NCBI GenBank assembly: GCA_964655955.1 | Contig: CAZZPX010000001.1 | Span: forward strand, 1-37,143 | Origin: an uncultured Phycisphaerales bacterium | Lineage (GTDB): Bacteria > Planctomycetota > Phycisphaerae > Phycisphaerales > JAGLTS01 | Reading direction: 5' to 3' | Length of the DNA stretch: 37,143 nt | Part shown: piece after piece, positions 1 through 37,143 of the stretch | Numbering within the stretch: the first letter of the stretch is position 1 | Layout: each line of letters starts with the position of its first letter | Position numbers and translations under genes: made by a program | The notes under the pieces: model-generated | What the model was told of the DNA's origin: nothing | What the model saw: only the letters and a program-made list of their open reading frames with translations | Database searches by the model: none

Positions 1-585
1 GCCGTCACGCACCCACCGGCGGAATTCGGCCAGCGCCCACTCGCGCAGGTCGCCGCCGATATCGGCCGCGAGAAACTGATTCCAGCACCAGTCGCGGCTG
101 ACGAGGATGAGCCCGGCCAGCATCCGGCGCTGTGCGTTGCCACCGGCCGCGCGGTGCAGGATTTCGGCGAGCAGGTCGTGCGATTGCCAGTTGACGACGA
201 TCTCGCGCAGGTCGGCCCCGCGCAGGTCGGCCCCGTACAGGTTGGCCCGGCTCAGGTCGCCCCCGCGCAGGTTGGCCCCGTACAGGTTGGCCTCGCGCAG
301 GTCGGCCTCGTACAGGGTGGCCCCGTACAGGTCGGCCCCGTACAGGTAGGCCCCGTACAGGTAGGCCCCGTACAGGTTGCCCACGCGCAGGTCGGCCCCG
401 TACAGGTTGGCCTTGTACAGGTTGGCCCCGCGCAGGTCGGCCCCGCGCAGGTCGGCCCCGCGCAGGTCGGCCTCGCGCAGGTCGGCCCCGCGCAGGTCAA
501 TCCTAAACTGCCACGTCTCCGGTAGCCGCTCGGCCGCAATGCCAAGTCGGATCAGTTTCTCGCGTGTTTCTGTCCAGTTCATCAT
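1..585 (-). CDS. pentapeptide-repeat protein (N-terminal part; ORF continues past the left edge of the window)
   Basis: Absent from the ORF track because there is no stop in the window. Minus-strand ATGATG at 585/582 follows GGGAGG. My translation is [28 protein letters not shown], then 20 consecutive A(D/N)LxG-type pentapeptides ([15 protein letters not shown] ... ANLYG ...), then a non-repeat segment that stays open to nt 1. Confidence 0.85.
203..502. repeat. 20 tandem 15-bp units (GCGCAGGTCGGCCCC / GTACAGGTTGGCCCC variants) encoding the pentapeptide repeats
   Basis: Counted directly: 20 x 15 bp, very homogeneous at the DNA level. All three plus-frame and minus-frame ORFs listed here by the track are products of the repeat. 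Confidence 0.95.
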
Positions 586-789
586 GTCCTCCCGGTTAAA
601 ATTTCGGGCCGGTTTCTTTAATCCCCCACACCCCACCCGGCGGGCGCGTACCGGGCGGGGTGGGCTAATTCCGTAGGTGGGGCCACGGGTCTACTCGTGC
701 GATAACAATACAATGCGCCCTGTTTGCGCGGCTGCCCAAGACGGGTATGCCGCTTCCAAGCGCCGGGTTTGACGGCCCGGCGGGGTTGG

Positions 790-1890
790 TTATTCCTCGT
801 AGGCTCCGTTGGTGACGGCGGCGGCCGTCTCCCCGAACAGTTCCTCTTGCACGTTGGGGCCGATGTCGGCCTTCAGGCGGCGGTAGGCGTCGAGGCGGCG
901 CGGGGTATCGCGCGGCGTGCCGCGATAGCCGAGAGCAATCATCCGTTCCTTCACGGTCTCGGCGTCGGTTTCGAGGATGCTGGCCGTAACGTTGACAAAC
1001 TGCGCAGCCGGGGCCTCCGAGACAAGCTGTTCATCGTCGGGGAGCGGGCCGTCGTCGGCCGGTTCCTCGGCTTCTTCGGCCTCTTCAATCACGCCCTCTT
1101 CAGGCTCTTCGACCGGCTCGGTTTCCGGCTCATCATCGGGTTCCTGCTCCTGGACAATGACCGGCTTGGACGTGAAGCCAAGATCATAATTAGCGTCGCC
1201 GGTGAAATTGCCGGTGAACTTTGGCCGATCCGGGTCATCAACGAACGCGGTAGGCGACCAGTCGTAATAGACGGGTTTCTCTTGCCGCGCCGTACCGATA
1301 GGGGCCAGCTGGCGCAACAGGTCGCGTTCGGCGCGCTGCAATGCCGACCAGGACGGCGGCCGTCCGGCTTTGGCGTATTCGTTGCCGACCAGGACGCCGA
1401 TGCCGACGCGAGCGACTTCTTTCTTGGCGTCCTCGAATGACAGTTCATCCCCGAACCGGCGGGCTTCGGCGCGCAGGCTGAACACGTCACGGCGCAGGGC
1501 AGCTGAACAGATGGCGGCCGTCTGGCCGTTGGGGATGCCGTGCGCTTTGGCCTCGTCGGGCGTCATCAGTCGCGGCCGGATGATCCACAACAGGCCGCCG
1601 GCAAGGTCGGCCTGGGCACGCCAGAAGCCCATGCCGAATGCGTGGCAAATTTTGCCGTTCTTGTCCCTCCAGATGTGGATGCCGTTAGTGCCGGGTAGCG
1701 GGTTCGCGCCGGTCAGTAGGGCAAGCTGGGCGACTGTCCGCAAGCCCTCTACCCCTACTTCCTTCGCGGCCGGGTGCATGGCCATGAGCGCGTCGGCCAA
1801 CTTCCAGGCCTGGGTCGGCGCGTCTGCCCAGCGGGTGAGGCTGCTGGGGGTTTCGTCTTCGTAAATGGTTAAATCGGTTGTATCTGTCAT
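790..1890 (-). CDS. early protein with a long acidic linker; possible single-strand-annealing/recombination protein (function uncertain)
   Basis: Long ORF. ATG at 1890 lies 9 nt after GGAGG (ggaggacagaacatcATG), and ATGA overlaps the upstream gene stop. An E/D/P-rich linker separates two domains. The position in the early operon suggests recombination, but I see no diagnostic motif. Confidence 0.7.
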   Translation of the reverse strand: MTDTTDLTIYEDETPSSLTRWADAPTQAWKLADALMAMHPAAKEVGVEGLRTVAQLALLTGANPLPGTNGIHIWRDKNGKICHAFGMGFWRAQADLAGGLLWIIRPRLMTPDEAKAHGIPNGQTAAICSAALRRDVFSLRAEARRFGDELSFEDAKKEVARVGIGVLVGNEYAKAGRPPSWSALQRAERDLLRQLAPIGTARQEKPVYYDWSPTAFVDDPDRPKFTGNFTGDANYDLGFTSKPVIVQEQEPDDEPETEPVEEPEEGVIEEAEEAEEPADDGPLPDDEQLVSEAPAAQFVNVTASILETDAETVKERMIALGYRGTPRDTPRRLDAYRRLKADIGPNVQEELFGETAAAVTNGAYEE

Positions 1891-2078
1891 GATGTTCTGT
1901 CCTCCGTAAACACATCCGACCACTCAATAGGTCGGTCCAACGGGTCGGGCGGGCCTTCCCGGTCCTGCTCGATTTCTTCGAGGCTATACCAGGTGCACTC
2001 GCACATATCGCACGAATAGATTCCGTCAAATCGGTCTATCTCGTGACCGCAGAATGGGCATTCAATCGGTTCAATCAT
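1887..2078 (-). CDS. small zinc-ribbon protein
   Basis: MIEPIECPFCGHEID...YSCDMCEC has CxxC...CxxC. The start at 2078 follows AGGAAAG. The stop overlaps the next start (ATGA at 1887-1890). Confidence 0.75.
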   Translation of the reverse strand: MIEPIECPFCGHEIDRFDGIYSCDMCECTWYSLEEIEQDREGPPDPLDRPIEWSDVFTEDRTS

Positions 2079-2182
2079 TGCTCTTTCCTCGTTTTGGCCG
2101 CGACCAGGAGGCCGACGGCGCACAGGGAGAAAATGATGAGTAGGACGATGGCTATCAGGATATCGGCCGCATTAGCAGACAT
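2075..2182 (-). CDS. 35-aa single-pass membrane peptide
   Basis: Below the ORF-track size cut-off. MSANAADILIAIVLLIIFSLCAVGLLVAAKTRKEQ. It exactly fills the gap between two genes, and its stop overlaps the downstream ATG (ATGA at 2075-2078). Confidence 0.5.
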   Translation of the reverse strand: MSANAADILIAIVLLIIFSLCAVGLLVAAKTRKEQ

Positions 2183-2534
2183 GCGCCACCTCCTCGACCT
2201 CGGCCAGCCTTGCCGTCGCGCGGCCGTCGATGACCACTGCCAGCGTATGCTTGCAATGATGAACGGCTTTTATCGTGACCGGGCTGTAGGCGAACGCCTT
2301 GCAGTAGCACTTCCACGGGTCAGCGGTATCAAAGCGCACGACCGGGTAGGTCTGCCCGCTGGGGCTGTCCACGTTGACCAGGTAGTCATCGAGCCGGCGG
2401 ATAGTTCCGTCCACGCATACCCCGGCCGCGCGGTCGATGGTCTCGGCGGCGTGGGGATGCCGGGCGGCCAGCATCGCGGCCGCTTCACGGATGAGGGCAT
2501 TGCGGGTGCTGTTAATATCTGCTATCATGTTCAT
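2172..2534 (-). CDS. SWIM-type zinc-finger protein
   Basis: WKCYCKAF...HHCKH fits the CxC-x(n)-CxH SWIM pattern. RBS is ataGGAGGatacgtATG. Confidence 0.8.
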   Translation of the reverse strand: MNMIADINSTRNALIREAAAMLAARHPHAAETIDRAAGVCVDGTIRRLDDYLVNVDSPSGQTYPVVRFDTADPWKCYCKAFAYSPVTIKAVHHCKHTLAVVIDGRATARLAEVEEVAHVC

Positions 2535-2558
2535 ACGTATCCTCCTATTTTGGGGCTT

Positions 2559-2601
2559 GCCCCGGCCGGCGTTCCTAGCACCGGCCGGGGCGCTTTTGTT
2601 T
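2559..2601 (+). terminator. GC-rich stem-loop (GCCCCGGCCGG / CCGGCCGGGGC) followed by CTTTTGTTT on the plus strand only
   Basis: Perfect 11-bp stem read directly. It is terminator-like only on the plus strand, although both flanking genes are on the minus strand. It may stop antisense transcription or act as an RNA processing or stability element. Confidence 0.4.
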
Positions 2602-2611
2602 AGCGGCGCCT

Positions 2612-2878
2612 TTAGCGCAGCTCCTCGTGGTCGTGACCGCTGTAGAGCCGGTAGGTGTTCTCGGTCGCGTGACGGTACGGTTTCGGGTCGCCCAGCGGCC
2701 GACGGTACTCGTTGTATTCATCGCCGCCGCAAGTGTTGACCCACCACCCCATGCGCCGATTGTCGCTGACAGGGTACGCGTGATCCTCGCGATATTCCCA
2801 GCCGTCGCGCTGGAGGATGCGACGGGCCTTGTCCAGTTGTTGTTGGGTCATGTTTTCGGTGAAGTTGTAGGGGTTCAT
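2612..2878 (-). CDS. hypothetical protein, first gene of the leftward early operon
   Basis: ATG at 2878 lies 7 nt after AGGAGA. No recognisable domain. Confidence 0.75.
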   Translation of the reverse strand: MNPYNFTENMTQQQLDKARRILQRDGWEYREDHAYPVSDNRRMGWWVNTCGGDEYNEYRRPLGDPKPYRHATENTYRLYSGHDHEELR

Positions 2879-2905
2879 TTCTGTATCTCCTGGTTCACTA
2901 CCGCT

Positions 2906-2961
2906 GTATCAACTTATGGATATTGTATATCAATTGTCTGATAGTGTCAAGTAGTTGATAC
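2906..2961. promoter_or_regulatory. operator-like repeats in the divergent control region
   Basis: 9-bp inverted repeat GTATCAACT (2906-2914) / AGTTGATAC (2953-2961), plus ATATCAAT (2926-2933). A fourth copy, ATATCAAC (3494-3501), abuts the -35 of the HTH-gene promoter. AT-rich intergenic region between divergent genes. Confidence 0.45.
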
Positions 2962-3029
2962 GAATTGCCTTAACCAAAATCGAAAGCAAAATCGTCTACC
3001 CTGTGGACATATCATTCCAGGAGGCAGAC

Positions 3030-3422
3030 ATGGCAGAAGTGGATTTTGACAAGGGCGACCAGCTAGAGCGAATCAAGTCGCTGGTCATCAAGGGAGAGAC
3101 CCTTTATGCCGTTTACGACATGAAGGGTGGTGGCACGGGATTTATGGGGATTACGGACTTGCGGATCATCTTCATGGATGAATCGTTTTTCCGCAAGAGC
3201 AAGGCGCTCGTGACCGTGCCGTTCACAAAGATTACGGCGCTGGGCGTAGAGGATACCGGCCGGTCGCTCAACCCGTTCGGCGCGACCTCGAAGCTGTTCA
3301 TTACGGCCGAGACGCGAGAATGGGAGTTTGAATTCAGGTCGAATGAAAAGGCTCATCGCGCCTACTGGTACATCATGTCCAACCTGCTACAGAATGAGCG
3401 CAAGGGGTTGATGAAGGAATAA
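3030..3422 (+). CDS. bacterial PH (pleckstrin-homology-like, YokE-type) domain protein; moron-like
   Basis: ATG at 3030 follows AGGAGG. The pattern GETLYAVYDMKGGGTGFMGITDLRIIFMDE...VPFTKITALGVE...LFITAETREWEFEF is typical of bPH domains. GC looks clearly lower than the surroundings, and the gene has its own terminator. Confidence 0.8.
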   Translation: MAEVDFDKGDQLERIKSLVIKGETLYAVYDMKGGGTGFMGITDLRIIFMDESFFRKSKALVTVPFTKITALGVEDTGRSLNPFGATSKLFITAETREWEFEFRSNEKAHRAYWYIMSNLLQNERKGLMKE

Positions 3423-3446
3423 TCGACCACGCGCAACACAAAAGCA

Positions 3447-3475
3447 AAAGCCGCCTTGATGGGCGGCTTTTTTTT
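3447..3475 (+). terminator. rho-independent terminator
   Basis: AAAAGCCGCC-ttgat-GGGCGGCTTTT followed by a T-run through 3475. Confidence 0.85.
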
Positions 3476-3504
3476 GAGCGTCAGAATTTCGATATATCAA
3501 CATC

Positions 3505-3534
3505 TTGACATACGTGCCGATGTTGTGTTATCAT
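3505..3534 (+). promoter_or_regulatory. sigma70-like promoter with extended -10
   Basis: TTGACA (3505-3510), 18-nt spacer, TGtTATCAT (TG at 3526-3527, hexamer 3529-3534). The predicted +1 falls on the A of the ATG at 3541. Confidence 0.65.
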
Positions 3535-3540
3535 TGCCCT

Positions 3541-3828
3541 ATGTTGAATTTGGCTAATGAAATGGCTACCGGCTCTTTTCGACCGAAAATCCGCGAGCTG
3601 CTCGACCGATACGAAAAGACCCTATATCGGGCCGCGAAGGACGGTGAGATTAGTTATAGCACAGTTCACCGCTGGCTCAATGAACCCGATGCGATTGAAC
3701 GCATCGAGGGCAAAATCCTTTTTGGTTTTTTGCTGGGTCTCGGGTTGTCGCTCGATGAGGTAAACGAACTTCGTCTCGGTGACGTGTTTGAATTCACCCC
3801 AGAGAAAGAGCAGGAACCGGCTAAGTAG
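3541..3828 (+). CDS. XRE/Cro-CI-type helix-turn-helix regulator, probably translated from a leaderless mRNA
   Basis: IRELLDRYEKTLYRAAKDGEISYSTVHRWLN...ILFGFLLGLGLSLDEV fits the HTH_3 pattern. The upstream part of the track ORF (from 3505) is occupied by the promoter. There is no RBS before 3541. Confidence 0.75.
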   Translation: MLNLANEMATGSFRPKIRELLDRYEKTLYRAAKDGEISYSTVHRWLNEPDAIERIEGKILFGFLLGLGLSLDEVNELRLGDVFEFTPEKEQEPAK

Positions 3829-3949
3829 GAGACAAAAGGCCCACCCCTTTCAGAGCGAGCCTATCGTTTCACCCCTATCCCTGACAATTGCACCTGACGG
3901 GATAGGCATCGGACATTAACAACTGAATGAAATCGAATCGTAATGCCCT

Positions 3950-3994
3950 ACGGGAGCGACGGGGATCGAACCCGCGATCTTCGGCTTGACAGGC
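3950..3994 (-). other. attP core: copy of the 3' part of tRNA-Asp(GUC), from anticodon loop to acceptor end
   Basis: Minus strand reads GC CTGTCAA GCCGA AGATC GCGGG TTCGATC CCCGT CGCTCCC G (anticodon loop with GTC, variable loop, T arm, 3' acceptor). The sequence 5' of it (TAAGC where TCGGC is needed, and no D arm) cannot complete a tRNA. Confidence 0.75.
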
Positions 3995-4014
3995 TTATGT
4001 AATTATCACTAGAC

Positions 4015-4986
4015 CTAACGGCCGAAGAACGCACGGGCCAGACCGTCGCCACCTCGATAGCGGTCGGCCAGTAGTGCGACGGTCGCGTCTACCTCGGTCT
4101 GGGCGATGTCGTCATAGTAGGCGAGCGTCGTGCGCTCTGAGGTATGGCCGGCCAGAAGTTGTCCTACCTTCGGGTCGCCCGATGCGGCGATAGCATCGGT
4201 CACAAGCCGCTTGCGTATGGCGTGGAAGCCGAACGGCCGCACGCCCGCGAATTCGCAGACGCGGTACAGCCCGATTTGCAGCGCGTCGATACGGATACGT
4301 TTCCCGGTTTGCAAACTCAGGAAGACGTACCCTAAACGCGGTGGCACGTGGGTCAGCCAGCGCCGCAACAACTCCGCAGTCTCATCAAAGAATCGAATCT
4401 CGACCCGGTCGGTTTTGCCCTGGCTATCGGCGCGGTGAACGTGCCGGTGGCCGACGGTCTTAGGCCGGTCGAGCGCCGCAACGACGGCCGCGCGGCGCAA
4501 GTTCCACGCTTCACCGCGCCGGCACGCTGAATCGGCTATGAGGCTGACCAGCGCGGCGTCGCGCAGGTCGCGGGGCTGGTAGCCGCGATGGGCGGCGAAG
4601 GCGCCCAGGCTGGACACGACGGCGGCAAAGTCGGCAGGGTCGGCGGCGCGGCTGTGAACGGGCCGGAATGAGTAGCGGTTATCGCGCCCGCGTAGCACAT
4701 TGGAGCCGTCGAGGGAGCAGTAGCGGCGGTCGGCGGCCCAGCGCCAAAATGCGAGATGCGTCGATTTGTGGCCGGCAAGTGTTCCAGAAGCAAGCCCGCG
4801 CTCGCGCATCTCTGCGAAGAAGTCACTCAGGTCGTTTTGCGCAGCGATGAGTGACAACCCCGCCCGGCCGCGGGCATATTGTCCCAATCGACTGCGCACC
4901 GTTCGCAGGTGCGCGCCGGAACAGCCACGCCGTTCCAGTTCCGACAGGTACGCGTCAATAGCGGCCGATAACGTTTTCGGTTTCAT
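4015..4986 (-). CDS. int: tyrosine integrase (phage integrase family)
   Basis: N-terminal SAM-like core-binding region. C-terminal catalytic signature ...FHAIRKRLVTD...LAGHTSERTTLAYY (HxxR, then H...Y). RBS aGGAGGacaaaactgaATG. Directly adjacent to the tRNA-derived att core. Confidence 0.92.
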   Translation of the reverse strand: MKPKTLSAAIDAYLSELERRGCSGAHLRTVRSRLGQYARGRAGLSLIAAQNDLSDFFAEMRERGLASGTLAGHKSTHLAFWRWAADRRYCSLDGSNVLRGRDNRYSFRPVHSRAADPADFAAVVSSLGAFAAHRGYQPRDLRDAALVSLIADSACRRGEAWNLRRAAVVAALDRPKTVGHRHVHRADSQGKTDRVEIRFFDETAELLRRWLTHVPPRLGYVFLSLQTGKRIRIDALQIGLYRVCEFAGVRPFGFHAIRKRLVTDAIAASGDPKVGQLLAGHTSERTTLAYYDDIAQTEVDATVALLADRYRGGDGLARAFFGR

Positions 4987-5150
4987 TCAGTTTTGTCCTC
5001 CTTTCGGGAATGGCAAGCCGGTAGTGTTGAGCCACTACCGGCCTAAATGAGGCGACCGTTTTCCAGGCGGTCAGAATGAAAAGGAAATGCTTAATTACAT
5101 GATATACCCCAGATTCACTTTTGTGACAAAACAATCTCCCGGAGAATGAC

Positions 5151-5498
5151 ATGCTGGCCACTGTCGCATTTTTTATCCTCATTTTGCTCATCATCCCCAT
5201 CCAACATCTGGCGTTCGGCCGTGAATCATCGGCCATCCGGCGCGAGTTGTTTCGACGGGCTATCGGTATCGGGACGGTCATGCTGCTGGCCCTGTTGCCC
5301 GTTCTGCTGGGCGAACTGGACATTGTGACATGGGCGGTCATCTTTGGCGGCTTCCTGCTGGCCGGGGTCATTCTGGCGGGAATGGTTTGGTTCGAGGAAC
5401 GCCGTGAGCGGGCGGCTCGGGTCGAGCAGGCACGGAGAACTCTCCATGAACAAATCGAACAATGGGCACGTCATGACGGCCCGGAAGCGGATTTCTAA
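5151..5498 (+). CDS. membrane protein (3 predicted TM segments), first gene of the rightward operon
   Basis: Hydrophobic segments plus a charged C-terminal tail. GGAGA lies upstream of the ATG. The gene is preceded by an AT-rich region with an extended -10-like TGaTATACC (5100-5108) and the palindrome TTTTGTgACAAAA (5119-5131). Confidence 0.7.
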   Translation: MLATVAFFILILLIIPIQHLAFGRESSAIRRELFRRAIGIGTVMLLALLPVLLGELDIVTWAVIFGGFLLAGVILAGMVWFEERRERAARVEQARRTLHEQIEQWARHDGPEADF

Positions 5499-5706
5499 CG
5501 CTGACGTGGAATTCTACGAGGACAACATAGCCCGCATGTTGCACATACTCAACGAGGTCCGGGGCATCACCCTGGACGTGACGGAAGCAGATTTGATGGA
5601 GGCGATTGCCATGCGCCTGGCGGCAATCACGGAATCGGCAGGACAGACGCGCCGGGCGTTGATTGCCCACCGGGACGGCAAGCAGCTTGGGGGTTTGGAG
5701 CAATGA
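5446..5706 (+). CDS. hypothetical protein
   Basis: ATG at 5446 lies 7 nt after GGAGA. ATGA overlaps the next gene at 5703. The start is uncertain (alternative ATG at 5473). Confidence 0.6.
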   Translation: MNKSNNGHVMTARKRISNADVEFYEDNIARMLHILNEVRGITLDVTEADLMEAIAMRLAAITESAGQTRRALIAHRDGKQLGGLEQ

Positions 5707-6590
5707 AGGCCGTTGACTTCTTCCGCGCACTCGATGACAGCGATCTCGACCCGTATGAGACGCGCTTCCTGCTTCGTGTCTGGCGGCGCGGACAATGCTG
5801 GGAATCGCCCGACAGCATCGCGGAATCGACGGGCATGAGCCGCCGCAAGGTGTATCAGGTGCGCAAGAAACTGCTCGAAACGGGCTGGCTTGTGCTGGTC
5901 GAAGTGCCGGGGCACCTCGCCTATCAGGTCGCTATTCCGGCCGCCGAAAATGCCGTTGAAATAGAAGAATCAAATGTTGTAGACGTGCATGAGGTGCACA
6001 CTGATGCTGTTGTATCTGTGCATGACGTGCACAAAGTTGTGCACCACGTGCACAAACCAGTGCACCAGGTGCACGCCCTACCTATTAATAGGACAAAAGA
6101 AGATTACCCCTCTAAGTATATACACGCGCCCGAGGCGGCCGCGTCCGGGAATGGGGCGGGGGAAGAAGACGACGGCTGGAAGCAGGAGGCTTGGGAGGCC
6201 ATCGTAGACCTCATCGAATTCTGGGAGCAGTTGACGCGCCGCAAGGCTCCCCCGCAAAAGTCTGACGTATTCCGGGATTCATGGCTGAAACCGTTTAACG
6301 AAATTTGGATTGCCTGTGGCCATGACGTTGACGCGGCGAAGGCAAAGATTCAGGCCGTGCGCAACGACATGCTGGCGCAGGGCTTGACGATTTTGAACCC
6401 GGCCAAGTTGCCGGGCCATGTGCAAACGATGATTGACCGCGAACTGTTGCCGCTGACGCAGCGGATGAACGGCAACGGTCATGTGAATTTCAAGAACGAC
6501 CCGGAAGCGCGAGAAGCGCATAACCGGGCCGTTTTTGACCAGGTCGCCAGAGAAATCGAAAAAGGAGAGTGGTCACCGTGGACAATTTAA
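5703..6590 (+). CDS. replication initiator / replisome organiser with N-terminal winged-helix domain (lambda O-like logic)
   Basis: N-terminus ...YETRFLLRVWRRGQCWESPDSIAESTGMSRRKVYQVRKKLLETGWL is wHTH-like. An iteron array and an AT-rich tract lie inside the gene. Confidence 0.7.
   Translation: MKAVDFFRALDDSDLDPYETRFLLRVWRRGQCWESPDSIAESTGMSRRKVYQVRKKLLETGWLVLVEVPGHLAYQVAIPAAENAVEIEESNVVDVHEVHTDAVVSVHDVHKVVHHVHKPVHQVHALPINRTKEDYPSKYIHAPEAAASGNGAGEEDDGWKQEAWEAIVDLIEFWEQLTRRKAPPQKSDVFRDSWLKPFNEIWIACGHDVDAAKAKIQAVRNDMLAQGLTILNPAKLPGHVQTMIDRELLPLTQRMNGNGHVNFKNDPEAREAHNRAVFDQVAREIEKGEWSPWTI
5985..6074. repeat. four 15-bp iterons GTGCAY-NNN-GTGCAC (candidate origin-binding sites)
   Basis: GTGCATGAGGTGCAC (5985), GTGCATGACGTGCAC (6018), GTGCACCACGTGCAC (6039), GTGCACCAGGTGCAC (6060). 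The last three are spaced exactly 21 bp apart. They encode the odd VH-rich peptide VHEVH..VHDVHKVVHHVHKPVHQVH. Confidence 0.7.
6075..6125. other. AT-rich tract with palindrome CCTATTAATAGG (6081-6092); candidate DNA-unwinding element
   Basis: A local drop in GC immediately 3' of the iterons, within an otherwise GC-rich coding region. Confidence 0.5.
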
Positions 6591-7144
6591 CTCAGCACGT
6601 TATCGTCGTCATCCACCTGCTCAGCGCGACGTATAGCCACGCTTTCGGCCCCGAACAGACGCGGGCATACGTGGCGACGCTGGCCGATATCGATGGCGAA
6701 CTTCTAAAGGCGGCCGCGCTGCGGTTCATCGAGAACAACACGTACCCGCGCATCCCGACGCCGGGCGAGTTGCGACAGCACGCGGCCGAGATTGTGACCT
6801 CAGCCCAGGGGCTTCCGGCCGGGGCTGAGGCGTGGGGCGAGGTGATGCACCAACTGCGCTACGTTGGCAGTTGGGGCGCGCCGGCATGGGACAATCCGCT
6901 GATTGCCGCGGCTGTCAAAGACGTGGGCGGGTGGATGAACTTGTGCATGTCGGACAACCCGACGGCCGACCGCGCCCGCTTCATCGCCGCCTATGACGAA
7001 CGGCTAAAGCGGCGCACGCAGGACATGATGCAGCTTCCGGCGTCGGAGAAGTTCCGGGAACGCCTGAGCGAACGGCTCCAGTCCGAGCCGATGCGTCGCA
7101 TATCGGACGTAACGCAGAGGTTGCGTCTACAGGGGGCCAATTAA
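6578..7144 (+). CDS. replication accessory protein, possible helicase-loader-like protein
   Basis: Position immediately after the initiator. GTG at 6578 lies 10 nt after AGGAG (the track start at 6569 has no spacer). Helical protein with a basic C-terminus. The function is assigned by synteny only. Confidence 0.6.
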   Translation: MDNLTQHVIVVIHLLSATYSHAFGPEQTRAYVATLADIDGELLKAAALRFIENNTYPRIPTPGELRQHAAEIVTSAQGLPAGAEAWGEVMHQLRYVGSWGAPAWDNPLIAAAVKDVGGWMNLCMSDNPTADRARFIAAYDERLKRRTQDMMQLPASEKFRERLSERLQSEPMRRISDVTQRLRLQGAN

Positions 7145-7145
7145 C

Positions 7146-7508
7146 ATGTTTCAGACCGCAACGCAGCCGGTAGGTATGAGCACGCCGCCACGCCCGAAGT
7201 GGCAATTGGCCGGCCGGTCAGTCAGCCAGGCGATGTTCTATGACGCCCAACAAGCCAAGCGCGACGGGCGGCGGGTATTGTTCACGACGGCCGATGGAGG
7301 GACCCACGCGGATGATTGCCCGAACTGCCTGGGATTTGGCCAGCTTTGCCTGGAAGTCATCATGTGCGGCCCGTTTAGGGAAATGCCGGCGGGTACAGCC
7401 GATGACGTGGCCGTGGCCCTGCGTCCGGCGTGTCATAACAATGCCTGGTGGCAAGTCACTCGCACGCTCTACCCGTGCCCTGTCTGTCAGAAAGAGGTGA
7501 TATTGTGA
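7146..7508 (+). CDS. Cys-rich (CPNC ... CPVC) putative zinc-binding protein
   Basis: Two CxxC pairs. Tightly packed with its neighbours. Confidence 0.7.
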   Translation: MFQTATQPVGMSTPPRPKWQLAGRSVSQAMFYDAQQAKRDGRRVLFTTADGGTHADDCPNCLGFGQLCLEVIMCGPFREMPAGTADDVAVALRPACHNNAWWQVTRTLYPCPVCQKEVIL

Positions 7509-7624
7509 TTGGCACGCTCATCTTCATCATCATCGCGCTCGCCTTCCTGCTGGCCTATGGTCTGTGCAAGGCCGCGGCCGACGTGCCCGTAGTGCGCGAG
7601 GATACGGGGAAGTACGATGACTGA
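7505..7624 (+). CDS. 39-aa membrane peptide
   Basis: GTG at 7505 overlaps the upstream stop (GTGA). (M)IGTLIFIIIALAFLLAYGLCKAAADVPVVREDTGKYDD. Below the ORF-track cut-off. Confidence 0.5.
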   Translation: MIGTLIFIIIALAFLLAYGLCKAAADVPVVREDTGKYDD

Positions 7625-7787
7625 CCTCATCATGTTCGCCATCGGCGCGGCCGTCGGCTTCCGCGCCGGGGTGCACATCTCGGCCATCGGCATCTGGCAC
7701 GGCGCGCGCCAACGGCTGACGGAGGCCGAGTGGCGCGAGTTCGACCGGCTCATGGATAAGGCGCTGGACAAGGACGCGCCGCAGTGA
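7617..7787 (+). CDS. 56-aa membrane protein
   Basis: ATG at 7617 overlaps the previous stop (ATGACTGA). MTDLIMFAIGAAVGFRAGVHISAIGIWHGARQRLTEAEWREFDRLMDKALDKDAPQ. The long minus-strand ORFs here (7487..7864, 7530..7901) are shadow ORFs. Confidence 0.55.
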   Translation: MTDLIMFAIGAAVGFRAGVHISAIGIWHGARQRLTEAEWREFDRLMDKALDKDAPQ

Positions 7788-7820
7788 CCCATTCTGATAA
7801 CTACGAAAGGAGAAAATATC

Positions 7821-8327
7821 ATGTCCGACGAAACAACCAACAGCCCTATGGAATTGATACCCAACGCGCCACAGGGCCGATGTGTAATCTGTGATGACCA
7901 TTTGGGATTATCGGCGTCCGAATCCCGACGCGCCGTCTACGCCGGCAGCAACCCGGATGGCACGGGACGTTTGGCCCATCGAAATTGCTGGCAAAACATG
8001 AGGAATCAAATCTGGCTGTCGTACGGGGTCAGCCTTGACGATTTGAGTGACCGGGAATTTTCATATCGACAGGCCGAAAGACCGAAGCTTGGAGACCGCC
8101 CCCGTCTTGGATCATTTCCAAGAGGCCTCCAGCACACGTTGATTGAGGAACGGCACGAGGCTATCGAGAGAGCAGAGAATTCCGAGGCTATTACGGCCCA
8201 ACTTCGACAGGAACGAGACCGTACCTATGCCTATCTCAATACGATCCAAGAGAAACTTGAGGGCTGGAAAGACCGCGCTGACAAGCTAGATGAGATGATA
8301 AAGATTCAACTCACAGACGGCAACTGA
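7821..8327 (+). CDS. hypothetical protein with N-terminal CxxC...HxxC element and C-terminal coiled coil; low-GC insert
   Basis: RBS aaAGGAGaaaatatcATG. CVICDD...AHRNCW. The C-terminal half is rich in E/R/K heptads. GC is visibly lower than in flanking genes. Confidence 0.8.
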   Translation: MSDETTNSPMELIPNAPQGRCVICDDHLGLSASESRRAVYAGSNPDGTGRLAHRNCWQNMRNQIWLSYGVSLDDLSDREFSYRQAERPKLGDRPRLGSFPRGLQHTLIEERHEAIERAENSEAITAQLRQERDRTYAYLNTIQEKLEGWKDRADKLDEMIKIQLTDGN

Positions 8328-8342
8328 AATTTTGATGGGTAC

Positions 8343-8510
8343 ATGCACGGCATGGCAAACGGGCTGTTACTCGCTCATGCCACGATGAACGGCACGCACT
8401 TTGAGGGGCTGGAGGCTCCCGCGCAATGGAAAAGCGACGTCAACAGCGCCCTTGACGCTGTTATTGAGGCCCTTGTCGAACAGAAAAGGAAAAGGAATCT
8501 GGAGCTTTAG
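8343..8510 (+). CDS. 55-aa hypothetical protein
   Basis: Fills the gap. The stop at 8508-8510 directly abuts the next ATG. No RBS is seen, so support is weak. Confidence 0.4.
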   Translation: MHGMANGLLLAHATMNGTHFEGLEAPAQWKSDVNSALDAVIEALVEQKRKRNLEL

Positions 8511-8921
8511 ATGACCCGCCTCACCGCTCTCGCCGCGCTCATCATCATCCTGCTGGCCGTCACGCCTGAGACGCGGGCGACGACCGAGCAGCACGGCTAT
8601 GCCAGCGCCTACGCCCCCGGCGTCATGGATGAGGTCATCCGCTACCGCCTGGACAACAACATCTGGCGCACCCCGCCACCGCGCGACTGGTATCAGGCGC
8701 ATGGCGCAATCGCCGCGATGGACTGCTCGACGGTCGGGCAGATGGCCACTGTCATCGACCCGGCCGGGCGCGAGTACCGTGTGCTCATAGCCGACTGCGC
8801 CGGTGACGACGGGCCGCCGGACAGGTTTAAGAGGATGAACGTCATCCTCGAACTGGACTGGGAACTATGGCAAAGCCTGACGGCCGCGCACGGTCGGCCG
8901 CTGGAGGTAACGCTACAGTGA
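8511..8921 (+). CDS. secreted DPBB-fold (RlpA/3D-domain-like) putative lytic transglycosylase-like protein
   Basis: Signal-peptide-like N-terminus MTRLTALAALIIILLAV. GYASAYAPGVM...GAIAAMDC...YRVLIADCAGDDG resembles the RlpA/3D double-psi beta-barrel pattern. Confidence 0.65.
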   Translation: MTRLTALAALIIILLAVTPETRATTEQHGYASAYAPGVMDEVIRYRLDNNIWRTPPPRDWYQAHGAIAAMDCSTVGQMATVIDPAGREYRVLIADCAGDDGPPDRFKRMNVILELDWELWQSLTAAHGRPLEVTLQ

Positions 8922-9376
8922 GCGGGCCGGACCCTGCAGAGTTGACGACGCGCCAATCCGAGTTGCTACGGTTCATCGTGCGCCATAAAGAGGCGCACGA
9001 CGGTAACAGTCCGACACTCCGCAAGATTGTGGACGGCACCCGATATTCTTCCACGTCGGCCGTGGTTTACGCGCTGAACAAGCTCGAGCGTTACGGCCAC
9101 ATCGTCAGAGGCGACGGCTGTGCCGCTCGTGACATTACGGTGCTCAATACGGATTATGTTCGCAAGATTCGTAAGGATATCGGCATTGACTACTGGCGGC
9201 GACAGGCTGAAATGTGGCGCGATCTGTGCCACGAGTTACAGGAACGCAACGGAAAGCCCGACGTGGAAGAAATGCCGTGTGAGCGTTGCCGCGAGTTAGA
9301 GGGCCAGGTTATGGCGCTCGAAACCGAGTTGTACAGTCTGCGGCGCAGGGTCGCTATGCTGAGCAATGTGATATGA
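8918..9376 (+). CDS. LexA-like winged-HTH DNA-binding protein without a peptidase domain, plus C-terminal coiled coil
   Basis: GTG at 8918 (GTGA overlap) lies 10 nt after GGAGG. LTTRQSELLRFIVRHKEAHDGNSPTLRKIVDGTRYSSTSAVVYALNKLERYGHIVR matches the LexA N-terminal DNA-binding domain pattern. No Ser/Lys S24 domain follows. Confidence 0.7.
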   Translation: MSGPDPAELTTRQSELLRFIVRHKEAHDGNSPTLRKIVDGTRYSSTSAVVYALNKLERYGHIVRGDGCAARDITVLNTDYVRKIRKDIGIDYWRRQAEMWRDLCHELQERNGKPDVEEMPCERCRELEGQVMALETELYSLRRRVAMLSNVI

Positions 9377-9427
9377 GGGCAAGTGTCAAGTGGCACGTAG
9401 GTCGATAGCAAGATTCAGGAGGAACAA

Positions 9428-9691
9428 GTGAAAAGGAATAAGAATTCGCAGTACACTCTCAGTCTGGCCATTGTGGGGTTGTTGGCACTAGCGGCCGTCA
9501 TTTGGCATATGTCCATCGTGACGGCCGAAAGCCCCCCCGAATGGCCAACGGCGACGCCCGGTGCCGCCATGACCGCGCCTGCGCCGGTCAGCGGCTACCC
9601 GGCTCCACCACCGGTCGAGCCCTATCCCGCGCCCTATCCCCCACCTGGCTATCCGTCATTCCTGCCGGCCGTGTTGGAGAGCTACCCGTGA
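9428..9691 (+). CDS. membrane-anchored proline-rich protein
   Basis: GTG start lies after cAGGAGGaacaa. One TM segment, then a PAPxP-rich tail. Confidence 0.7.
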   Translation: MKRNKNSQYTLSLAIVGLLALAAVIWHMSIVTAESPPEWPTATPGAAMTAPAPVSGYPAPPPVEPYPAPYPPPGYPSFLPAVLESYP

Positions 9692-9951
9692 ATGAAGTCA
9701 TTGCCGGTCAACTCGCGCTCCTGGTATCCAATATATATCAATACTACCGTAACCACGGTTACCACACATTCCACTATTGGATCGCGCACGAGCCCGGCGA
9801 AGGAGTCCTGGCCGGCGCCCTGGCCGATTTCGTAGAGGAGCACTTCCCGGTGGAGTGGGCCGCCGCTTGGCAACCCTACACCGACGACGCGACCTGCTTG
9901 CCGCGCGACCCGCGTTCCACGGCCGCGAATCAAGAGGAGGCCAACCCATGA
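9688..9951 (+). CDS. hypothetical protein
   Basis: GTG at 9688 (GTGA overlap) lies 9 nt after GGAGA. The upstream part of the track ORF (from 9502) lies in the other frame of the previous gene. Confidence 0.6.
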   Translation: MNEVIAGQLALLVSNIYQYYRNHGYHTFHYWIAHEPGEGVLAGALADFVEEHFPVEWAAAWQPYTDDATCLPRDPRSTAANQEEANP

Positions 9952-10064
9952 TTGACGTGCTACTCAACAACCTGGTGGCTCTGGCCTCTTACGGTCTGTG
10001 CCTCGTCGTGGCATTTTGGCTGGGCTGGAAAAGCTGGCACCGGAGGAAAGACGATGAAGAATAG
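9948..10064 (+). CDS. 38-aa membrane peptide
   Basis: ATG at 9948 (ATGA overlap) lies 7 nt after GAGGAGG. MIDVLLNNLVALASYGLCLVVAFWLGWKSWHRRKDDEE. Confidence 0.55.
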   Translation: MIDVLLNNLVALASYGLCLVVAFWLGWKSWHRRKDDEE

Positions 10065-11283
10065 CAAGATTGAATGGACGGACCACACTTTTAACCCCTG
10101 GGTTGGCTGCACGCGCGTTAGCCCCGGCTGCCAGCACTGCTACGCCGAGACGTTGATGGCAGACCGCTACAAGAAGGTGAAGTGGGGGCCGCAGGGCGAA
10201 CGCATCCGCACATCGGCCGATTATTGGCGGCAGCCGTTGAAGTGGAACCGCGAGGCGGCCGCGGCCGGAGAACGCCGGCGCGTGTTCTGCGCATCACTGG
10301 CCGACGTGTTCGAGTATAAGCGAGACCAGTCCATAGACATGCACTTATGGCGCACCGACCTGTTCTCGCTTATTAGAATGACTCCGCACCTCGACTGGCT
10401 GCTCCTGACCAAACGCCCGGAGCTTATCTTTCCCATCGCTCCGTGGTTTGTTGAAAAAATCGAGAAATACCCCAACGTCTGGATCGGCACGTCCGTCGAA
10501 AATCAGGAGCAGGCCGACAAGCGCATTCCAGAACTACTGAATATCCCCGCGGCCGTTCGGTTCCTCAGCGTGGAGCCGCTGCTGGGGCCAGTAGATATCA
10601 CCCAATGGCTCTCATGTGACACATGCCTCGATCGCCGCGTCCACTGGTGCGGGGCAAACCTGGTTGATTGGGTGATCGTCGGCGGGGAGAGCGGCCGGAG
10701 CGCCCGGCCGATGCACCCGGACTGGGTGCGTAGCATCCGGAATCAATGTCAGGAAGCCGGCGTTCCTTTCTTCTTTAAGCAATGGGGAAACTGGCTGCCA
10801 TACGAGTATGTAGAGGGAACGTCATTTTGGAAAACGCCAGACGGTGGAATACATGATGGGCATCTTCTCGATATCACAGACCCCGAAACCGGTGATGTGG
10901 GCAAGGGATGGTTGGACATCGGTGTAGATATAACCCTGTCCGCCTGTCTCTTTCGCAGCGTAGGGAAAAAACCTGCCGGCCGTGTACTGGATGGCATCGA
11001 GTGGAGCCAGTTCCCCTCAGTGAAGGAGCAACCGGCCATGACACAGGAGGCCACTTCCAACGATGAGGCTTCCGTGATAGAGCCGTGGACACGCGCCGAA
11101 CTCATGGCCGCGTTGCGCGAGGCCGGATGGGTGCGCATGAAGGGGGCGACGGGAACGTATGTATCGCCCGACGACCCTGAGGTGCATTTCACTCTGGACA
11201 ACTACCGGCCGGGCTTCGGTGTATCGTGGCGCTACTTCGCAGGGCGAAACGAATTGCCGGCGACGACGCGGCCGCCGTTTTGA
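10054..11283 (+). CDS. phage Gp37/Gp68 family (DUF5131) protein with C-terminal extension
   Basis: MKNSKIEWTDHTFNPWVGCTRVSPGCQHCYAE is the family-typical N-terminus with a C-x6-C-x2-C cluster. ATG at 10054 follows GGAGGAAAG. Confidence 0.85.
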   Translation: MKNSKIEWTDHTFNPWVGCTRVSPGCQHCYAETLMADRYKKVKWGPQGERIRTSADYWRQPLKWNREAAAAGERRRVFCASLADVFEYKRDQSIDMHLWRTDLFSLIRMTPHLDWLLLTKRPELIFPIAPWFVEKIEKYPNVWIGTSVENQEQADKRIPELLNIPAAVRFLSVEPLLGPVDITQWLSCDTCLDRRVHWCGANLVDWVIVGGESGRSARPMHPDWVRSIRNQCQEAGVPFFFKQWGNWLPYEYVEGTSFWKTPDGGIHDGHLLDITDPETGDVGKGWLDIGVDITLSACLFRSVGKKPAGRVLDGIEWSQFPSVKEQPAMTQEATSNDEASVIEPWTRAELMAALREAGWVRMKGATGTYVSPDDPEVHFTLDNYRPGFGVSWRYFAGRNELPATTRPPF

Positions 11284-11312
11284 GAGATGTGAGTAGTACG
11301 TGAGGTTTCCGT

Positions 11313-11681
11313 ATGAGTTCCGTTTTTGAGTGGACAAAAAAGCGCGAGGAGGCTGCGCTATCTCTTGCGCAAGGCGCAACACAGGCAGAGGCAGCGGAAA
11401 TTGCGGGCGTGTCTGACCGGACAATCCGCAATTGGCTTAACGCGCCGGAGTTCTCCGAGGAGGTTGACCGCCTGACGCTTATGACCGGCATTGCCAACCG
11501 CGCCGAGCGGCTGCGCGTCGTCAAGCGCATTATCAAGCAGCGCGTCAAGGACGGTGAATTTATCCTGTCCGAGAAGGACTTGCTCGATTGGCTGAAATAC
11601 GCGCAGAGCGAGACGGACGGTGTGAAGCTGGACATGGTTGGCTTAATCGATGCGTACCGCAACGAAACCCAAGACCCCTAG
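11313..11681 (+). CDS. terminase small subunit (HTH type)
   Basis: AQGATQAEAAEIAGVSDRTIRNWL is an HTH. Small size, immediately upstream of the large terminase. Confidence 0.75.
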   Translation: MSSVFEWTKKREEAALSLAQGATQAEAAEIAGVSDRTIRNWLNAPEFSEEVDRLTLMTGIANRAERLRVVKRIIKQRVKDGEFILSEKDLLDWLKYAQSETDGVKLDMVGLIDAYRNETQDP

Positions 11682-13239
11682 ACGGCCGCCGCCGTCCGTG
11701 CGGATGGTCCATAGCTGGCCCGATGCGGATAAAGAGGAGCTGCTTCTGGCGACGGCGGCCGCGCGACCGCACGATGCCTCCGCTCCCCTATGGCGACCCA
11801 ACCCCGACCACGACGACGGGCGGCCCAACCCGCAACGGCTGGCCTATGAAAGCGCGGCCGATATCCTCGGCTATGGCGGCGCGGCGGGCGGCGGGAAATC
11901 GGCGCTGCTGCTGGGCCTTGCGGCAACTGCCCACCGGCGTAGCGTCATTTTCCGGCGCGTGTTCCCAAACCTGCGCGGCGTGATTGAGGAGAGCAAGGAG
12001 CTACTAGGCCCTACCGGGTACAACGAAATGCTTCATCGCTGGAGGGTTGCCGGTCGCATTATAGAATTCGAGGCGTGCCAGCACGAAAAGGACAAGGAAA
12101 AGCAGCGCGGACGGCCGCGTGACTTCTATGGCTTTGATGAGGCGACTGAGTTCACCCGGTCGCAGTTTGAATTTATCACCGCCTGGAATCGCACGACGGA
12201 GCCGGGCCAGCGCTGCCGGATTGTGCTCACGTTCAACCCGCCGACCGATGACGCCGGGTCATGGGTGATTGACTACTTCCTGCCGTGGTTTGCTTATCTC
12301 TACCCGACGAAGTTCAGCCACCCTAATCCGGCCGCGCCGGGTGAATTACGCTGGTACGTGACAATCGACGGCCGCGAAGTAGAGCGGCCGGACGGCGCGC
12401 CATTCGAGCATGAGGGCGAGACGCTGCAACCGCGCTCACGCACGTTTATCCCGGCGCGGCTGAGCGACAATCCGCATCTGGCCGAAAGCGGCTATCGTTC
12501 GACCTTGCAGGCGCTTCCTGAGCCATTGCGCTCGCAATTGCTTTATGGCGACTTCGGCGTCGAGGGTCAAGCCGACCCGTGGCAGGTCATTCCGGCGGCG
12601 TGGGTGAAAGCGGCGCAAGCGCGTTGGCTGGAGCGCGAGCGACCCGCCGACATGCCGCTATCGGGCGTGGGCGTTGACGTGGCCAGAGGCGGCCTTGATA
12701 GCATGGTCATCGCCCCGCGCTATGGCTCGTGGTTTGATGAGCCGGTGAAGATACCCGGCGCGGATGTGGCCGATGGCCCGACGGCCGCGGCGCTGGTAGC
12801 GCAGAACGTCAACCGCAAGCAGCACATTGGTTATATCAACGTTGACGTGATTGGAGTGGGCTCGTCGGCCTACGACAGTTTGGCGGCCATGTATCCCGAC
12901 GTGGCGCGGGCGGTCAACGTGGCCGAGGGTAGCAGCTACACGGCCATGTCACAGAGCGACCCGCCGCAACCGCTATTCAGGATGCGCAACAAGCGGGCCG
13001 AGATGTATTGGCGCTTCCGAGAGGCGCTTGACCCCGACGGCGGCGCGGACATCGCCTTGCCGCCGGGCAATGAGCTAGTGGCCGACCTGTGCGCGGCGCG
13101 TTACAAGGTGCTGGCCGGCGGCGTGATTCAGATCGAGGAAAAGGACAAAATCAAAGAGCGGATCGGCCGGTCGCCCGACATGGGCGAGGCCATTATGCTG
13201 GCATGGTATCGGGAGGAGGCCATGCCAGCTTTTCTATGA
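11650..13239 (+). CDS. terminase large subunit
   Basis: Walker A YGGAAGGGKS, followed by ATPase and nuclease-sized domains. The start is ambiguous (11650 or ATG at 11704, neither with a clear RBS). Confidence 0.9.
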   Translation: MRTATKPKTPRRPPPSVRMVHSWPDADKEELLLATAAARPHDASAPLWRPNPDHDDGRPNPQRLAYESAADILGYGGAAGGGKSALLLGLAATAHRRSVIFRRVFPNLRGVIEESKELLGPTGYNEMLHRWRVAGRIIEFEACQHEKDKEKQRGRPRDFYGFDEATEFTRSQFEFITAWNRTTEPGQRCRIVLTFNPPTDDAGSWVIDYFLPWFAYLYPTKFSHPNPAAPGELRWYVTIDGREVERPDGAPFEHEGETLQPRSRTFIPARLSDNPHLAESGYRSTLQALPEPLRSQLLYGDFGVEGQADPWQVIPAAWVKAAQARWLERERPADMPLSGVGVDVARGGLDSMVIAPRYGSWFDEPVKIPGADVADGPTAAALVAQNVNRKQHIGYINVDVIGVGSSAYDSLAAMYPDVARAVNVAEGSSYTAMSQSDPPQPLFRMRNKRAEMYWRFREALDPDGGADIALPPGNELVADLCAARYKVLAGGVIQIEEKDKIKERIGRSPDMGEAIMLAWYREEAMPAFL

Positions 13240-13246
13240 GGTAGCA

Positions 13247-14647
13247 ATGAAAAAAGCAACTGCAGAACTATTCACGGGCACGAAGTCGGTCAGGCTGGAA
13301 GACCTTCCAGAGGAGGCCTGGCGCATCATCGTGGGGGACACGGGCGACGGCCGCGACAGGCTGAGCAAGCTGTTTGGCGCGGTCGGCTGGCTGTATCGCT
13401 GCGTCGATATCCGCGCCGGCGCGGTGGCCAATATGCCCTGGGCTATCCGCAAGGGCGAGACGGTCATCATGACCGATGAGGATGACGCGCCGGAACGCTA
13501 CGAGTGGCTTGCGGATTTACCGGCGATGCTCTACCGGACAGAGGCGGCGCTCGCTCTGGCCGGCCGCGCCTACTGGTTTAACGAGCGCAACTATATGCGC
13601 ACGCTGAATGTGCGCTGGTTGCGGCCGGATAGCGTCAAGCCGGTCATCGACAAGGATAGCGGCTTGACCGGTTTTACCCGCGCCATCGACGGCATGGAAA
13701 AGCCGCTGGAACTGGCCGACATCGTTTACTTCTGGCTTCCTGACCCGTTCGTGGAAATCGGCCCGGCCGAGCACTTTCCCGGCAAGGCGGCGCTCGGCGC
13801 GGCCGGTGTGCTGGCCAACATGGATGCCTTTATCGCCGGCTACTTCGACCGGGGCATGATTAAAGCGACGCTGTTGAAATACCTGACGCCGATGAGCAAG
13901 GATGAAGGCGAGCGCGTGCGCGAGTGGTGGCGGCGCGTGGCCACCGGCATCAGAAACGCATTCACCACCGAGGTTGTGCGCGGTGATTTCGAGGCGCTGA
14001 CTATCGGGGAAGGCTTGCATGACCTGCAGAACACGGCGCTCACCGTCGAACAGCGTGAGGCCATCTGTACGGCGCTGGGCGTGCCGCAGAGCAAGGTTAC
14101 GGCGAACGCGGCCAATTTTGCGACGGCCAATCAGGATGCGCGGGCGTTCATTCAGGACACGATTGCGCCGGAATGCCGCCTGATTGAATCGGCCGTCAAC
14201 CGGCAATTGCTCGGCCCGGCCGGGCTGCGTCTGGAGTTCAAGCCCGACGAATTGCCGGTCATGCAGGAAGATGAGGCGGCGCGGGCGGCGTCGCTGGAGG
14301 CGTTGGTCAGGGCTGGCATGTCGCTGGAAATGGGCATAGCCGTGCTGGGCTATGACCTGCCGGATGATATCGAGCTACGGGAACCGGCCGCGGCCACGCC
14401 TCCGCAGTTGCTACCCTTCACCGGGCGACAGGAACAGACACAACCGGACGGTAACGCGCCGGATGACGGCGAGCGCGTCGAGGAAACGCGCCGCTTCCTG
14501 CGCTGGGCAAAGAAGCGCGAGAATCCCGACCCCGACCAGTTTGAGAGCATGGTGCTCAGCCAGGCCGAGAAGGTTGCATTGTTGGGGGACGCTGATAGCG
14601 ATGATGCCCCCTTTCACGGCGGTCACGACTGGCAAGGCTATCCGTAA
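13247..14647 (+). CDS. portal protein
   Basis: 466 aa, immediately after TerL and before a MuF-like gene. Acidic C-terminal tail. Confidence 0.85.
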   Translation: MKKATAELFTGTKSVRLEDLPEEAWRIIVGDTGDGRDRLSKLFGAVGWLYRCVDIRAGAVANMPWAIRKGETVIMTDEDDAPERYEWLADLPAMLYRTEAALALAGRAYWFNERNYMRTLNVRWLRPDSVKPVIDKDSGLTGFTRAIDGMEKPLELADIVYFWLPDPFVEIGPAEHFPGKAALGAAGVLANMDAFIAGYFDRGMIKATLLKYLTPMSKDEGERVREWWRRVATGIRNAFTTEVVRGDFEALTIGEGLHDLQNTALTVEQREAICTALGVPQSKVTANAANFATANQDARAFIQDTIAPECRLIESAVNRQLLGPAGLRLEFKPDELPVMQEDEAARAASLEALVRAGMSLEMGIAVLGYDLPDDIELREPAAATPPQLLPFTGRQEQTQPDGNAPDDGERVEETRRFLRWAKKRENPDPDQFESMVLSQAEKVALLGDADSDDAPFHGGHDWQGYP

Positions 14648-15347
14648 CCCGGACGGCCGTCAGATGCGGCGCTACGAGCGCGAGTTCGAGGCGGCGGTCA
14701 CGGCGGCGCTCGATCGCCTGCGCCGGGCGATTCAGCGGGATATCTCAGACGACAATGTGCAGGACATGATTGCCCGCCTGAATGACGACGCGGTGACGCG
14801 GCCGTTTCAGGACGCGATTGTGACCGAGTTGGAGCGCGTCGCCCTGGCCGGCTCGGAGTTCGGCCGCCTGCAGGTGGAAGGGGATGTGTTCGGCGTGAAG
14901 GCGCTTGAAATGACGGCGTGGGATTTGGCCAACAACGCGGCTGCGCAGTGGGCGATTGGTTACGGCTATGACCTCGTGCGCGGGCTGCTGGACACGACCC
15001 GCGACCGCCTGCAGATTGAGATTGCCGAGTACATCAACAACTCGCAGACCATTGGCCAGCTTATCGAGCGCATTACGGCCGGCGGCGTGTTCGGCCAGCC
15101 GCGGGCGCACGCGATTGCCGTGACGGAGGTGACACGCGCCTACGCGCAGGGCAATTTGGCGGCGTGGCGTGCGTCGGGCGTCGTCGAGGGCAAGCAGTGG
15201 AACACGAACAACGATGAACTGGTATGCCCGGTGTGTGGCCCGCTGGCCGGGCAAGTGGTCGCGCTTGATGAGCCGTTTCCCGGCAATATTGCCGCGCCGC
15301 CGGCTCATCCGCGTTGCCGGTGCTGGATTGTCCCGAAGGTGACCTGA
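14601..15347 (+). CDS. head morphogenesis protein, SPP1 gp7 / Mu F family
   Basis: C-terminal CPVCGPLAGQVV...PPAHPRCRCW is the family signature. The start is uncertain (ATGATG at 14601 overlapping the portal gene, or ATG at 14664). Confidence 0.85.
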   Translation: MMPPFTAVTTGKAIRNPDGRQMRRYEREFEAAVTAALDRLRRAIQRDISDDNVQDMIARLNDDAVTRPFQDAIVTELERVALAGSEFGRLQVEGDVFGVKALEMTAWDLANNAAAQWAIGYGYDLVRGLLDTTRDRLQIEIAEYINNSQTIGQLIERITAGGVFGQPRAHAIAVTEVTRAYAQGNLAAWRASGVVEGKQWNTNNDELVCPVCGPLAGQVVALDEPFPGNIAAPPAHPRCRCWIVPKVT

Positions 15348-15796
15348 TGGCTACAGAGATACGTGGGCTGGACAAGGTGATTAACAAGCTGGAGAAGATT
15401 GGCGGCCGGGGTGCGCTATTGCGGCCAATGAAGCGGGCGACGGCGTACCTGCACGAAAAGGCGGCCACTTACCCGCCGGCCACGAGCGCCAACCGGCCGC
15501 CGGGCAACAACGGCTATAGCTGGTACGAGCGCGGCTTTGGCACCCGCACGGTGACCGGGGCGGCCTTCCCCACGTCCGAAACGCTCGGCCGTCGCTGGAC
15601 AACCGAGGTCAGCGCCGACGGGCGCAAGGGCGTGGTCGGCAACAACGCCAGCTATGGTCCGTATGTGCAATCGGGCGAGCAGCAGGCCGGTTTTCACGCC
15701 AGAAACGGCTGGAAGACGGACGCGATGATAGCCGAGGAGGAGGGCGACAAGGTTGTCGGCTTCTTTGATGAGGAAATCGCGGAGTTGACGAAATGA
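15347..15796 (+). CDS. hypothetical virion-module protein
   Basis: ATG at 15347 overlaps the upstream TGA by 1 nt. No confident family assignment. Confidence 0.7.
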   Translation: MATEIRGLDKVINKLEKIGGRGALLRPMKRATAYLHEKAATYPPATSANRPPGNNGYSWYERGFGTRTVTGAAFPTSETLGRRWTTEVSADGRKGVVGNNASYGPYVQSGEQQAGFHARNGWKTDAMIAEEEGDKVVGFFDEEIAELTK

Positions 15797-15996
15797 CGAC
15801 CGAACAGATGACCGAACTGCGAACGATATACACGGTCGAGCCGGTGGAGGGCGAGATGGACGCGCCGCAGGTGGAAGATACGGCGATGCGGGCGGTGCTT
15901 CTCGAGATACGGCGGGCGCTGATTACGCAACTGCGTGCGGTCGAGCGGGCGCTCGGCATCTCGCCGTCAATCCCGCCACGGAAGCGGCCGCATTAG
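15793..15996 (+). CDS. hypothetical small protein
   Basis: ATGA overlap with the upstream gene. 67 aa, helical, basic C-terminus. Confidence 0.65.
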   Translation: MTTEQMTELRTIYTVEPVEGEMDAPQVEDTAMRAVLLEIRRALITQLRAVERALGISPSIPPRKRPH

Positions 15997-16085
15997 TCCT
16001 GTCCCGTCAGCCAGCGCCAGAGGGCGACCCATAGCTCGACGTACCAGTAGCGACTGCGGCGATAGGAGCGGCGACGTTTGGTCAT
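15993..16085 (-). CDS. candidate 30-aa Arg/Trp-rich micro-ORF, antisense to the late operon
   Basis: MTKRRRSYRRSRYWYVELWVALWRWLTGQD. ATG at 16085 lies about 47 nt downstream of the predicted start site of a good minus-strand promoter. The RBS is weak (GGGAA). The stop overlaps the convergent gene stop by 3 nt. Confidence 0.35.
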   Translation of the reverse strand: MTKRRRSYRRSRYWYVELWVALWRWLTGQD

Positions 16086-16101
16086 GACGTATATTCCCGT
16101 A

Positions 16102-16131
16102 TTGACATATAGTTGGGGTCTGTTGTAGAAT
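16102..16131 (+). promoter_or_regulatory. sigma70-like promoter facing the capsid gene
   Basis: TTGACA (16102-16107), 18 nt, TAGAAT (16126-16131). Predicted +1 about 16138. Confidence 0.6.
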
Positions 16132-16138
16132 AACAGCA

Positions 16139-16167
16139 ATTGTATTGGTAGCCGTGCCCCCTGGCAA
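16139..16167 (-). promoter_or_regulatory. sigma70-like promoter on the minus strand, face-to-face with the plus promoter
   Basis: Minus strand TTGCCA (16167-16162), 17 nt, TACAAT (16144-16139). Predicted +1 about 16132. Confidence 0.55.
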
Positions 16168-16175
16168 AGTGACCA

Positions 16176-16222
16176 CCGGGCGCGAAGAGACTGATAGTCC
16201 TCTTCGCGCCCGGTTTTGTTTT
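16176..16222 (+). terminator. strong rho-independent terminator immediately upstream of the capsid gene
   Basis: Perfect 14-bp stem CCGGGCGCGAAGAG / CTCTTCGCGCCCGG (16176-16189 / 16200-16213), 10-nt loop, then TTTTGTTTT (16214-16222). Confidence 0.85.
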
Positions 16223-16232
16223 GCGAGGTTCT

Positions 16233-18026
16233 ATGCACGCACTAAAGATTTTGGAGCAAGACGACAAGACCGCCATCCTCGGCGGTTATGGCGTTGTGTT
16301 CGGCGGTTCTGACCTGGAGGGGGAAACGTTCACGCCGGACACTGACTATATGCTCGACCTCGTGCCGGAAAAGCCTGTCTATATCGACCACTCTGAGCCT
16401 ACCTTCGTCGCGGCCGACGGCAAGACGATAAAGCTGGCCGGGATAGATGATCCGGTCGGCCGCGTGTTGGAAGTCACTCCCGACGACGTGGGGCTGTACA
16501 TGCGCCTGCAGGTGGAAAAAGCGGGGCGCTACTGGGAGATTGTCGAGCAGATGGTTGGCACGGGGAAGGCGGGGTTGTCATCTGGCACGGTTGGCCATCT
16601 GGCCCGACGCGCCGGCAAGACGATCACCCGTTGGCCTATCGTGGAGGAGAGTATCACGCTAACCCCGGCCGAGCCGCGCACGGTTGGCGTGGAACGGTTG
16701 AAGGCGCTGGTCGAATTAAACCCTGACCTAGAGGCGGTGCTCCCAGAGGCGGCCGGTAAAACCGCGACGGATGCCGCGACGGAAGGGGCCGAGGAGACGG
16801 CCGCCGGGCGACCGGATATCAAGATTGTTGAATCTGAAACGGAGAAAGATGAAATGAGCGAATTGAACCAGACGCCCGGCGCGGCCGATGACCTGCAGAA
16901 CAAGGTCGATGCCTTGTCGGAGAGCGTCAACAAGATTATGGGGCTGTTGGAAGGCAGCCCGGCGCTGAAGCGAGCCGGTTATACGACCGACGACGGCGGC
17001 GCGGCCGACCCGACGCACAAGAGCTTTGGCGATTTCCTGCTGGCTGTGAAGCGCAATGACGGCAAACGTCTAACCACGATTTACGGCGCGACGAAGGACA
17101 TGGCCGAGGGCAGTGGCGCTAGCGGCGGCTATCTCGTGCCCACCGAGTTCCATGCCCAGCTTTTGCAGGTCATGGCCGAGCAGTCGCCCATCTACGCCCG
17201 CGTGTTCAAGCAGCCGGTCAACACTGACGCGGGCGAGTATCCCGCGCTCGACCAGTTCGCTAGCCCGTCGGCCGGCAGTGGCGACACCGCTATGGCCGGC
17301 GGCGTGAAAGCCAAGAGCAAGGCCGAGGGAGCCGCGCTTGATGAGACTGAGCCGAAGTTCACTGACTTGACCTACCGCATCAACAAGATTGGCGGCTACG
17401 TCGAGGTGTCGAATGAACAGATTGCCGATTCCGCGATTTCTGTCGAAACGCTGCTGCGCCGGCTGTTCGCTATTGCGATTGGCTCCAAGAACGAGCGCAA
17501 CATCCTGCTGGGCAGTGGCACGGGCGAGCCGTTGGGCATCATGAATGCGGATGCCACGATTGGCGTAACAACCGCGACCAATGACGCATTTGCCTACGCT
17601 GACGTGCTGGCGATGTGGGCGAAGTTCAAGAACGTCTCGGGCCAGACGCCGGTGTGGATTTGTCACCCGTCGCTGATTCCGCAGATTGGCACGCTGGCCG
17701 TGGCTTCCGGCTCTCCGGTCGTGTGGGCCGGCAACCTGGCGTCCGGTCAGCCGTCTACGCTGCTGGGCTACCCGATTCTGTTCAGCGAGCACATGTACCA
17801 GTGGAAGGGCGACGACATGCTGCTGGCTGACCTCGGCTCTTACGTCCTGTTCGAGCGCCAGGCGTTGTCCATCGCTTTCAGCGAGCACGCCGCCTTCACC
17901 TCTGACAAGGGGACGTGGCGCTTCACGAGCCGCAACGACGGCAAGCCGTGGGTGAAGAAGCCTATCACGCTGGCCGACCCGACGGGCAGCTACACGGTCA
18001 GCCCGTTCGTCTATCACAACGACTAA
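16233..18026 (+). CDS. in-frame fusion of HK97-type prohead protease, scaffold-like linker and HK97-fold major capsid protein
   Basis: N-terminus GGYGVVFGG...VYIDHSE...AGLSSGT is S78/U35-protease-like. The middle is an acidic/coiled-coil segment. The C-terminus ...SGGYLVPTEFHAQL... and downstream is HK97 MCP-like. An internal in-frame ATG at 16854 has GGAGA 8 nt upstream. Confidence 0.9.
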   Translation: MHALKILEQDDKTAILGGYGVVFGGSDLEGETFTPDTDYMLDLVPEKPVYIDHSEPTFVAADGKTIKLAGIDDPVGRVLEVTPDDVGLYMRLQVEKAGRYWEIVEQMVGTGKAGLSSGTVGHLARRAGKTITRWPIVEESITLTPAEPRTVGVERLKALVELNPDLEAVLPEAAGKTATDAATEGAEETAAGRPDIKIVESETEKDEMSELNQTPGAADDLQNKVDALSESVNKIMGLLEGSPALKRAGYTTDDGGAADPTHKSFGDFLLAVKRNDGKRLTTIYGATKDMAEGSGASGGYLVPTEFHAQLLQVMAEQSPIYARVFKQPVNTDAGEYPALDQFASPSAGSGDTAMAGGVKAKSKAEGAALDETEPKFTDLTYRINKIGGYVEVSNEQIADSAISVETLLRRLFAIAIGSKNERNILLGSGTGEPLGIMNADATIGVTTATNDAFAYADVLAMWAKFKNVSGQTPVWICHPSLIPQIGTLAVASGSPVVWAGNLASGQPSTLLGYPILFSEHMYQWKGDDMLLADLGSYVLFERQALSIAFSEHAAFTSDKGTWRFTSRNDGKPWVKKPITLADPTGSYTVSPFVYHND

Positions 18027-18056
18027 TCCGGTCAATCCGGTAGGAGAGAAACCATC

Positions 18057-18497
18057 ATGGGAAAGAAACTCAGTGAAGCCGTTGCCGTGGTCGCCTGCAT
18101 CGACCCGGATGCTTACGGAACCGGCGCTCAGACCTCGGACTGGATTGACATGTCGAAGTTCGAGCGGGTGCTGTTCATTGTCCAGGCGGGCACGCTGGGC
18201 TCGTCGGCTACGTTGGATTTCAAAGTCCAGCAGTCGGCGGCCGACAGCGGCACGAATCCGGCCGATATCAGCGGCAAGGCCATCACGCAATTGACCGAAG
18301 CGGGGACGGATAGCGACAAGCAGGCTCTGGTCGAGGTTCGCGCCGACGAACTGACCGCGGGCTATCGCTACATCGCGGGCGTCCTGACCGTCGGCACGGC
18401 CACGTCTGACGCCGGTGTGCTGGCGATTGCGTCCGAGCCGAACTATGGCCCGGCGTATGACTACGACCTGGCCTCGGTTGATGAGATTGTCGCCTGA
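18057..18497 (+). CDS. hypothetical head-associated protein (possible decoration/cement protein, by position)
   Basis: RBS tAGGAGAgaaaccatcATG. 146 aa, directly after the capsid gene. Confidence 0.75.
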   Translation: MGKKLSEAVAVVACIDPDAYGTGAQTSDWIDMSKFERVLFIVQAGTLGSSATLDFKVQQSAADSGTNPADISGKAITQLTEAGTDSDKQALVEVRADELTAGYRYIAGVLTVGTATSDAGVLAIASEPNYGPAYDYDLASVDEIVA

Positions 18498-19144
18498 TGA
18501 TTCACGTGGTCACACCGTTCTCCCGTCCTGAGAACGCGCTTGCGCTGCTTAGGCATTTATCGGGCCAGGGGGTTGCCCTGACGTGGCACCCCCTGGTATC
18601 CGATATCCCCTTTCCGGCCGGATGCGTTCGTGACTGGGTGCTTCCTCTGGCGGTCGACGTGCCGGCGGGGGTTGACCCATTCTGCTGCAAGCTGCGGGCG
18701 TTTGTGGAAAGCGGCCGCATTCAGGACGGAGAACGGTATTGCGTGCTGAATGACGACGACCTGTACGCGCCGGGCGTTCTGGCGGCCGTTGACGCCATGC
18801 CTGAGCGCATCGTGGTCGTGAGCATGTTGCGCGGCCAGCGCGTTCCGGCCTACGTCGCCAATGGCCACTACCATCCGACGGGGCCGCTGACGGCCGCGCC
18901 GGACAGGATGCACGTCGGCGCGATAGGCGTCGAGCAGTATTTCGTCATGGGCGAGATATTCCGGCTCGCTGACTTCCGTCTCGACCGGCCGGCCTGTTGT
19001 GACGGGCTGGTGGCCGAGTGGCTGGCGGCGACGTACCCGGATGATATCCGCTATGAACCGGAACTCTATGTGTTGTTCAACCGGCTTGAGCCGGGCAGGT
19101 GGGCGGTAGATTATGACGAAACTGTTGGCCTTTTGCCCGCTTAA
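18497..19144 (+). CDS. GT-A fold glycosyltransferase-like protein
   Basis: N-terminus MIHVVTPFSRPENALALL (Rossmann-like strand plus SRPEN) and a NDDD (DxD-like) motif. ATGA overlap with the upstream gene. Confidence 0.65.
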   Translation: MIHVVTPFSRPENALALLRHLSGQGVALTWHPLVSDIPFPAGCVRDWVLPLAVDVPAGVDPFCCKLRAFVESGRIQDGERYCVLNDDDLYAPGVLAAVDAMPERIVVVSMLRGQRVPAYVANGHYHPTGPLTAAPDRMHVGAIGVEQYFVMGEIFRLADFRLDRPACCDGLVAEWLAATYPDDIRYEPELYVLFNRLEPGRWAVDYDETVGLLPA

Positions 19145-19859
19145 TCCCAACTATCCGCGCCTGTGGGGGCGCACGGTGCAGAGCATCTTCCGGCTGGAGC
19201 ATGACGGGCCGCTGGACTGGCTTTTCGTCGCTAACGACAACCCCCACGAGCGGCCGTATGACAATATTACCCATAACTACGAGCGTGCGCGTCGGGCGGC
19301 GCTGGAAGGCGGCTATGACTTCCTGCTCACGATAGAGAGCGACATGGTCGTGCCGCCGGGCGCTATCGACCAGCTGCTGGCCTGTGACGCGGACGTGGCT
19401 TATGGCCTGTACGTGTTCCGTCACGGCCGCCGGACGTGGAGCGCCTACACGACGCTCGAGGAGCGGCATGGCGTGAGCCTGTCCGAGGACGCGCCACGCG
19501 CTCGTCGGGAATGGGGGAAGGTTATCGACGTGGCCGGTGTGGGGTTGGGCTGTGCCCTTATCAGTCGCAAGGTATTGCGGACTATCGACTTTCGCATGGG
19601 TGACAACGACAGGGTGTCGAATGACTGGCAATTTGCCCTCAACCTGCAGGAAGCGGGCTACAGCCAGCGGGCGCACCTCGGCGTTGTCTGCGGGCATCAC
19701 AGTTATAAGCCCTGGCCACAAATCATCTGGCCCGACCCGGACGCGCAGACCCTTTACCGCGTGGAATCGCTAGGGGACGCGCCGACGGTTGCGCCGGGCG
19801 AGAGGATGAGCGTGCGCGTGGGCATGGGGGTCAACAGCATTCACAGGGAAGCGGTATGA
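19113..19859 (+). CDS. family-2-like glycosyltransferase
   Basis: YDFLLTIESDMVVPPGAIDQLL (DxD-type ESD) and VAGVGLGCALISRKVL resemble GT2 motifs. Overlaps the upstream gene by 32 nt. Confidence 0.65.
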   Translation: MTKLLAFCPLNPNYPRLWGRTVQSIFRLEHDGPLDWLFVANDNPHERPYDNITHNYERARRAALEGGYDFLLTIESDMVVPPGAIDQLLACDADVAYGLYVFRHGRRTWSAYTTLEERHGVSLSEDAPRARREWGKVIDVAGVGLGCALISRKVLRTIDFRMGDNDRVSNDWQFALNLQEAGYSQRAHLGVVCGHHSYKPWPQIIWPDPDAQTLYRVESLGDAPTVAPGERMSVRVGMGVNSIHREAV

Positions 19860-20467
19860 GCGAGCCATACGCCACTCTTGAGGAATTACAGGCGCACATT
19901 GATGCGTCGGGCGGCGCGTCCTGGAGCGCGGGCGACGTTGCCAATATGGAGATTGCGCTCGACGCGGCCACGCGCTGGCTTGATGAGCAGATGGACACGC
20001 GCTTTCGGGCCAATGAGACCGATGAGACGCGCATCTATTCGGCGCGTTGGAATGACCTGGTCTACATCGATGACCTGATTGAGTTGACGACGTTGAAAAC
20101 CGACGCGGACGGCGACGGGGTGTATGAAGTGGTCTGGACAGACGCGGATTTCATTCTGGAGCCGGCCAACGCGATAGCGGGCAATCGCCCGTACCGGCAG
20201 ATTCGACGGCGGGCGAATGGGTCGCATTCGTTTCCCGTTGGCGGCTACGAGGTCGAGGTCACGGGCAAGTTCGGCTATTCGGCCGAACCGCCCGGCCCGG
20301 TACGTCAGGCGTGCCTGCTGCTGGCACACCGGCTGTGGATGCGCAAGGACGCCGTCTTTGGCGTGGCCGGCACGCCGGGCATGGGCGTGACGGTTGTCCA
20401 GGCGCGGATTACGGCCGATGCCGACATTCTGGCGATGCTGGAAGGGATTGAGCGGCGCTATGTCTGA
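19856..20467 (+). CDS. head-tail connector/adaptor (gp6-like)
   Basis: N-terminus YATLEELQAHID...ANMEIALDAATRWLDE is typical of gp6-like connectors. ATGA overlap upstream. Confidence 0.8.
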   Translation: MSEPYATLEELQAHIDASGGASWSAGDVANMEIALDAATRWLDEQMDTRFRANETDETRIYSARWNDLVYIDDLIELTTLKTDADGDGVYEVVWTDADFILEPANAIAGNRPYRQIRRRANGSHSFPVGGYEVEVTGKFGYSAEPPGPVRQACLLLAHRLWMRKDAVFGVAGTPGMGVTVVQARITADADILAMLEGIERRYV

Positions 20468-20882
20468 GCCATCGATTGAACGCTTCATTGATGAGGTGAT
20501 TGAGGTTGTCCGCGCCATTCCGGGCATTGCTTTCGCGCCGGATGACCCGCCGGGAACGATTGCCAACCATCCGGCGGCCGTTGTGTGGCTGACGGAAGGG
20601 CGGGCGCAGGGCGGTCCCGCGCCACTGGTCACTTACCATCATCGCGTGCGCATCGGCCTGATTACGGCGTTCGGCAATATGGCGCTGGCCAACCAGCGGA
20701 TTTTGCCGCAAATCGAGCCGGTGATTGACGCGGTGTACCGCAAGTTGTTCACGAGCGGCTACACGCCGATTCAGAACATCGAGGAAATTTCATATACCTA
20801 CGGGCCGATTCAGTGGGGCGATATCTGGTATTTCGGTGCGCTGATTGACCTGGGCGAGGTGAAGATACAGAGGACGCTATGA
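20460..20882 (+). CDS. neck / tail-completion-like protein
   Basis: ATG at 20460 overlaps the upstream gene by 8 nt. The size and position between connector and tube suggest this role. Weak resemblance to tail terminator/completion families. Confidence 0.6.
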   Translation: MSEPSIERFIDEVIEVVRAIPGIAFAPDDPPGTIANHPAAVVWLTEGRAQGGPAPLVTYHHRVRIGLITAFGNMALANQRILPQIEPVIDAVYRKLFTSGYTPIQNIEEISYTYGPIQWGDIWYFGALIDLGEVKIQRTL

Positions 20883-21067
20883 AACTGAAATACATAGGCA
20901 ATTCGTTTATCCCCGACATTCCAGCGCGGGATTTAAGCGACGAGGAAGTCGAGCGGTTGGGCGGCGCGGCGGCGTTGATTGCCACCGGCCTCTATGCCGA
21001 GGACAAGGAAGTAAAGCCCGCGGCCGGGAAGAAGGCCGGGAAAGAGGTGAATGATGAACGGGGCTAA
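20879..21067 (+). CDS. small hypothetical protein
   Basis: ATGA overlap upstream. 62 aa, Lys-rich C-terminus. Confidence 0.55.
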   Translation: MKLKYIGNSFIPDIPARDLSDEEVERLGGAAALIATGLYAEDKEVKPAAGKKAGKEVNDERG

Positions 21068-22067
21068 GTGGGCGCACAAGATTCAACTCGGCCGTGAGAG
21101 TACGCCCGGGCAGTCTGTCGCCGCGACCACGGTCTGGCGTGGCGTAGGTGGCAATCTGAAAGAGCACCGCGAGATGGTTGACGTGCCTGAGCAAATCGGC
21201 ATCGCCATCCCGTCGAATCGCTCGTATTTTGGCCGGTCGCACGGGGCGCTGTCGATGGCCGCGACGCCGGCCACTTTCGAGCAGCTAATGCACATTCTGG
21301 AAGCGGGTATCAAGAGCGTCGGCACGGGTGCCGCTGACGGCGCTGGCTCAGGCAAAATCTACGCCTACCCGATGGGCCATTCGACCATCAATACCATCAA
21401 GACTTATACCCTCGAAACCGGCGATAACCAGCAGGCCGAGGAAATGGAATATTCGTTTGTCGAATCGTTCACCCTGTCGGGCGAGCGCGGGCAAGCGGTC
21501 ATGGTATCGGCCGATTGGGTCGGCCGTCAGGTGTCGAATGCGACGTTTACCAGCGCGTTATCCATCCCGACAGTCGAGGAGGTTATCGCCAATAAAGCGT
21601 ACTTCTACATTGACGAGCCGGGCGGCACTATCGGCACGACGCAAGTCACTGGCACGTTGTTGTCATGGGAGTTGAGCGTGACGACCGGCTGGCGGGCGAA
21701 GTGGGTCATGGATAAGAACCAATATGAGTTTGACTTCATCTATTTCGACCCTGACACATTCAGCGCCGAGTTTAGCGCGACCTTCGAGCACAACGCGACG
21801 ACCGTAGCCGAGAAGGACAAATGGCGCTCCAACACGGGGCGTTTAATTCGTCTCACAATGTTCGGCAGTGAGTTCGCCACCGCGGGCACATCATATAGCA
21901 ACAAGGCCCTGCGCCTGGATATGGCGACGCGCTGGACTGACTTCGCTGCGCTGGATTCCGACGAGGGCAACAGCGTCATCAATGTGACCGGCAAGGTCGG
22001 CTATGACAGCGTGGCCGCGAAGTCGCTGGAAATCACGGTCGTGAATGAGCTTGCATCCGTGCCTTAG
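21051..22067 (+). CDS. major tail (tube) protein
   Basis: 338 aa, immediately upstream of the chaperone/frameshift pair and tape measure gene. RBS AAGAGG. No sheath gene is present. Confidence 0.8.
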   Translation: MMNGAKWAHKIQLGRESTPGQSVAATTVWRGVGGNLKEHREMVDVPEQIGIAIPSNRSYFGRSHGALSMAATPATFEQLMHILEAGIKSVGTGAADGAGSGKIYAYPMGHSTINTIKTYTLETGDNQQAEEMEYSFVESFTLSGERGQAVMVSADWVGRQVSNATFTSALSIPTVEEVIANKAYFYIDEPGGTIGTTQVTGTLLSWELSVTTGWRAKWVMDKNQYEFDFIYFDPDTFSAEFSATFEHNATTVAEKDKWRSNTGRLIRLTMFGSEFATAGTSYSNKALRLDMATRWTDFAALDSDEGNSVINVTGKVGYDSVAAKSLEITVVNELASVP

Positions 22068-22088
22068 GCGCGGGGATAGGAGGAACCC

Positions 22089-22367
22089 ATGAGTGACAAT
22101 GACGATCTGACGACCTACCGCTTCCACGTGACGGATGAGCGGGTCGAGGATATGGAATTCGGTCTGTTGATGGATGTGTCGGGTGAGCGCATGTCCATCC
22201 CGGCGATGGCCCGGTTCCTGGCGCATTTCATGGTCGACGGGGACGGGCAATACCTGGAACCGGCCGAGGCCATGAAAGCCGTGCGCTATATCAAGGTGCG
22301 CGAGATGAAGGCGACTGTCGAAAAGCTCACGGTGGAGATGCAGGAGGCGGCCGTCCCAAACGGATAA
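22089..22367 (+). CDS. tail assembly chaperone (G-like short form)
   Basis: 92 aa, acidic, canonical position before the tape measure gene. RBS tAGGAGGaacccATG. Confidence 0.8.
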   Translation: MSDNDDLTTYRFHVTDERVEDMEFGLLMDVSGERMSIPAMARFLAHFMVDGDGQYLEPAEAMKAVRYIKVREMKATVEKLTVEMQEAAVPNG

Positions 22368-22594
22368 GGCGGCAGATTTACAATGCCGCCCTGCTTCCCG
22401 ACAAGCCTCTGCCACTGCCGGCGTGGGTTGGCATCCTGCAGGCGGCCGAACAATGGGGGTGCCCGCCGTGGGATGTGACGGGCGAGACGCCGCCCAAGCG
22501 GGTCATGTGGTTTTTGCGCCGGTCTATCTTTGAGAACGAGAAAGAACGCGGCCTGAGAGACTACCGAAAGCATCATGGGAAAAAACCTGGTTGA
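22089..22594 (+). CDS. tail assembly chaperone, -1 frameshift-extended form (G-T-like)
   Basis: After slippage, my translation is PKRIRRQIYNAALLPDKPLPLPAWVGILQAAEQWGCPPWDVTGETPPKRVMWFLRRSIFENEKERGLRDYRKHHGKKPG, stop at 22592-22594. There is no ATG-initiated ORF here, so the track misses it. Confidence 0.6.
22355..22361 (+). other. candidate -1 programmed frameshift heptamer C CCA AAC
   Basis: X XXY YYZ pattern in the zero frame, 2 codons before the G stop. The -1 frame stays open for about 78 codons from here. Confidence 0.6.
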
Positions 22595-24641
22595 AATCAT
22601 CGTGACGGCCGAGGACAAGGCGAGCAGCGTCTTGCAGGGCATCAGCGGCGGGTTCAAGAACCTGGGTGCTATCGCGTTGGGCGGTATCGGCGTGGCTACG
22701 GGCGCGATAGCAGGCATTACCGCCGGCGTGATTAGCCTGGCTTCCAGCGCCGCGCCGGTGGCCGGGCTGCAACAGGGCTTCGAGGCGCTCACGGCATCGA
22801 TGCAAGGCGGCAGCGCGGCCATGCTCTCGGCGCTGCAAGACGCGTCTGGCGGCCTTGTGACCAACACCGATTTGATGCAATCGTTCAACCAGGCCGCGTC
22901 GCTCGTCTCGAAGGATTTTGCGGAGCAGCTTCCTAACGCGATGGGTTACCTGTCCAAAGTGTCGGCGTCCACCGGGCAGAATATGAATTTCATGCTCGAT
23001 TCGTTGGTAAAGGGCGTCGGCCGTCTCAGTCCGATGATCCTGGACAATCTTGGCATTCAGGTCAACTTGACCGAGGCCAATGAGATTTACGCCAAGAGCG
23101 TGGGCAAGTCGGTTGATGAACTGACGAAGGCTGAGCAGCAGACGGCGCTCATGAACCAGGTCATGGAGAAGCTGGCCGAGAACACCGAGGGCATGGAAGG
23201 TCTGTCTAACCCCTTTGAGAAGTTCAAGGTCACGATTGCGAATTTAAAGGATGAGATCGGCCTCAAGCTGTTGCCGGTCGTCGCGCCGCTGATGGAGCGG
23301 TTTGGGGGGCTGGCCCAGCGCGTCGCGCCTATGCTGGCATCGGCCTTTGAGCGCATCATAACCGGGGCCGAGCCGATCGTTGGCATCTTGGATGCCATCG
23401 CCGTCGCGGTGGGGCAGTTCATTGATGCCATCGGCCGCGGTGAAAGCCCGCTCGACGCGTTGATTAATGCCATCATGCGCTTTGGCGTCGAGATGGGCGT
23501 GCCGTCGGCCAAACTGGTCGAGATTCGCACGGCCATCGAGACGTTCATTGAAAAGGTGACTGAGGGCAAAGACCGCATTATGGAATTCGTCGGGCCGATT
23601 GTCGAATCCATTACGCAGTTCGTTAGCTGGAAGGACGTGCTTATCGCGGCCGCTATCGGCATCGGCGCTATCGTTATCCCGGCGATTATCGGCATCGTTA
23701 CTTCATTAGCTCCGCTCTTGCTCGGTATCGCCGCGGTGATTGCCGTTGTCGCCGTGCTGCGCAATGCCTGGGAGAACAACTGGGGCGGGATTCAGGAAAA
23801 GACGCAGGCGGTCATCGACTTCATCAAGCCGCTGATTCAGAACGCGCTGGCGGCTATTCGTGCCTGGTGGGATGAGAACGGCGCGGCCATTATCGCGGCC
23901 GTGCAAAACGCCTGGACAACGATTCAGACTGCCATTCAGACGATCATCACGGTCATCCAGACAGTCATCCAAACCGCGCTGGCGACAATTCGAGACTGGT
24001 GGAGCCAGCACGGAGAGGCGATTGTAACCACCGCGGACAAGGCGTGGGGATTGATTCGAGATGTCATTAACGCGATGGTCGAGCAAATCAAGCAGATTGT
24101 CGCCGCGTTTCAACTCGCCTTTGAGGGCGACTGGCGCGGGTTTGGCGCGAAGTTGCGCGAGATATGGGAAACCGCATGGCGCACTATTGTCAATTTTCTG
24201 AACGGGCTGTGGGATATGGTACGCCCAAAGGTGGTTGAGCTGTGGGAGCGGCTTAAGGCATGGTTCCAGAATACGGATTGGAAGGCGCTGGGCGTGAGCA
24301 TTGTGCAGGGCATCATCGATGGCATTAATTCGATGATTCAGAACGCCCTCAGCGCCGCCGCCTCAATCGGGAGCGCGATTCAGGACGTTATATCCGGCTT
24401 CATCGGCGGCGGCCCGGCCGGTCGGTCAGGCCGTTCGGCGCGGGTTGGTGCGCCACTTCCTACCAGCATCGGCGGCCGCGCGGCTATCGGCGCGGTCGGT
24501 TCCAGTAGCAGCGTGGCAATTTACATCGACGCCCGCGGCGCGGCGCGGGGCGTGGATGCCGATATTCGGCGTGCGCTGGATATGGCAATGCGCGAGTACG
24601 GCATTGCGGCCGAGACGCGCATCCGCGCAGGGGGGCGCTAA
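22575..24641 (+). CDS. tape measure protein
   Basis: 688 aa, Ala/Ile/Gly-rich helical protein with internal hydrophobic stretch and low-complexity TIQTAIQTIITVIQTVIQTAL. Canonical position. Confidence 0.9.
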   Translation: MGKNLVEIIVTAEDKASSVLQGISGGFKNLGAIALGGIGVATGAIAGITAGVISLASSAAPVAGLQQGFEALTASMQGGSAAMLSALQDASGGLVTNTDLMQSFNQAASLVSKDFAEQLPNAMGYLSKVSASTGQNMNFMLDSLVKGVGRLSPMILDNLGIQVNLTEANEIYAKSVGKSVDELTKAEQQTALMNQVMEKLAENTEGMEGLSNPFEKFKVTIANLKDEIGLKLLPVVAPLMERFGGLAQRVAPMLASAFERIITGAEPIVGILDAIAVAVGQFIDAIGRGESPLDALINAIMRFGVEMGVPSAKLVEIRTAIETFIEKVTEGKDRIMEFVGPIVESITQFVSWKDVLIAAAIGIGAIVIPAIIGIVTSLAPLLLGIAAVIAVVAVLRNAWENNWGGIQEKTQAVIDFIKPLIQNALAAIRAWWDENGAAIIAAVQNAWTTIQTAIQTIITVIQTVIQTALATIRDWWSQHGEAIVTTADKAWGLIRDVINAMVEQIKQIVAAFQLAFEGDWRGFGAKLREIWETAWRTIVNFLNGLWDMVRPKVVELWERLKAWFQNTDWKALGVSIVQGIIDGINSMIQNALSAAASIGSAIQDVISGFIGGGPAGRSGRSARVGAPLPTSIGGRAAIGAVGSSSSVAIYIDARGAARGVDADIRRALDMAMREYGIAAETRIRAGGR

Positions 24642-26023
24642 TGGCGCAAATACTGAAAATCTCTGACGGCGCGACGACTGTCGATTTCATGGCAACGCCC
24701 GACGTGTACCGGGTTATCTCGTGGGTTCCGGCCGTGGCGCATCGCAAGACGGGCGTGACCGGCGGCCGCGGCTCCTACGCTGACGTGGTCGAGGAGATGG
24801 TCATCTCGATTACGGCGGCCGACCCGTTGCCTCACCTGGAGACGCTTATCGGGCTGTTCGACCAGGCGCAACGCTGGGAGCGGGGCGAGCCGGTGGCCGC
24901 CGTTCTGTTGCACTACCAGGCGACCTCAGGCGGCGAGGAGCTAAAGTCAGCCATCCGCGGCGCGGCGGGCGATGACGTGCCGATGGTCGAACTGCCGCCC
25001 AACCTGCTACTGTCGCAGGTGACGGGCATCCTCGATAACGTGCGGCTGGTCTTCCGGCGTTCCGGCCTGTGGCTGGGCGCTGAGGAAACGGTCACGGCAT
25101 CGGCCGTCGGCAACGGCGTGACGACCGCGACGGCGCTGTACACGGCCGCGGCCGCGGTGGAATCCCCTATCCGGCTGGCGATGACCGGGCTGGTTGAGAA
25201 CATTTCCCACGTCGCCAATTCCTACATCCTCATGACCGGCGCGGCGACGGCCACGGAAGCCGCCAAGCGGCTCGTGACGATTCATGCCGAGGACTTGACC
25301 AATTCGGGCCTGTTTACCGTTGAAACTGACACGGACAACAACGCTATCACGGGCAATATTCTGCGCTTCCAGCATAGCGGGCCGGATGGCTGGGCTACGT
25401 CCGCGACCGAGACGGTTTCGAGCGTCGTTTCGAGCAACGTGCGCCGCTGGGCGATATTCGTCAACTGGCGCAATAACTCGGCTACGACCAATTTTCAGGT
25501 GCGATTCCAGTTCTACGCGGGCGCTGCGGAGTTGCCGCCGTCGCAATCACTGATTATCCCGGCCGGTATCACTGACCCGCAGTGGTCGTTCGTGAGCACG
25601 GTGAGCCTGCCGCCGCTGTCACCGCTGACCGCGCTACTCATGGAAGTGCTCGCGTCTGACACGTCGGGCACGATTGACTTTGACACGATTGTCCTGATGG
25701 CGGCTGACAACCCGGCCACGGACTGTGTTGTTGGCATCCTGCCGGGGCAGTTGGGAAGCATTAGCTCGGCTAGCCTTGTGATTGGCGGCCATCCGCTGAC
25801 GTATCCCGTCGGGTCGGTCTTCCTCGATGAAACGAACGGGGATATTCACCTGGGCTATACCGGCGACCCGGCGCTCTACATCGCGCCGGGGGCGCGGTCT
25901 ATCGCCGCCAGTTGGTTGACAACGGACGGGGCCAATTGGCGAGCTATTCGCATCTCCGGTGGCGCGATTATGAACGCGGCATTTTCGGCCGTGCGCAGGC
26001 GCGGCTATCTGACGCCGAGGTGA
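24641..26023 (+). CDS. minor tail protein (distal-tail-protein position)
   Basis: TAATG overlap with the tape measure gene. Assigned by synteny only. Confidence 0.7.
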   Translation: MAQILKISDGATTVDFMATPDVYRVISWVPAVAHRKTGVTGGRGSYADVVEEMVISITAADPLPHLETLIGLFDQAQRWERGEPVAAVLLHYQATSGGEELKSAIRGAAGDDVPMVELPPNLLLSQVTGILDNVRLVFRRSGLWLGAEETVTASAVGNGVTTATALYTAAAAVESPIRLAMTGLVENISHVANSYILMTGAATATEAAKRLVTIHAEDLTNSGLFTVETDTDNNAITGNILRFQHSGPDGWATSATETVSSVVSSNVRRWAIFVNWRNNSATTNFQVRFQFYAGAAELPPSQSLIIPAGITDPQWSFVSTVSLPPLSPLTALLMEVLASDTSGTIDFDTIVLMAADNPATDCVVGILPGQLGSISSASLVIGGHPLTYPVGSVFLDETNGDIHLGYTGDPALYIAPGARSIAASWLTTDGANWRAIRISGGAIMNAAFSAVRRRGYLTPR

Positions 26024-26024
26024 C

Positions 26025-27557
26025 ATGCTAACGGTCCAGATTTACGCGGATTCCTCCCAAACGAAATTACTGGCCGACCCGAGTAGCCGGGCCGAGGGCT
26101 TGCGCTTCACGACCAACGAGCGCGGCTTTGCGGTGCTGACTATCACCCGCGTCATTATGTCGCTGGCCGATTCCTTTGAGGTCTACGAGTGGCCGGGCAC
26201 GCCGCACGTGGTCGTGACGGATTCGAGCGGCATGACCATCTGGGAGGGGCGGGTCGAGGATATCAGCATCGTTCGGGGCGGTGTAGCGCTGGCCGCGTTC
26301 GGCTATAGCCGGGCGCTCGAGGACGTGCCCTATACGGCGCTGTGGTCTTACACGCGCACGGCCGGATGGACGGAGGTCACCGAGCAGGAACGGGCAACGG
26401 CCGTTCCGTCGGCTTACGAGATGGACAACAACAACCGGATTTACATCGCTCCGAAAAAGGGCGAGACGTATCCGGGCGGCGCGACCAATATCGGCGCAAT
26501 GAGCTATGCCGCGCCGCATAACGGCAGCCGGACTATTACGAACTTCTCGGCCAGCTATAACCTGCTTTTGCCGTCTGGCTGGACATTGCGCCTCTATTCG
26601 GCCACGCGTGATTTCTCGACGGTTTCAACCGAGGCGACAGTGAACGCGACCGGCTCGGCGCAGTCGGGCACTTGGAACGTGACGCTGGCCAATCCACGGC
26701 CGCGCGTCTATGTCGCCATTACGAACGCGGGCGGCAGCGGCAGTTCTATCAGCGATGAGACGGGCGTGAATTTCGCCCGCCTGACGGATATCCGCATGGC
26801 GTCGACCACGGCCGCGACGGTGACGGCCTCGGCCATTGCCACGGCGCTGGTCACCTACGTCAACGGCGTCAACGGGGGGCAATTGAGCGCGAGCACGTCG
26901 CTTATCGAGGCGACGACGACCGACCTGCGCGATGAGGTCTACGAGGATGAGTATCCGGGCGACTTGCTCTACCGTTTGGCGCTGTTGCACGGCTACGAGT
27001 GGGGCGTGTGGGAAGGGCGACGGCTTCACTTCCGGCCGCTGGCCTCGGCCGGCCGCCACTGGTACGTCGACGTGGTCGGCGGGCTGGAAATGCAGCGCAG
27101 CCTGGAGAACATCCGCAATAGCGCCTATGCCGTTTACCGCAACGCGGCCGGGCGCATCGTGCGTACATTGGCCGCCGGTGACAAGGCCAGTCAAACGCGC
27201 TATGGGCTGGTACGGCGCGGCTATCTGACGGCGCAGACCACGAGCGCGACCGAGGCGGCCGCGCACCGCGACGCATGGCTCGCAGACCGCTCCATGATGC
27301 AGGACAGGGCGCGAATTGACTTTGTCCGCGTCTTCGATGAGACCGGGGCGCCCTATCCGCTGTACTACGTCCGCGCCGGCGACCGCGTGACCATGCGCAA
27401 CTTGCCGCCGACGCTTTCGGGCAACGTCGACCGCATTCGCACCTTCCTCGTGGGCGAGACGGTTTACGACGCCGACCGGGATGAGATTAGCGTCTCGCCC
27501 AGCGTGCCGACGCCGACGCTGGCTACGCTGCTGGCCCGACGGGAGGCGGGTATCTGA
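26025..27557 (+). CDS. minor tail protein (tail-tip/hub position)
   Basis: 510 aa, second gene after the tape measure gene. Assigned by synteny only. Confidence 0.7.
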   Translation: MLTVQIYADSSQTKLLADPSSRAEGLRFTTNERGFAVLTITRVIMSLADSFEVYEWPGTPHVVVTDSSGMTIWEGRVEDISIVRGGVALAAFGYSRALEDVPYTALWSYTRTAGWTEVTEQERATAVPSAYEMDNNNRIYIAPKKGETYPGGATNIGAMSYAAPHNGSRTITNFSASYNLLLPSGWTLRLYSATRDFSTVSTEATVNATGSAQSGTWNVTLANPRPRVYVAITNAGGSGSSISDETGVNFARLTDIRMASTTAATVTASAIATALVTYVNGVNGGQLSASTSLIEATTTDLRDEVYEDEYPGDLLYRLALLHGYEWGVWEGRRLHFRPLASAGRHWYVDVVGGLEMQRSLENIRNSAYAVYRNAAGRIVRTLAAGDKASQTRYGLVRRGYLTAQTTSATEAAAHRDAWLADRSMMQDRARIDFVRVFDETGAPYPLYYVRAGDRVTMRNLPPTLSGNVDRIRTFLVGETVYDADRDEISVSPSVPTPTLATLLARREAGI

Positions 27558-30247
27558 TGTCAGACGGGCCGGAAATTACCCTGCTGAATGACCTTGTCTC
27601 GTGGTGGTCGCTGAATGAGGCCAGCGGCACGCGCAACGATTCTCACGGCGGCAATCACCTGAGCGATGTGAACACCGTCGGCTCGGCTATGGGCAAGGTG
27701 GGCAACGCGGGCGACTTCGTGCGCACGAACAGCGAACGTCTGGAACTGAGCGACAGTTCCGACTACGACGTGAGCGGCAGCTTCACGATTTCCGGCTGGT
27801 TTTACAAGACGACCACGGGCGCGGCGGTACTGGCGTCCGTATGGAATGAGGACGGCGTTGATGAGCGCGGCTGGCGCGTGCAGGCCAACACCGAGACGAA
27901 TATTCGCCTGCAAACGTCCCGTGACGGCACGTTTGGAACGACGCTCAATACCGCCAACGCTACCATCTCGAACGGCACGTGGTACTGGTTTTGCGCGTGG
28001 TATGACGCCAGCGATGACAAGCTCTACATGTCCATCGACAACGCGACGCCGGTCGCGTCGGCTTCGACCACGTCGGCGGTCTACCAGGCTCCGGGCAAGC
28101 TCATCATCGGCGGGCAAGAGACCGGTAGCGGCGGCTCGCAACACTGGGGCGGCTTGATTGATGAGGTCGGTTTCTGGACCCGCGTCCTGACCTCTGACGA
28201 ACGGACTTGGCTCTACAACAGCGCCAGCGGCCGCGCCTATAGCGATCTCGACCAGGGCGGCGGGCAGGAATACCAGCAGGCCGTTGACGGCGCGGTGACG
28301 TTCGCGGGCGTGACGGTGAAACGCGCCGGCAAACCGGCCGCGGGCGAGGTTTCCTTTGCGGGTGAGACGGTTCGGCACACGGGCAAGGCGCTGGCCGGGG
28401 CGGTGACCTATGCAAGCGACTTGCTTCGCAACGTGGCAAGAAAGCTCGCCGGGGCGGTTTCGTTCGCGGGCGACGCGCTGCGCCAGAAGGTAGTGGTGGA
28501 CGCGGGTGAGGTTGCCCCCAATAACCATCAGTACGTCCGGTATGCGAACAATTCCAACAGCTACACGCTGAGCAATTACGCCGTGCCCGCCGGGGCCAAT
28601 AAGGTGCTGGCGGTGACGGTGAGCCTGATGCTCTCGAACGAGAACGGGGTAAACATTAACGGCGTGTCGTTTGACGGCGATGCGCTGACACCGGCGGTTG
28701 CGTCTACGGGTACATCTACCAGTCGCTCGTACTACATAGGAACCTGGATTCTGGTCAACCCGGCGACCAAGACGGGCAATATCGTGGTCTCGCTGACCGG
28801 CAACCATGCCGGGTGCATCATCTCGGCCGTGACGCTGACGGGAGTTGACCAAACGACGCCGTTTTCCCATACCGGCGTGACCAGTGTCACGCTAGATAGC
28901 ACCTCGTTCGATGAAAACGACCCGCCGTATGGCGGAGACTGGACTGGCACGCCCGGCGATTACTACCTGTATGCCGTCGCGTCCAACGCCAGCAACAACC
29001 CAACGTGGGCATGGGATGATTTTGGCGGCACGGCCGAACTGTACGACCTGAATAACGGATCGTCTAGCAACAACGAAGTGGCCGGTTCGGGCGCGAGTGG
29101 AGCGCCATCCGGGGGGTGGGCGTGGGTTACGTCCGACCCCGTCACCCCGCCGCGCACGGTGGGCGTGGCTGTGGGATTCGTTGCGGCGGCCGTCAGCCAG
29201 GAATACGAGAAGGAAATTGGCGGCGCGGTGACGTTTGCGGGCGTGACCATCCGGCTACCCAACAAGGCGTTGGCGGGCGCGACCACGCCTGCGGGAGAAC
29301 TCTCGCGGGATATCGGCAAGCTGGTCGCCGGTGCTGTGAGCCTCGCCGGTAGCATCGTGAGGGACAGCACGCACAGTCTGGCCGGGGCGGTATCGGCCGC
29401 GGGCGACGTGGTACGCCAGACGGCCAAACCGCTGGCCGGCGCTTGGTCGGCCGCGGGCAACATCTCGCGCCGCGTCTCGAAACGATTGGCCGCGGAGTTG
29501 TCCTTCGACGGCACGATAGAAGAGGCGCGGGCGTTCCTGTACGCGCTGGCCGGGTCGCTTTCCTTCGACGGCGGGGTCAGGCTGCAACCGTGGAAGGTCT
29601 TGCGCGGCGCGTGGTCGGCCGCGGGCAACATCTCGCGGCAGACGATGAAGCCGCTGGGCGGGGCGTGGGCGGCGGCCGGGACTGTCTCGCGGGCGGTGAC
29701 CAGGTCGCTCAGCGGGGCGCTGGCGCTGGCCGGTAACGTGAGCCGCCATGTGACTGCTCGTGTGTCGGGCGCGGTGGCGTTCACGAGCACCGTGACGCGA
29801 CAGATGGCCGTCTCGCTGTCGAGCGCGTTGAACCTGAGCGGGCTGACCGAAACGGCTCGCTTTCGGTTTGTCGCGCTGGCCGGGGCGCTAACCTCGGCGG
29901 GGTCGCTCGTGCGCCACGTTGCGACCAGTCGCGTATCCGGCGCGGTGGCGTTTAGCGGTGAGATTGTGCGGCGTGTCTCGGTGCTGCTGTCCGGCTCGCT
30001 GGACATGGCCGGGGCGACCGGCCGCTTTATCACGCGGGCGCTGTCCGGCACGCTGGCGACGGCCGGGACGGTGGCCCGGCGCATTTCTCGGCAATTAGGT
30101 GGGGCGGTCTCGTGGGTCGGGTCTGTTCTGCCTGTGCACTATCCCGGCGGTTTCGCGCCGGGCATTGTCCATCTGACGGCGCGGGCACGTTCGCTCGTGC
30201 TAACAGCGCGAAAGCGAATTTTTACGCTGACCGCAAGAAAAAAGTAG
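27557..30247 (+). CDS. tail fibre/receptor-binding protein: N-terminal LamG (concanavalin-like lectin) domain plus two arrays of 18-aa repeats flanking a globular domain
   Basis: LVSWWSLNEASGTRNDSHGGNH...FTISGWF...LIDEVGFWTRVLTSDERTWLYN is typical of the LamG_3 domains found in phage fibres. Repeats have the form (L)AGAVSFAG-x3-R-x5. Confidence 0.85.
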   Translation: MSDGPEITLLNDLVSWWSLNEASGTRNDSHGGNHLSDVNTVGSAMGKVGNAGDFVRTNSERLELSDSSDYDVSGSFTISGWFYKTTTGAAVLASVWNEDGVDERGWRVQANTETNIRLQTSRDGTFGTTLNTANATISNGTWYWFCAWYDASDDKLYMSIDNATPVASASTTSAVYQAPGKLIIGGQETGSGGSQHWGGLIDEVGFWTRVLTSDERTWLYNSASGRAYSDLDQGGGQEYQQAVDGAVTFAGVTVKRAGKPAAGEVSFAGETVRHTGKALAGAVTYASDLLRNVARKLAGAVSFAGDALRQKVVVDAGEVAPNNHQYVRYANNSNSYTLSNYAVPAGANKVLAVTVSLMLSNENGVNINGVSFDGDALTPAVASTGTSTSRSYYIGTWILVNPATKTGNIVVSLTGNHAGCIISAVTLTGVDQTTPFSHTGVTSVTLDSTSFDENDPPYGGDWTGTPGDYYLYAVASNASNNPTWAWDDFGGTAELYDLNNGSSSNNEVAGSGASGAPSGGWAWVTSDPVTPPRTVGVAVGFVAAAVSQEYEKEIGGAVTFAGVTIRLPNKALAGATTPAGELSRDIGKLVAGAVSLAGSIVRDSTHSLAGAVSAAGDVVRQTAKPLAGAWSAAGNISRRVSKRLAAELSFDGTIEEARAFLYALAGSLSFDGGVRLQPWKVLRGAWSAAGNISRQTMKPLGGAWAAAGTVSRAVTRSLSGALALAGNVSRHVTARVSGAVAFTSTVTRQMAVSLSSALNLSGLTETARFRFVALAGALTSAGSLVRHVATSRVSGAVAFSGEIVRRVSVLLSGSLDMAGATGRFITRALSGTLATAGTVARRISRQLGGAVSWVGSVLPVHYPGGFAPGIVHLTARARSLVLTARKRIFTLTARKK
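28281..28487 (+). repeat. first array of ~54-bp (18-aa) coding repeats, about 4 units (approximate bounds)
   Basis: AVDGAVTFAGVTVKRAGKP / AAGEVSFAGETVRHTGKAL / AGAVTYASDLLRNVARKL / AGAVSFAGDALRQ. Confidence 0.7.
29218..30130 (+). repeat. second array of ~54-bp (18-aa) coding repeats, about 17 units (approximate bounds)
   Basis: GGAVTFAGVTIRLPNKAL AGATTPAGELSRDIGKLV AGAVSLAGSIVRDSTHSL AGAVSAAGDVVRQTAKPL AGAWSAAGNISRRVSKRL ... GTLATAGTVARRISRQLG GAVSWVG. Two units (near 29441 and 29601) are nearly identical at the DNA level. Confidence 0.75.
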
Positions 30248-30256
30248 AGGTAGCAA

Positions 30257-30868
30257 ATGAACGGAAATGTATTGATGCAGGGTAAGTTGTTGGCGCGGGT
30301 CATTCACCCGCCGGGACCGGGGCTGGCCTGGAAGCTGCGCAACGCGTTGCGCTGGGACTTCATCCTCGGCCTCATTGGAATGTTCCTGGCGAAAAGCCTG
30401 ACCAGGCTGACGGGCATCCCGACGCTGGTTAGTTCGCTGCGCGTGCGCAAGCTGGCGGCCGACGGCCAGATGATTGACTATGGCGTGGTCGGACGGCGCG
30501 TCGTGACGGATGCGTTTGCCGAGTTTATGGTCGACCAGTTGCAGACCGAAAGCAGTGCGTGGGGCGATTTCAAGTATCACGACAGCGGCGTCGGCACGAC
30601 GGCCGCGGATGTCACGGACACGGATATCGAGACCACGGACGGTGAAAGCCGGGCGACCGGCTCGCAGACCGAGGGGGCGAATCCGAACGAATATGTGAGC
30701 GTAGGGACTATCACTTATTCGACCACGAAGGCCATTACCGAGCACGGGTTGTTCAATGCCTCATCTTCGGGCGTGCTGCTCGACCGGCATACGTTCTCGG
30801 CCATCAATGTGGTTGACGGTGACAGCATCCAGTTCACCTATACGTTGGAAGTGACCAGCGGGGGCTAA
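30257..30868 (+). CDS. tail-fibre-associated protein (beta-sandwich; tail-collar-fibre-like C-terminal half)
   Basis: RBS AGAGGtagcaaATG. ...HDSGVGTTAADVTDTDIE...ITEHGLFNASSSGVLLDRHTFSAINV...IQFTYTLEV resembles the N-terminal domain pattern of P2-type fibre proteins. Weak call. Confidence 0.6.
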   Translation: MNGNVLMQGKLLARVIHPPGPGLAWKLRNALRWDFILGLIGMFLAKSLTRLTGIPTLVSSLRVRKLAADGQMIDYGVVGRRVVTDAFAEFMVDQLQTESSAWGDFKYHDSGVGTTAADVTDTDIETTDGESRATGSQTEGANPNEYVSVGTITYSTTKAITEHGLFNASSSGVLLDRHTFSAINVVDGDSIQFTYTLEVTSGG

Positions 30869-30869
30869 T

Positions 30870-31181
30870 ATGGCCTCCAGCATCGCCCGAGAAGTTTGGG
30901 AAGGCGCTCAGTTCCAGGGCGTCGATGAGAAAATCGCGTACACGCTGGACGTGTCGCGGTTGGGTACGCCGTCGTCGCCGGTCATCGTCGTGAAAGACGA
31001 GGCCGGTGACGACGTGACGACCGCCGTCATGCCGGTGAATGTTCCGACGCTGCAGGGCGACAGGATTCTATTGTCGCCGCTGTATGGGCTGACGGCCGGC
31101 GTCCGTTATCGGGTCGAGGTGAAATATACCATCGACGGCAATGTACTGGAATCCTATTTCTATGTGCAGGGGCAGGAATAG
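30870..31181 (+). CDS. hypothetical protein (tail/fibre module)
   Basis: 103 aa, tightly packed, beta-rich sequence. Confidence 0.65.
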   Translation: MASSIAREVWEGAQFQGVDEKIAYTLDVSRLGTPSSPVIVVKDEAGDDVTTAVMPVNVPTLQGDRILLSPLYGLTAGVRYRVEVKYTIDGNVLESYFYVQGQE

Positions 31182-31184
31182 CCG

Positions 31185-31484
31185 GTGATAACCCAGGCGA
31201 CAACCGTTCTACAGGTCGCCAGCGTCATCGTGTTCGCCATTACGACCGCCGCGGCCGTGTGGGGCATGAAGCGACGGCCGCGGCGATGGTGGCTGTTCCT
31301 GCCACCTGTGTTGTTCGCGGCCGGCGGGGTGATTTATTACGCCCTTGCCTTCACAGGGCGGCTGTCGTCGGCTGAGTTTTTGCTGTGGGGTGCCGCACAC
31401 CGGTTCGTGGGCGCGGTGCTCATAGGAGGGGCGGTCGTGGCATTGGCGGCCGTTATCGTAACGGTGCATGGCGATGACGAATGA
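31185..31484 (+). CDS. multi-pass membrane protein (holin candidate 1)
   Basis: GTG start. 3-4 hydrophobic segments and a charged C-terminus (HGDDE). Confidence 0.65.
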   Translation: MITQATTVLQVASVIVFAITTAAAVWGMKRRPRRWWLFLPPVLFAAGGVIYYALAFTGRLSSAEFLLWGAAHRFVGAVLIGGAVVALAAVIVTVHGDDE

Positions 31485-32073
31485 GACCCGACTGATAATC
31501 GAGGCCGGCTTTTTCATCATCGCGATGACCGTCATCATTTTTTTGGTAGTCAGGGCTGCTATCAAGGCGCGGCACCGGTCGCCGGCCGCGATTGACATCT
31601 ATCGCCGGTTGGTTGACGAATCGGCGCGAGACCTGAATGCCCGTATGGATGAGTATGACGCGCGGCAGGCGCGGGACAGGCAGGAGATTGACCGTTTGCA
31701 CGCTGACCTTGCAGCGTGGAAGGCCTACGCACGCCAGTCGTCGCAACACAGCCAGCAGCTCGTGGATATGCTGCATGAGATGGGGTTCCAGGGAGAGATT
31801 CCGCCGCCGCCGGAACCCCCCTCTACGCCGCACTACCAGCTTCCGGGCAGTAATTCCGAGAATGACCGGCGGCTGGCGGCTGAATTAGCGGATGCGTTCA
31901 ATCTGGAGGAGCTGGAGGATCTGGCCTTTCATCTGGGCATAGCGGCGGACACTATTCCCGGCGACACCGTGCCGGTGCGGGCGCGCGAGCTAGTGAGGTA
32001 TTGCCGGCGGCGCGGGATGACGGAGCGATTGCGCAAAACGGCCGCGGAGAAGCGGCCGAGGAGGAACGAATGA
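31468..32073 (+). CDS. membrane-anchored coiled-coil protein with C-terminal EAD-like (effector-associated/Death-like adaptor) domain
   Basis: N-terminal TM segment (LIIEAGFFIIAMTVIIFLVV), a coiled coil, a Pro-rich linker, then LAAELADAFNLEELEDLAFHLGIAADTIPGDTVPVRARELVRYCRRRGMTERL...RP. Confidence 0.65.
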   Translation: MAMTNETRLIIEAGFFIIAMTVIIFLVVRAAIKARHRSPAAIDIYRRLVDESARDLNARMDEYDARQARDRQEIDRLHADLAAWKAYARQSSQHSQQLVDMLHEMGFQGEIPPPPEPPSTPHYQLPGSNSENDRRLAAELADAFNLEELEDLAFHLGIAADTIPGDTVPVRARELVRYCRRRGMTERLRKTAAEKRPRRNE

Positions 32074-33470
32074 GCGAGTACACAGTAGGGCAGGGCGGCG
32101 ACTTCCCGACATTGGCGGCCGCGGCGAAGGCAGTCAAGCCGGGCGATGTGGTGCGCGTCATGCCCGGCGTCTACCGCGAGGTGCTGGTTTGTGACGTGCC
32201 CGGCGTGACGTGGTACGGCGAGGGCGACGCGACCATAGACGGCGGTTGGGACGGCAAGACCAAGACCAGCTCGTGGCAGACGCAACTGGCCATCACCGCG
32301 CCGGGTGTGACCGTTGACGGCCTCGTTGTGCGTAACTGCCCCGGCCGGGCGGTGGGGGTCATGGCCGATGATGTGCTGTTTCAAAATTGCCTGCTCGAAG
32401 TCACCTATCGCGGTGCGATTTTGGTCGGCGATTCGTCGAGCGCGGCAATCGAAAATGTGGTCATCCGCGGCAACACGATGCGACGCATGTCGCTGTCGTG
32501 GGTGGTCGGCGACCGGGGCGCGAACGGCCGCAGCGTCAACGGTAGTTTCAACGTCCAAAACGTCAGGGCCGGTCTCATCGAGCACAACATCCTCCATGAC
32601 GGCTACGGCGAGGGTATCAACATCGGCCGCGGGTCCGACGGCGTGACGGTGCGCGAGAATACGGTCTATTCGACGGCCCACGTGCTCATCTATGTCAACC
32701 GGGCGCAGCGCACGAACATCATCGGCAACCGGCTGTACCACATCCCCAACCCGCTTTACGGCGGGCCAAAGGGCGACCGCATGAGCGCGGCCATCGTTAT
32801 AGGCGATGAGGGCGGGCCGATTACGAGCCAGCACCCGGCGTCCGAGGGCACGATCATCCGTGACAATCTCGTGGTCAACGCCGGGGCGCTGTTGCAGGTG
32901 CGCAACAACGCCAACAATTACGACACCCAGCTACTCGACACGGTCATCGAAAATAATACGTTCGTGGCCGGGCCGAGCACGCGGGACGGCATCATTATCC
33001 AGAGCAACCAGCGCGGGCGGCCGCACCGCGACAACGTCTTTCGGCGCAACGTCATCCACTTTGACAACGCGCCGGCCGGGGCTGATATCGGCTCGCACGG
33101 GCAGGGGAGCGGCGTGGCGTTTGAGAGCAACGCATGGAGCGGCAAGCCGCCGAAAGCCATGCAAAGCGCCGGTGATATCTACGGCGACCTGATGCTGGCC
33201 AATCCGGGCGCGAATGACCTGGGGCCGGTGGGGTTACGTCTGGACAACTACCGGCCAGCGGCCGGGTCGCCGCTGGGCTTGCCGGTGGGCTGGATTGGGG
33301 CGCTCGCGCCCGCGGTCGTGGAACCGGAAGAGCCGCCGCCCGACCCGGAGCCTGTGCCGCCGGTTGTGGACGCGGCGGCCGTGCGCGAGCAGTTGGCCGT
33401 CATCCGGCTGGCGGCGGATGAGATTGAGCGATTGGTTGAGGCGGCCGCGCGGCCGCAAATTAAGGAATAG
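32070..33470 (+). CDS. right-handed parallel beta-helix (pectate-lyase-fold/DUF1565-like) protein; putative polysaccharide depolymerase
   Basis: GGDFPTLAAAAKAVKPGDVVRVMPGVYRE N-terminus, then repeated ...I.GN.. beta-helix rungs. ATGA overlap after AGGAGGAACGA. C-terminal Pro-rich and helical tail. Confidence 0.8.
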   Translation: MSEYTVGQGGDFPTLAAAAKAVKPGDVVRVMPGVYREVLVCDVPGVTWYGEGDATIDGGWDGKTKTSSWQTQLAITAPGVTVDGLVVRNCPGRAVGVMADDVLFQNCLLEVTYRGAILVGDSSSAAIENVVIRGNTMRRMSLSWVVGDRGANGRSVNGSFNVQNVRAGLIEHNILHDGYGEGINIGRGSDGVTVRENTVYSTAHVLIYVNRAQRTNIIGNRLYHIPNPLYGGPKGDRMSAAIVIGDEGGPITSQHPASEGTIIRDNLVVNAGALLQVRNNANNYDTQLLDTVIENNTFVAGPSTRDGIIIQSNQRGRPHRDNVFRRNVIHFDNAPAGADIGSHGQGSGVAFESNAWSGKPPKAMQSAGDIYGDLMLANPGANDLGPVGLRLDNYRPAAGSPLGLPVGWIGALAPAVVEPEEPPPDPEPVPPVVDAAAVREQLAVIRLAADEIERLVEAAARPQIKE

Positions 33471-33485
33471 ATAGGAGAAAAAATC

Positions 33486-33797
33486 ATGGAAGCAAATCTG
33501 TTGGTAGGCATCGCGGGTATTCTGTTGTCGCTGGGGTTTGGCTACATCCCCGGCCTGAGCGACTGGTACAACGCGCTCGACGGCGTACGCAAGGCGCAGG
33601 TCATGGCGGCGCTGCTGCTCGTGTCGGCCGTGGGCGTGTTTCTGGCCGGGTGTTACTCGCCGTGGCAGGCGGTCACGTGCGATGAGGCCGGATTTTGGGG
33701 CCTTGTTGAGTTGCTTGTGACGGCGCTGATTACCAATCAGGCGACGTATCAAATCGCGGTGCGGCCGTCGAAATCGGCCGCGCCTGAAGCTGTTTAG
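33486..33797 (+). CDS. membrane protein (holin candidate 2)
   Basis: RBS tAGGAGaaaaaatcATG. Three hydrophobic segments. Confidence 0.7.
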   Translation: MEANLLVGIAGILLSLGFGYIPGLSDWYNALDGVRKAQVMAALLLVSAVGVFLAGCYSPWQAVTCDEAGFWGLVELLVTALITNQATYQIAVRPSKSAAPEAV

Positions 33798-33832
33798 GGT
33801 TAACCGGCTTCGGCCGATAGCCACGGCCGCCG

Positions 33833-34927
33833 GTGTCCCCTCCTGCACCGGCGGCCGTTAACCATATCATGATAGATGCACTCAACGACATTCGTACTCG
33901 CGCCGGACTGCCGGCGCTCGCGCCCAACGTGCAACTCGCTAACGCGGCGCAGCGGCACGTGGTCGACCTGGCCAGCGGCCGCGTTGACCTGAATAACTCG
34001 CACGTTGGCAGCGACGGGTCGACGGTGGCCGGCCGCGTGACGGCCACGGGCTATCCGCTTCAATCCTGCCTTGAGATGACCGGATGGGGCTGGGATGGCG
34101 ACGCGACGCGGGCGGTCGATTATTGGATGCAGTCACAAACGCATTGGCCGATTATCCACGACGCTACCATGACGGAAGCAGGATGGGCCTACCTGTATCA
34201 GCCGGGGGCGCAATGGGGTCACTATTGGGTTGTGGTGCTTGCGCGGCGTGTGGGGCAACCTGACGCGCCTCAGGGCAATCCTGAGCCGCCTCCTACGGTC
34301 TATGTGCCAGTTGTGACGGGGGGGCGGGAAGTGCCGCCGTCGGGGGCTGTTGACCTGTTGCCGTATCTGCGGGGAGACGGCCGCGCGTACATGGTGCGTC
34401 ATCCGTCAGGCGCTCAAGAAAAATTCCGCACGGTCGATTTGGGCGGCGGCCGCTGGCTGCAACTCAAAAATTCGCAATGGGAGGAGTTCCGCGCCGATGG
34501 CCAGTACATCTATCGCGGCGCGGATACGAGCGCGGGCGACGGGCAGTATTACCGCCAATTCGAGGACGGCAGCGAGTGGGCGCGATGGTGTCCGCGATAC
34601 ATGACCATCGGCCAGTCGTGGGCCGCGCCGGTCCCGCATACGGTACAGACGTATGACAAGGGCGACTGCCGGCCGGTTGACCATCACCGCAACGGCCGCG
34701 CGACGAACGCGCTGTCGCTGGCGGCGCGTTACGAGCGGATGACGTTTAGCGGTGTTGTGATTGAGGATGTGATCGAACTGCGAACGCACACCGGCGAGCG
34801 CATGTTCTGGGGGCGCGGCTGGGGATTATGTGCGTGGAAGTCAGCATGGGGCAGTAGCGAGGTTGTCCAGGTACTACCGCCGCATGAGGCCGACAATGAG
34901 CCTGAGCGGGGGTGTTTCGGGCCGTAA
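33833..34927 (+). CDS. CAP/SCP/PR-1-like domain protein with an unassigned ~200-aa Trp/Gly/Arg-rich C-terminal domain
   Basis: NDIRTRAGLPALAPNVQLANAAQRHVVDL...SHVGSDGSTVAGRVTATGY...DYWMQSQTHWPIIHD fits the CAP (YkwD-like) pattern. The start is uncertain (GTG at 33833 or ATG at 33869). Last gene of the rightward operon. Confidence 0.75.
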   Translation: MSPPAPAAVNHIMIDALNDIRTRAGLPALAPNVQLANAAQRHVVDLASGRVDLNNSHVGSDGSTVAGRVTATGYPLQSCLEMTGWGWDGDATRAVDYWMQSQTHWPIIHDATMTEAGWAYLYQPGAQWGHYWVVVLARRVGQPDAPQGNPEPPPTVYVPVVTGGREVPPSGAVDLLPYLRGDGRAYMVRHPSGAQEKFRTVDLGGGRWLQLKNSQWEEFRADGQYIYRGADTSAGDGQYYRQFEDGSEWARWCPRYMTIGQSWAAPVPHTVQTYDKGDCRPVDHHRNGRATNALSLAARYERMTFSGVVIEDVIELRTHTGERMFWGRGWGLCAWKSAWGSSEVVQVLPPHEADNEPERGCFGP

Positions 34928-34982
34928 ACCCGTCGAATTCGACGGGTTTAAAATGCCCCGGCCGTCACGCGCCGACCGGGGC
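34926..34982. terminator. convergent terminator region (two stem-loops)
   Basis: Perfect palindrome AAACCCGTCG-AATT-CGACGGGTTT (34926-34949), then GCCCCGGCCG...CGACCGGGGC (34955-34982), which on the minus strand is followed by ATTTTA. Lies between the convergent operons. Confidence 0.6.
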
Positions 34983-35052
34983 TATGCAGGGCTTGCGCCC
35001 GCGCCCGGCCACCGAAGCGGCCGGGGGAGTGGGGCTATTGTAGCACGGGCGG

Positions 35053-35271
35053 CTAACCCTCTGCCATCTCGCGCTCTACCTGTTGTTTGAACAGGTCAAG
35101 GAACTGCCACGCGCGGCGGGCGTCGCCCCGTAGCACATATTCGTTTTCCATGCTGTAGCGCGGCGGATGCAGCCAGCGGCGCGTGACGACCACGTTCAAT
35201 ACCGGTTCAAGCGTGTCCATGTCCAGCCCACGCCATAGATGCACGCCGCGTATAGATTTCGTCTTTACCAT
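35053..35271 (-). CDS. hypothetical protein
   Basis: RBS aatGGAGGaatgaATG. 72 aa. Confidence 0.7.
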   Translation of the reverse strand: MVKTKSIRGVHLWRGLDMDTLEPVLNVVVTRRWLHPPRYSMENEYVLRGDARRAWQFLDLFKQQVEREMAEG

Positions 35272-35299
35272 TCATTCCTCCATTAAAATCCGCGGCCGT

Positions 35300-36172
35300 T
35301 TATTTTAATCGGCCGGGGGCGGGTTTAAGTTCTTCGTCGGGCGGGTCGGGCGTCAGCGTGGCCGCGCGTCTGACCGTCGGCGCATCCGGCGGCGTGACGG
35401 GCCGCCAGAAATCGGGGTTTGCATAGCGGTGATACCAAGTGCCGTCCGATTCGTAAATCGCGTGATCGGCTATTATTGGCGACATCGTAAACGTCTGGTA
35501 AACACCCGCGGTCTCAGGCGGCTCGCTGACCGGCCGCCACTCATGCGCGGCCAACTGTTTACGGAGGGCGGCGATCTCGGCCTCGGCCGCTTTTCGGGCG
35601 ATGGCCGCAATCGCCGTGACGATCTCGGCCCGAACATCCTCGTCGATGTTGTAAATCTGAAGCTCTTGCTTGATGCCTCTCCTGTCTCTCAGATTGGCGA
35701 TGATGCCCCGGGCGGCGGCGTGCGCCCAATCGACAGCCGGAGGAGGGGGAAGATCTCTGTCATCGCGCTCCATCCATTCGTCGGGTGCGTCGAACGGGAA
35801 AGATGCGCCCGATTCGAGGTCACGCTCGGGATTCGGGTCGGTCGGGTTGTCAATGTATGGATGCGTCATGATTTGTTCCTCTTCATCCGGGCCAAACACC
35901 GCCCGGTCGATGGCCTCGTCAATTTCGGGATGTTCGCGAATCAACCCGTAAGCCTCCCCGTACATCATGTCGGCCAGTTGCTCACGCAGCGCGGCGAGTT
36001 CGGCCTCGGCCGCCTCAGCGCGGGCAATGGCGGCGGCGCGTTGGGCGTGCGTCTGTTTGTGTCTCTCGATCTCACCTTGAAGCGTTTTCAGGACACGATC
36101 CATTGGCAGCCGTCCATCCCACAATGCGGTTACTTCGTCGTCGTCAAAGTCGTATTCGTCTGTCATCATCAT
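35300..36172 (-). CDS. hypothetical protein with duplicated AEAE(L/I)AALR(E/K)QLA helices and a DUF551-like C-terminal domain
   Basis: C-terminus WRPVSEPPETAGVYQTF...AIYESDGTWYH...FWRPVTPP resembles DUF551. Three consecutive ATGs (36172/36169/36166) follow AGGAGA, so the exact start is uncertain. Confidence 0.8.
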   Translation of the reverse strand: MMMTDEYDFDDDEVTALWDGRLPMDRVLKTLQGEIERHKQTHAQRAAAIARAEAAEAELAALREQLADMMYGEAYGLIREHPEIDEAIDRAVFGPDEEEQIMTHPYIDNPTDPNPERDLESGASFPFDAPDEWMERDDRDLPPPPAVDWAHAAARGIIANLRDRRGIKQELQIYNIDEDVRAEIVTAIAAIARKAAEAEIAALRKQLAAHEWRPVSEPPETAGVYQTFTMSPIIADHAIYESDGTWYHRYANPDFWRPVTPPDAPTVRRAATLTPDPPDEELKPAPGRLK

Positions 36173-36176
36173 TCTC

Positions 36177-36383
36177 CTAATCAAACAGCGTCGGGTGGCC
36201 GGACAGCCTCATGCGGATGCTCTCCGGGATACGTTCGGTGTGGTCGCATTCTGGGAAGCGCGGGCAGCCGAGGAACTGGCTTTCGTTTTCCCGGTTCGTG
36301 CGGACGATCAACTTCGCGCCGCACTTGGGGCAGGTCTTTTCGGTCTCGGCCTTATCAGGCAGCGGGGTTATTTTAGTCATCAT
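36177..36383 (-). CDS. topoisomerase-type C4 zinc-finger (zf-C4_Topoisom-like) small protein
   Basis: CPKCGAKLIVRTNRENESQFLGCPRFPECDH is the classic pattern of this finger. Confidence 0.8.
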   Translation of the reverse strand: MMTKITPLPDKAETEKTCPKCGAKLIVRTNRENESQFLGCPRFPECDHTERIPESIRMRLSGHPTLFD

Positions 36384-36664
36384 TCTCCTTCACCGGCTTG
36401 CGGCCGGTTGGCATCGTCATCCGGTTCATTGGCGTCAGCCGTGACAATCGTCTCGCCATTATCCACGTAGCCCGGTATCCAGATGAGGATACCGGGGCCG
36501 CGCTTGGATTCCGTCACGCTCCTAACGCTGATAGCAGGCTCGGCGTCCATCATGGCGACGGCCGTGTTAACCACCAGCCGCACCGCGTCGGCGGCGCTTA
36601 TGCCGTCCTTTTTTGCGCTTGCGGTCTTCCTTTTTGGCCCACTCTCTTTGAGTAATTCCGACAT
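36380..36664 (-). CDS. hypothetical protein
   Basis: ATG at 36664 lies about 5 nt after GAGGGAG. The first 98 nt overlap the 3' end of the upstream ORF in another frame. Confidence 0.6.
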   Translation of the reverse strand: MSELLKESGPKRKTASAKKDGISAADAVRLVVNTAVAMMDAEPAISVRSVTESKRGPGILIWIPGYVDNGETIVTADANEPDDDANRPQAGEGE

Positions 36665-36923
36665 ATCTACTCCCTCGCACGTACACTGTTTTTCCGCTGT
36701 CGTTTACATAAGTGACGGCGCGGCCGTCGTCGTCTTTGACCTGCCAGCGCCAGCGCAGGCGGCCGTCTGAGTTCGTTTCCAGTCGCCAGCCCTTGCCGAT
36801 TGTGTAGATGCCGCTCGATTTGCCACGGTCAATGTCGTCCAGAAAATCGTCATCGTCATCGTGATTTGCCACGGGCGTTTTTAGGCCGTTTCCCTCTTTA
36901 TTTGCCACGGTCAAGACGGCCAT
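36567..36923 (-). CDS. hypothetical protein with Asp-run and Lys/Arg-rich C-terminal tail; first gene of the right-hand leftward operon
   Basis: The first ATG of the track ORF is at 36923. The track start at 36992 is a TTG with no RBS, and the interval between them is occupied by operator-like repeats. Confidence 0.5.
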   Translation of the reverse strand: MAVLTVANKEGNGLKTPVANHDDDDDFLDDIDRGKSSGIYTIGKGWRLETNSDGRLRWRWQVKDDDGRAVTYVNDSGKTVYVRGSRYVGITQREWAKKEDRKRKKGRHKRRRRGAAGG

Positions 36924-36953
36924 TTTTGCTCGTGGCAAATCGCGATTTGCCAC
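36864..36953. promoter_or_regulatory. four ATTTGCCAC half-sites including a perfect 22-bp palindrome
   Basis: GTGGCAAAT-CGCG-ATTTGCCAC (36932-36953) is a perfect palindrome. Extra direct copies lie at 36900-36908 and 36864-36872. Confidence 0.55.
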
Positions 36954-37094
36954 TACCGGCGCGTACCCTTCCGGCGCTTGCCTCAGCCTCAACCATTCCC
37001 CCGGCCACGGGGAGCGCCCGACCGCGGCCGTTACCGAGGGCGGGCGCTGGTTGCCCCCTGCCCCGGCTCGTAGCCGTTTGGCTCGGCTACGGGT

Positions 37095-37109
37095 TGACGC
37101 ACTGCGTCA
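37095..37109. promoter_or_regulatory. palindrome TGACGCA-c-TGCGTCA overlapping a TTGACG -35-like hexamer
   Basis: 7-bp perfect arms read directly. TTGACG lies at 37094-37099. An 8-bp-stem hairpin lies at 37069-37091. Confidence 0.35.
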
Positions 37110-37143
37110 TAGGTACTTTTACCTACGCGGCCGGGGCGCTCGA

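Follow-up and report, generated by a model that had tools for sequence, protein, structure and literature searches.

The question raised by this locus is why a strong promoter should be followed by a strong terminator ahead of a phage capsid gene, and how that gene would then be expressed. The window, by which we mean the whole stretch of 37,143 nucleotides that was analysed, has a GC content of ~63% and reads as the genome of a temperate tailed phage or as a prophage, with an integrase gene on the minus strand at 4015-4986. Its plus-strand gene array runs in the order replication-type genes, a DUF5131 protein, TerS, TerL, portal, a MuF-like protein, a 160-aa protein matched weakly in PHROGs by a tail-completion/Neck1 protein, a 67-aa ORF, the gap discussed here and the capsid gene. 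The TerS, TerL, portal and MuF genes (11313-15347) lie upstream of the promoter-terminator module. The ribosome-binding site and capsid gene occupy 16225-18026 on the plus strand (GAGG at 16225-16228), and the ATG at 16233, where an earlier sequence-only reading had placed it, was confirmed. The 597-aa product carries the Pfam Phage_capsid domain at residues 298-580, and its N-terminal part is probably a prohead protease; PF04586 and PF05065 are joined in distant capsid homologues. The same reading had taken the gap to be the only sizeable non-coding one in the array, which proved incorrect, as two more are present, of ~207 nt (22368-22574) and ~125 nt (9377-9501). No tRNA or tmRNA was found in the window, and no DNA similar to the 6-kb neighbourhood, or to the gap itself, was found among GenBank phages. 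The proteins of two relatives come from Chloroflexota MAGs, one of a Promineifilum sp. and one of an Anaerolineae bacterium, which hints at Chloroflexota as the host phylum of the window's phage.

A scan of the window recovered the proposed plus-strand promoter, a sigma-70-type TTGACA-18-TAGAAT at 16102-16131 with a predicted start near 16138. It scored 11/12, a score reached by three sites only in the 37-kb window, this one included. Counterparts scoring 9-11 of 12 were present in 10 of 11 relatives, each built as TTGACA, 17-18 nt and a TAnAAT-like -10 box, and the promoter of variant L014, which lies farther upstream, was identified by eye. The stop codon of the upstream small ORF often overlaps the -35 box in these relatives (caTTGACA). 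A LexA-type box (GAAC-N4-GTTC), considered as a general operator of the promoter, was seen in some relatives and not in the window, and was rejected.

The second element, an intrinsic terminator at 16176-16222 on the plus strand, was likewise confirmed. Its perfect 14-bp stem pairs CCGGGCGCGAAGAG (16176-16189) with CTCTTCGCGCCCGG (16200-16213) around a loop at 16190-16199, and is followed by the U-tract TTTTGTTTT (16214-16222). The predicted transcript folds at -47.8 kcal/mol, with z = -6.5 against shuffles. When the window was scanned for hairpins followed by a T-run, this was the strongest plus-strand site within the gene array (~5.3-35 kb), at -30.8 kcal/mol, and the next strong plus-strand terminator downstream in the late operon is met only at ~31.4 kb. 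The module ends 2 nt ahead of the capsid ribosome-binding site.

To place these elements in context, relatives were gathered through a search with the capsid protein, which returned 252, and DNA was fetched around those capsids 64-83% identical to that of the window. The resulting module set comprised 13 distinct sequence variants, the window counted. Phages of this set occur in wastewater and activated sludge, for instance in samples of the projects behind SRR1702231, ERR977414-6 and SRR29748436. In every fetched relative of this identity range the module stood directly upstream of the capsid gene, and it is single-copy in each phage. After the promoter it runs as GCCCCC(U)GG, 4-8 variable bases (19 in L263), CCACCGGGCGCG, a variable upper stem/loop, CGCGCCCGG, a run of 5-7 U, the ribosome-binding site and the ATG. 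The terminators of all variants fold at -34 to -43 kcal/mol with a canonical U-tract, and the distance from the end of the U-tract to the capsid ribosome-binding site is 2-15 nt, or ~40 nt in L014. Between promoter and terminator lies the invariant leader GCCCCCUGG...CCACCGGGCGCG. It is accompanied by a block, GTATTGGTA (16143-16151, plus strand), which takes the form GTATWGGTA in 10 of the 13 variants and is missing from L012, L014 and L015. The spacing from the -10 box to GCCCCC varies among the variants from 10 nt (L015) to 37 nt (L012), a variation that speaks for recognition in the RNA and against recognition at a fixed position in promoter DNA.

Wider searches added no further copies. 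Protein-based scans found no relatives in the genome collection or in the metagenome collection. The sole DNA-pattern match in the genome collection, Saccharothrix L009, was a chance match inside Pro/Gly-rich coding DNA. Matches to the degenerate core motif were mostly chance occurrences in GC-rich DNA, and requiring the full hairpin and T-run left the known variants only. Searches of Rfam with the window and 10 related loci gave no match at the gathering threshold, the best sub-threshold match being Termite-leu (22 bits against a threshold of 51); the leader is thus an RNA motif absent from Rfam.

We then considered how the leader would fold in the nascent RNA, the only RNA present before the 3' arm of the terminator is made. 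Twelve variants were folded, and each gave the same imperfect hairpin as its minimum-energy structure (-11 to -18 kcal/mol). In the window it spans 16153-16184 on the plus strand. Its lower helix pairs 16153-16159 with 16178-16184 around a GCCC/GGGC core (4-6 bp across the variants), and above it a symmetric internal loop sets CC (16160-16161) opposite CC (16176-16177). The upper helix, P1, consists of 3 bp, UGG (16162-16164) with CCA (16173-16175), closed by a loop at 16165-16172. This hairpin takes 6-9 bases of the 5' arm of the terminator, so the two folds are mutually exclusive, and the arrangement looks like an antiterminator/terminator pair. That the leader hairpin acts as an antiterminator is a well-motivated inference. 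That GCCCCC, CCGGGC and GCCCGG never change is consistent with a three-way constraint on pairing. The pairing energy of leader with terminator arm, in turn, beats that of shuffled leaders in only about half of the variants.

Both P1 and the terminator covary. RNAalifold, run on a plain MAFFT alignment of the variants, predicted these two helices with compensatory changes at 8 pairs, namely 6 of the 14 terminator pairs and 2 of the 3 pairs of P1 (UGC/GCA in L015, GGG/CCC in L019). Across P1 and terminator 96.8% of cells were paired, against 38-56% in a control in which the 3' partners were slid by 1-3 columns, and none of 500 shuffles matched any observed pairing measure. In L263 the P1 loop holds an additional helix of 6 bp, an insertion of the kind tolerated by a genuine hairpin. 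The lower helix, however, has four core pairs (GCCC/GGGC) that never vary, and covariation cannot confirm this part of the candidate antiterminator. These data also bear on whether promoter and terminator might be nothing but chance consensus matches in an AT-richer spacer, devoid of any regulatory role. Counts of promoter-like and terminator-like sites over a 12-kb scan were indeed near the shuffled expectation. The elements of the module are nevertheless conserved position by position in the 13 variants, with covariation, and its promoter is among the window's three best matches, so that we regard a chance origin as extremely improbable.

The reading that we favour, with moderate confidence, is that the module acts as a transcription attenuator, a promoter-proximal checkpoint of termination that gates the capsid, tail and lysis genes. 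Polymerase arriving from the promoter at 16102-16131, or from the upstream packaging genes, would stop by default at 16214-16222. This default stop would release a short RNA, of ~85 nt here and ~65-95 nt in relatives, and would leave the capsid, tail and lysis genes silent. The polymerase would read through when the imperfect hairpin (GU)GCCC-CC-UGG...CCA-CC-GGGC(GC), which is predicted to form before the terminator, is held closed. At -11 to -18 kcal/mol against -31 to -43 kcal/mol, the candidate antiterminator by itself is no match for the terminator, and a trans-acting factor would be needed for this. We infer, then, efficient termination, regulated read-through and a regulatory role for the hairpin, and the same holds for the identity of any acting factor discussed below. 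The phage is temperate, judging from its integrase, and an unregulated strong promoter for capsid would be costly to it. Counted against the checkpoint is a layout that differs from that of lambda PR', with the terminase and portal genes ahead of the module. The expectation from the sequence-only reading, that the order promoter, terminator, gene calls for either antitermination or an ~85-nt sRNA, fits a unit that is conserved, covaries in terminator and P1, and carries a leader hairpin in competition with the terminator.

Among known attenuators, the closest parallels are the RAT sites of BglG/LicT and the attenuators controlled by ANTAR proteins. Like the module, these have a small imperfect hairpin with an internal loop that is conserved; the hairpin takes up part of the 5' arm of a much stronger terminator and would need a bound factor to prevail. 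The module differs from them in that no CAT/PRD or ANTAR domain was recognised in the window ORFs scanned, in that its sequence and shape are unlike the RAT and ANTAR dual-hexaloop consensuses and give no Rfam match, and in that it belongs to a phage late operon and not to a catabolic one.

The late control region of lambdoid phages (PR'-tR', 6S/StxS and Q) offers a second comparison. Common to both are a strong, apparently constitutive promoter, an efficient-looking terminator within ~85 nt, a position ahead of the structural or lysis genes of a temperate phage, and a short RNA as the default product. In contrast to lambda PR'-tR'/Q, none of the early and middle ORFs here gave a Q-like match in Pfam or PHROGs, and there is no fixed promoter-pause geometry, since the distance from the -10 box to the leader ranges over 10-37 nt and GTATWGGTA is missing in 3 of the 13 variants. 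The module also stands midway through the late region, preceded by terminase, portal and MuF and followed directly by capsid. Furthermore, its leader can form a terminator-competing hairpin, and Q does not work through such a hairpin. The module would thus work like lambda PR'-tR' but is no member of that system.

The comparison leads to a different account of read-through, processive antitermination of the lambda Q, N/nut or HK022 put type, in which leader DNA or RNA loads a factor or modifies the polymerase, which would then pass this terminator as well as later ones, and the competition between hairpin and terminator is irrelevant. The order of the elements matches PR'-tR', and two adjacent hairpins past the promoter are reminiscent of put and nut sites; structured RNA near a promoter and phage transcription through terminators are common to the lambda N/nut and HK022 put systems and to this locus. 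The latter systems, however, modify RNA polymerase processively and do not overlap the terminator, whereas the hairpin here overlaps the terminator arm in every variant. Neither Q nor N homologues were found in the window, nor was an N-like protein or a boxA-like sequence recognised, and for HK022 put-type RNA, whose two hairpins modify the polymerase independently of any factor, only the two-hairpin layout is comparable. The 10-37 nt between -10 box and leader are unfit for the geometry of a Q-binding site and sigma pause. Processivity is also not obviously needed, since no other strong plus-strand terminator follows in the late operon until ~31.4 kb. Taken together, we consider processive antitermination very unlikely at this locus, and retain attenuation as the preferred reading.

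A competing explanation treats the module as a free-standing gene for a trans-acting sRNA, with GCCCCCUGG as the seed and the hairpin and U-tract as an ordinary sRNA terminator, the capsid gene being served by partial, unregulated read-through from a very strong promoter. In Stx phages the terminated PR'-tR' leader is the sRNA StxS, which illustrates that such leaders can act in trans (PMC7547250). Conservation here extends to the promoter, the terminator and a transcript of ~65-85 nt, as an sRNA gene would have it. The invariant 9-mer looks single-stranded and is placed 5'-terminally or nearly so (in L015 only ~3 nt separate it from the predicted start), and the same 9-mer stands ahead of an unrelated terminator in the distant relative L321. 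A seed, on the other hand, leaves unexplained both the invariance of the lower terminator stem and the adjacent P1 covariation, as well as the constant closeness of the U-tract to the ribosome-binding site (2-15 nt, or ~40 in L014). Moreover, targets complementary to the leader 9-mer occur in the window at chance counts. An sRNA gene in place of a checkpoint is therefore unlikely in our judgement, while an sRNA role is compatible with the checkpoint, and the RNA could do both.

More distant phages were informative about how widely such an arrangement occurs. Loci whose capsids are 33-50% identical mostly have no gap upstream of the capsid gene. Nonetheless, about 20 of ~60 distant loci carry a strong promoter, a 60-190-nt leader of unrelated sequence and a strong terminator, placed before the capsid gene or before a small gene that precedes it. 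Four of them (L279, L300, L306 and L322), referred to here as type B, have a pre-terminator hairpin GGC-AG-UCC-n4-GGA-AC-GCC, of the same shape as that of the window and of other sequence, which overlaps the terminator arm CGCCGC. Window-type and type B hairpins share their shape but not their sequence, and a joint MAFFT alignment misaligned them. Locus L261 shows the classic three-segment layout, in which segment 1 pairs with 2 or segment 2 with 3. That promoter, leader and terminator recur in distant phages favours the view that attenuation is widely used within this phage group.

The sequence-only reading had further proposed a pair of face-to-face promoters, the minus-strand one driving an antisense micro-ORF. 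A minus-strand promoter, TTGCCA-17-TACAAT at 16167-16139, was indeed found by the scan, with a score of 10/12 and a predicted start near 16132, inside the conserved leader. Sites of at least 10/12 on one strand arose in 0.7% of dinucleotide shuffles of the gap (p ~0.007). No minus-strand promoter-like site of at least 9/12 was present, however, in 11 relatives, so a face-to-face switch is not part of the module. The micro-ORF, on the minus strand from 16085 to 15993, translates as had been stated to the 30-codon MTKRRRSYRRSRYWYVELWVALWRWLTGQD*, and its stop codon overlaps that of the 67-aa ORF. It sits on an insertion of ~102 bp (15995-16096) that is present in the window only and absent from the fetched relatives, a comparison made among relatives other than the closest, P0002 (83% identical); no DNA or peptide similar to the insertion or the micro-ORF was found in any fetched locus. 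The micro-ORF is thus likewise not part of the module. In the alignment of relatives, the plus promoter, leader and hairpin are conserved as a unit, while the minus promoter and the micro-ORF are not. The insertion is flanked by an imperfect 7-bp direct repeat, CCGCATT (15988-15994) and CCGTATT (16097-16103). At the same junction L014 has CCGCATT-11 bp-CCGCATT and L021 carries an inserted Lar-like gene, so that the site looks like a hotspot for insertions.

The micro-ORF is not obviously spurious. Its GC3, counted from the sequence, is 0.80, as in real genes here, and a phmmer search of 1.84 billion representatives returned one homologue, P0140 (MPNRRRGPRRYWYVEIWVALWRWLTGQGDDPRR), of 33 aa and 81% identical (E 5.9e-6), encoded on a 929-bp contig from another metagenome. 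The two peptides differ by an in-frame two-codon indel and share the core YWYVE(L/I)WVALWRWLTGQ. No Pfam or PHROG match was obtained for the micro-ORF, and back-translated patterns found no copies of it in IMG/VR. In composition only, it resembles Arg/Trp-rich membrane-active or ARM peptides, with a basic N-terminus, KRRRSYRRSR, and a Trp-rich aromatic helix. It differs from lambda N, a protein of ~100 aa, in that its 30 aa lack NusA- and RNAP-binding regions, and it is absent from 12 relatives which keep the same leader RNA. In small membrane proteins of the type I toxin kind, a hydrophobic transmembrane helix spans ~18-20 residues, and a cis-antisense RNA accompanies the gene; the aromatic segment here, YWYVELWVALWRWL, comprises 14 residues, E and R among them.

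These features allow for a switch restricted to the window's lineage, in which the antisense promoter competes with the capsid promoter and drives the inserted Arg/Trp-rich micro-protein, either as an extra layer of control or as a peptide expressed in the lysogen. We hold this to be possible, if doubtful. The rarity of a 10/12 promoter on the correct strand among shuffles (0.7%) speaks for it, as do the co-occurrence of antisense promoter and insertion in one lineage, the GC3 of 0.80, the conserved core and in-frame indel shared with P0140, and the other inserts carried at the same site in relatives (the Lar-like gene in L021). Against this, only one genome has both features and only two peptide sequences are available. 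The antisense hexamers are 1-2 substitutions away from CTGGCAAAG (L010 and L263) and AGTTGTAT (L021) of relatives, which are there for other reasons. In addition, the Shine-Dalgarno sequence, as read from the DNA, is weak (GGGA ~9 nt upstream), the 14-residue aromatic segment is too short for a typical transmembrane toxin, and the micro-ORF has neither a family match nor an IMG/VR copy. Separate from the module and specific to this lineage, the antisense promoter and micro-ORF may be a genuine addition.

As to the trans-acting factor proposed above, no Q, N, RinA-type, CAT/PRD or ANTAR protein was recognisable among the window ORFs scanned, early genes included. Several early and middle ORFs match nothing in Pfam or PHROGs and may include a new analogue of Q, and within the DNA fetched none of the early proteins of the window is shared with the other phages that carry the invariant leader. 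The 65-70-aa helical protein encoded upstream is the only conserved non-structural neighbour of the module. In the window this is the 67-aa ORF (15793-15996, plus strand), the last gene of the packaging/portal block, with the C-terminus ...RRALITQLRAVERALGISPSIPPRKRPH. All 26 loci with a window-type module have a homologue directly ahead of it, and weak homologues (E 0.001-0.1) precede the type B modules and L309. The protein has no Pfam, PHROG or PDB relative, and its 96 database homologues are all annotated as hypothetical. Its structural model is a single helix at residues 29-54 (pLDDT 77; RRRAIITELRKIE...) with a basic tail. We thus regard the 65-70-aa upstream protein as a candidate read-through factor, its adjacency to the module being explained equally well by simple linkage. 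Taken further, the leader hairpin with its invariant CC/CC loop would be the RNA target of a new group of very small phage antiterminators, the 65-70-aa single-helix proteins. Expression of the packaging operon would then license the capsid, tail and lysis genes in a feed-forward manner, and the antisense promoter and micro-protein would form a second, mutually exclusive layer in this phage. We offer this extended scheme as a speculation, distinctly unlikely to hold in full.

To our knowledge, the regulation of genes in phages whose hosts are uncultivated bacteria of the Chloroflexota type has hardly been described. The module reported here is a compact, conserved control point, apparently dividing the virion genes between a packaging block and a capsid/tail/lysis block, and similar arrangements of promoter, leader and terminator are found in many phages that are distantly related. 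From the insertion in the window it can be seen how a control region of this kind can gain an antisense promoter and a small new gene. Like StxS, the short RNA might also be an sRNA expressed in the lysogen. If the small adjacent protein does open the module, the two would constitute a new minimal antitermination system.

The order of a promoter, a leader of 60-190 nt and a strong terminator ahead of the capsid block was also found in distant phages, whose capsid proteins are 34-50% identical to that of the window. Among the fetched loci of related phages (L numbers), this arrangement was identified in L279, L281, L284, L285, L293, L297, L298, L300, L302, L306, L308, L309, L320-L323, L260 and L261. 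The leaders of these phages fall into several sequence types that are unrelated to one another, some of them having in common an A-rich AAUAA or CUGAAUA stretch upstream of the pre-terminator hairpin, and none of the distant-phage leaders gave a match in Rfam. One of these loci, L321, with a capsid only 37% identical, carries the 9-mer AAGCCCCCTGG at about positions 2150-2160, the same as the core of the window-type leader, and here it lies approximately 30 nt 5' of an unrelated terminator.

What appears to be an insertion hotspot lies where the small upstream ORF meets the -35 box of the capsid promoter; this site is occupied by a Lar_restr_allev gene in the relative L021 (5633-5869) and by an 11-bp insert between duplicated CCGCATT copies in L014 (about 5790-5815). 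In the window's own insertion, the plus-strand sequence CCAGAGGGC (16017-16025) and the leader core GCCCCCUGG are complementary at all but one base, a match that is probably due to chance.

The called plus-strand ORFs leave another gap, of about 207 nt, at 22368-22574 (+), directly 5' of a 688-aa gene (22575-24641); judged by its position, it may represent a tail-chaperone frameshift region rather than true non-coding DNA. In the 597-aa 'capsid' protein, the Phage_capsid domain does not cover the first ~200 residues (16233 to about 16830, plus strand), and distant homologues of this protein carry PF04586 (Peptidase_S78) at the N-terminal position. The gene at 16233 probably encodes a prohead protease-capsid fusion rather than a plain capsid protein.

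The two remaining near-consensus promoters of the window, TTGACA-17-TACAAT (2922-2950, minus strand) and TTGACA-18-TATCAT with a TG (3505-3534, plus strand), together with two clean terminators (2561-2601, plus strand; 3443-3471, both strands), surround a bPH-domain gene and small ORFs adjoining the integrase, a region that probably holds accessory genes expressed in the lysogen. A further plus-strand hairpin (13197-13239; -22.6 kcal/mol), followed by TTTTCT, falls at the TerL/portal junction, inside the final codons of TerL.

A LexA_DNA_bind winged-helix domain (Pfam E 1.4e-9) is present in a protein of 169 aa that the window encodes at 8867-9376 (plus strand), its gene lying in the early/middle region directly ahead of the packaging genes. 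The capsid-promoter spacer of several relatives contains GAAC-N4-GTTC, perfect in L001 (2487-2498) and L012 (809-820) and with one mismatch in L002, L014 and L018, which we take to be a LexA (Cheo) box of the Gram-positive/Chloroflexi type. The corresponding spacer in the window reads TAGTTGGGGTCTG, and the motif is lost there. If the motif is indeed such a box, the capsid promoter would be under SOS control in the phages that carry it.

What the first reader, a model, noticed from the sequence alone, without database searches (positions are those of the whole stretch)
16233..18026. Prohead protease and major capsid protein fused in one reading frame, with a retained internal RBS and start at the junction
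A single 597-codon ORF carries three parts. The first is an HK97-type prohead protease-like N-terminus (GGYGVVFGG, VYIDHSE, GLSSGT as candidate His/Ser sites). The second is an acidic/coiled-coil segment. The third is an HK97-fold MCP (SGGYLVPTEF...). In HK97 itself the protease and capsid protein are adjacent, separate genes. Exactly at the junction there is an in-frame ATG (16854, MSELNQTPG...) preceded by GGAGA (16841-16845) at 8-nt spacing. Initiation there gives 390 aa, about the size of a delta-domain-bearing HK97-type MCP. This suggests nested in-frame expression, with full-length protease-MCP as a minor species and the internal-start MCP as the major species. It resembles the nested protease/scaffold arrangement of lambda C/Nu3, but here it would tether the protease to a capsid subunit and fix the stoichiometry.
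Basis: partly seen in the sequence, partly recalled or inferred. Interest (0 to 1): 0.62.

Follow-up and report, generated by a model that had tools for sequence, protein, structure and literature searches.

The report
Capsid gene nested in protease-capsid fusion
An uncultured phage encodes its head-maturation protease and its shell protein as one gene, and a ribosome-binding site and start codon conserved at the joint across the whole family indicate that the shell protein is also made alone, which would keep the protease a minority subunit.

Summary
ORF 16233-18026 (597 codons) joins an HK97-type (S78, assemblin-fold) prohead protease, a disordered acidic linker, a delta-like helical segment and an HK97-fold major capsid protein. 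An in-frame ATG at 16854 lies 8 nt after GGAGA.

The fusion is not an assembly error. Hundreds of metagenomic relatives, down to about 36% identity, keep the frame open.

The nested-start idea is strongly supported by comparison:
- The junction Met is the only conserved residue in an otherwise unalignable linker.
- All 66 non-redundant fused relatives have ATG or GTG there.
- A Shine-Dalgarno motif sits at -12 to -8 and is kept by synonymous codon choice (GAG 37 : GAA 6, against 851:771 elsewhere).
- mRNA structure and G+C drop sharply at that point in 40 of 41 loci.
- Two split relatives start their separate capsid gene at the same Met. One differs from the window only by TAA in place of AAA.

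In the window, the internal start is the least-structured spot of the ORF. The 5' start is partly buried in a strong hairpin.

Protease-capsid fusions and nested protease/scaffold genes are both known. I found no description of a nested capsid start inside such a fusion. No protein-level data exist for this phage.

The parts
16102..16131 (+). sigma-70-like promoter motif (TTGACA-18-TAGAAT) in the 236-nt gap upstream of the gene. Peripheral to the finding.
   Evidence: 11 of 12 matches. No promoter-like site was found inside 16233-16853.
16176..16222 (+). strong GC hairpin followed by UUUUGUUUU, directly before the 5' start. The extended stem is predicted to pair the 5' SD and the first codons.
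   Evidence: leader 16138-16260: MFE -53.5 kcal/mol, z -5.9; unpaired probability of the 5' translation initiation region is 0.37, equal to the ORF background.
16225..16228 (+). SD-like GAGG of the 5' start, only 4 nt before the ATG
   Evidence: dG -6.8
16233..18026 (+). full-length ORF of 597 aa, 63.7 kDa: protease, linker, delta-like segment and major capsid protein
   Evidence: Conserved as one frame in relatives.
16233..16670 (+). prohead protease core (residues 1-146). Candidate catalytic residues are His53 (16389-16391) and Ser116 (16578-16580).
   Evidence: AF2 core pLDDT mostly above 85. Foldseek PDB: top 44 hits are all herpesvirus assemblin proteases. Foldseek BFVD: 136 hits at E<=1e-3, nearly all prohead proteases, best 2.6e-11. 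hhalign to HK97 gp4 gives E 1.6e-4. H53 and S116 are invariant in 33 sequences.
16671..16853 (+). acidic, disordered, hypervariable linker (residues 147-207, pI 4.3). The short strand IKIV near its end corresponds to the C-terminal tail of stand-alone proteases.
   Evidence: pLDDT 25-50. No conserved column between T150 and M208.
16818..16867 (+). lowest-G+C and least-structured stretch of the ORF, spanning the internal translation initiation region
   Evidence: G+C 34-38% against 62%. MFE of -30..+20 is -3.4 against a mean of -13.9 kcal/mol, rank 1 of 106; unpaired probability 0.61.
16841..16845 (+). internal Shine-Dalgarno GGAGA, 8 nt before the ATG
   Evidence: The family weight matrix shows G-12 A-11 G-10 G-9 A-8.
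16854..16856 (+). internal in-frame start codon (M208)
   Evidence: At least 90% conserved in alignment A1. ATG or GTG in 66 of 66 non-redundant fused relatives. It is the start of the separate MCP gene in split relatives.
16854..18026 (+). nested ORF of 390 aa, 41.5 kDa: delta-like segment plus major capsid protein, the proposed main capsid subunit precursor
16854..17096 (+). delta-domain-like scaffolding segment (residues 208-288) with long helix 217-241. The invariant K288-D289 is a candidate maturation cleavage site (inferred).
   Evidence: helices; invariant K288, near-invariant D289; TIGR01554 covers it
17097..18023 (+). HK97-fold capsid shell domain (about 309 aa, 33 kDa, if cut after K288)

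Best explanation
The gene is a nested, two-product head-assembly gene. Ribosomes starting at ATG 16233 make a 64-kDa protease-linker-delta-MCP protein (MCP = major capsid protein). Ribosomes starting at the internal SD+ATG (16841-16856) make a 41.5-kDa delta-MCP that equals a normal HK97-type capsid precursor. Both co-assemble into the procapsid through the shared delta-MCP part. The full-length form therefore delivers the protease into the shell as a covalently tethered subunit. This replaces the non-covalent C-terminal targeting tail of stand-alone HK97-type proteases. The two initiation rates would set the protease:capsid ratio. After assembly the His53/Ser116 protease would remove the protease, linker and delta segments, probably near the invariant K288-D289, leaving a shell protein of about 33 kDa.

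Shown here:
- the domain identities;
- deep conservation of the open frame;
- conservation of a complete translation initiation region at the joint.

Inferred:
- that both proteins are made;
- that the internal product is the more abundant one;
- the cleavage site and the co-assembly.
For: Domains:
- MCP: PF05065 E 8e-47 and TIGR01554 E 1e-68.
- Protease: 19 of 33 full-length homologs hit PF04586. hhalign to HK97 gp4 gives E 1.6e-4 and lines up H53 and G-L-S116 with the gp4 His and G-F-S. Foldseek hits are all assemblin or prohead proteases.

The fusion is real and old:
- 258 protein clusters and 565 IMG/VR stretches were found.
- The linker varies from 54 to 160 aa yet always stays in frame.
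- The tree shows a deep fused radiation.

The internal start is under selection:
1. M208 is the only column conserved at 90% or more between T150 and A248. Of 66 non-redundant fused proteins, 63 have Met there. The 3 exceptions have Val encoded by GTG.
2. SD consensus GAGGA sits at -12..-8 in 31 of 42 loci. The junction codon ranks 1st of about 40 in-frame start codons by SD energy in 20 of 42 loci and in the top 3 in 36 of 42 (combined p 3e-7). The SD-energy profile peaks only there (-8.2 against about -3 kcal/mol).
3. Glu codons at -5..-3 are GAG 37: GAA 6, against 851:771 elsewhere (p 7e-6). The residue at -3 varies, but its codon starts with G in 31 of 42 loci.
4. mRNA structure is lowest at the junction in 40 of 41 loci (z +1.67, p 4e-17), and G+C is 41% against 57%.
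5. Split relatives: L099/L100 read ACG GAG TAA TTC CTC ATG where the window reads ACG GAG AAA GAT GAA ATG. L079/L080 have the protease in another frame and the MCP starting at AAGGAG-N8-ATG.

The window itself:
- The junction is the least-structured site of the ORF.
- Its SD (-6.6) is like other gene starts.
- Unpaired probability is 0.61 at the internal start and 0.37 at the 5' start.

Independent actinophage fusions (Maggie gp7 M160, Circum gp12 M165) also carry SD+ATG just after the protease domain.
Against: - There is no protein, ribosome-profiling or transcript evidence for this phage or any close relative.
- In the window itself the SD is only average (-6.6, no stronger than the 5' SD at -6.8).
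- Across the family the junction SD is only slightly stronger than the 5' SD (-8.2 against -7.6), so 'internal product is major' is not established.
- At least one fused clade (L050/L051, 744 aa) shows no convincing junction start.
- Acidic linkers are rich in GAG/GGA codons, which inflates SD-like matches. The position-specific profile and the synonymous test argue against this, but it is a bias.
- A shell in which every subunit carries a protease is not physically excluded.
Confidence: 0.8

Rival explanations
1. Single polyprotein only. Every capsid subunit is made with its own protease, which cleaves itself off after assembly. The junction ATG and SD are a decaying relic of formerly separate genes.
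For: Published annotations treat such genes as simple fusions (PMC5513430, PMC7302621). The frame is open, and split relatives exist from which a fusion could arise by one substitution. In the window the SD is only average. L050/L051 lack a clear junction start.
Against: The linker has diverged beyond alignment and varies from 54 to 160 aa. Even so, ATG/GTG, SD, synonymous GAG bias and the structure minimum persist in nearly all of 42-66 non-redundant relatives across a deep tree. A relic would have decayed along with its surroundings.
Confidence: 0.1
2. The conserved Met and the acidic residues before it are a protein-level signal, for example a protease autocleavage site or a capsid-targeting motif, and not a translation signal.
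For: Residues around the joint show a loose pattern (hydrophobic-x-hydrophobic ... E-x-x-M-S/T-D/E). Stand-alone proteases end with a similar amphipathic tail.
Against: - Met is replaced only by GTG-encoded Val (3 of 3 exceptions).
- GAG is preferred over synonymous GAA (p 7e-6).
- The residue at -3 varies while its codon keeps a first-position G.
- RNA structure and G+C drop at the site.
- Split relatives use the Met as an initiator after a stop codon.
Confidence: 0.05
3. The short product arises from a separate mRNA started at a promoter inside the protease-coding part, as for herpesvirus UL26.5, and not from internal ribosome entry on the long mRNA. This could also act in addition to internal entry.
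For: The region just upstream of 16854 is AT-rich.
Against: The sigma-70 scan finds no promoter-like site within 16233-16853. The only ones lie at 16084-16167. The conserved element is an SD at fixed distance from the ATG. This rival does not exclude the main explanation.
Confidence: 0.04
4. The fusion is an assembly or sequencing artefact that removed a stop codon or frameshift between two ordinary genes.
For: Split relatives differ by one base at the homologous codon (AAA against TAA). The window comes from a metagenome bin of 602 contigs.
Against: The same open frame occurs in dozens of independent assemblies from different samples at 36-83% identity. All linker length changes are in frame.
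Confidence: 0.01

Closest known systems
Nested in-frame protease/scaffold genes: phage lambda C/Nu3, herpes simplex virus UL26/UL26.5, archaeal virus HFTV1 gp17/gp17.5 (preprint 10.64898/2026.09.13.751334)
   Same: One ORF has the maturation protease at the N-terminus. An internal in-frame start yields a more abundant C-terminal assembly protein. The protease reaches the procapsid because it shares that C-terminal part.
   Different: In those systems the nested product is a free scaffold and the capsid protein is a separate gene. Here the scaffold is the delta segment already fused to the capsid protein, so the nested product is the capsid protein itself and the long form is a capsid subunit. 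Two products are proven there and only inferred here.
HK97 gp4 (S78 prohead protease) plus gp5 (delta domain and major capsid protein)
   Same: Same protease family and fold, same MCP family, and same gene order portal-protease-MCP. The internal product (390 aa) matches gp5 (385 aa). A hairpin or terminator sits before the protease gene in both.
   Different: In HK97 the two genes are separate and in different frames, with a 2-nt gap. There the protease is packaged non-covalently through its C-terminal tail (from established knowledge of HK97). Here no stop codon separates them.
'Major capsid and protease fusion protein' of actinobacteriophages (Arthrobacter clusters AM, AU, AN; Microbacterium EE, EL; Rhodococcus RRH1): PMC5513430, PMC7302621
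   Same: An S78 protease, sometimes a scaffold, and an HK97 MCP sit in one annotated gene. Maggie gp7 and Circum gp12 also show SD+ATG just after the protease domain.
   Different: No detectable close sequence relationship: no GenBank phage covers 80% or more of the query. Those papers describe a plain fusion, link it to very small genomes and do not mention internal initiation. This phage is 37 kb and probably infects Chloroflexota.
Thaumarchaeal proviruses NCAV2-Pro1 and NitIsl-Pro1 (S78 protease fused to MCP), PMC6563490
   Same: [quoted passage not shown]
   Different: Archaeal hosts. No analysis of internal starts was reported, and I did not examine them here.

Membership tests
Peptidase S78 / HK97 gp4-type prohead protease (PF04586) | Significant match to the family profile | tested here: inconclusive
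   P0001 itself gets no Pfam, PHROG or NCBIfam hit on residues 1-207, even at E<=10. However, 19 of 33 full-length homologs at 43-55% identity hit PF04586 (best E 1.3e-10). The family profile aligns to HK97 gp4 at E 1.6e-4, probability 51%.
Peptidase S78 / HK97 gp4-type prohead protease (PF04586) | Assemblin-like (herpesvirus protease) fold | tested here: met
   AF2 model: mean pLDDT 78.5, core above 85. Foldseek PDB: the top 44 hits are all herpesvirus proteases, best E 7e-4, TM 0.3-0.4. Foldseek BFVD: 136 hits at E<=1e-3, nearly all named prohead or head-maturation protease, best E 2.6e-11, TM up to 0.63.
Peptidase S78 / HK97 gp4-type prohead protease (PF04586) | Conserved catalytic His and Ser | tested here: met
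   H53 and S116 (in G114-L-S116) are invariant in 33 sequences. They align, with a one-residue shift for Ser, to the His of 'FFNHKT' and the 'GFS' of HK97 gp4. That these are the gp4 catalytic residues is from memory. Activity was not tested.
HK97-type major capsid protein with delta domain (PF05065, TIGR01554) | Profile match above the curated cut-off | tested here: met
   PF05065: 160 bits against a cut-off of 24.2. TIGR01554: 232 bits against a cut-off of 27.5, covering 201-580. PDB sequence hits to RcGTA and HK97 capsid proteins.
HK97-type major capsid protein with delta domain (PF05065, TIGR01554) | N-terminal helical scaffolding (delta) segment removed at maturation | tested here: inconclusive
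   The AF2 full-length model shows helix 217-241 plus short helices before the shell domain, but at low pLDDT (44-59). An invariant K288-D289 precedes the shell domain. Cleavage is not testable here.
Nested in-frame head-assembly genes (lambda C/Nu3 type) | Internal in-frame start with its own ribosome-binding site inside the protease ORF | tested here: met
   SD GGAGA-N8-ATG in the window. ATG/GTG, SD, synonymous bias and a structure minimum are conserved in the family.
Nested in-frame head-assembly genes (lambda C/Nu3 type) | Two protein products demonstrated from one ORF | not testable with these tools
   No cultured relative.
Nested in-frame head-assembly genes (lambda C/Nu3 type) | The nested product is a free scaffolding protein | tested here: not met
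   The nested ORF is a complete delta-MCP (TIGR01554 E 1e-67 on residues 208-597). So it works like C/Nu3 but is a different arrangement.
Actinophage 'major capsid and protease fusion protein' | S78 protease and HK97 MCP domains in one ORF | tested here: met
   Compare Maggie gp7 and Circum gp12.
Actinophage 'major capsid and protease fusion protein' | Sequence relationship to those proteins over the full length | tested here: not met
   tblastn of P0001 against 50,697 GenBank phage records: 0 records cover 80% or more. The N-terminal domain hits only Salinibacter phages, in a different architecture.

The most novel reading that the evidence does not exclude
Protease-capsid 'fusion genes' of tailed phages may in general be nested genes and not simple fusions. 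Shells would be built mainly from an internally initiated delta-MCP. The full-length form would be a minor, self-delivering protease subunit whose copy number is set by the relative strength of two ribosome-binding sites. Fused and split states would interconvert by single substitutions at the stop codon without disturbing capsid expression. The same signature is seen here in a deep Chloroflexota-associated lineage, in two unrelated actinophage fusions, and, as unverified leads, in other windows of this scan. A corollary is that domains inserted upstream of the junction Met, such as the roughly 85-100-aa insert in relatives P0003 and P0026, would be carried into the capsid only on the minor species. 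That would be a built-in way of loading cargo.
Probability: 0.5. Interest if true: 0.7.

Novelty: new variant of a known kind. Interest (0 to 1): 0.6.

Why it matters
Protease-capsid fusion genes are annotated in many phages and pose a stoichiometry puzzle. A shell of several hundred subunits needs far fewer proteases. A conserved internal start resolves the puzzle and extends the classical nested protease/scaffold logic (lambda, herpesviruses) to phages whose scaffold is part of the capsid protein.

It also changes annotation. A second coding sequence should be called, and the 'major capsid protein' size expected in proteomics is 41.5 kDa as precursor and about 33 kDa when mature. It shows how fused and split gene layouts can switch by one base. 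It offers a simple, tunable design for delivering an enzyme or cargo into HK97-type shells. The prediction is directly testable by expression and start-codon mutagenesis.

Tried and rejected
- Direct Pfam, PHROG and NCBIfam scans of residues 1-207 and 1-176 gave nothing. The protease identity needed homolog-based and fold-based evidence.
- The 387-396-aa 'stand-alone MCP' homologs (P0032, P0034 and others) looked like split genes. They are contig-end truncations: the gene begins at nt 23-81 of the contig and the upstream frame is open. They were not used as evidence.
- tblastn against GenBank phages found no cultured full-length relative. The Salinibacter phage hits carry the protease inside an 846-aa protein with a separate MCP.
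- No internal promoter was found in the protease-coding part.
- Literature searches for an internal or nested start in protease-capsid fusions returned nothing. No paper for PDB 9lw6 (a 543-aa MCP, the best PDB sequence hit) was found.
- The roughly 100-aa insert of relatives P0003 and P0026 has no Pfam match.
- My first automatic labelling of 'split' loci in the tree mislabelled four fused ORFs (L014, L061, L083, L093) because of a too-narrow motif. Only L079/L080 and L099/L100 are truly split.
Full report
**Observation**

The window holds a 597-codon ORF on the + strand, from ATG 16233 to the stop at 18024-18026. All quoted peptide motifs are present. Initiation at 16854 gives 390 aa, 41.5 kDa. 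HK97 gp5 has 385 aa.

**What the parts are**

- Capsid part. Residues 298-580 match PF05065 (E 8e-47). Residues 201-580 match the HK97 major capsid protein (MCP) equivalog TIGR01554 (E 1e-68). PDB sequence relatives are the RcGTA and HK97 capsid proteins.
- N-terminal part, direct scans. The N-terminal 207 residues give no direct hit in Pfam, PHROGs or NCBIfam.
- N-terminal part, homologs. Alone, this segment finds 2,277 cluster representatives at E<=1e-3. Of 33 full-length homologs at 43-83% identity, 19 hit PF04586 Peptidase_S78. The family profile aligns to HK97 gp4 (E 1.6e-4). In that alignment the invariant H53 falls on the gp4 His, and G114-L-S116 falls on gp4 G-F-S.
- N-terminal part, fold. 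An AlphaFold model of residues 1-207 (mean pLDDT 78.5, core above 85) matches only herpesvirus assemblin proteases among its top 44 PDB hits (best E 7e-4). In BFVD it has 136 matches at E<=1e-3, nearly all named prohead proteases, best E 2.6e-11.
- Linker and delta-like segment. Residues about 147-216 are predicted disordered. A long helix (217-241) follows, as expected for a delta-like scaffolding segment, before the shell domain.
- Neighbours. Upstream lie a portal (PF04860) and a MuF-like protein; downstream lie tail genes. The window is a whole 37-kb contig of a 602-contig metagenome bin. The nearest cellular records are Chloroflexota bins.

**The fusion is real, widespread and old**

- The full-length search returned 258 clusters. 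Most are 560-620 aa and cover the whole query.
- IMG/VR holds 565 stretches encoding a relative.
- The linker ranges from 54 to 160 aa and is unalignable, yet it always stays in frame.
- The 387-396-aa homologs that looked like separate MCP genes are contig-end truncations.
- True split relatives are rare. They sit nested inside the fused radiation in an MCP tree whose clades differ by more than one substitution per site.

**The junction is a conserved translation initiation region**

1. Start codon. In a 33-sequence alignment, M208 is the only column conserved at 90% or more between T150 and A248. Among 66 non-redundant fused proteins, 63 have Met in the junction zone. The three exceptions read V-S-(D/E)-E, and in all three the Val codon is GTG.
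2. Shine-Dalgarno motif.
   - When 42 non-redundant loci are aligned on the junction codon, positions -12 to -8 read G(31) A(26) G(31) G(31) A(22).
   - By SD pairing energy the junction codon is the best of about 40 in-frame ATG/GTG/TTG codons in 20 loci and in the top three in 36 loci (combined p 3e-7).
   - The mean energy profile has a single sharp peak at the junction, -8.2 against about -3 kcal/mol.
3. Nucleotide-level constraint. Glu codons at -5..-3 are GAG 37: GAA 6, against 851:771 elsewhere in the same ORFs (odds ratio 5.6, p 7e-6). The residue at -3 varies (V, E, D, G, A, S...), but its codon begins with G.
4. RNA structure. The folding energy of -30..+20 around the junction is higher than the ORF average in 40 of 41 loci (mean z +1.67, p 4e-17). 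G+C is 41% there against 57% for the ORF. The effect is confined to about +/-30 nt.
5. Split relatives. L099/L100 read ...ACG GAG TAA TTC CTC ATG... where the window reads ...ACG GAG AAA GAT GAA ATG.... One base separates 'two genes' from 'one gene', and the SD and start are untouched. L079/L080 end the protease in another frame and start the MCP at AAGGAG-N8-ATG.

Stand-alone protease homologs end with an amphipathic tail (for example ...LTLELLEMED). This tail corresponds to the I-x-I-x-E stretch just before the junction Met in the fused forms.

**The window itself**

- The internal SD (-6.6 kcal/mol) is ordinary. It is similar to the 5' SD (-6.8) and to other gene starts of the phage.
- The internal site is the least-structured 50-nt window of the ORF: MFE -3.4 against a mean of -13.9, rank 1 of 106. 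It coincides with the G+C minimum (34-38% against 62%).
- The unpaired probability of -14..+6 is 0.61 at 16854. Real gene starts in the window are mostly 0.54-0.59.
- At 16233 that probability is 0.37, equal to the ORF background of 0.39 +/- 0.10.
- The 5' start follows a very stable hairpin with a U-tract (leader MFE -53.5 kcal/mol, z -5.9). The extended stem is predicted to pair the GAGG and the first codons. That SD is only 4 nt from its ATG.
- No promoter-like motif lies inside the protease-coding part.

These points fit a weaker 5' start and a stronger internal start, but they are predictions only.

**Mechanism proposed**

Two primary products share the delta-MCP part and co-assemble. The long form carries the protease into the shell as a tethered subunit. 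The ratio of the two initiation rates sets the protease dose. After assembly the protease removes itself, the linker and the delta segment, probably near the invariant K288-D289.

Shown: domain identities, conservation of the frame, and conservation of a full initiation signal. Inferred: the existence and ratio of the two proteins, co-assembly, and the cleavage site.

**Comparison with what is known**

- Protease-MCP and protease-scaffold-MCP fusion genes are described and routinely annotated in actinobacteriophages (PMC5513430, PMC7302621). They are also described in thaumarchaeal proviruses (PMC6563490). Those papers treat them as plain fusions.
- Nested protease/scaffold genes are classical (lambda C/Nu3, HSV UL26/UL26.5). 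The arrangement was recently shown by ribosome profiling in the archaeal virus HFTV1.
- I found no paper describing an internal capsid start inside a protease-capsid fusion. That search covers only open-access text.
- Two unrelated actinophage fusions that I examined also carry SD+ATG directly after the protease domain: Maggie gp7 at M160 and Circum gp12 at M165.
- Earlier notes of this scan report the same pattern in other lineages. Those are unverified leads, not evidence.

I therefore rate this a new variant of a known kind, found here in a new and large lineage of uncultured, probably Chloroflexota-infecting phages.

**Rivals**

- Polyprotein-only with a relic start. This is contradicted by the persistence of four separate signals in a linker that has otherwise diverged beyond alignment.
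- A protein-level motif. This is contradicted by the GTG substitutions, the synonymous bias and the RNA features.
- An internal promoter. It is not indicated, but it is not excluded as an addition.
- An assembly artefact. This is excluded by the many independent assemblies.

**Limits**

There are no protein or ribosome data. One fused clade (L050/L051) lacks a clear junction start. The claim that the short form is the major species rests on RNA-folding predictions and on analogy.

Noticed in passing
window 15997-16232: This is the only sizeable non-coding gap before the gene. It holds a near-consensus promoter motif (16102-16131) followed by a very stable hairpin plus UUUUGUUUU (about 16176-16222; leader MFE -53.5 kcal/mol, z -5.9). 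The extended stem pairs the SD and first codons of the 5' start. The HK97 record also annotates a putative terminator just before its protease gene (L108 310-336). It could be a terminator or attenuator, or a damper of full-length translation.
   Followed up: partly
relatives P0003, P0006, P0012, P0026 (673-677 aa); L002 1-80: Close relatives (64-81% identity in the MCP part) carry an extra segment of about 85-100 aa (DESLDARCRRI...REWVEAVKSFRAK) between the protease and the junction Met. It has no Pfam match. It would be present only in the full-length species, so it is a possible capsid-internal passenger domain.
   Followed up: partly
L050/L051 (IMG/VR 3300025296_001601, 3300008217_000102): These are fused 744-aa homologs with a long N-terminal extension and no convincing ATG/GTG+SD at the junction. 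They are an apparent exception that may rely on the polyprotein alone or on another start.
   Followed up: no
L109 (Salinibacter phage 15_1, OR896226.1) 824-4823: In about 184 cultured Salinibacter ruber phages the homologous protease domain lies at the C-terminal end of an 846-aa 'hypothetical protein'. A separate 460-aa MCP gene follows. This is a different fusion layout, with the upstream head protein joined to the protease.
   Followed up: no
window 18497-19859: Two overlapping ORFs lie directly after the small gene that follows the capsid gene. One has a weak glycosyltransferase family 2 hit (PF13632, E 1e-3). Another finding of this scan already covers them.
   Followed up: no
L110 3704-5287 (Arthrobacter phage Maggie gp7); L111 5037-7013 (Circum gp12): These annotated 'major capsid and protease fusion' genes of cultured actinophages have in-frame SD+ATG right after the S78 domain. 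In Maggie it is M160 (aggaaagaggcagtaATG). In Circum it is M165 (caaggagatgaacaaATG), with M242 also strong. These culturable systems are suitable for testing nested initiation.
   Followed up: partly

Follow-up and report, generated by a model that had tools for sequence, protein, structure and literature searches.

Two genes whose products resemble glycosyltransferases (GTs) lie among the capsid and connector genes of a phage, and this arrangement raises the question of what such enzymes would modify there. The window, meaning the whole 37,143-nucleotide stretch of DNA that was analysed, carries an integrase gene (4015..4986) and also encodes a LexA-like regulator, which identifies the phage as temperate. 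A sequence-only reading had proposed that ORF1 (18497..19144) and ORF2 (19113..19859) encode GTs that glycosylate the virion. Both ORFs are present on the plus strand exactly as claimed, with all of the cited motifs: VVTPFSRPEN and NDDD in ORF1, and IESDM and GLGCALISRKVL in ORF2. The two genes use different frames and have 32 nt in common, and L181, the closest relative, shows the same layout with an overlap of 29 nt. Measured against L181, ORF1 has a dN/dS of 0.11 and ORF2 one of 0.20, next to 0.10-0.36 for the flanking structural genes; both ORFs are real genes on which purifying selection acts. A blastn search of positions 16000-22100 against 50,697 phage records gave zero matches, and PADLOC and NCBIfam searches returned nothing for ORF1, ORF2 or the upstream gene product p146.

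AlphaFold2 models place both proteins unambiguously among the GT-A glycosyltransferases. The model of ORF1 (GTa, 215 aa) has a pLDDT of 89.9 and draws 140 Foldseek matches in the PDB at E<=1e-3. The leaders, WrtF (1.4e-9), AvpGT and SpsA, are all GT-A glycosyltransferases matched at probability 1.0, which suggests a WrtF/SpsA-like type, and GlcAT-P also appears among the matches. ORF2 (GTb, 248 aa) is modelled at a pLDDT of 93.4 and has 255 PDB matches at the same threshold, the top ones again all GT-A at probability 1.0. They include COLGALT1 (3e-11), STIV A197 (6e-10), Mimivirus R699, the LH3 GT domain and Mnn9, and the BFVD matches of ORF2 are GT-A proteins from uncultured Caudovirales. The motifs singled out earlier prove to be conserved catalytic signatures. 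In the ORF1 model, the strand at residues 80-83 (YCVL) leads into N-D86-D87-D88, a DxD-type motif whose three aspartates are invariant when 29 homologs are aligned. In ORF2, the strand at 70-74 (FLLTI) is followed by E75-S-D77, an ExD variant of the same motif, and an invariant C193-G194-H195 lies further on, towards the C-terminus; E75, D77, G142, G144, C147 and H195 are invariant across 64 homologs. Both enzymes are predicted to be soluble, with no transmembrane segment in either (maximum 19-residue hydropathy 1.47-1.55, the lower value being that of ORF1).

The earlier description of both proteins as GT-A/GT2-like holds for the fold, which is clear from the models, and fails for GT2, which neither protein reaches at Pfam thresholds. 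The best Pfam match of ORF2 is Glyco_trans_2_3 at 19.2 bits, below the cut-off of 27, and just 5 of 64 family members match PF00535 at E<=0.01; ORF1 and all 29 homologs match no Pfam GT model. PDB sequence searches gave nothing meaningful for ORF1, as a single sequence or as a profile, or for ORF2 as a single sequence, and the ORF2 profile retrieved STIV A197 alone (E 0.037). The lineage has no cultured representative: among the 50,697 phage records, tblastn found no match for ORF1 and three partial matches for ORF2 (27-29%), none of them in a mycobacteriophage. For ORF1, 30 homologs were found; the large ORF2 family has 351, 1,395 and 4,962 representatives at E<=1e-30, 1e-10 and 1e-3, the figure of 351 counting clusters at 50% identity.

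The neighbours are also as claimed, since profile matches recognise a capsid gene on one side and a head-tail adaptor on the other. Upstream on the plus strand, 16221..18026 encodes a 601-aa fusion of prohead protease and HK97-type major capsid protein (MCP), which matches Pfam Phage_capsid (8e-47, residues 302-584), phrog_10 (6e-46) and TIGR01554 (1.3e-68). Next comes p146 (18057..18497, plus strand), a conserved capsid-associated protein of 146 aa that matches phrog_28483 (5.7e-38, function unknown) and belongs to a family of 2,147 proteins. The p146 of this window has no Pfam match, but two homologs from its family, 63-67% identical to it, carry a precomputed match to PF21190, the family of Bbp16, a jellyroll cement protein of Bordetella phage BPP-1; one of 38 family members matches PF21190 at E 0.005. 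Direct hhalign comparison of p146 with Bbp16 gives E 7.7e-5 over 96 columns at a probability of only 62%. The two proteins have the same size and each gene directly follows the MCP gene; in BPP-1, which is a podophage, bbp16 has no adjoining GT cassette. These comparisons suggest that p146 may be a jellyroll protein of the Bbp16 kind, with a cement or decoration role. Downstream of ORF2, also on the plus strand, lie the head-tail adaptor (19856..20467; phrog_442, 1.3e-9) and a tail tube-like protein (21051..22067) with a sub-threshold match to Pfam Phage_tube_2 (5e-4).

Gene junctions and transcription signals embed the GT genes in this head operon. ATGA overlaps had been described at both outer junctions. 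That of ORF2 with the adaptor is real (19856-19859, 4 nt), whereas p146 and ORF1 share one base only, in TGATG (stop 18495-18497, start 18497-18499). The claimed coupling to the head genes is nevertheless borne out by the 1-nt, 32-nt and 4-nt overlaps and by the lack of any promoter-like or terminator-like site within 18000-20000. A plus-strand scan of 15500-22500 yields a sole strong promoter-like site, a candidate sigma-70-like promoter at 16102..16131 (TTGACA-18-TAGAAT) that matches the consensus at 11 of 12 positions and falls in the 225-nt gap 5' of the capsid gene. Judged by this consensus match, it likely starts the transcript that covers both GT genes.

Related loci show that this position is far from accidental. 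Among 80 IMG/VR viral loci with ORF2-family members 35-56% identical, every one (80/80) carries the gene within a block of co-oriented structural genes. In 49 of the 80 it stands between head genes and adaptor, and in 22, the type B arrangement, between adaptor or neck genes and the tube or tape-measure gene. The same structural-module placement holds for all seven ORF2-family loci in bacterial genomes (7/7) and for the prophage L002 (GCA_015657915.1). An insertion between p146 and the adaptor, the cassette is optional: close relatives join the two genes directly, and the nearest backbone relative lacks the cassette. The insertion site is bounded upstream by p146 and downstream by the adaptor. 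Partner genes in the same slot vary, comprising ORF1, GT2, Anp1-like and MptE-like genes and SAM-dependent (O-)methyltransferases, the RMNT_CmcI type among them. ORF2 is the conserved anchor enzyme of a structural-module glycan cassette, and ORF1 its variable, mobile partner. Homologs of ORF1 with 67-71% identity stand alone after a tail lysin in a different backbone, and more distant relatives lie within deoxysugar/polysaccharide clusters, beside GDP-mannose 4,6-dehydratase genes. These phages seem to infect Chloroflexota and other phyla that are not actinobacterial. Prophage relatives include L093, from an Anaerovoracaceae MAG lineage, and L184, from an Anaerolineae lineage.

The cassette is best explained by virion glycosylation, a reading that we lean towards with some reserve. 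ORF1 and ORF2 would form a two-enzyme glycan-building cassette between p146 and the adaptor of a temperate HK97-type siphophage, whose uncultured host is probably a member of the Anaerolineae (Chloroflexota). Both genes would be transcribed and translated together with the late head genes, and the soluble, cytoplasmic GT-A enzymes would draw on host nucleotide-sugars. Their most likely role would be to put a short glycan on a virion surface protein, be it the MCP, p146 or the tail tube, before or during assembly. From the constancy of ORF2 among changing partners we infer that it recognises a conserved phage protein and adds the first sugar. ORF1, one of several interchangeable partners, may then extend the glycan, possibly with a GDP-6-deoxyhexose donor, which fits the GDP-mannose 4,6-dehydratase genes beside its distant relatives. 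A strict order in which ORF2 primes and ORF1 extends is weakened by the ORF1 homologs that occur alone after the tail lysin.

Structural neighbours of ORF2 point in the same direction, as the closest ones in the model comparison include protein-directed and viral GTs. COLGALT1 (GT25), a collagen hydroxylysine galactosyltransferase, the LH3 GT domain and Mimivirus R699 are protein-acting GT-A enzymes that rank among its top Foldseek matches (E 3e-11 to 1e-7). They differ from ORF2 in being multi-domain proteins of eukaryotes or a giant virus, with 10-14% identity and a TM of about 0.6, and their acceptor chemistry is not transferable to ORF2 because no hydroxylase partner is present. STIV A197 (PDB 2C0N) is, like ORF2, a small, soluble, virus-encoded GT-A protein. 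The profile match to it spans a GVGLGC...R..LE motif, and Foldseek ranks it fifth (E 5.8e-10, target TM 0.72); the identity is 17%, the virus is archaeal and of another capsid lineage, and the acceptor of A197 is unproven. Larson et al. and Maaty et al. reportedly found in 2006 that the STIV capsid protein is glycosylated. Fold likeness leaves the acceptor undecided all the same, since the best matches of ORF1 act on a polysaccharide (WrtF) or a nucleoside (AvpGT).

A different target would be a host envelope glycan, such as a teichoic-acid-like polymer, an S-layer glycan, an O-polysaccharide or an EPS precursor. Its modification could hide the receptor from superinfecting phages or keep progeny off debris. 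This is unlikely, though several observations favour it: the phage is temperate, the ORF1 homologs after the tail lysin in other phages occupy a moron-like spot, distant ORF1 relatives belong to deoxysugar/polysaccharide clusters, and ORF2 also matches the wall teichoic acid GTs TarP and RmlT (Foldseek, E about 1e-5 to 1e-6). TarP and similar soluble GT-A enzymes modify cell-wall polymers, so the absence of a transmembrane segment is compatible with an envelope target. The top fold match of ORF1, WrtF, is moreover an O-polysaccharide fucosyltransferase of Rhizobium tropici with a GT-A fold (PMC12595478). WrtF, SpsA and AvpGT resemble ORF1 in size and fold (E 1e-9, query TM 0.60-0.66) at just 18-21% identity; WrtF is metal-independent (PMC12595478) and works in a bacterial O-antigen cluster, whereas ORF1 has an invariant DDD and sits in a phage head operon. 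Structural-module placement in all 80 loci is also unexpected for a host-directed moron, and expression in the last minutes before lysis would leave scant time for envelope remodelling. A conversion gene usually has a promoter to itself and a place close to the integrase or att site. The GT genes are separated from the integrase by about 13.5 kb, share bases with their structural neighbours and show no promoter-like site nearby. GtrABC-type conversion modules, with a membrane flippase or bactoprenol-linked GT, a position next to integrase or att and autonomous expression, differ from ORF1 and ORF2 on each of these points.

It is improbable that the enzymes counter restriction or other defences by glycosylating phage DNA or a small molecule, for example a nucleotide or a defence signal. 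DNA-glycosylation genes usually belong to early or replication modules, unlike these GT genes between capsid and adaptor. A Pfam survey of 33 other window proteins found no hydroxymethylase, thymidylate-synthase-like or other DNA-modification family, and the window encodes no flippase. DNA glycosylation by the T4 alpha/beta-GTs and in hypermodification systems goes with hydroxymethyl-pyrimidine synthesis genes, which are absent here, and the head-module context differs as well. PADLOC contributed zero matches, and the partners in relatives are sugar O-methyltransferase-like rather than nucleotide-metabolism genes. What speaks for such a target is the resemblance of ORF1 to AvpGT, a nucleoside glycosyltransferase, together with the existence of phage GTs that attach glycans to DNA (PMC12619734, citing Pyle et al. 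2024). The slimmest chance is that ORF1, ORF2 or both lack catalytic activity and use the GT fold in a structural or assembly role. The same has been proposed for vaccinia H3, which appears at rank 26 among the fold matches of ORF2, and the location among assembly genes would suit it. In both families, however, the motifs that bind metal and nucleotide-sugar are invariant, the partner genes encode enzymes, and the cassette is dispensable, as the direct p146-adaptor order in close relatives demonstrates. The missing transmembrane segment, flippase and DNA-modification genes mean that the machinery of the rival functions is lacking, and this counts towards virion glycosylation.

For virion glycosylation, the candidate acceptors are the MCP, p146 and the tail tube-like protein. 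The GT-A pair in the head operon and its conserved placement partly support the original proposal, but an acceptor signature did not emerge. The sequence-only reading had asked whether relatives without the GT pair lack Ser/Thr-rich termini as well; Ser/Thr content fails to separate relatives with and without the cassette, both for p146 (0.170 vs 0.176) and for the MCP C-terminus (0.180 vs 0.186). The p146 loop has a Ser/Thr content of 0.24 with the cassette and 0.18 without, but the spreads overlap and GT-minus phages carry near-identical loops. Co-variation of p146 with the cassette was considered too. The cassette-free L171 stands at 74% for its MCP and only 52% for p146, and loci with the GT genes whose MCP stands at 30-39% still show 66-70% for p146. 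Comparison of all pairs revealed no general effect, and the difference in an evenly sampled set is not significant (Mann-Whitney p=0.08, n=8 vs 20).

A wider proposal, which we put forward tentatively and which may well fail, is that the ORF2 family primes a widespread, previously undescribed capsid-glycosylation system. A hypervariable cassette at a p146-adaptor hot-spot would then serve a large uncultured phage lineage of Chloroflexota, Firmicutes and other phyla, with the glycan carried by p146, as an abundant Bbp16-like cement protein, or by the MCP. To our knowledge, self-encoded virion glycosylation has so far been demonstrated in only a few actinobacteriophages, among them some mycobacteriophages, whose cassettes Freeman et al. 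reportedly described in 2023. In actinobacteriophages, virion glycosylation alters antibody recognition. If the proposal is true, a large family that no Pfam model covers makes a glycosylation cassette recognisable by sequence alone, and such cassettes occupy the head modules of many uncultured phages of non-actinobacterial hosts. Phages in general, rather than mycobacteriophages in particular, would then coat their virions with self-encoded glycans that rival O-antigens in diversity. With its conserved anchor enzyme and fixed insertion site, the cassette would offer a handle for surveying phage glycan coats in metagenomes, and it would supply biochemical work with small, soluble GT-A proteins together with candidate protein acceptors from neighbouring genes. 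The purpose of a glycan coat in sediments, digesters and biofilms, where antibodies are irrelevant, would become a question in its own right; possible benefits include matrix adhesion, resistance to proteases or grazing, and less non-productive adsorption.

The closest functional parallels are the virion glycosylation cassettes of the mycobacteriophages Corndog (methyltransferase gp35 and GTs gp36-38) and Che8 (gp108-110), as outlined in PMC11600133, PMC12363180 and PMC11256854; according to PMC11600133 and PMC12363180, the Corndog cassette is reported to modify proteins of the capsid and the tail tube. Such systems are characterised by glycans that depend on the phage GTs and sit at the C-termini of capsid and tail tube subunits. 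The mycobacteriophage precedent does not extend to homology beyond the shared fold. Comparing the ORF1 and ORF2 family profiles with Che8 gp108-110 and Corndog gp36-38, hhalign found no family-level relationship, with best probabilities of 33% (Corndog gp37) and 24% (Che8 gp109) for the ORF2 family and 4.8% (Corndog gp38) for the ORF1 family, and tblastn against the phage records gave no mycobacteriophage match for either protein. The likeness lies in organisation: in each case several small, soluble GT-A enzymes are encoded together in the orientation of the late genes, an O-methyltransferase frequently accompanies them, and cassette content differs between phage clusters. The window has tandem GTs, and its relatives add methyltransferases and more GTs in the same slot. 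The hosts here appear not to be Actinobacteria, and virion glycosylation is in this case a proposal. Corndog is the better positional precedent, because its methyltransferase and three-GT cassette lies inside the head module, just 5' of the major head protein gene, whereas the Che8 GT genes lie at the right end of the genome; the cassette described here sits after the capsid gene and p146 and before the adaptor.

The 37,143-bp window has a G+C content of 61.7% and appears to be the nearly complete genome of a temperate siphophage. A phage integrase gene (4015..4986, minus strand) recognized by Pfam, together with matches of other window proteins to a LexA-like DNA-binding domain, DUF5131, a CAP domain, Beta_helix, Laminin_G_3 and EAD7, indicates a temperate phage with carbohydrate-binding-type domains in its tail-fibre region. 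Within the head module, a 601-aa protease-HK97 major capsid fusion (16221..18026) has a TTG start and an N-terminal prohead-protease-like region. It is followed on the plus strand by p146, a 146-aa ORF (18057..18497), ORF1 (18497..19144, 215 aa), ORF2 (19113..19859, 248 aa) and a 203-aa head-tail adaptor matching phrog_442 (19856..20467), with a tube-like gene at 21051..22067. Both the location and the neighbours agree with the sequence-only reading, which had proposed two glycosyltransferase (GT) genes between capsid-associated genes and the connector. ORF1 shares its last 32 nt with ORF2, and the ATGA overlap claimed between ORF2 and the adaptor at 19856 is present, but the one claimed between p146 and ORF1 at 18497 is actually TGATG, with stop and start sharing one base. 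In relatives such as L002, unlike the window, protease and capsid come from two distinct genes. The mechanical calls for a MuF-like ORF (14352..15347) and a 162-aa neck gene (20394..20882) overlap the preceding ORFs (13247..14647 and 19856..20467) by about 300 nt in the first case and 74 nt in the second, and the true starts of both probably lie further downstream.

ORF1 and ORF2 are real genes. A collection of 5.8 billion proteins holds 30 homologs of ORF1 and 215 of ORF2, and the predicted N-termini agree with theirs. Comparison with L181, the closest relative, whose gene order is identical, gives dN/dS values of 0.11 for ORF1 and 0.20 for ORF2, alongside 0.10-0.36 for the flanking structural genes. 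In a library of 1.84 billion representatives, the ORF2 profile has 351 matches at E<=1e-30, rising to 1,395 at E<=1e-10; with no curated model to cover it, the family is large yet uncurated. A tblastn search of 50,697 deposited phage genomes found no relative of ORF1 and just three partial matches (27-29%) to ORF2.

Pfam does not bear out the earlier "GT2-like" label, since both proteins fall below GT2 thresholds. ORF2 reaches only 19.2 bits for Glyco_trans_2_3 (cut-off 27) and has weak PHROG matches, while ORF1 has no match in Pfam, PHROGs, NCBIfam or PADLOC. The proposed GT-A fold, in turn, is upheld by Foldseek searches of the PDB with AlphaFold2 models built on family alignments (pLDDT 93.4 and pTM 0.89 for ORF2; 89.9 and 0.88 for ORF1). 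The nearest folds to ORF2 are human collagen galactosyltransferase COLGALT1 (3e-11), STIV A197 (6e-10), Mimivirus R699, the LH3 GT domain and yeast Mnn9; those to ORF1 are the O-polysaccharide fucosyltransferase WrtF (1.4e-9), AvpGT, SpsA and GlcAT-P. The motifs flagged from the sequence behave as catalytic signatures: D86-D87-D88 of ORF1 follows the central strand, E75-x-D77 of ORF2 follows the equivalent strand, and each is invariant in its family, as are G142/G144/C147 and C193-G194-H195 in ORF2. The prediction that both proteins are GT-A enzymes is thus well supported. Neither has a hydrophobic stretch of membrane-spanning length.

Genomic context was compared across 80 viral loci fetched with the ORF2 profile, 10 viral loci fetched with the ORF1 profile, seven loci from bacterial genomes and 80 loci for which p146 alone served as anchor, annotated by iterative searches seeded with the window's structural proteins. 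The ORF2 homolog sits among same-strand structural genes in 80/80 ORF2-anchored loci: between head genes and adaptor in 49, between adaptor/neck and tube or tape-measure genes in 22, at a contig end with structural genes on the other side in five, and in minor variants of these positions in four. The seven genome-derived loci and the prophage L002 place it likewise in the structural module. Loci L073, L075 and L078 have an unusual head-module arrangement, in which the order is capsid, ORF2 homolog, portal, with a portal-like gene instead of the adaptor.

At the p146/adaptor junction the GT cassette is optional. Among the p146-anchored loci, the GT is present in 22, the adaptor directly follows p146 in 20-26, and eight have another insert. 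The closest backbone relative, L171 (portal 70%, MCP 74%, adaptor 71% and tube 66% identical), joins p146 straight to the adaptor, with no cassette. Across 39 non-redundant head-type loci, cassettes span 0.6-7.0 kb (median 2.1 kb). At least one extra GT-like gene (GT2, a second ORF2-like copy, Anp1-like or sub-threshold MptE-like) occurs in 23/39, one or more SAM methyltransferases (O-methyltransferase/RMNT_CmcI types among them) in 18/39, and the ORF2 homolog alone in about four. An O-methyltransferase and a GT2-like gene occupy ORF1's slot even in two close relatives, L011 and L184 (p146 83% and 79% identical, respectively), of which L184 comes from an Anaerolineae MAG. Beside the ORF2 homolog of L002, the gene at 9373..10017 is a sub-threshold MptE-like/DUF115 match (26.7 bits; cut-off 34.6), and partners of this type fill the equivalent slot in L004, L005, L006, L008-L010 and L025. 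This domain is found in Maf flagellin glycosyltransferases, so the match, if real, would hint at protein-directed glycosylation. Very large cassettes of 4-7 kb and six or more genes separate the capsid gene from the ORF2 homolog in L034-L037 (about 2915..6953), L020 and L080; they encode two or three methyltransferases along with several proteins that have no Pfam match, and no p146 was detected in L034-L037.

ORF1 is rarer and more mobile than ORF2. It is paired with ORF2 in L181 and L024, and homologs 67-71% identical occur unpaired in L182 (6500..7126), L183 (1443..2069) and L083 (7001..7627), where each immediately follows a large Peptidase_M23 tail lysin at the structural module's end. 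Because these copies stand alone in an otherwise unrelated backbone, with primase, DNA methylase or DnaB-type genes downstream, they point to recent horizontal movement. Relatives at about 33% identity reside alongside GDP-mannose 4,6-dehydratase genes in deoxysugar clusters. On the "viral" contig L091, a long sugar-biosynthesis cluster (1505..13641) surrounds a distant ORF1 relative and includes two GDP-mannose 4,6-dehydratase-like genes, a sugar C-methyltransferase, a GT1 and a 501-aa double-GT2 fusion. This may be a glycan pathway carried by a phage, or else a bacterial fragment wrongly classed as viral.

Glycosylation of the virion is the best-supported candidate function of the GT pair and is somewhat favoured overall. 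The pair overlaps its structural neighbours and has no promoter-like or terminator-like site nearby; the sole strong promoter-like site, a near-consensus sigma-70-like element (TTGACA-18-TAGAAT, 16102..16131, plus strand), lies in a 225-nt gap that precedes the capsid gene. The integrase is about 13.5 kb away, and the window encodes no flippase and no hydroxymethylase or other DNA-hypermodification gene. These features favour a virion target over the main rival, modification of a host envelope glycan, which appears rather unlikely. Also favouring a virion target, the cassettes combine tandem small GT-A enzymes with O-methyltransferases in the head module, much as in mycobacteriophage Corndog, whose gp35-38 genes lie just upstream of the major head protein gene. 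PMC11600133 and PMC12363180 report that these Corndog genes modify capsid and tail tube proteins. In virion glycosylation, ORF2 would recognize a conserved phage protein and the partners would elaborate the glycan, a division suggested by the constancy of ORF2 and the interchangeability of its partners but weakened by the occurrence of ORF1 alone elsewhere.

Like Corndog's, the cassette is phage-encoded and set in the structural module, but it consists of different GT families and occurs in different host phyla. Its fixed insertion point also differs from Corndog's, and it centres on a conserved anchor enzyme whose partners can be exchanged. Beyond the fold, the window's GTs share no homology with the mycobacteriophage enzymes that have been validated (best hhalign probability 33%), and Che8-type phages differ further in carrying GT genes at the genome's right end. 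The closest named relatives and integrated copies point to hosts in Anaerolineae and other Chloroflexota, Anaerovoracaceae and single bins of other phyla, assignments that are provisional because they depend on MAG binning.

Among possible acceptors, p146 is one of a family of 2,147 proteins and combines highly conserved blocks with a variable loop rich in Ser, Thr and Gly. Sequence comparison gives moderate evidence that p146 is a probable cement or decoration protein of the Bbp16 type: two of its close homologs have precomputed Pfam Bbp16 matches, 1/38 aligned members matches Bbp16 (E 0.005), and the p146 profile aligns with BPP-1 Bbp16 over 96 columns (E 7.7e-5, probability 62%), with the gene directly after the MCP gene in both phages. 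The suggestion that Ser/Thr richness would track the GT genes did not hold, as Ser/Thr content of p146 and the MCP C-terminus is alike in cassette-bearing and cassette-free phages. An apparent coupling between p146 sequence type and cassette presence was not significant. In L060 (5564..6563) and L097 (6564..7563), two tandem, diverged p146-like copies follow the capsid gene.

Follow-up and report, generated by a model that had tools for sequence, protein, structure and literature searches.

The locus holds a gene for a small protein that carries an N-terminal transmembrane (TM) helix, a long predicted coiled-coil stalk, a proline-rich linker and a C-terminal EAD7 domain. A conserved gene for a membrane protein with three hydrophobic segments (the 3-TM partner) lies directly upstream, and genes for a right-handed beta-helix protein, a second small holin-like membrane protein and a CAP/SCP-domain protein follow downstream (Table 1). 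The window, by which we mean the whole 37,143-nt stretch of DNA that was analysed, is phage DNA, as the original prediction had taken it to be: portal, Mu-F, capsid, tube, tape measure, fibre and integrase genes were identified, and the phage carries an integrase and a LexA-like repressor and is therefore temperate. No tRNA and no att site were found in the window. The closest TerL relatives belong to phages of Betaproteobacteria, at only 45-48%, and relatives of the module were found in contigs of metagenome-assembled genomes (MAGs), one a 6-kb contig binned as 'Thauera sp.' (GTDB) and two as 'Nitrospira sp.' (NCBI names, without host flank).

The open reading frame (ORF) at 31468-32073 (+) was present exactly as claimed, with an identical translation, and only its start was corrected. 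Because all homologues begin with MTNETR or MSNETR, the true start is probably the ATG at 31474; from this start the gene shares 11 nt with the gene upstream, and the overlap is found likewise in relatives. Residue numbering throughout follows the 201-aa form.

Table 1. Coordinates of features at the locus, in positions of the window
Feature	Position	Strand	Basis or remark
103-aa protein directly upstream of the module, candidate Gp77-type fibre-tail adaptor	30870..31181	+	homologous to a 101-aa protein of relative L001
Conserved 99-aa membrane protein with three hydrophobic segments (3-TM partner)	31185..31484	+	hydropathy
TM - coiled-coil - Pro linker - EAD7 protein	31474..32073	+	199 aa, homologue-supported start; alternative ATG 31468 gives 201 aa
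Single N-terminal transmembrane helix, residues about 9-28	31492..31551	+	hydropathy 2.8
Continuous 67-residue helix, residues 38-104, predicted cytoplasmic coiled-coil stalk of ~100 A	31579..31779	+	AF2, heptad register
Flexible Pro-rich linker, residues 105-127	31780..31848	+	no secondary structure in AF2, pLDDT 55-75
EAD7 domain, residues 128-197, compact four-helix bundle	31849..32058	+	Pfam PF19960, structure model
Right-handed beta-helix protein, Pel9A/NosD-like, 466 aa, no signal peptide	32070..33470	+	Pfam Beta_helix 3e-11
Second small holin-like membrane protein, 103 aa, 2-3 TM	33486..33797	+	hydropathy and homologues
CAP/SCP-domain protein, 364 aa, no signal peptide	33833..34927	+	Pfam CAP 8.4e-16; recurs at cassette end in relatives

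The C-terminal module is a true EAD7 domain. It matched Pfam PF19960 at E = 2.2e-17 and 63 bits (gathering cutoff 32), with residues 138-197 aligned to positions 3-62 of the 62-position profile, and precomputed PF19960 annotation was present on all homologues. The original prediction had assigned residues 136-197 to the effector-associated domains (EADs), and this was correct far beyond chance. The domain is C-terminal and all-alpha and matched no catalytic family in Pfam or NCBIfam, which fits a small non-enzymatic terminal domain. EAD7 has been described as a homotypic adaptor of bacterial NTP-dependent conflict systems (Kaur, Burroughs, Iyer and Aravind 2020, PMC7159879; 2021, PMC8195603), in agreement with the adaptor type proposed for the module at the outset, and homotypic EAD-EAD binding is a prediction in the literature also (PMC7159879). 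By extension from its family, the phage EAD7 may bind other EAD7 domains. To our knowledge, self-association has never been demonstrated experimentally for any member of the EAD7 family, no EAD7 structure exists, and almost no EAD or bacterial Death-like domain has been studied experimentally.

The 70-residue domain was modelled with a pLDDT of 93.5 and a pTM of 0.83, with four helices (2-16, 19-28, 41-54 and 58-68 in domain numbering) against the six-helix bundle of the Death fold. CARD and Death domains headed the Foldseek ranking (the caspase-9 CARD, the Fas-FADD DD and a bacterial CARD), yet at E values of 1.2-7 and TM-scores of 0.4-0.53; with four helices, E > 1 and a TM-score of about 0.5, similarity to the Death fold was not significant, and the 'Death-like' fold that had been proposed for the module is not established. 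Foldseek searches of the PDB and BFVD with the full-length and domain models gave nothing significant, and a sequence-profile search of the PDB returned spurious designed-repeat matches and no sequence relatives of EAD7.

The TM helix, coiled coil and PPPPEPP linker foreseen for the rest of the protein were all found. K and R residues are more numerous after the TM helix than before it in 32 of the 33 family members, and the mean charge of the flanks across the family is -0.7 on the N-terminal and +1.3 on the C-terminal side. Because the basic flank lies on the C-terminal side, the positive-inside rule, a heuristic, predicts an N-out/C-in topology with the EAD7 facing the cytoplasm. The stalk helix has an AF2 pLDDT of about 90 and a heptad a/d stripe that is 58% hydrophobic, contains the originally highlighted coiled-coil string (residues 50-87) and bears an R-x-R-D-H/R motif that is conserved across the family alignment; it would be expected to oligomerise as a coiled coil. 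PPPPEPP occupies residues 112-118, and within the close clade its P112, P113, P115, P117 and P118 do not vary.

With its N-terminal TM helix, long helices, Pro-rich linker, length of about 200 aa and late-operon position, and with a probable diderm host, the protein superficially fits an Rz-like i-spanin. Spanins of this kind are anchored in the inner membrane, and their periplasmic coiled coil joins a lipoprotein of the outer membrane in bringing about membrane fusion during lysis. In 32 of 33 members, however, the positive-inside heuristic points to the reverse orientation, and the protein ends in EAD7, a domain that is cytoplasmic in all known contexts. Further, a heuristic scan of 29-37 kb found no lipobox ORF, and no conserved embedded out-of-frame ORF was present among 9 homologues. 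An i-spanin was rejected on the predicted topology and the failure to find an o-spanin partner, and we consider it hardly credible.

In every sampled context and subfamily, the EAD7 gene is directly preceded by a gene of the 3-TM family that overlaps its start. In the 3-TM protein of the window, TM1 is followed by a basic loop (KRRPRR) and the C-terminal tail is acidic; the family alignment contains invariant A45, Y52 and R73 and the motif PP..WA..G..FY.L...LWGAAHR. Hydropathy, used as a heuristic, gives the features of a class I holin: three TM domains, a predicted N-out/C-in orientation and a charged C-terminus. By family and by neighbour the protein is not placed among class I holins, as it has no holin family match and no adjacent canonical endolysin. 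No informative match to the EAD7 protein or the 3-TM partner came from PHROGs, PADLOC or NCBIfam, the partner had no Pfam match either, and the neighbouring genes gave no PADLOC match. The partner may function as a holin.

The protein encoded directly upstream of the module shares a Y.LDWS motif with a protein of relative L013 that matches Pfam Gp77 at 7.8e-27, and on inspection it is probably a Gp77-type fibre-tail adaptor that closes the tail-fibre genes. On the other side, the ATG of the beta-helix gene overlaps the EAD7 stop codon (ATGA), with GAGGAGGA before the ATG, and the counterpart of this gene in relatives is annotated as Pel9A-like_beta_helix. Homologues of the second holin-like protein are encoded downstream in relatives (L001_105, L005_108, L012 2640-2942, L036 and L037). 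The CAP protein had a weak NCBIfam match to DalA (49.7 bits, below cutoff), a peptidoglycan-binding lipoprotein (PMC10470522). The original prediction had set the EAD7 gene between two holin-like genes; the upstream one is indeed adjacent and overlapping, while the downstream one lies past the beta-helix gene. The usual order in relatives is the EAD7 gene, a glycan-active gene (beta-helix, carbohydrate-binding module (CBM) or sulfatase) and then a second holin-like gene. In L027 the 3TM-EAD7-beta-helix-TM block is kept intact behind an unrelated tail module, and it therefore moves as a unit.

No sense-strand promoter was found in the flanks of the EAD7 gene, and terminator-like sites there were not enriched over shuffles. 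The gene has a strong Shine-Dalgarno sequence, 11-nt and ATGA overlaps with its neighbours and a GC3 of 0.74, the same as theirs. It is therefore a translationally coupled late-operon gene, and a moron was excluded on the same grounds.

These findings bear on a reading of the protein as a prophage abortive-infection or superinfection-exclusion effector, in which an EAD7-tagged membrane executioner would serve a host EAD7-STAND network and kill the lysogen once a second phage is detected, much as sensor-activated membrane effectors of the Bab/Agp type do. By the 'EAD principle', fusion of an EAD to a non-core module marks the protein as an effector recruited to the core ATPase (PMC7159879), small membrane effectors with homotypic signalling motifs have precedent (bioRxiv 10.1101/2024.11.07.622273), and the phage is temperate. 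Yet a gene within and coupled to the late operon, with no promoter or terminator of its own, is unlikely to be expressed during lysogeny, and it is conserved with the structural and lysis block across deep divergence and not variable as a moron would be. We hold this reading to be highly unlikely.

No canonical endolysin was found in the window, with Pfam applied to essentially all sizeable ORFs, or beside the module in most relatives. A Peptidase_M23 gene lies two genes downstream in one distant relative, and nothing was found to support reading the signal-peptide protein at 8511-8921 as a DPBB-type transglycosylase. The description of the locus as a lysis cassette is accordingly plausible but unproven: its holin-like neighbours are present, but a canonical endolysin was found nowhere in the window. 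Two observations run counter to a holin reading: neither module protein matches any holin family, with no canonical endolysin at hand, and the glycan-active or glycan-binding gene after EAD7 resembles a depolymerase or fibre accessory more than a muralytic gene.

That gene is central to a distinctly unlikely reading, in which the 3-TM and EAD7 proteins would provide holin-like export or anchoring of the downstream glycan-active enzyme through a holin-dependent, type 10-like secretion, releasing or positioning the signal-less beta-helix or CBM protein, for example for degradation of the exopolysaccharide matrix at burst. The next gene is nearly always carbohydrate-active, usually encodes no signal peptide and is tightly coupled through the ATGA overlap, and the MAG bins point towards floc-forming wastewater bacteria. 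However, the family of this gene varies (beta-helix, CBM_4_9, a sulfatase with its own TAT signal, or a 76-aa ORF) while the EAD7 head is conserved, so that no constant cargo is evident, and the beta-helix protein has no EAD7-like element.

Relatives of the domain were collected by exhaustive HMMER search with a domain profile, which matched 3,564 representative proteins; a word-indexed, domain-only search gave 1 match owing to the database-size E-value penalty. The architecture of TM helix, long helix, linker and EAD7 was found in about 30 divergent clusters (<50% identical to one another), solely in uncultured phage contigs, and EAD7 is the best-conserved portion of the protein across their alignment. 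The phage EAD7 domains form a coherent subfamily, with 44% identity within it and 31% to other EAD7s. When deposited phages were searched at nucleotide and protein level, nothing matched the cassette, the EAD7 protein or the 3-TM protein, and tblastn of the module against 50,697 deposited phages likewise found no match. Phage-encoded EADs were not described in the searched literature that mentions EAD7 or effector-associated domains together with phage. The gene encodes a variant within a known domain family, and we found no description of its viral setting; the phage protein family is apparently undescribed.

The nearest cellular EAD7 copies found were on nSTAND1 and AAA_35 ATPases and on bDLD1 and EAD1 proteins. 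In one cellular ATPase-EAD7 protein (P0130, contig L034), encoded next to housekeeping genes at a GC of 0.60, the domain is 49% identical to the phage EAD7, as close as the phage family members are among themselves, and a plausible host-type partner therefore exists. Six-frame HMM searches of the window and of relatives L001-L008 revealed no second EAD7 copy, so the domain is present as a single copy only, and no NTPase core was found among the window proteins scanned.

An immune decoy, as initially suggested, would use the membrane-tethered, probably oligomeric EAD7 head to bind the EAD7 of activated host STAND-type ATPases, capping them or dragging them to the membrane and so blocking recruitment of EAD7-tagged effectors; such a decoy would be a prokaryotic counterpart of the DED-, CARD- or PYD-only proteins of viruses. 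The genuine EAD7, its predicted cytoplasmic orientation and the cellular ATPases just described, P0130 included, are in keeping with this, and with a single copy in the phage any hetero-partner would need to be host-encoded. The gene is also co-transcribed with those for structural proteins, and late phage structural proteins are what bacterial STAND receptors sense (PMC13581612). Known decoys, however, are soluble and domain-only, whereas here the TM helix, the long stalk and the obligate 3-TM partner are all conserved. Recent mimicry would predict nesting in diverse host clades, but the phage EAD7s are an old and coherent subfamily; GC3 is fully ameliorated, and there is no PADLOC match. On balance we consider a decoy rather unlikely, yet a serious rival. 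Obligate pairing with the 3-TM protein, and a phage subfamily that is coherent and has long been maintained, speak more for a role in the membrane or in lysis than for a simple soluble decoy.

We therefore prefer, tentatively and with a probability of about 0.4, to read the two genes as a membrane-permeabilising, holin-type pair whose clustering and timing are governed by EAD7-EAD7 contacts. The EAD7 protein would cross the inner membrane once, leaving a tiny N-terminus outside and its ~100 A coiled-coil stalk, flexible proline-rich tether and terminal EAD7 on the cytoplasmic side. The EAD7, small and non-enzymatic, would act by binding other EAD7 domains. The EAD7 protein and the 3-TM protein, the latter with a predicted class-I-holin topology, are the two halves of a conserved phage module whose genes are translationally coupled. 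These genes are transcribed as part of the late operon, where the tail-fibre genes give way to a holin-like and cell-envelope-directed block. Contacts between EAD7 domains on the cytoplasmic face of the membrane would control the clustering of the pair, and hence timing, with the protein's own copies and possibly also host EAD7-bearing STAND ATPases as contact partners. The module sits at the canonical lysis position, after the tail fibres and near a second holin-like gene and signal-less envelope-directed proteins, which is consistent with a link to lysis timing. In the D29 holin gp11 a cytoplasmic coiled coil controls oligomerisation and lysis timing, and single-TM N-out/C-in proteins with a cytoplasmic tail have precedent beside multi-TM holins (PMC9671378). 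A purely lysis-internal role would nonetheless be a departure for the domain. All other EAD7 contexts known to us are immune systems and cell-suicide complexes.

EADs and bacterial Death-like domains have been proposed to wire together the complexes of bacterial programmed death and immunity, and may be forerunners of animal apoptotic adaptors. It is possible, though doubtful, that the phage proteins are the first virus-encoded EAD adaptors and that the stalk-borne EAD7 engages a host STAND-EAD7 signalosome, either neutralising it or using its assembly as a holin trigger. If the former were true, it would be the bacterial-virus counterpart of vFLIP or pyrin-only decoys; if the latter, the phage would lyse the cell and escape before abortive infection completes. 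The EAD7 protein would represent either a viral immune antagonist of a new kind or a novel lysis timer built from a cooperative adaptor domain, and with 200 aa and one obvious partner gene it offers a tractable handle on whether EAD7 domains bind each other.

Like cellular EAD7 (PF19960) domains, the phage domain is small, all-helical, non-enzymatic and placed at a protein terminus, with a full-length profile match; unlike them, it is phage-encoded, fused to a TM helix and coiled-coil stalk, and forms its own subfamily. Cellular EAD7 systems differ further in that neither a second EAD7 nor an NTPase core accompanies the domain in this operon or phage, and a 3-TM membrane protein is the partner instead. 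The vFLIPs of herpesviruses and poxviruses, poxvirus pyrin-only proteins and cellular CARD-only and PYD-only proteins are soluble, essentially domain-only proteins with a six-helix Death fold. Like such viral proteins, the phage protein is a viral version of a homotypic adaptor from host immunity and lacks an attached enzymatic effector, but it is membrane-anchored and long-stalked, with a four-helix EAD7. Lambda Rz shares with it the N-terminal TM helix, long helices, a Pro-containing linker, a similar size and a similar genomic neighbourhood, in contrast to the opposite predicted topology, the cytoplasmic-type C-terminal domain and the lack of an identified o-spanin partner here. In Bab/Agp and fungal HET-S-type proteins, as in the phage protein, a small membrane-targeting module is joined to a homotypic signalling element (bioRxiv 10.1101/2024.11.07.622273). 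Their motif is an amyloid-forming peptide whereas the phage protein has a folded EAD, and they are host defence genes with a sensor encoded next door, in contrast to the phage, where no sensor was found. XhlA of Bacillus PBSX is a small bitopic protein of the holin-like accessory type. A recognisable adaptor domain separates the phage EAD7 protein from XhlA, D29 gp11 and other holin-like accessory proteins; no sequence relationship to gp11 or the accessory proteins was detected, and, in contrast to their loci, no adjacent canonical endolysin was found at this one. With D29 gp11 and single-TM holin-like accessory proteins it nevertheless shares a small bitopic form, whose cytoplasmic C-terminal part is bulky and charged or coiled, and a place where the late operon ends, beside a gene for a multi-TM holin-like protein (PMC9671378).

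The ORF at 31468-32073 (+) is real, and its translation is identical to the sequence in the original prediction. Every homologue starts MTNETR or MSNETR, which points to the second ATG (31474) as the probable true start; from there the gene shares 11 nt with the one upstream, as it does in the relatives. The effector-associated domain (EAD) that the original prediction placed at the C-terminus is confirmed, far beyond chance: Pfam PF19960 (EAD7) is matched at E = 2.2e-17, scoring 63 bits where the curated cutoff is 32, over profile positions 3-62 of 62. An AlphaFold2 model built with a 26-sequence family alignment was confident (mean pLDDT 89.5; segments in the table, residues numbered for the 201-aa form), and the domain modelled alone with 64 domain sequences reached pLDDT 93.5 and pTM 0.83. 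The stalk helix has a heptad register with 58% of a/d positions hydrophobic. Lys and Arg are commoner just after the transmembrane (TM) segment than before it in 32 of 33 family members (flank charge averages -0.7 N-terminally and +1.3 C-terminally), so a simple heuristic predicts an N-out/C-in topology with stalk and EAD7 in the cytoplasm, where EAD domains lie in all described systems. It seems clear that the product is a bitopic membrane protein whose long cytoplasmic stalk, probably oligomeric, ends in an EAD7 adaptor. An i-spanin, which the protein resembles in look, would be very surprising: the predicted topology says otherwise, and an o-spanin was looked for and none was found.

A word-indexed search with the protein returned only four close clusters (50-54% identity). 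When the domain profile was run exhaustively with HMMER, 3,564 representative proteins matched; the best 150 of these, plus later additions, contained about 30 clusters of one architecture with mutual identity below 50%. These are proteins of 160-211 aa in which an N-terminal TM segment is followed by a helical region, in most cases a PPxP linker, and EAD7 at the C-terminus. The domain is the best-conserved part of the family, with F144, E148, L188, R196 and P197 invariant. Phage-family EAD7 domains share 44% identity among themselves versus 31% with other EAD7 domains, in a search seeded with a phage-type profile, and their nearest neighbours are mostly one another.

The window is the 37-kb genome of a temperate, siphovirus-type phage (integrase, LexA-like repressor, DUF5131, terminase homologue, portal, Mu-F, HK97-type capsid, tail tube, tape measure and LamG fibre), probably complete and circularly permuted relative to the related contig L001. 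Tandem 15-nt units near its start suggest a pentapeptide-repeat ORF, and L001 carries a Pfam Pentapeptide gene. An ORF within the head-tail structural block matches Glyco_trans_2_3 weakly (E 0.0011, below cutoff), which may hint at virion glycosylation. The EAD7 gene and the preceding gene for a three-TM (3-TM) protein stand as a module after the tail-fibre genes; directly upstream in relatives are Pfam Gp80 and Gp77, respectively fibre I and the fibre-tail adaptor of Ralstonia podophage GP4. No sense-strand promoter was found flanking the module, shuffled sequence has at least as many terminator-like sites as the DNA around it, and its GC3 of 0.74 is the same as that of neighbouring genes; the EAD7 gene is therefore a late-operon gene, and its reading as a moron is ruled out.

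Coordinates of features in the window, the EAD7 protein and related contigs (L-numbers)
Feature	Location	Details
Tandem 15-nt units	window 148-557	~27 units
Pentapeptide gene	L001 14277-14840 (-)	Pfam Pentapeptide
Bacterial PH-domain protein	window 2955-3422	early region
Small protein with GYASAYAPGV motif	window 8511-8921; L037 16179-16490 (-)	
DUF5131 protein, 443 aa	window 9952-11283	upstream of terminase genes; E 5.6e-88
ORF with weak Glyco_trans_2_3 match	window 19113-19859	beside unassigned ORF 18497-19144
LamG-domain tail fibre, 896 aa	window 27557-30247	many diverged 54-nt (18-aa) repeats, type LAGAVSxAGxxxR
EAD7 protein, TM helix	N-terminal	AlphaFold2
EAD7 protein, single uninterrupted helix (stalk)	residues 38-104	AlphaFold2
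EAD7 protein, R-x-R-D-H/R motif	window ~31660-31690; residues ~66-73	alignment A3 columns ~83-90
EAD7 protein, unstructured Pro-rich tether	residues 105-127	AlphaFold2; PPPPEPP 112-118
EAD7 protein, compact four-helix domain (EAD7)	residues 128-194	AlphaFold2
Signal-less CAP/SCP-domain protein	window 33833-34927; L001 12484-12921; L005 6450-6890; L012 4499-4933; L027 14978-15415	cassette end
Gene after EAD7 in distant members: beta-helix	L031, JGI contig	
Gene after EAD7 in distant members: CBM_4_9 protein	L013, L036, L037	
Gene after EAD7 in distant members: TAT-signal sulfatase	L032	
Membrane protein with EAD7-like region, 428 aa	L026 705-1991	cellular

In every retrieved context (window clade, L013, L014, L027-L033, L036, L037 and a JGI contig, distant members often being on short contigs) a gene for a 94-128-aa membrane protein lies directly upstream of the EAD7 gene and runs into its start. 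All of these proteins form one family, marked by the motif PP..WA..G..FY.L...LWGAAHR and by three hydrophobic segments, with a basic loop following TM1 and an acidic tail at the C-terminus. Midway along the stalk of the EAD7 protein, an R-x-R-D-H/R motif is kept family-wide in an otherwise variable helix and may be a contact site for that acidic tail. Class I holins such as lambda S105 fit three TMDs into about 100 aa in an N-out/C-in arrangement, a topology that the heuristic also gives for the 3-TM protein; no holin-family match was found for either module protein. It seems clear that the EAD7 protein works together with the 3-TM protein and is made late in infection. On L027 a wholly different tail module precedes the same 3-TM/EAD7/beta-helix/TM-protein block, which thus travels as a unit. 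We put at roughly 0.4 the probability of a membrane module of holin type whose clustering or timing would be set by EAD7 contacts. This reading is favoured by the conserved, translationally coupled, holin-like partner, by operon position, by the joint movement of the block, by the age and coherence of the phage subfamily, and by two precedents, single-TM N-out/C-in accessory proteins and the cytoplasmic coiled coil of D29 gp11 (PMC9671378).

EADs are small non-catalytic adaptors found in one copy on an NTP-dependent conflict-system core and in further copies on effectors, which they are predicted to couple through homotypic binding, and EAD7 is classed among the effector-recruiting types (PMC7159879); EAD7 is also N-terminal in STAND-FGS and TRADD-N proteins (PMC8195603). 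Our top multi-domain matches, with nSTAND1 NTPases, a bDLD1 protein, EAD1 and up to six tandem EAD7 copies, fit this picture. Some cellular matches (P0007, P0008, P0011, P0016) combine 4-6 tandem EAD7 copies with N_BRCA1_IG Ig-like, bDLD1 or nSTAND1 domains, which suggests multivalent platforms built into a single chain. Contig L025 holds a low-GC island encoding several EAD7-bearing proteins, one with a GTPase-like region by eye. On L026 a cellular protein, also read by eye, has an N-terminal TM segment directly followed by an EAD7-like region, then more hydrophobic segments and a long stretch rich in Thr and Pro, suggesting that membrane-anchored EAD7 occurs outside phages in a different architecture. 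The closest non-phage EAD7 found lies on P0130, a 450-aa AAA_35 (STAND-like) ATPase whose gene adjoins housekeeping genes on a 60%-GC contig; its EAD7 is 49% identical to the window domain over 65 residues (E 1e-15), about the identity between phage proteins.

This near relative on a cellular ATPase speaks for the proposal, made at the outset, of a decoy for a host EAD-based complex, a serious rival if on balance an unlikely one. The domain is a true immune adaptor, is predicted to face the cytoplasm and is single-copy, no second EAD7 having been found in the phage; structural proteins like those with which it is co-expressed are sensed by bacterial STAND receptors (PMC13581612). Against a simple decoy stand the retention of TM segment, stalk and partner across the family, the lack of any sign of recent capture, and the need for a host EAD7 system that is so far hypothetical. 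Related contigs, carrying phage genes only, come from MAGs named Nitrospira sp. in two cases and Thauera sp. in one, and the closest TerL relatives are from Betaproteobacteria phages at only 45-48%; all host pointers lead, with low confidence, to Gram-negative wastewater bacteria. The decoy and holin readings could merge, with assembly of a host EAD7 signalosome as the trigger for the phage holin. Action as a prophage abortive-infection effector seems highly improbable.

In the window clade the EAD7 gene is followed by one for a signal-less Pel9A/NosD-type beta-helix protein; its ATG, preceded by the Shine-Dalgarno GAGGAGGA, overlaps the EAD7 stop (ATGA). It is the downstream enzyme, presumed glycan-active, for which the EAD7 protein might serve as an export or anchoring device, an idea we rate as improbable; other genes can take this place in distant members. 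A second holin-like protein (2-3 TM) follows, then, often beyond variable genes, a signal-less CAP-domain protein with a weak likeness (49.7 bits, below cutoff) to DalA, a peptidoglycan-binding divisome lipoprotein (PMC10470522); an unconventional lysis protein directed at the cell wall is one possibility. None of the sizeable ORFs in the window has a canonical endolysin domain by Pfam (lysozyme, amidase, transglycosylase, peptidase), and in one distant relative's contig Peptidase_M23 lies two genes further on. The "lysis cassette" of the original prediction is thus reasonable as a positional reading, upheld by the place after the fibre genes and by the holin-like neighbours but not by an endolysin domain. 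Elsewhere, a small protein that begins with a signal or SAR-like hydrophobic segment shares the conserved motif GYASAYAPGV with a counterpart in a distant relative; a DPBB-type muralytic enzyme was suspected for the window copy, and Pfam and PDB lend no support.

No solved structure related by sequence to the EAD7 domain was found. Its similarity to the Death-like superfamily is not significant: Foldseek ranks CARD and Death domains first, but only at E 1.2-7 and TM 0.4-0.53, and the model has four helices against the six of that superfamily. The best viral structural neighbour in BFVD, the 63-aa A0A2H4P853 of Pseudomonas phage ventosus (TM 0.65/0.76, rmsd 2.0 A), matches with probability 0.95 but with E 0.73 and 16% identity; a cultured phage may here encode an EAD-like protein that stands alone. 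A tblastn search of 50,697 deposited phage genomes gave no match for the architecture or the 3-TM partner, PHROGs gave only weak, non-EAD7 matches for the EAD7 protein, and no description of the architecture, the obligate partner or the viral setting was found in the literature searched. Sequence, fold type and terminal position place the domain in EAD7, but the paired copy on a core NTPase is absent within the phage; the protein would work like viral Death-fold-only decoys without being one of them. The EAD7 family itself is already known; what appears new is the TM-stalk-EAD7 architecture, its 3-TM partner and the viral setting.
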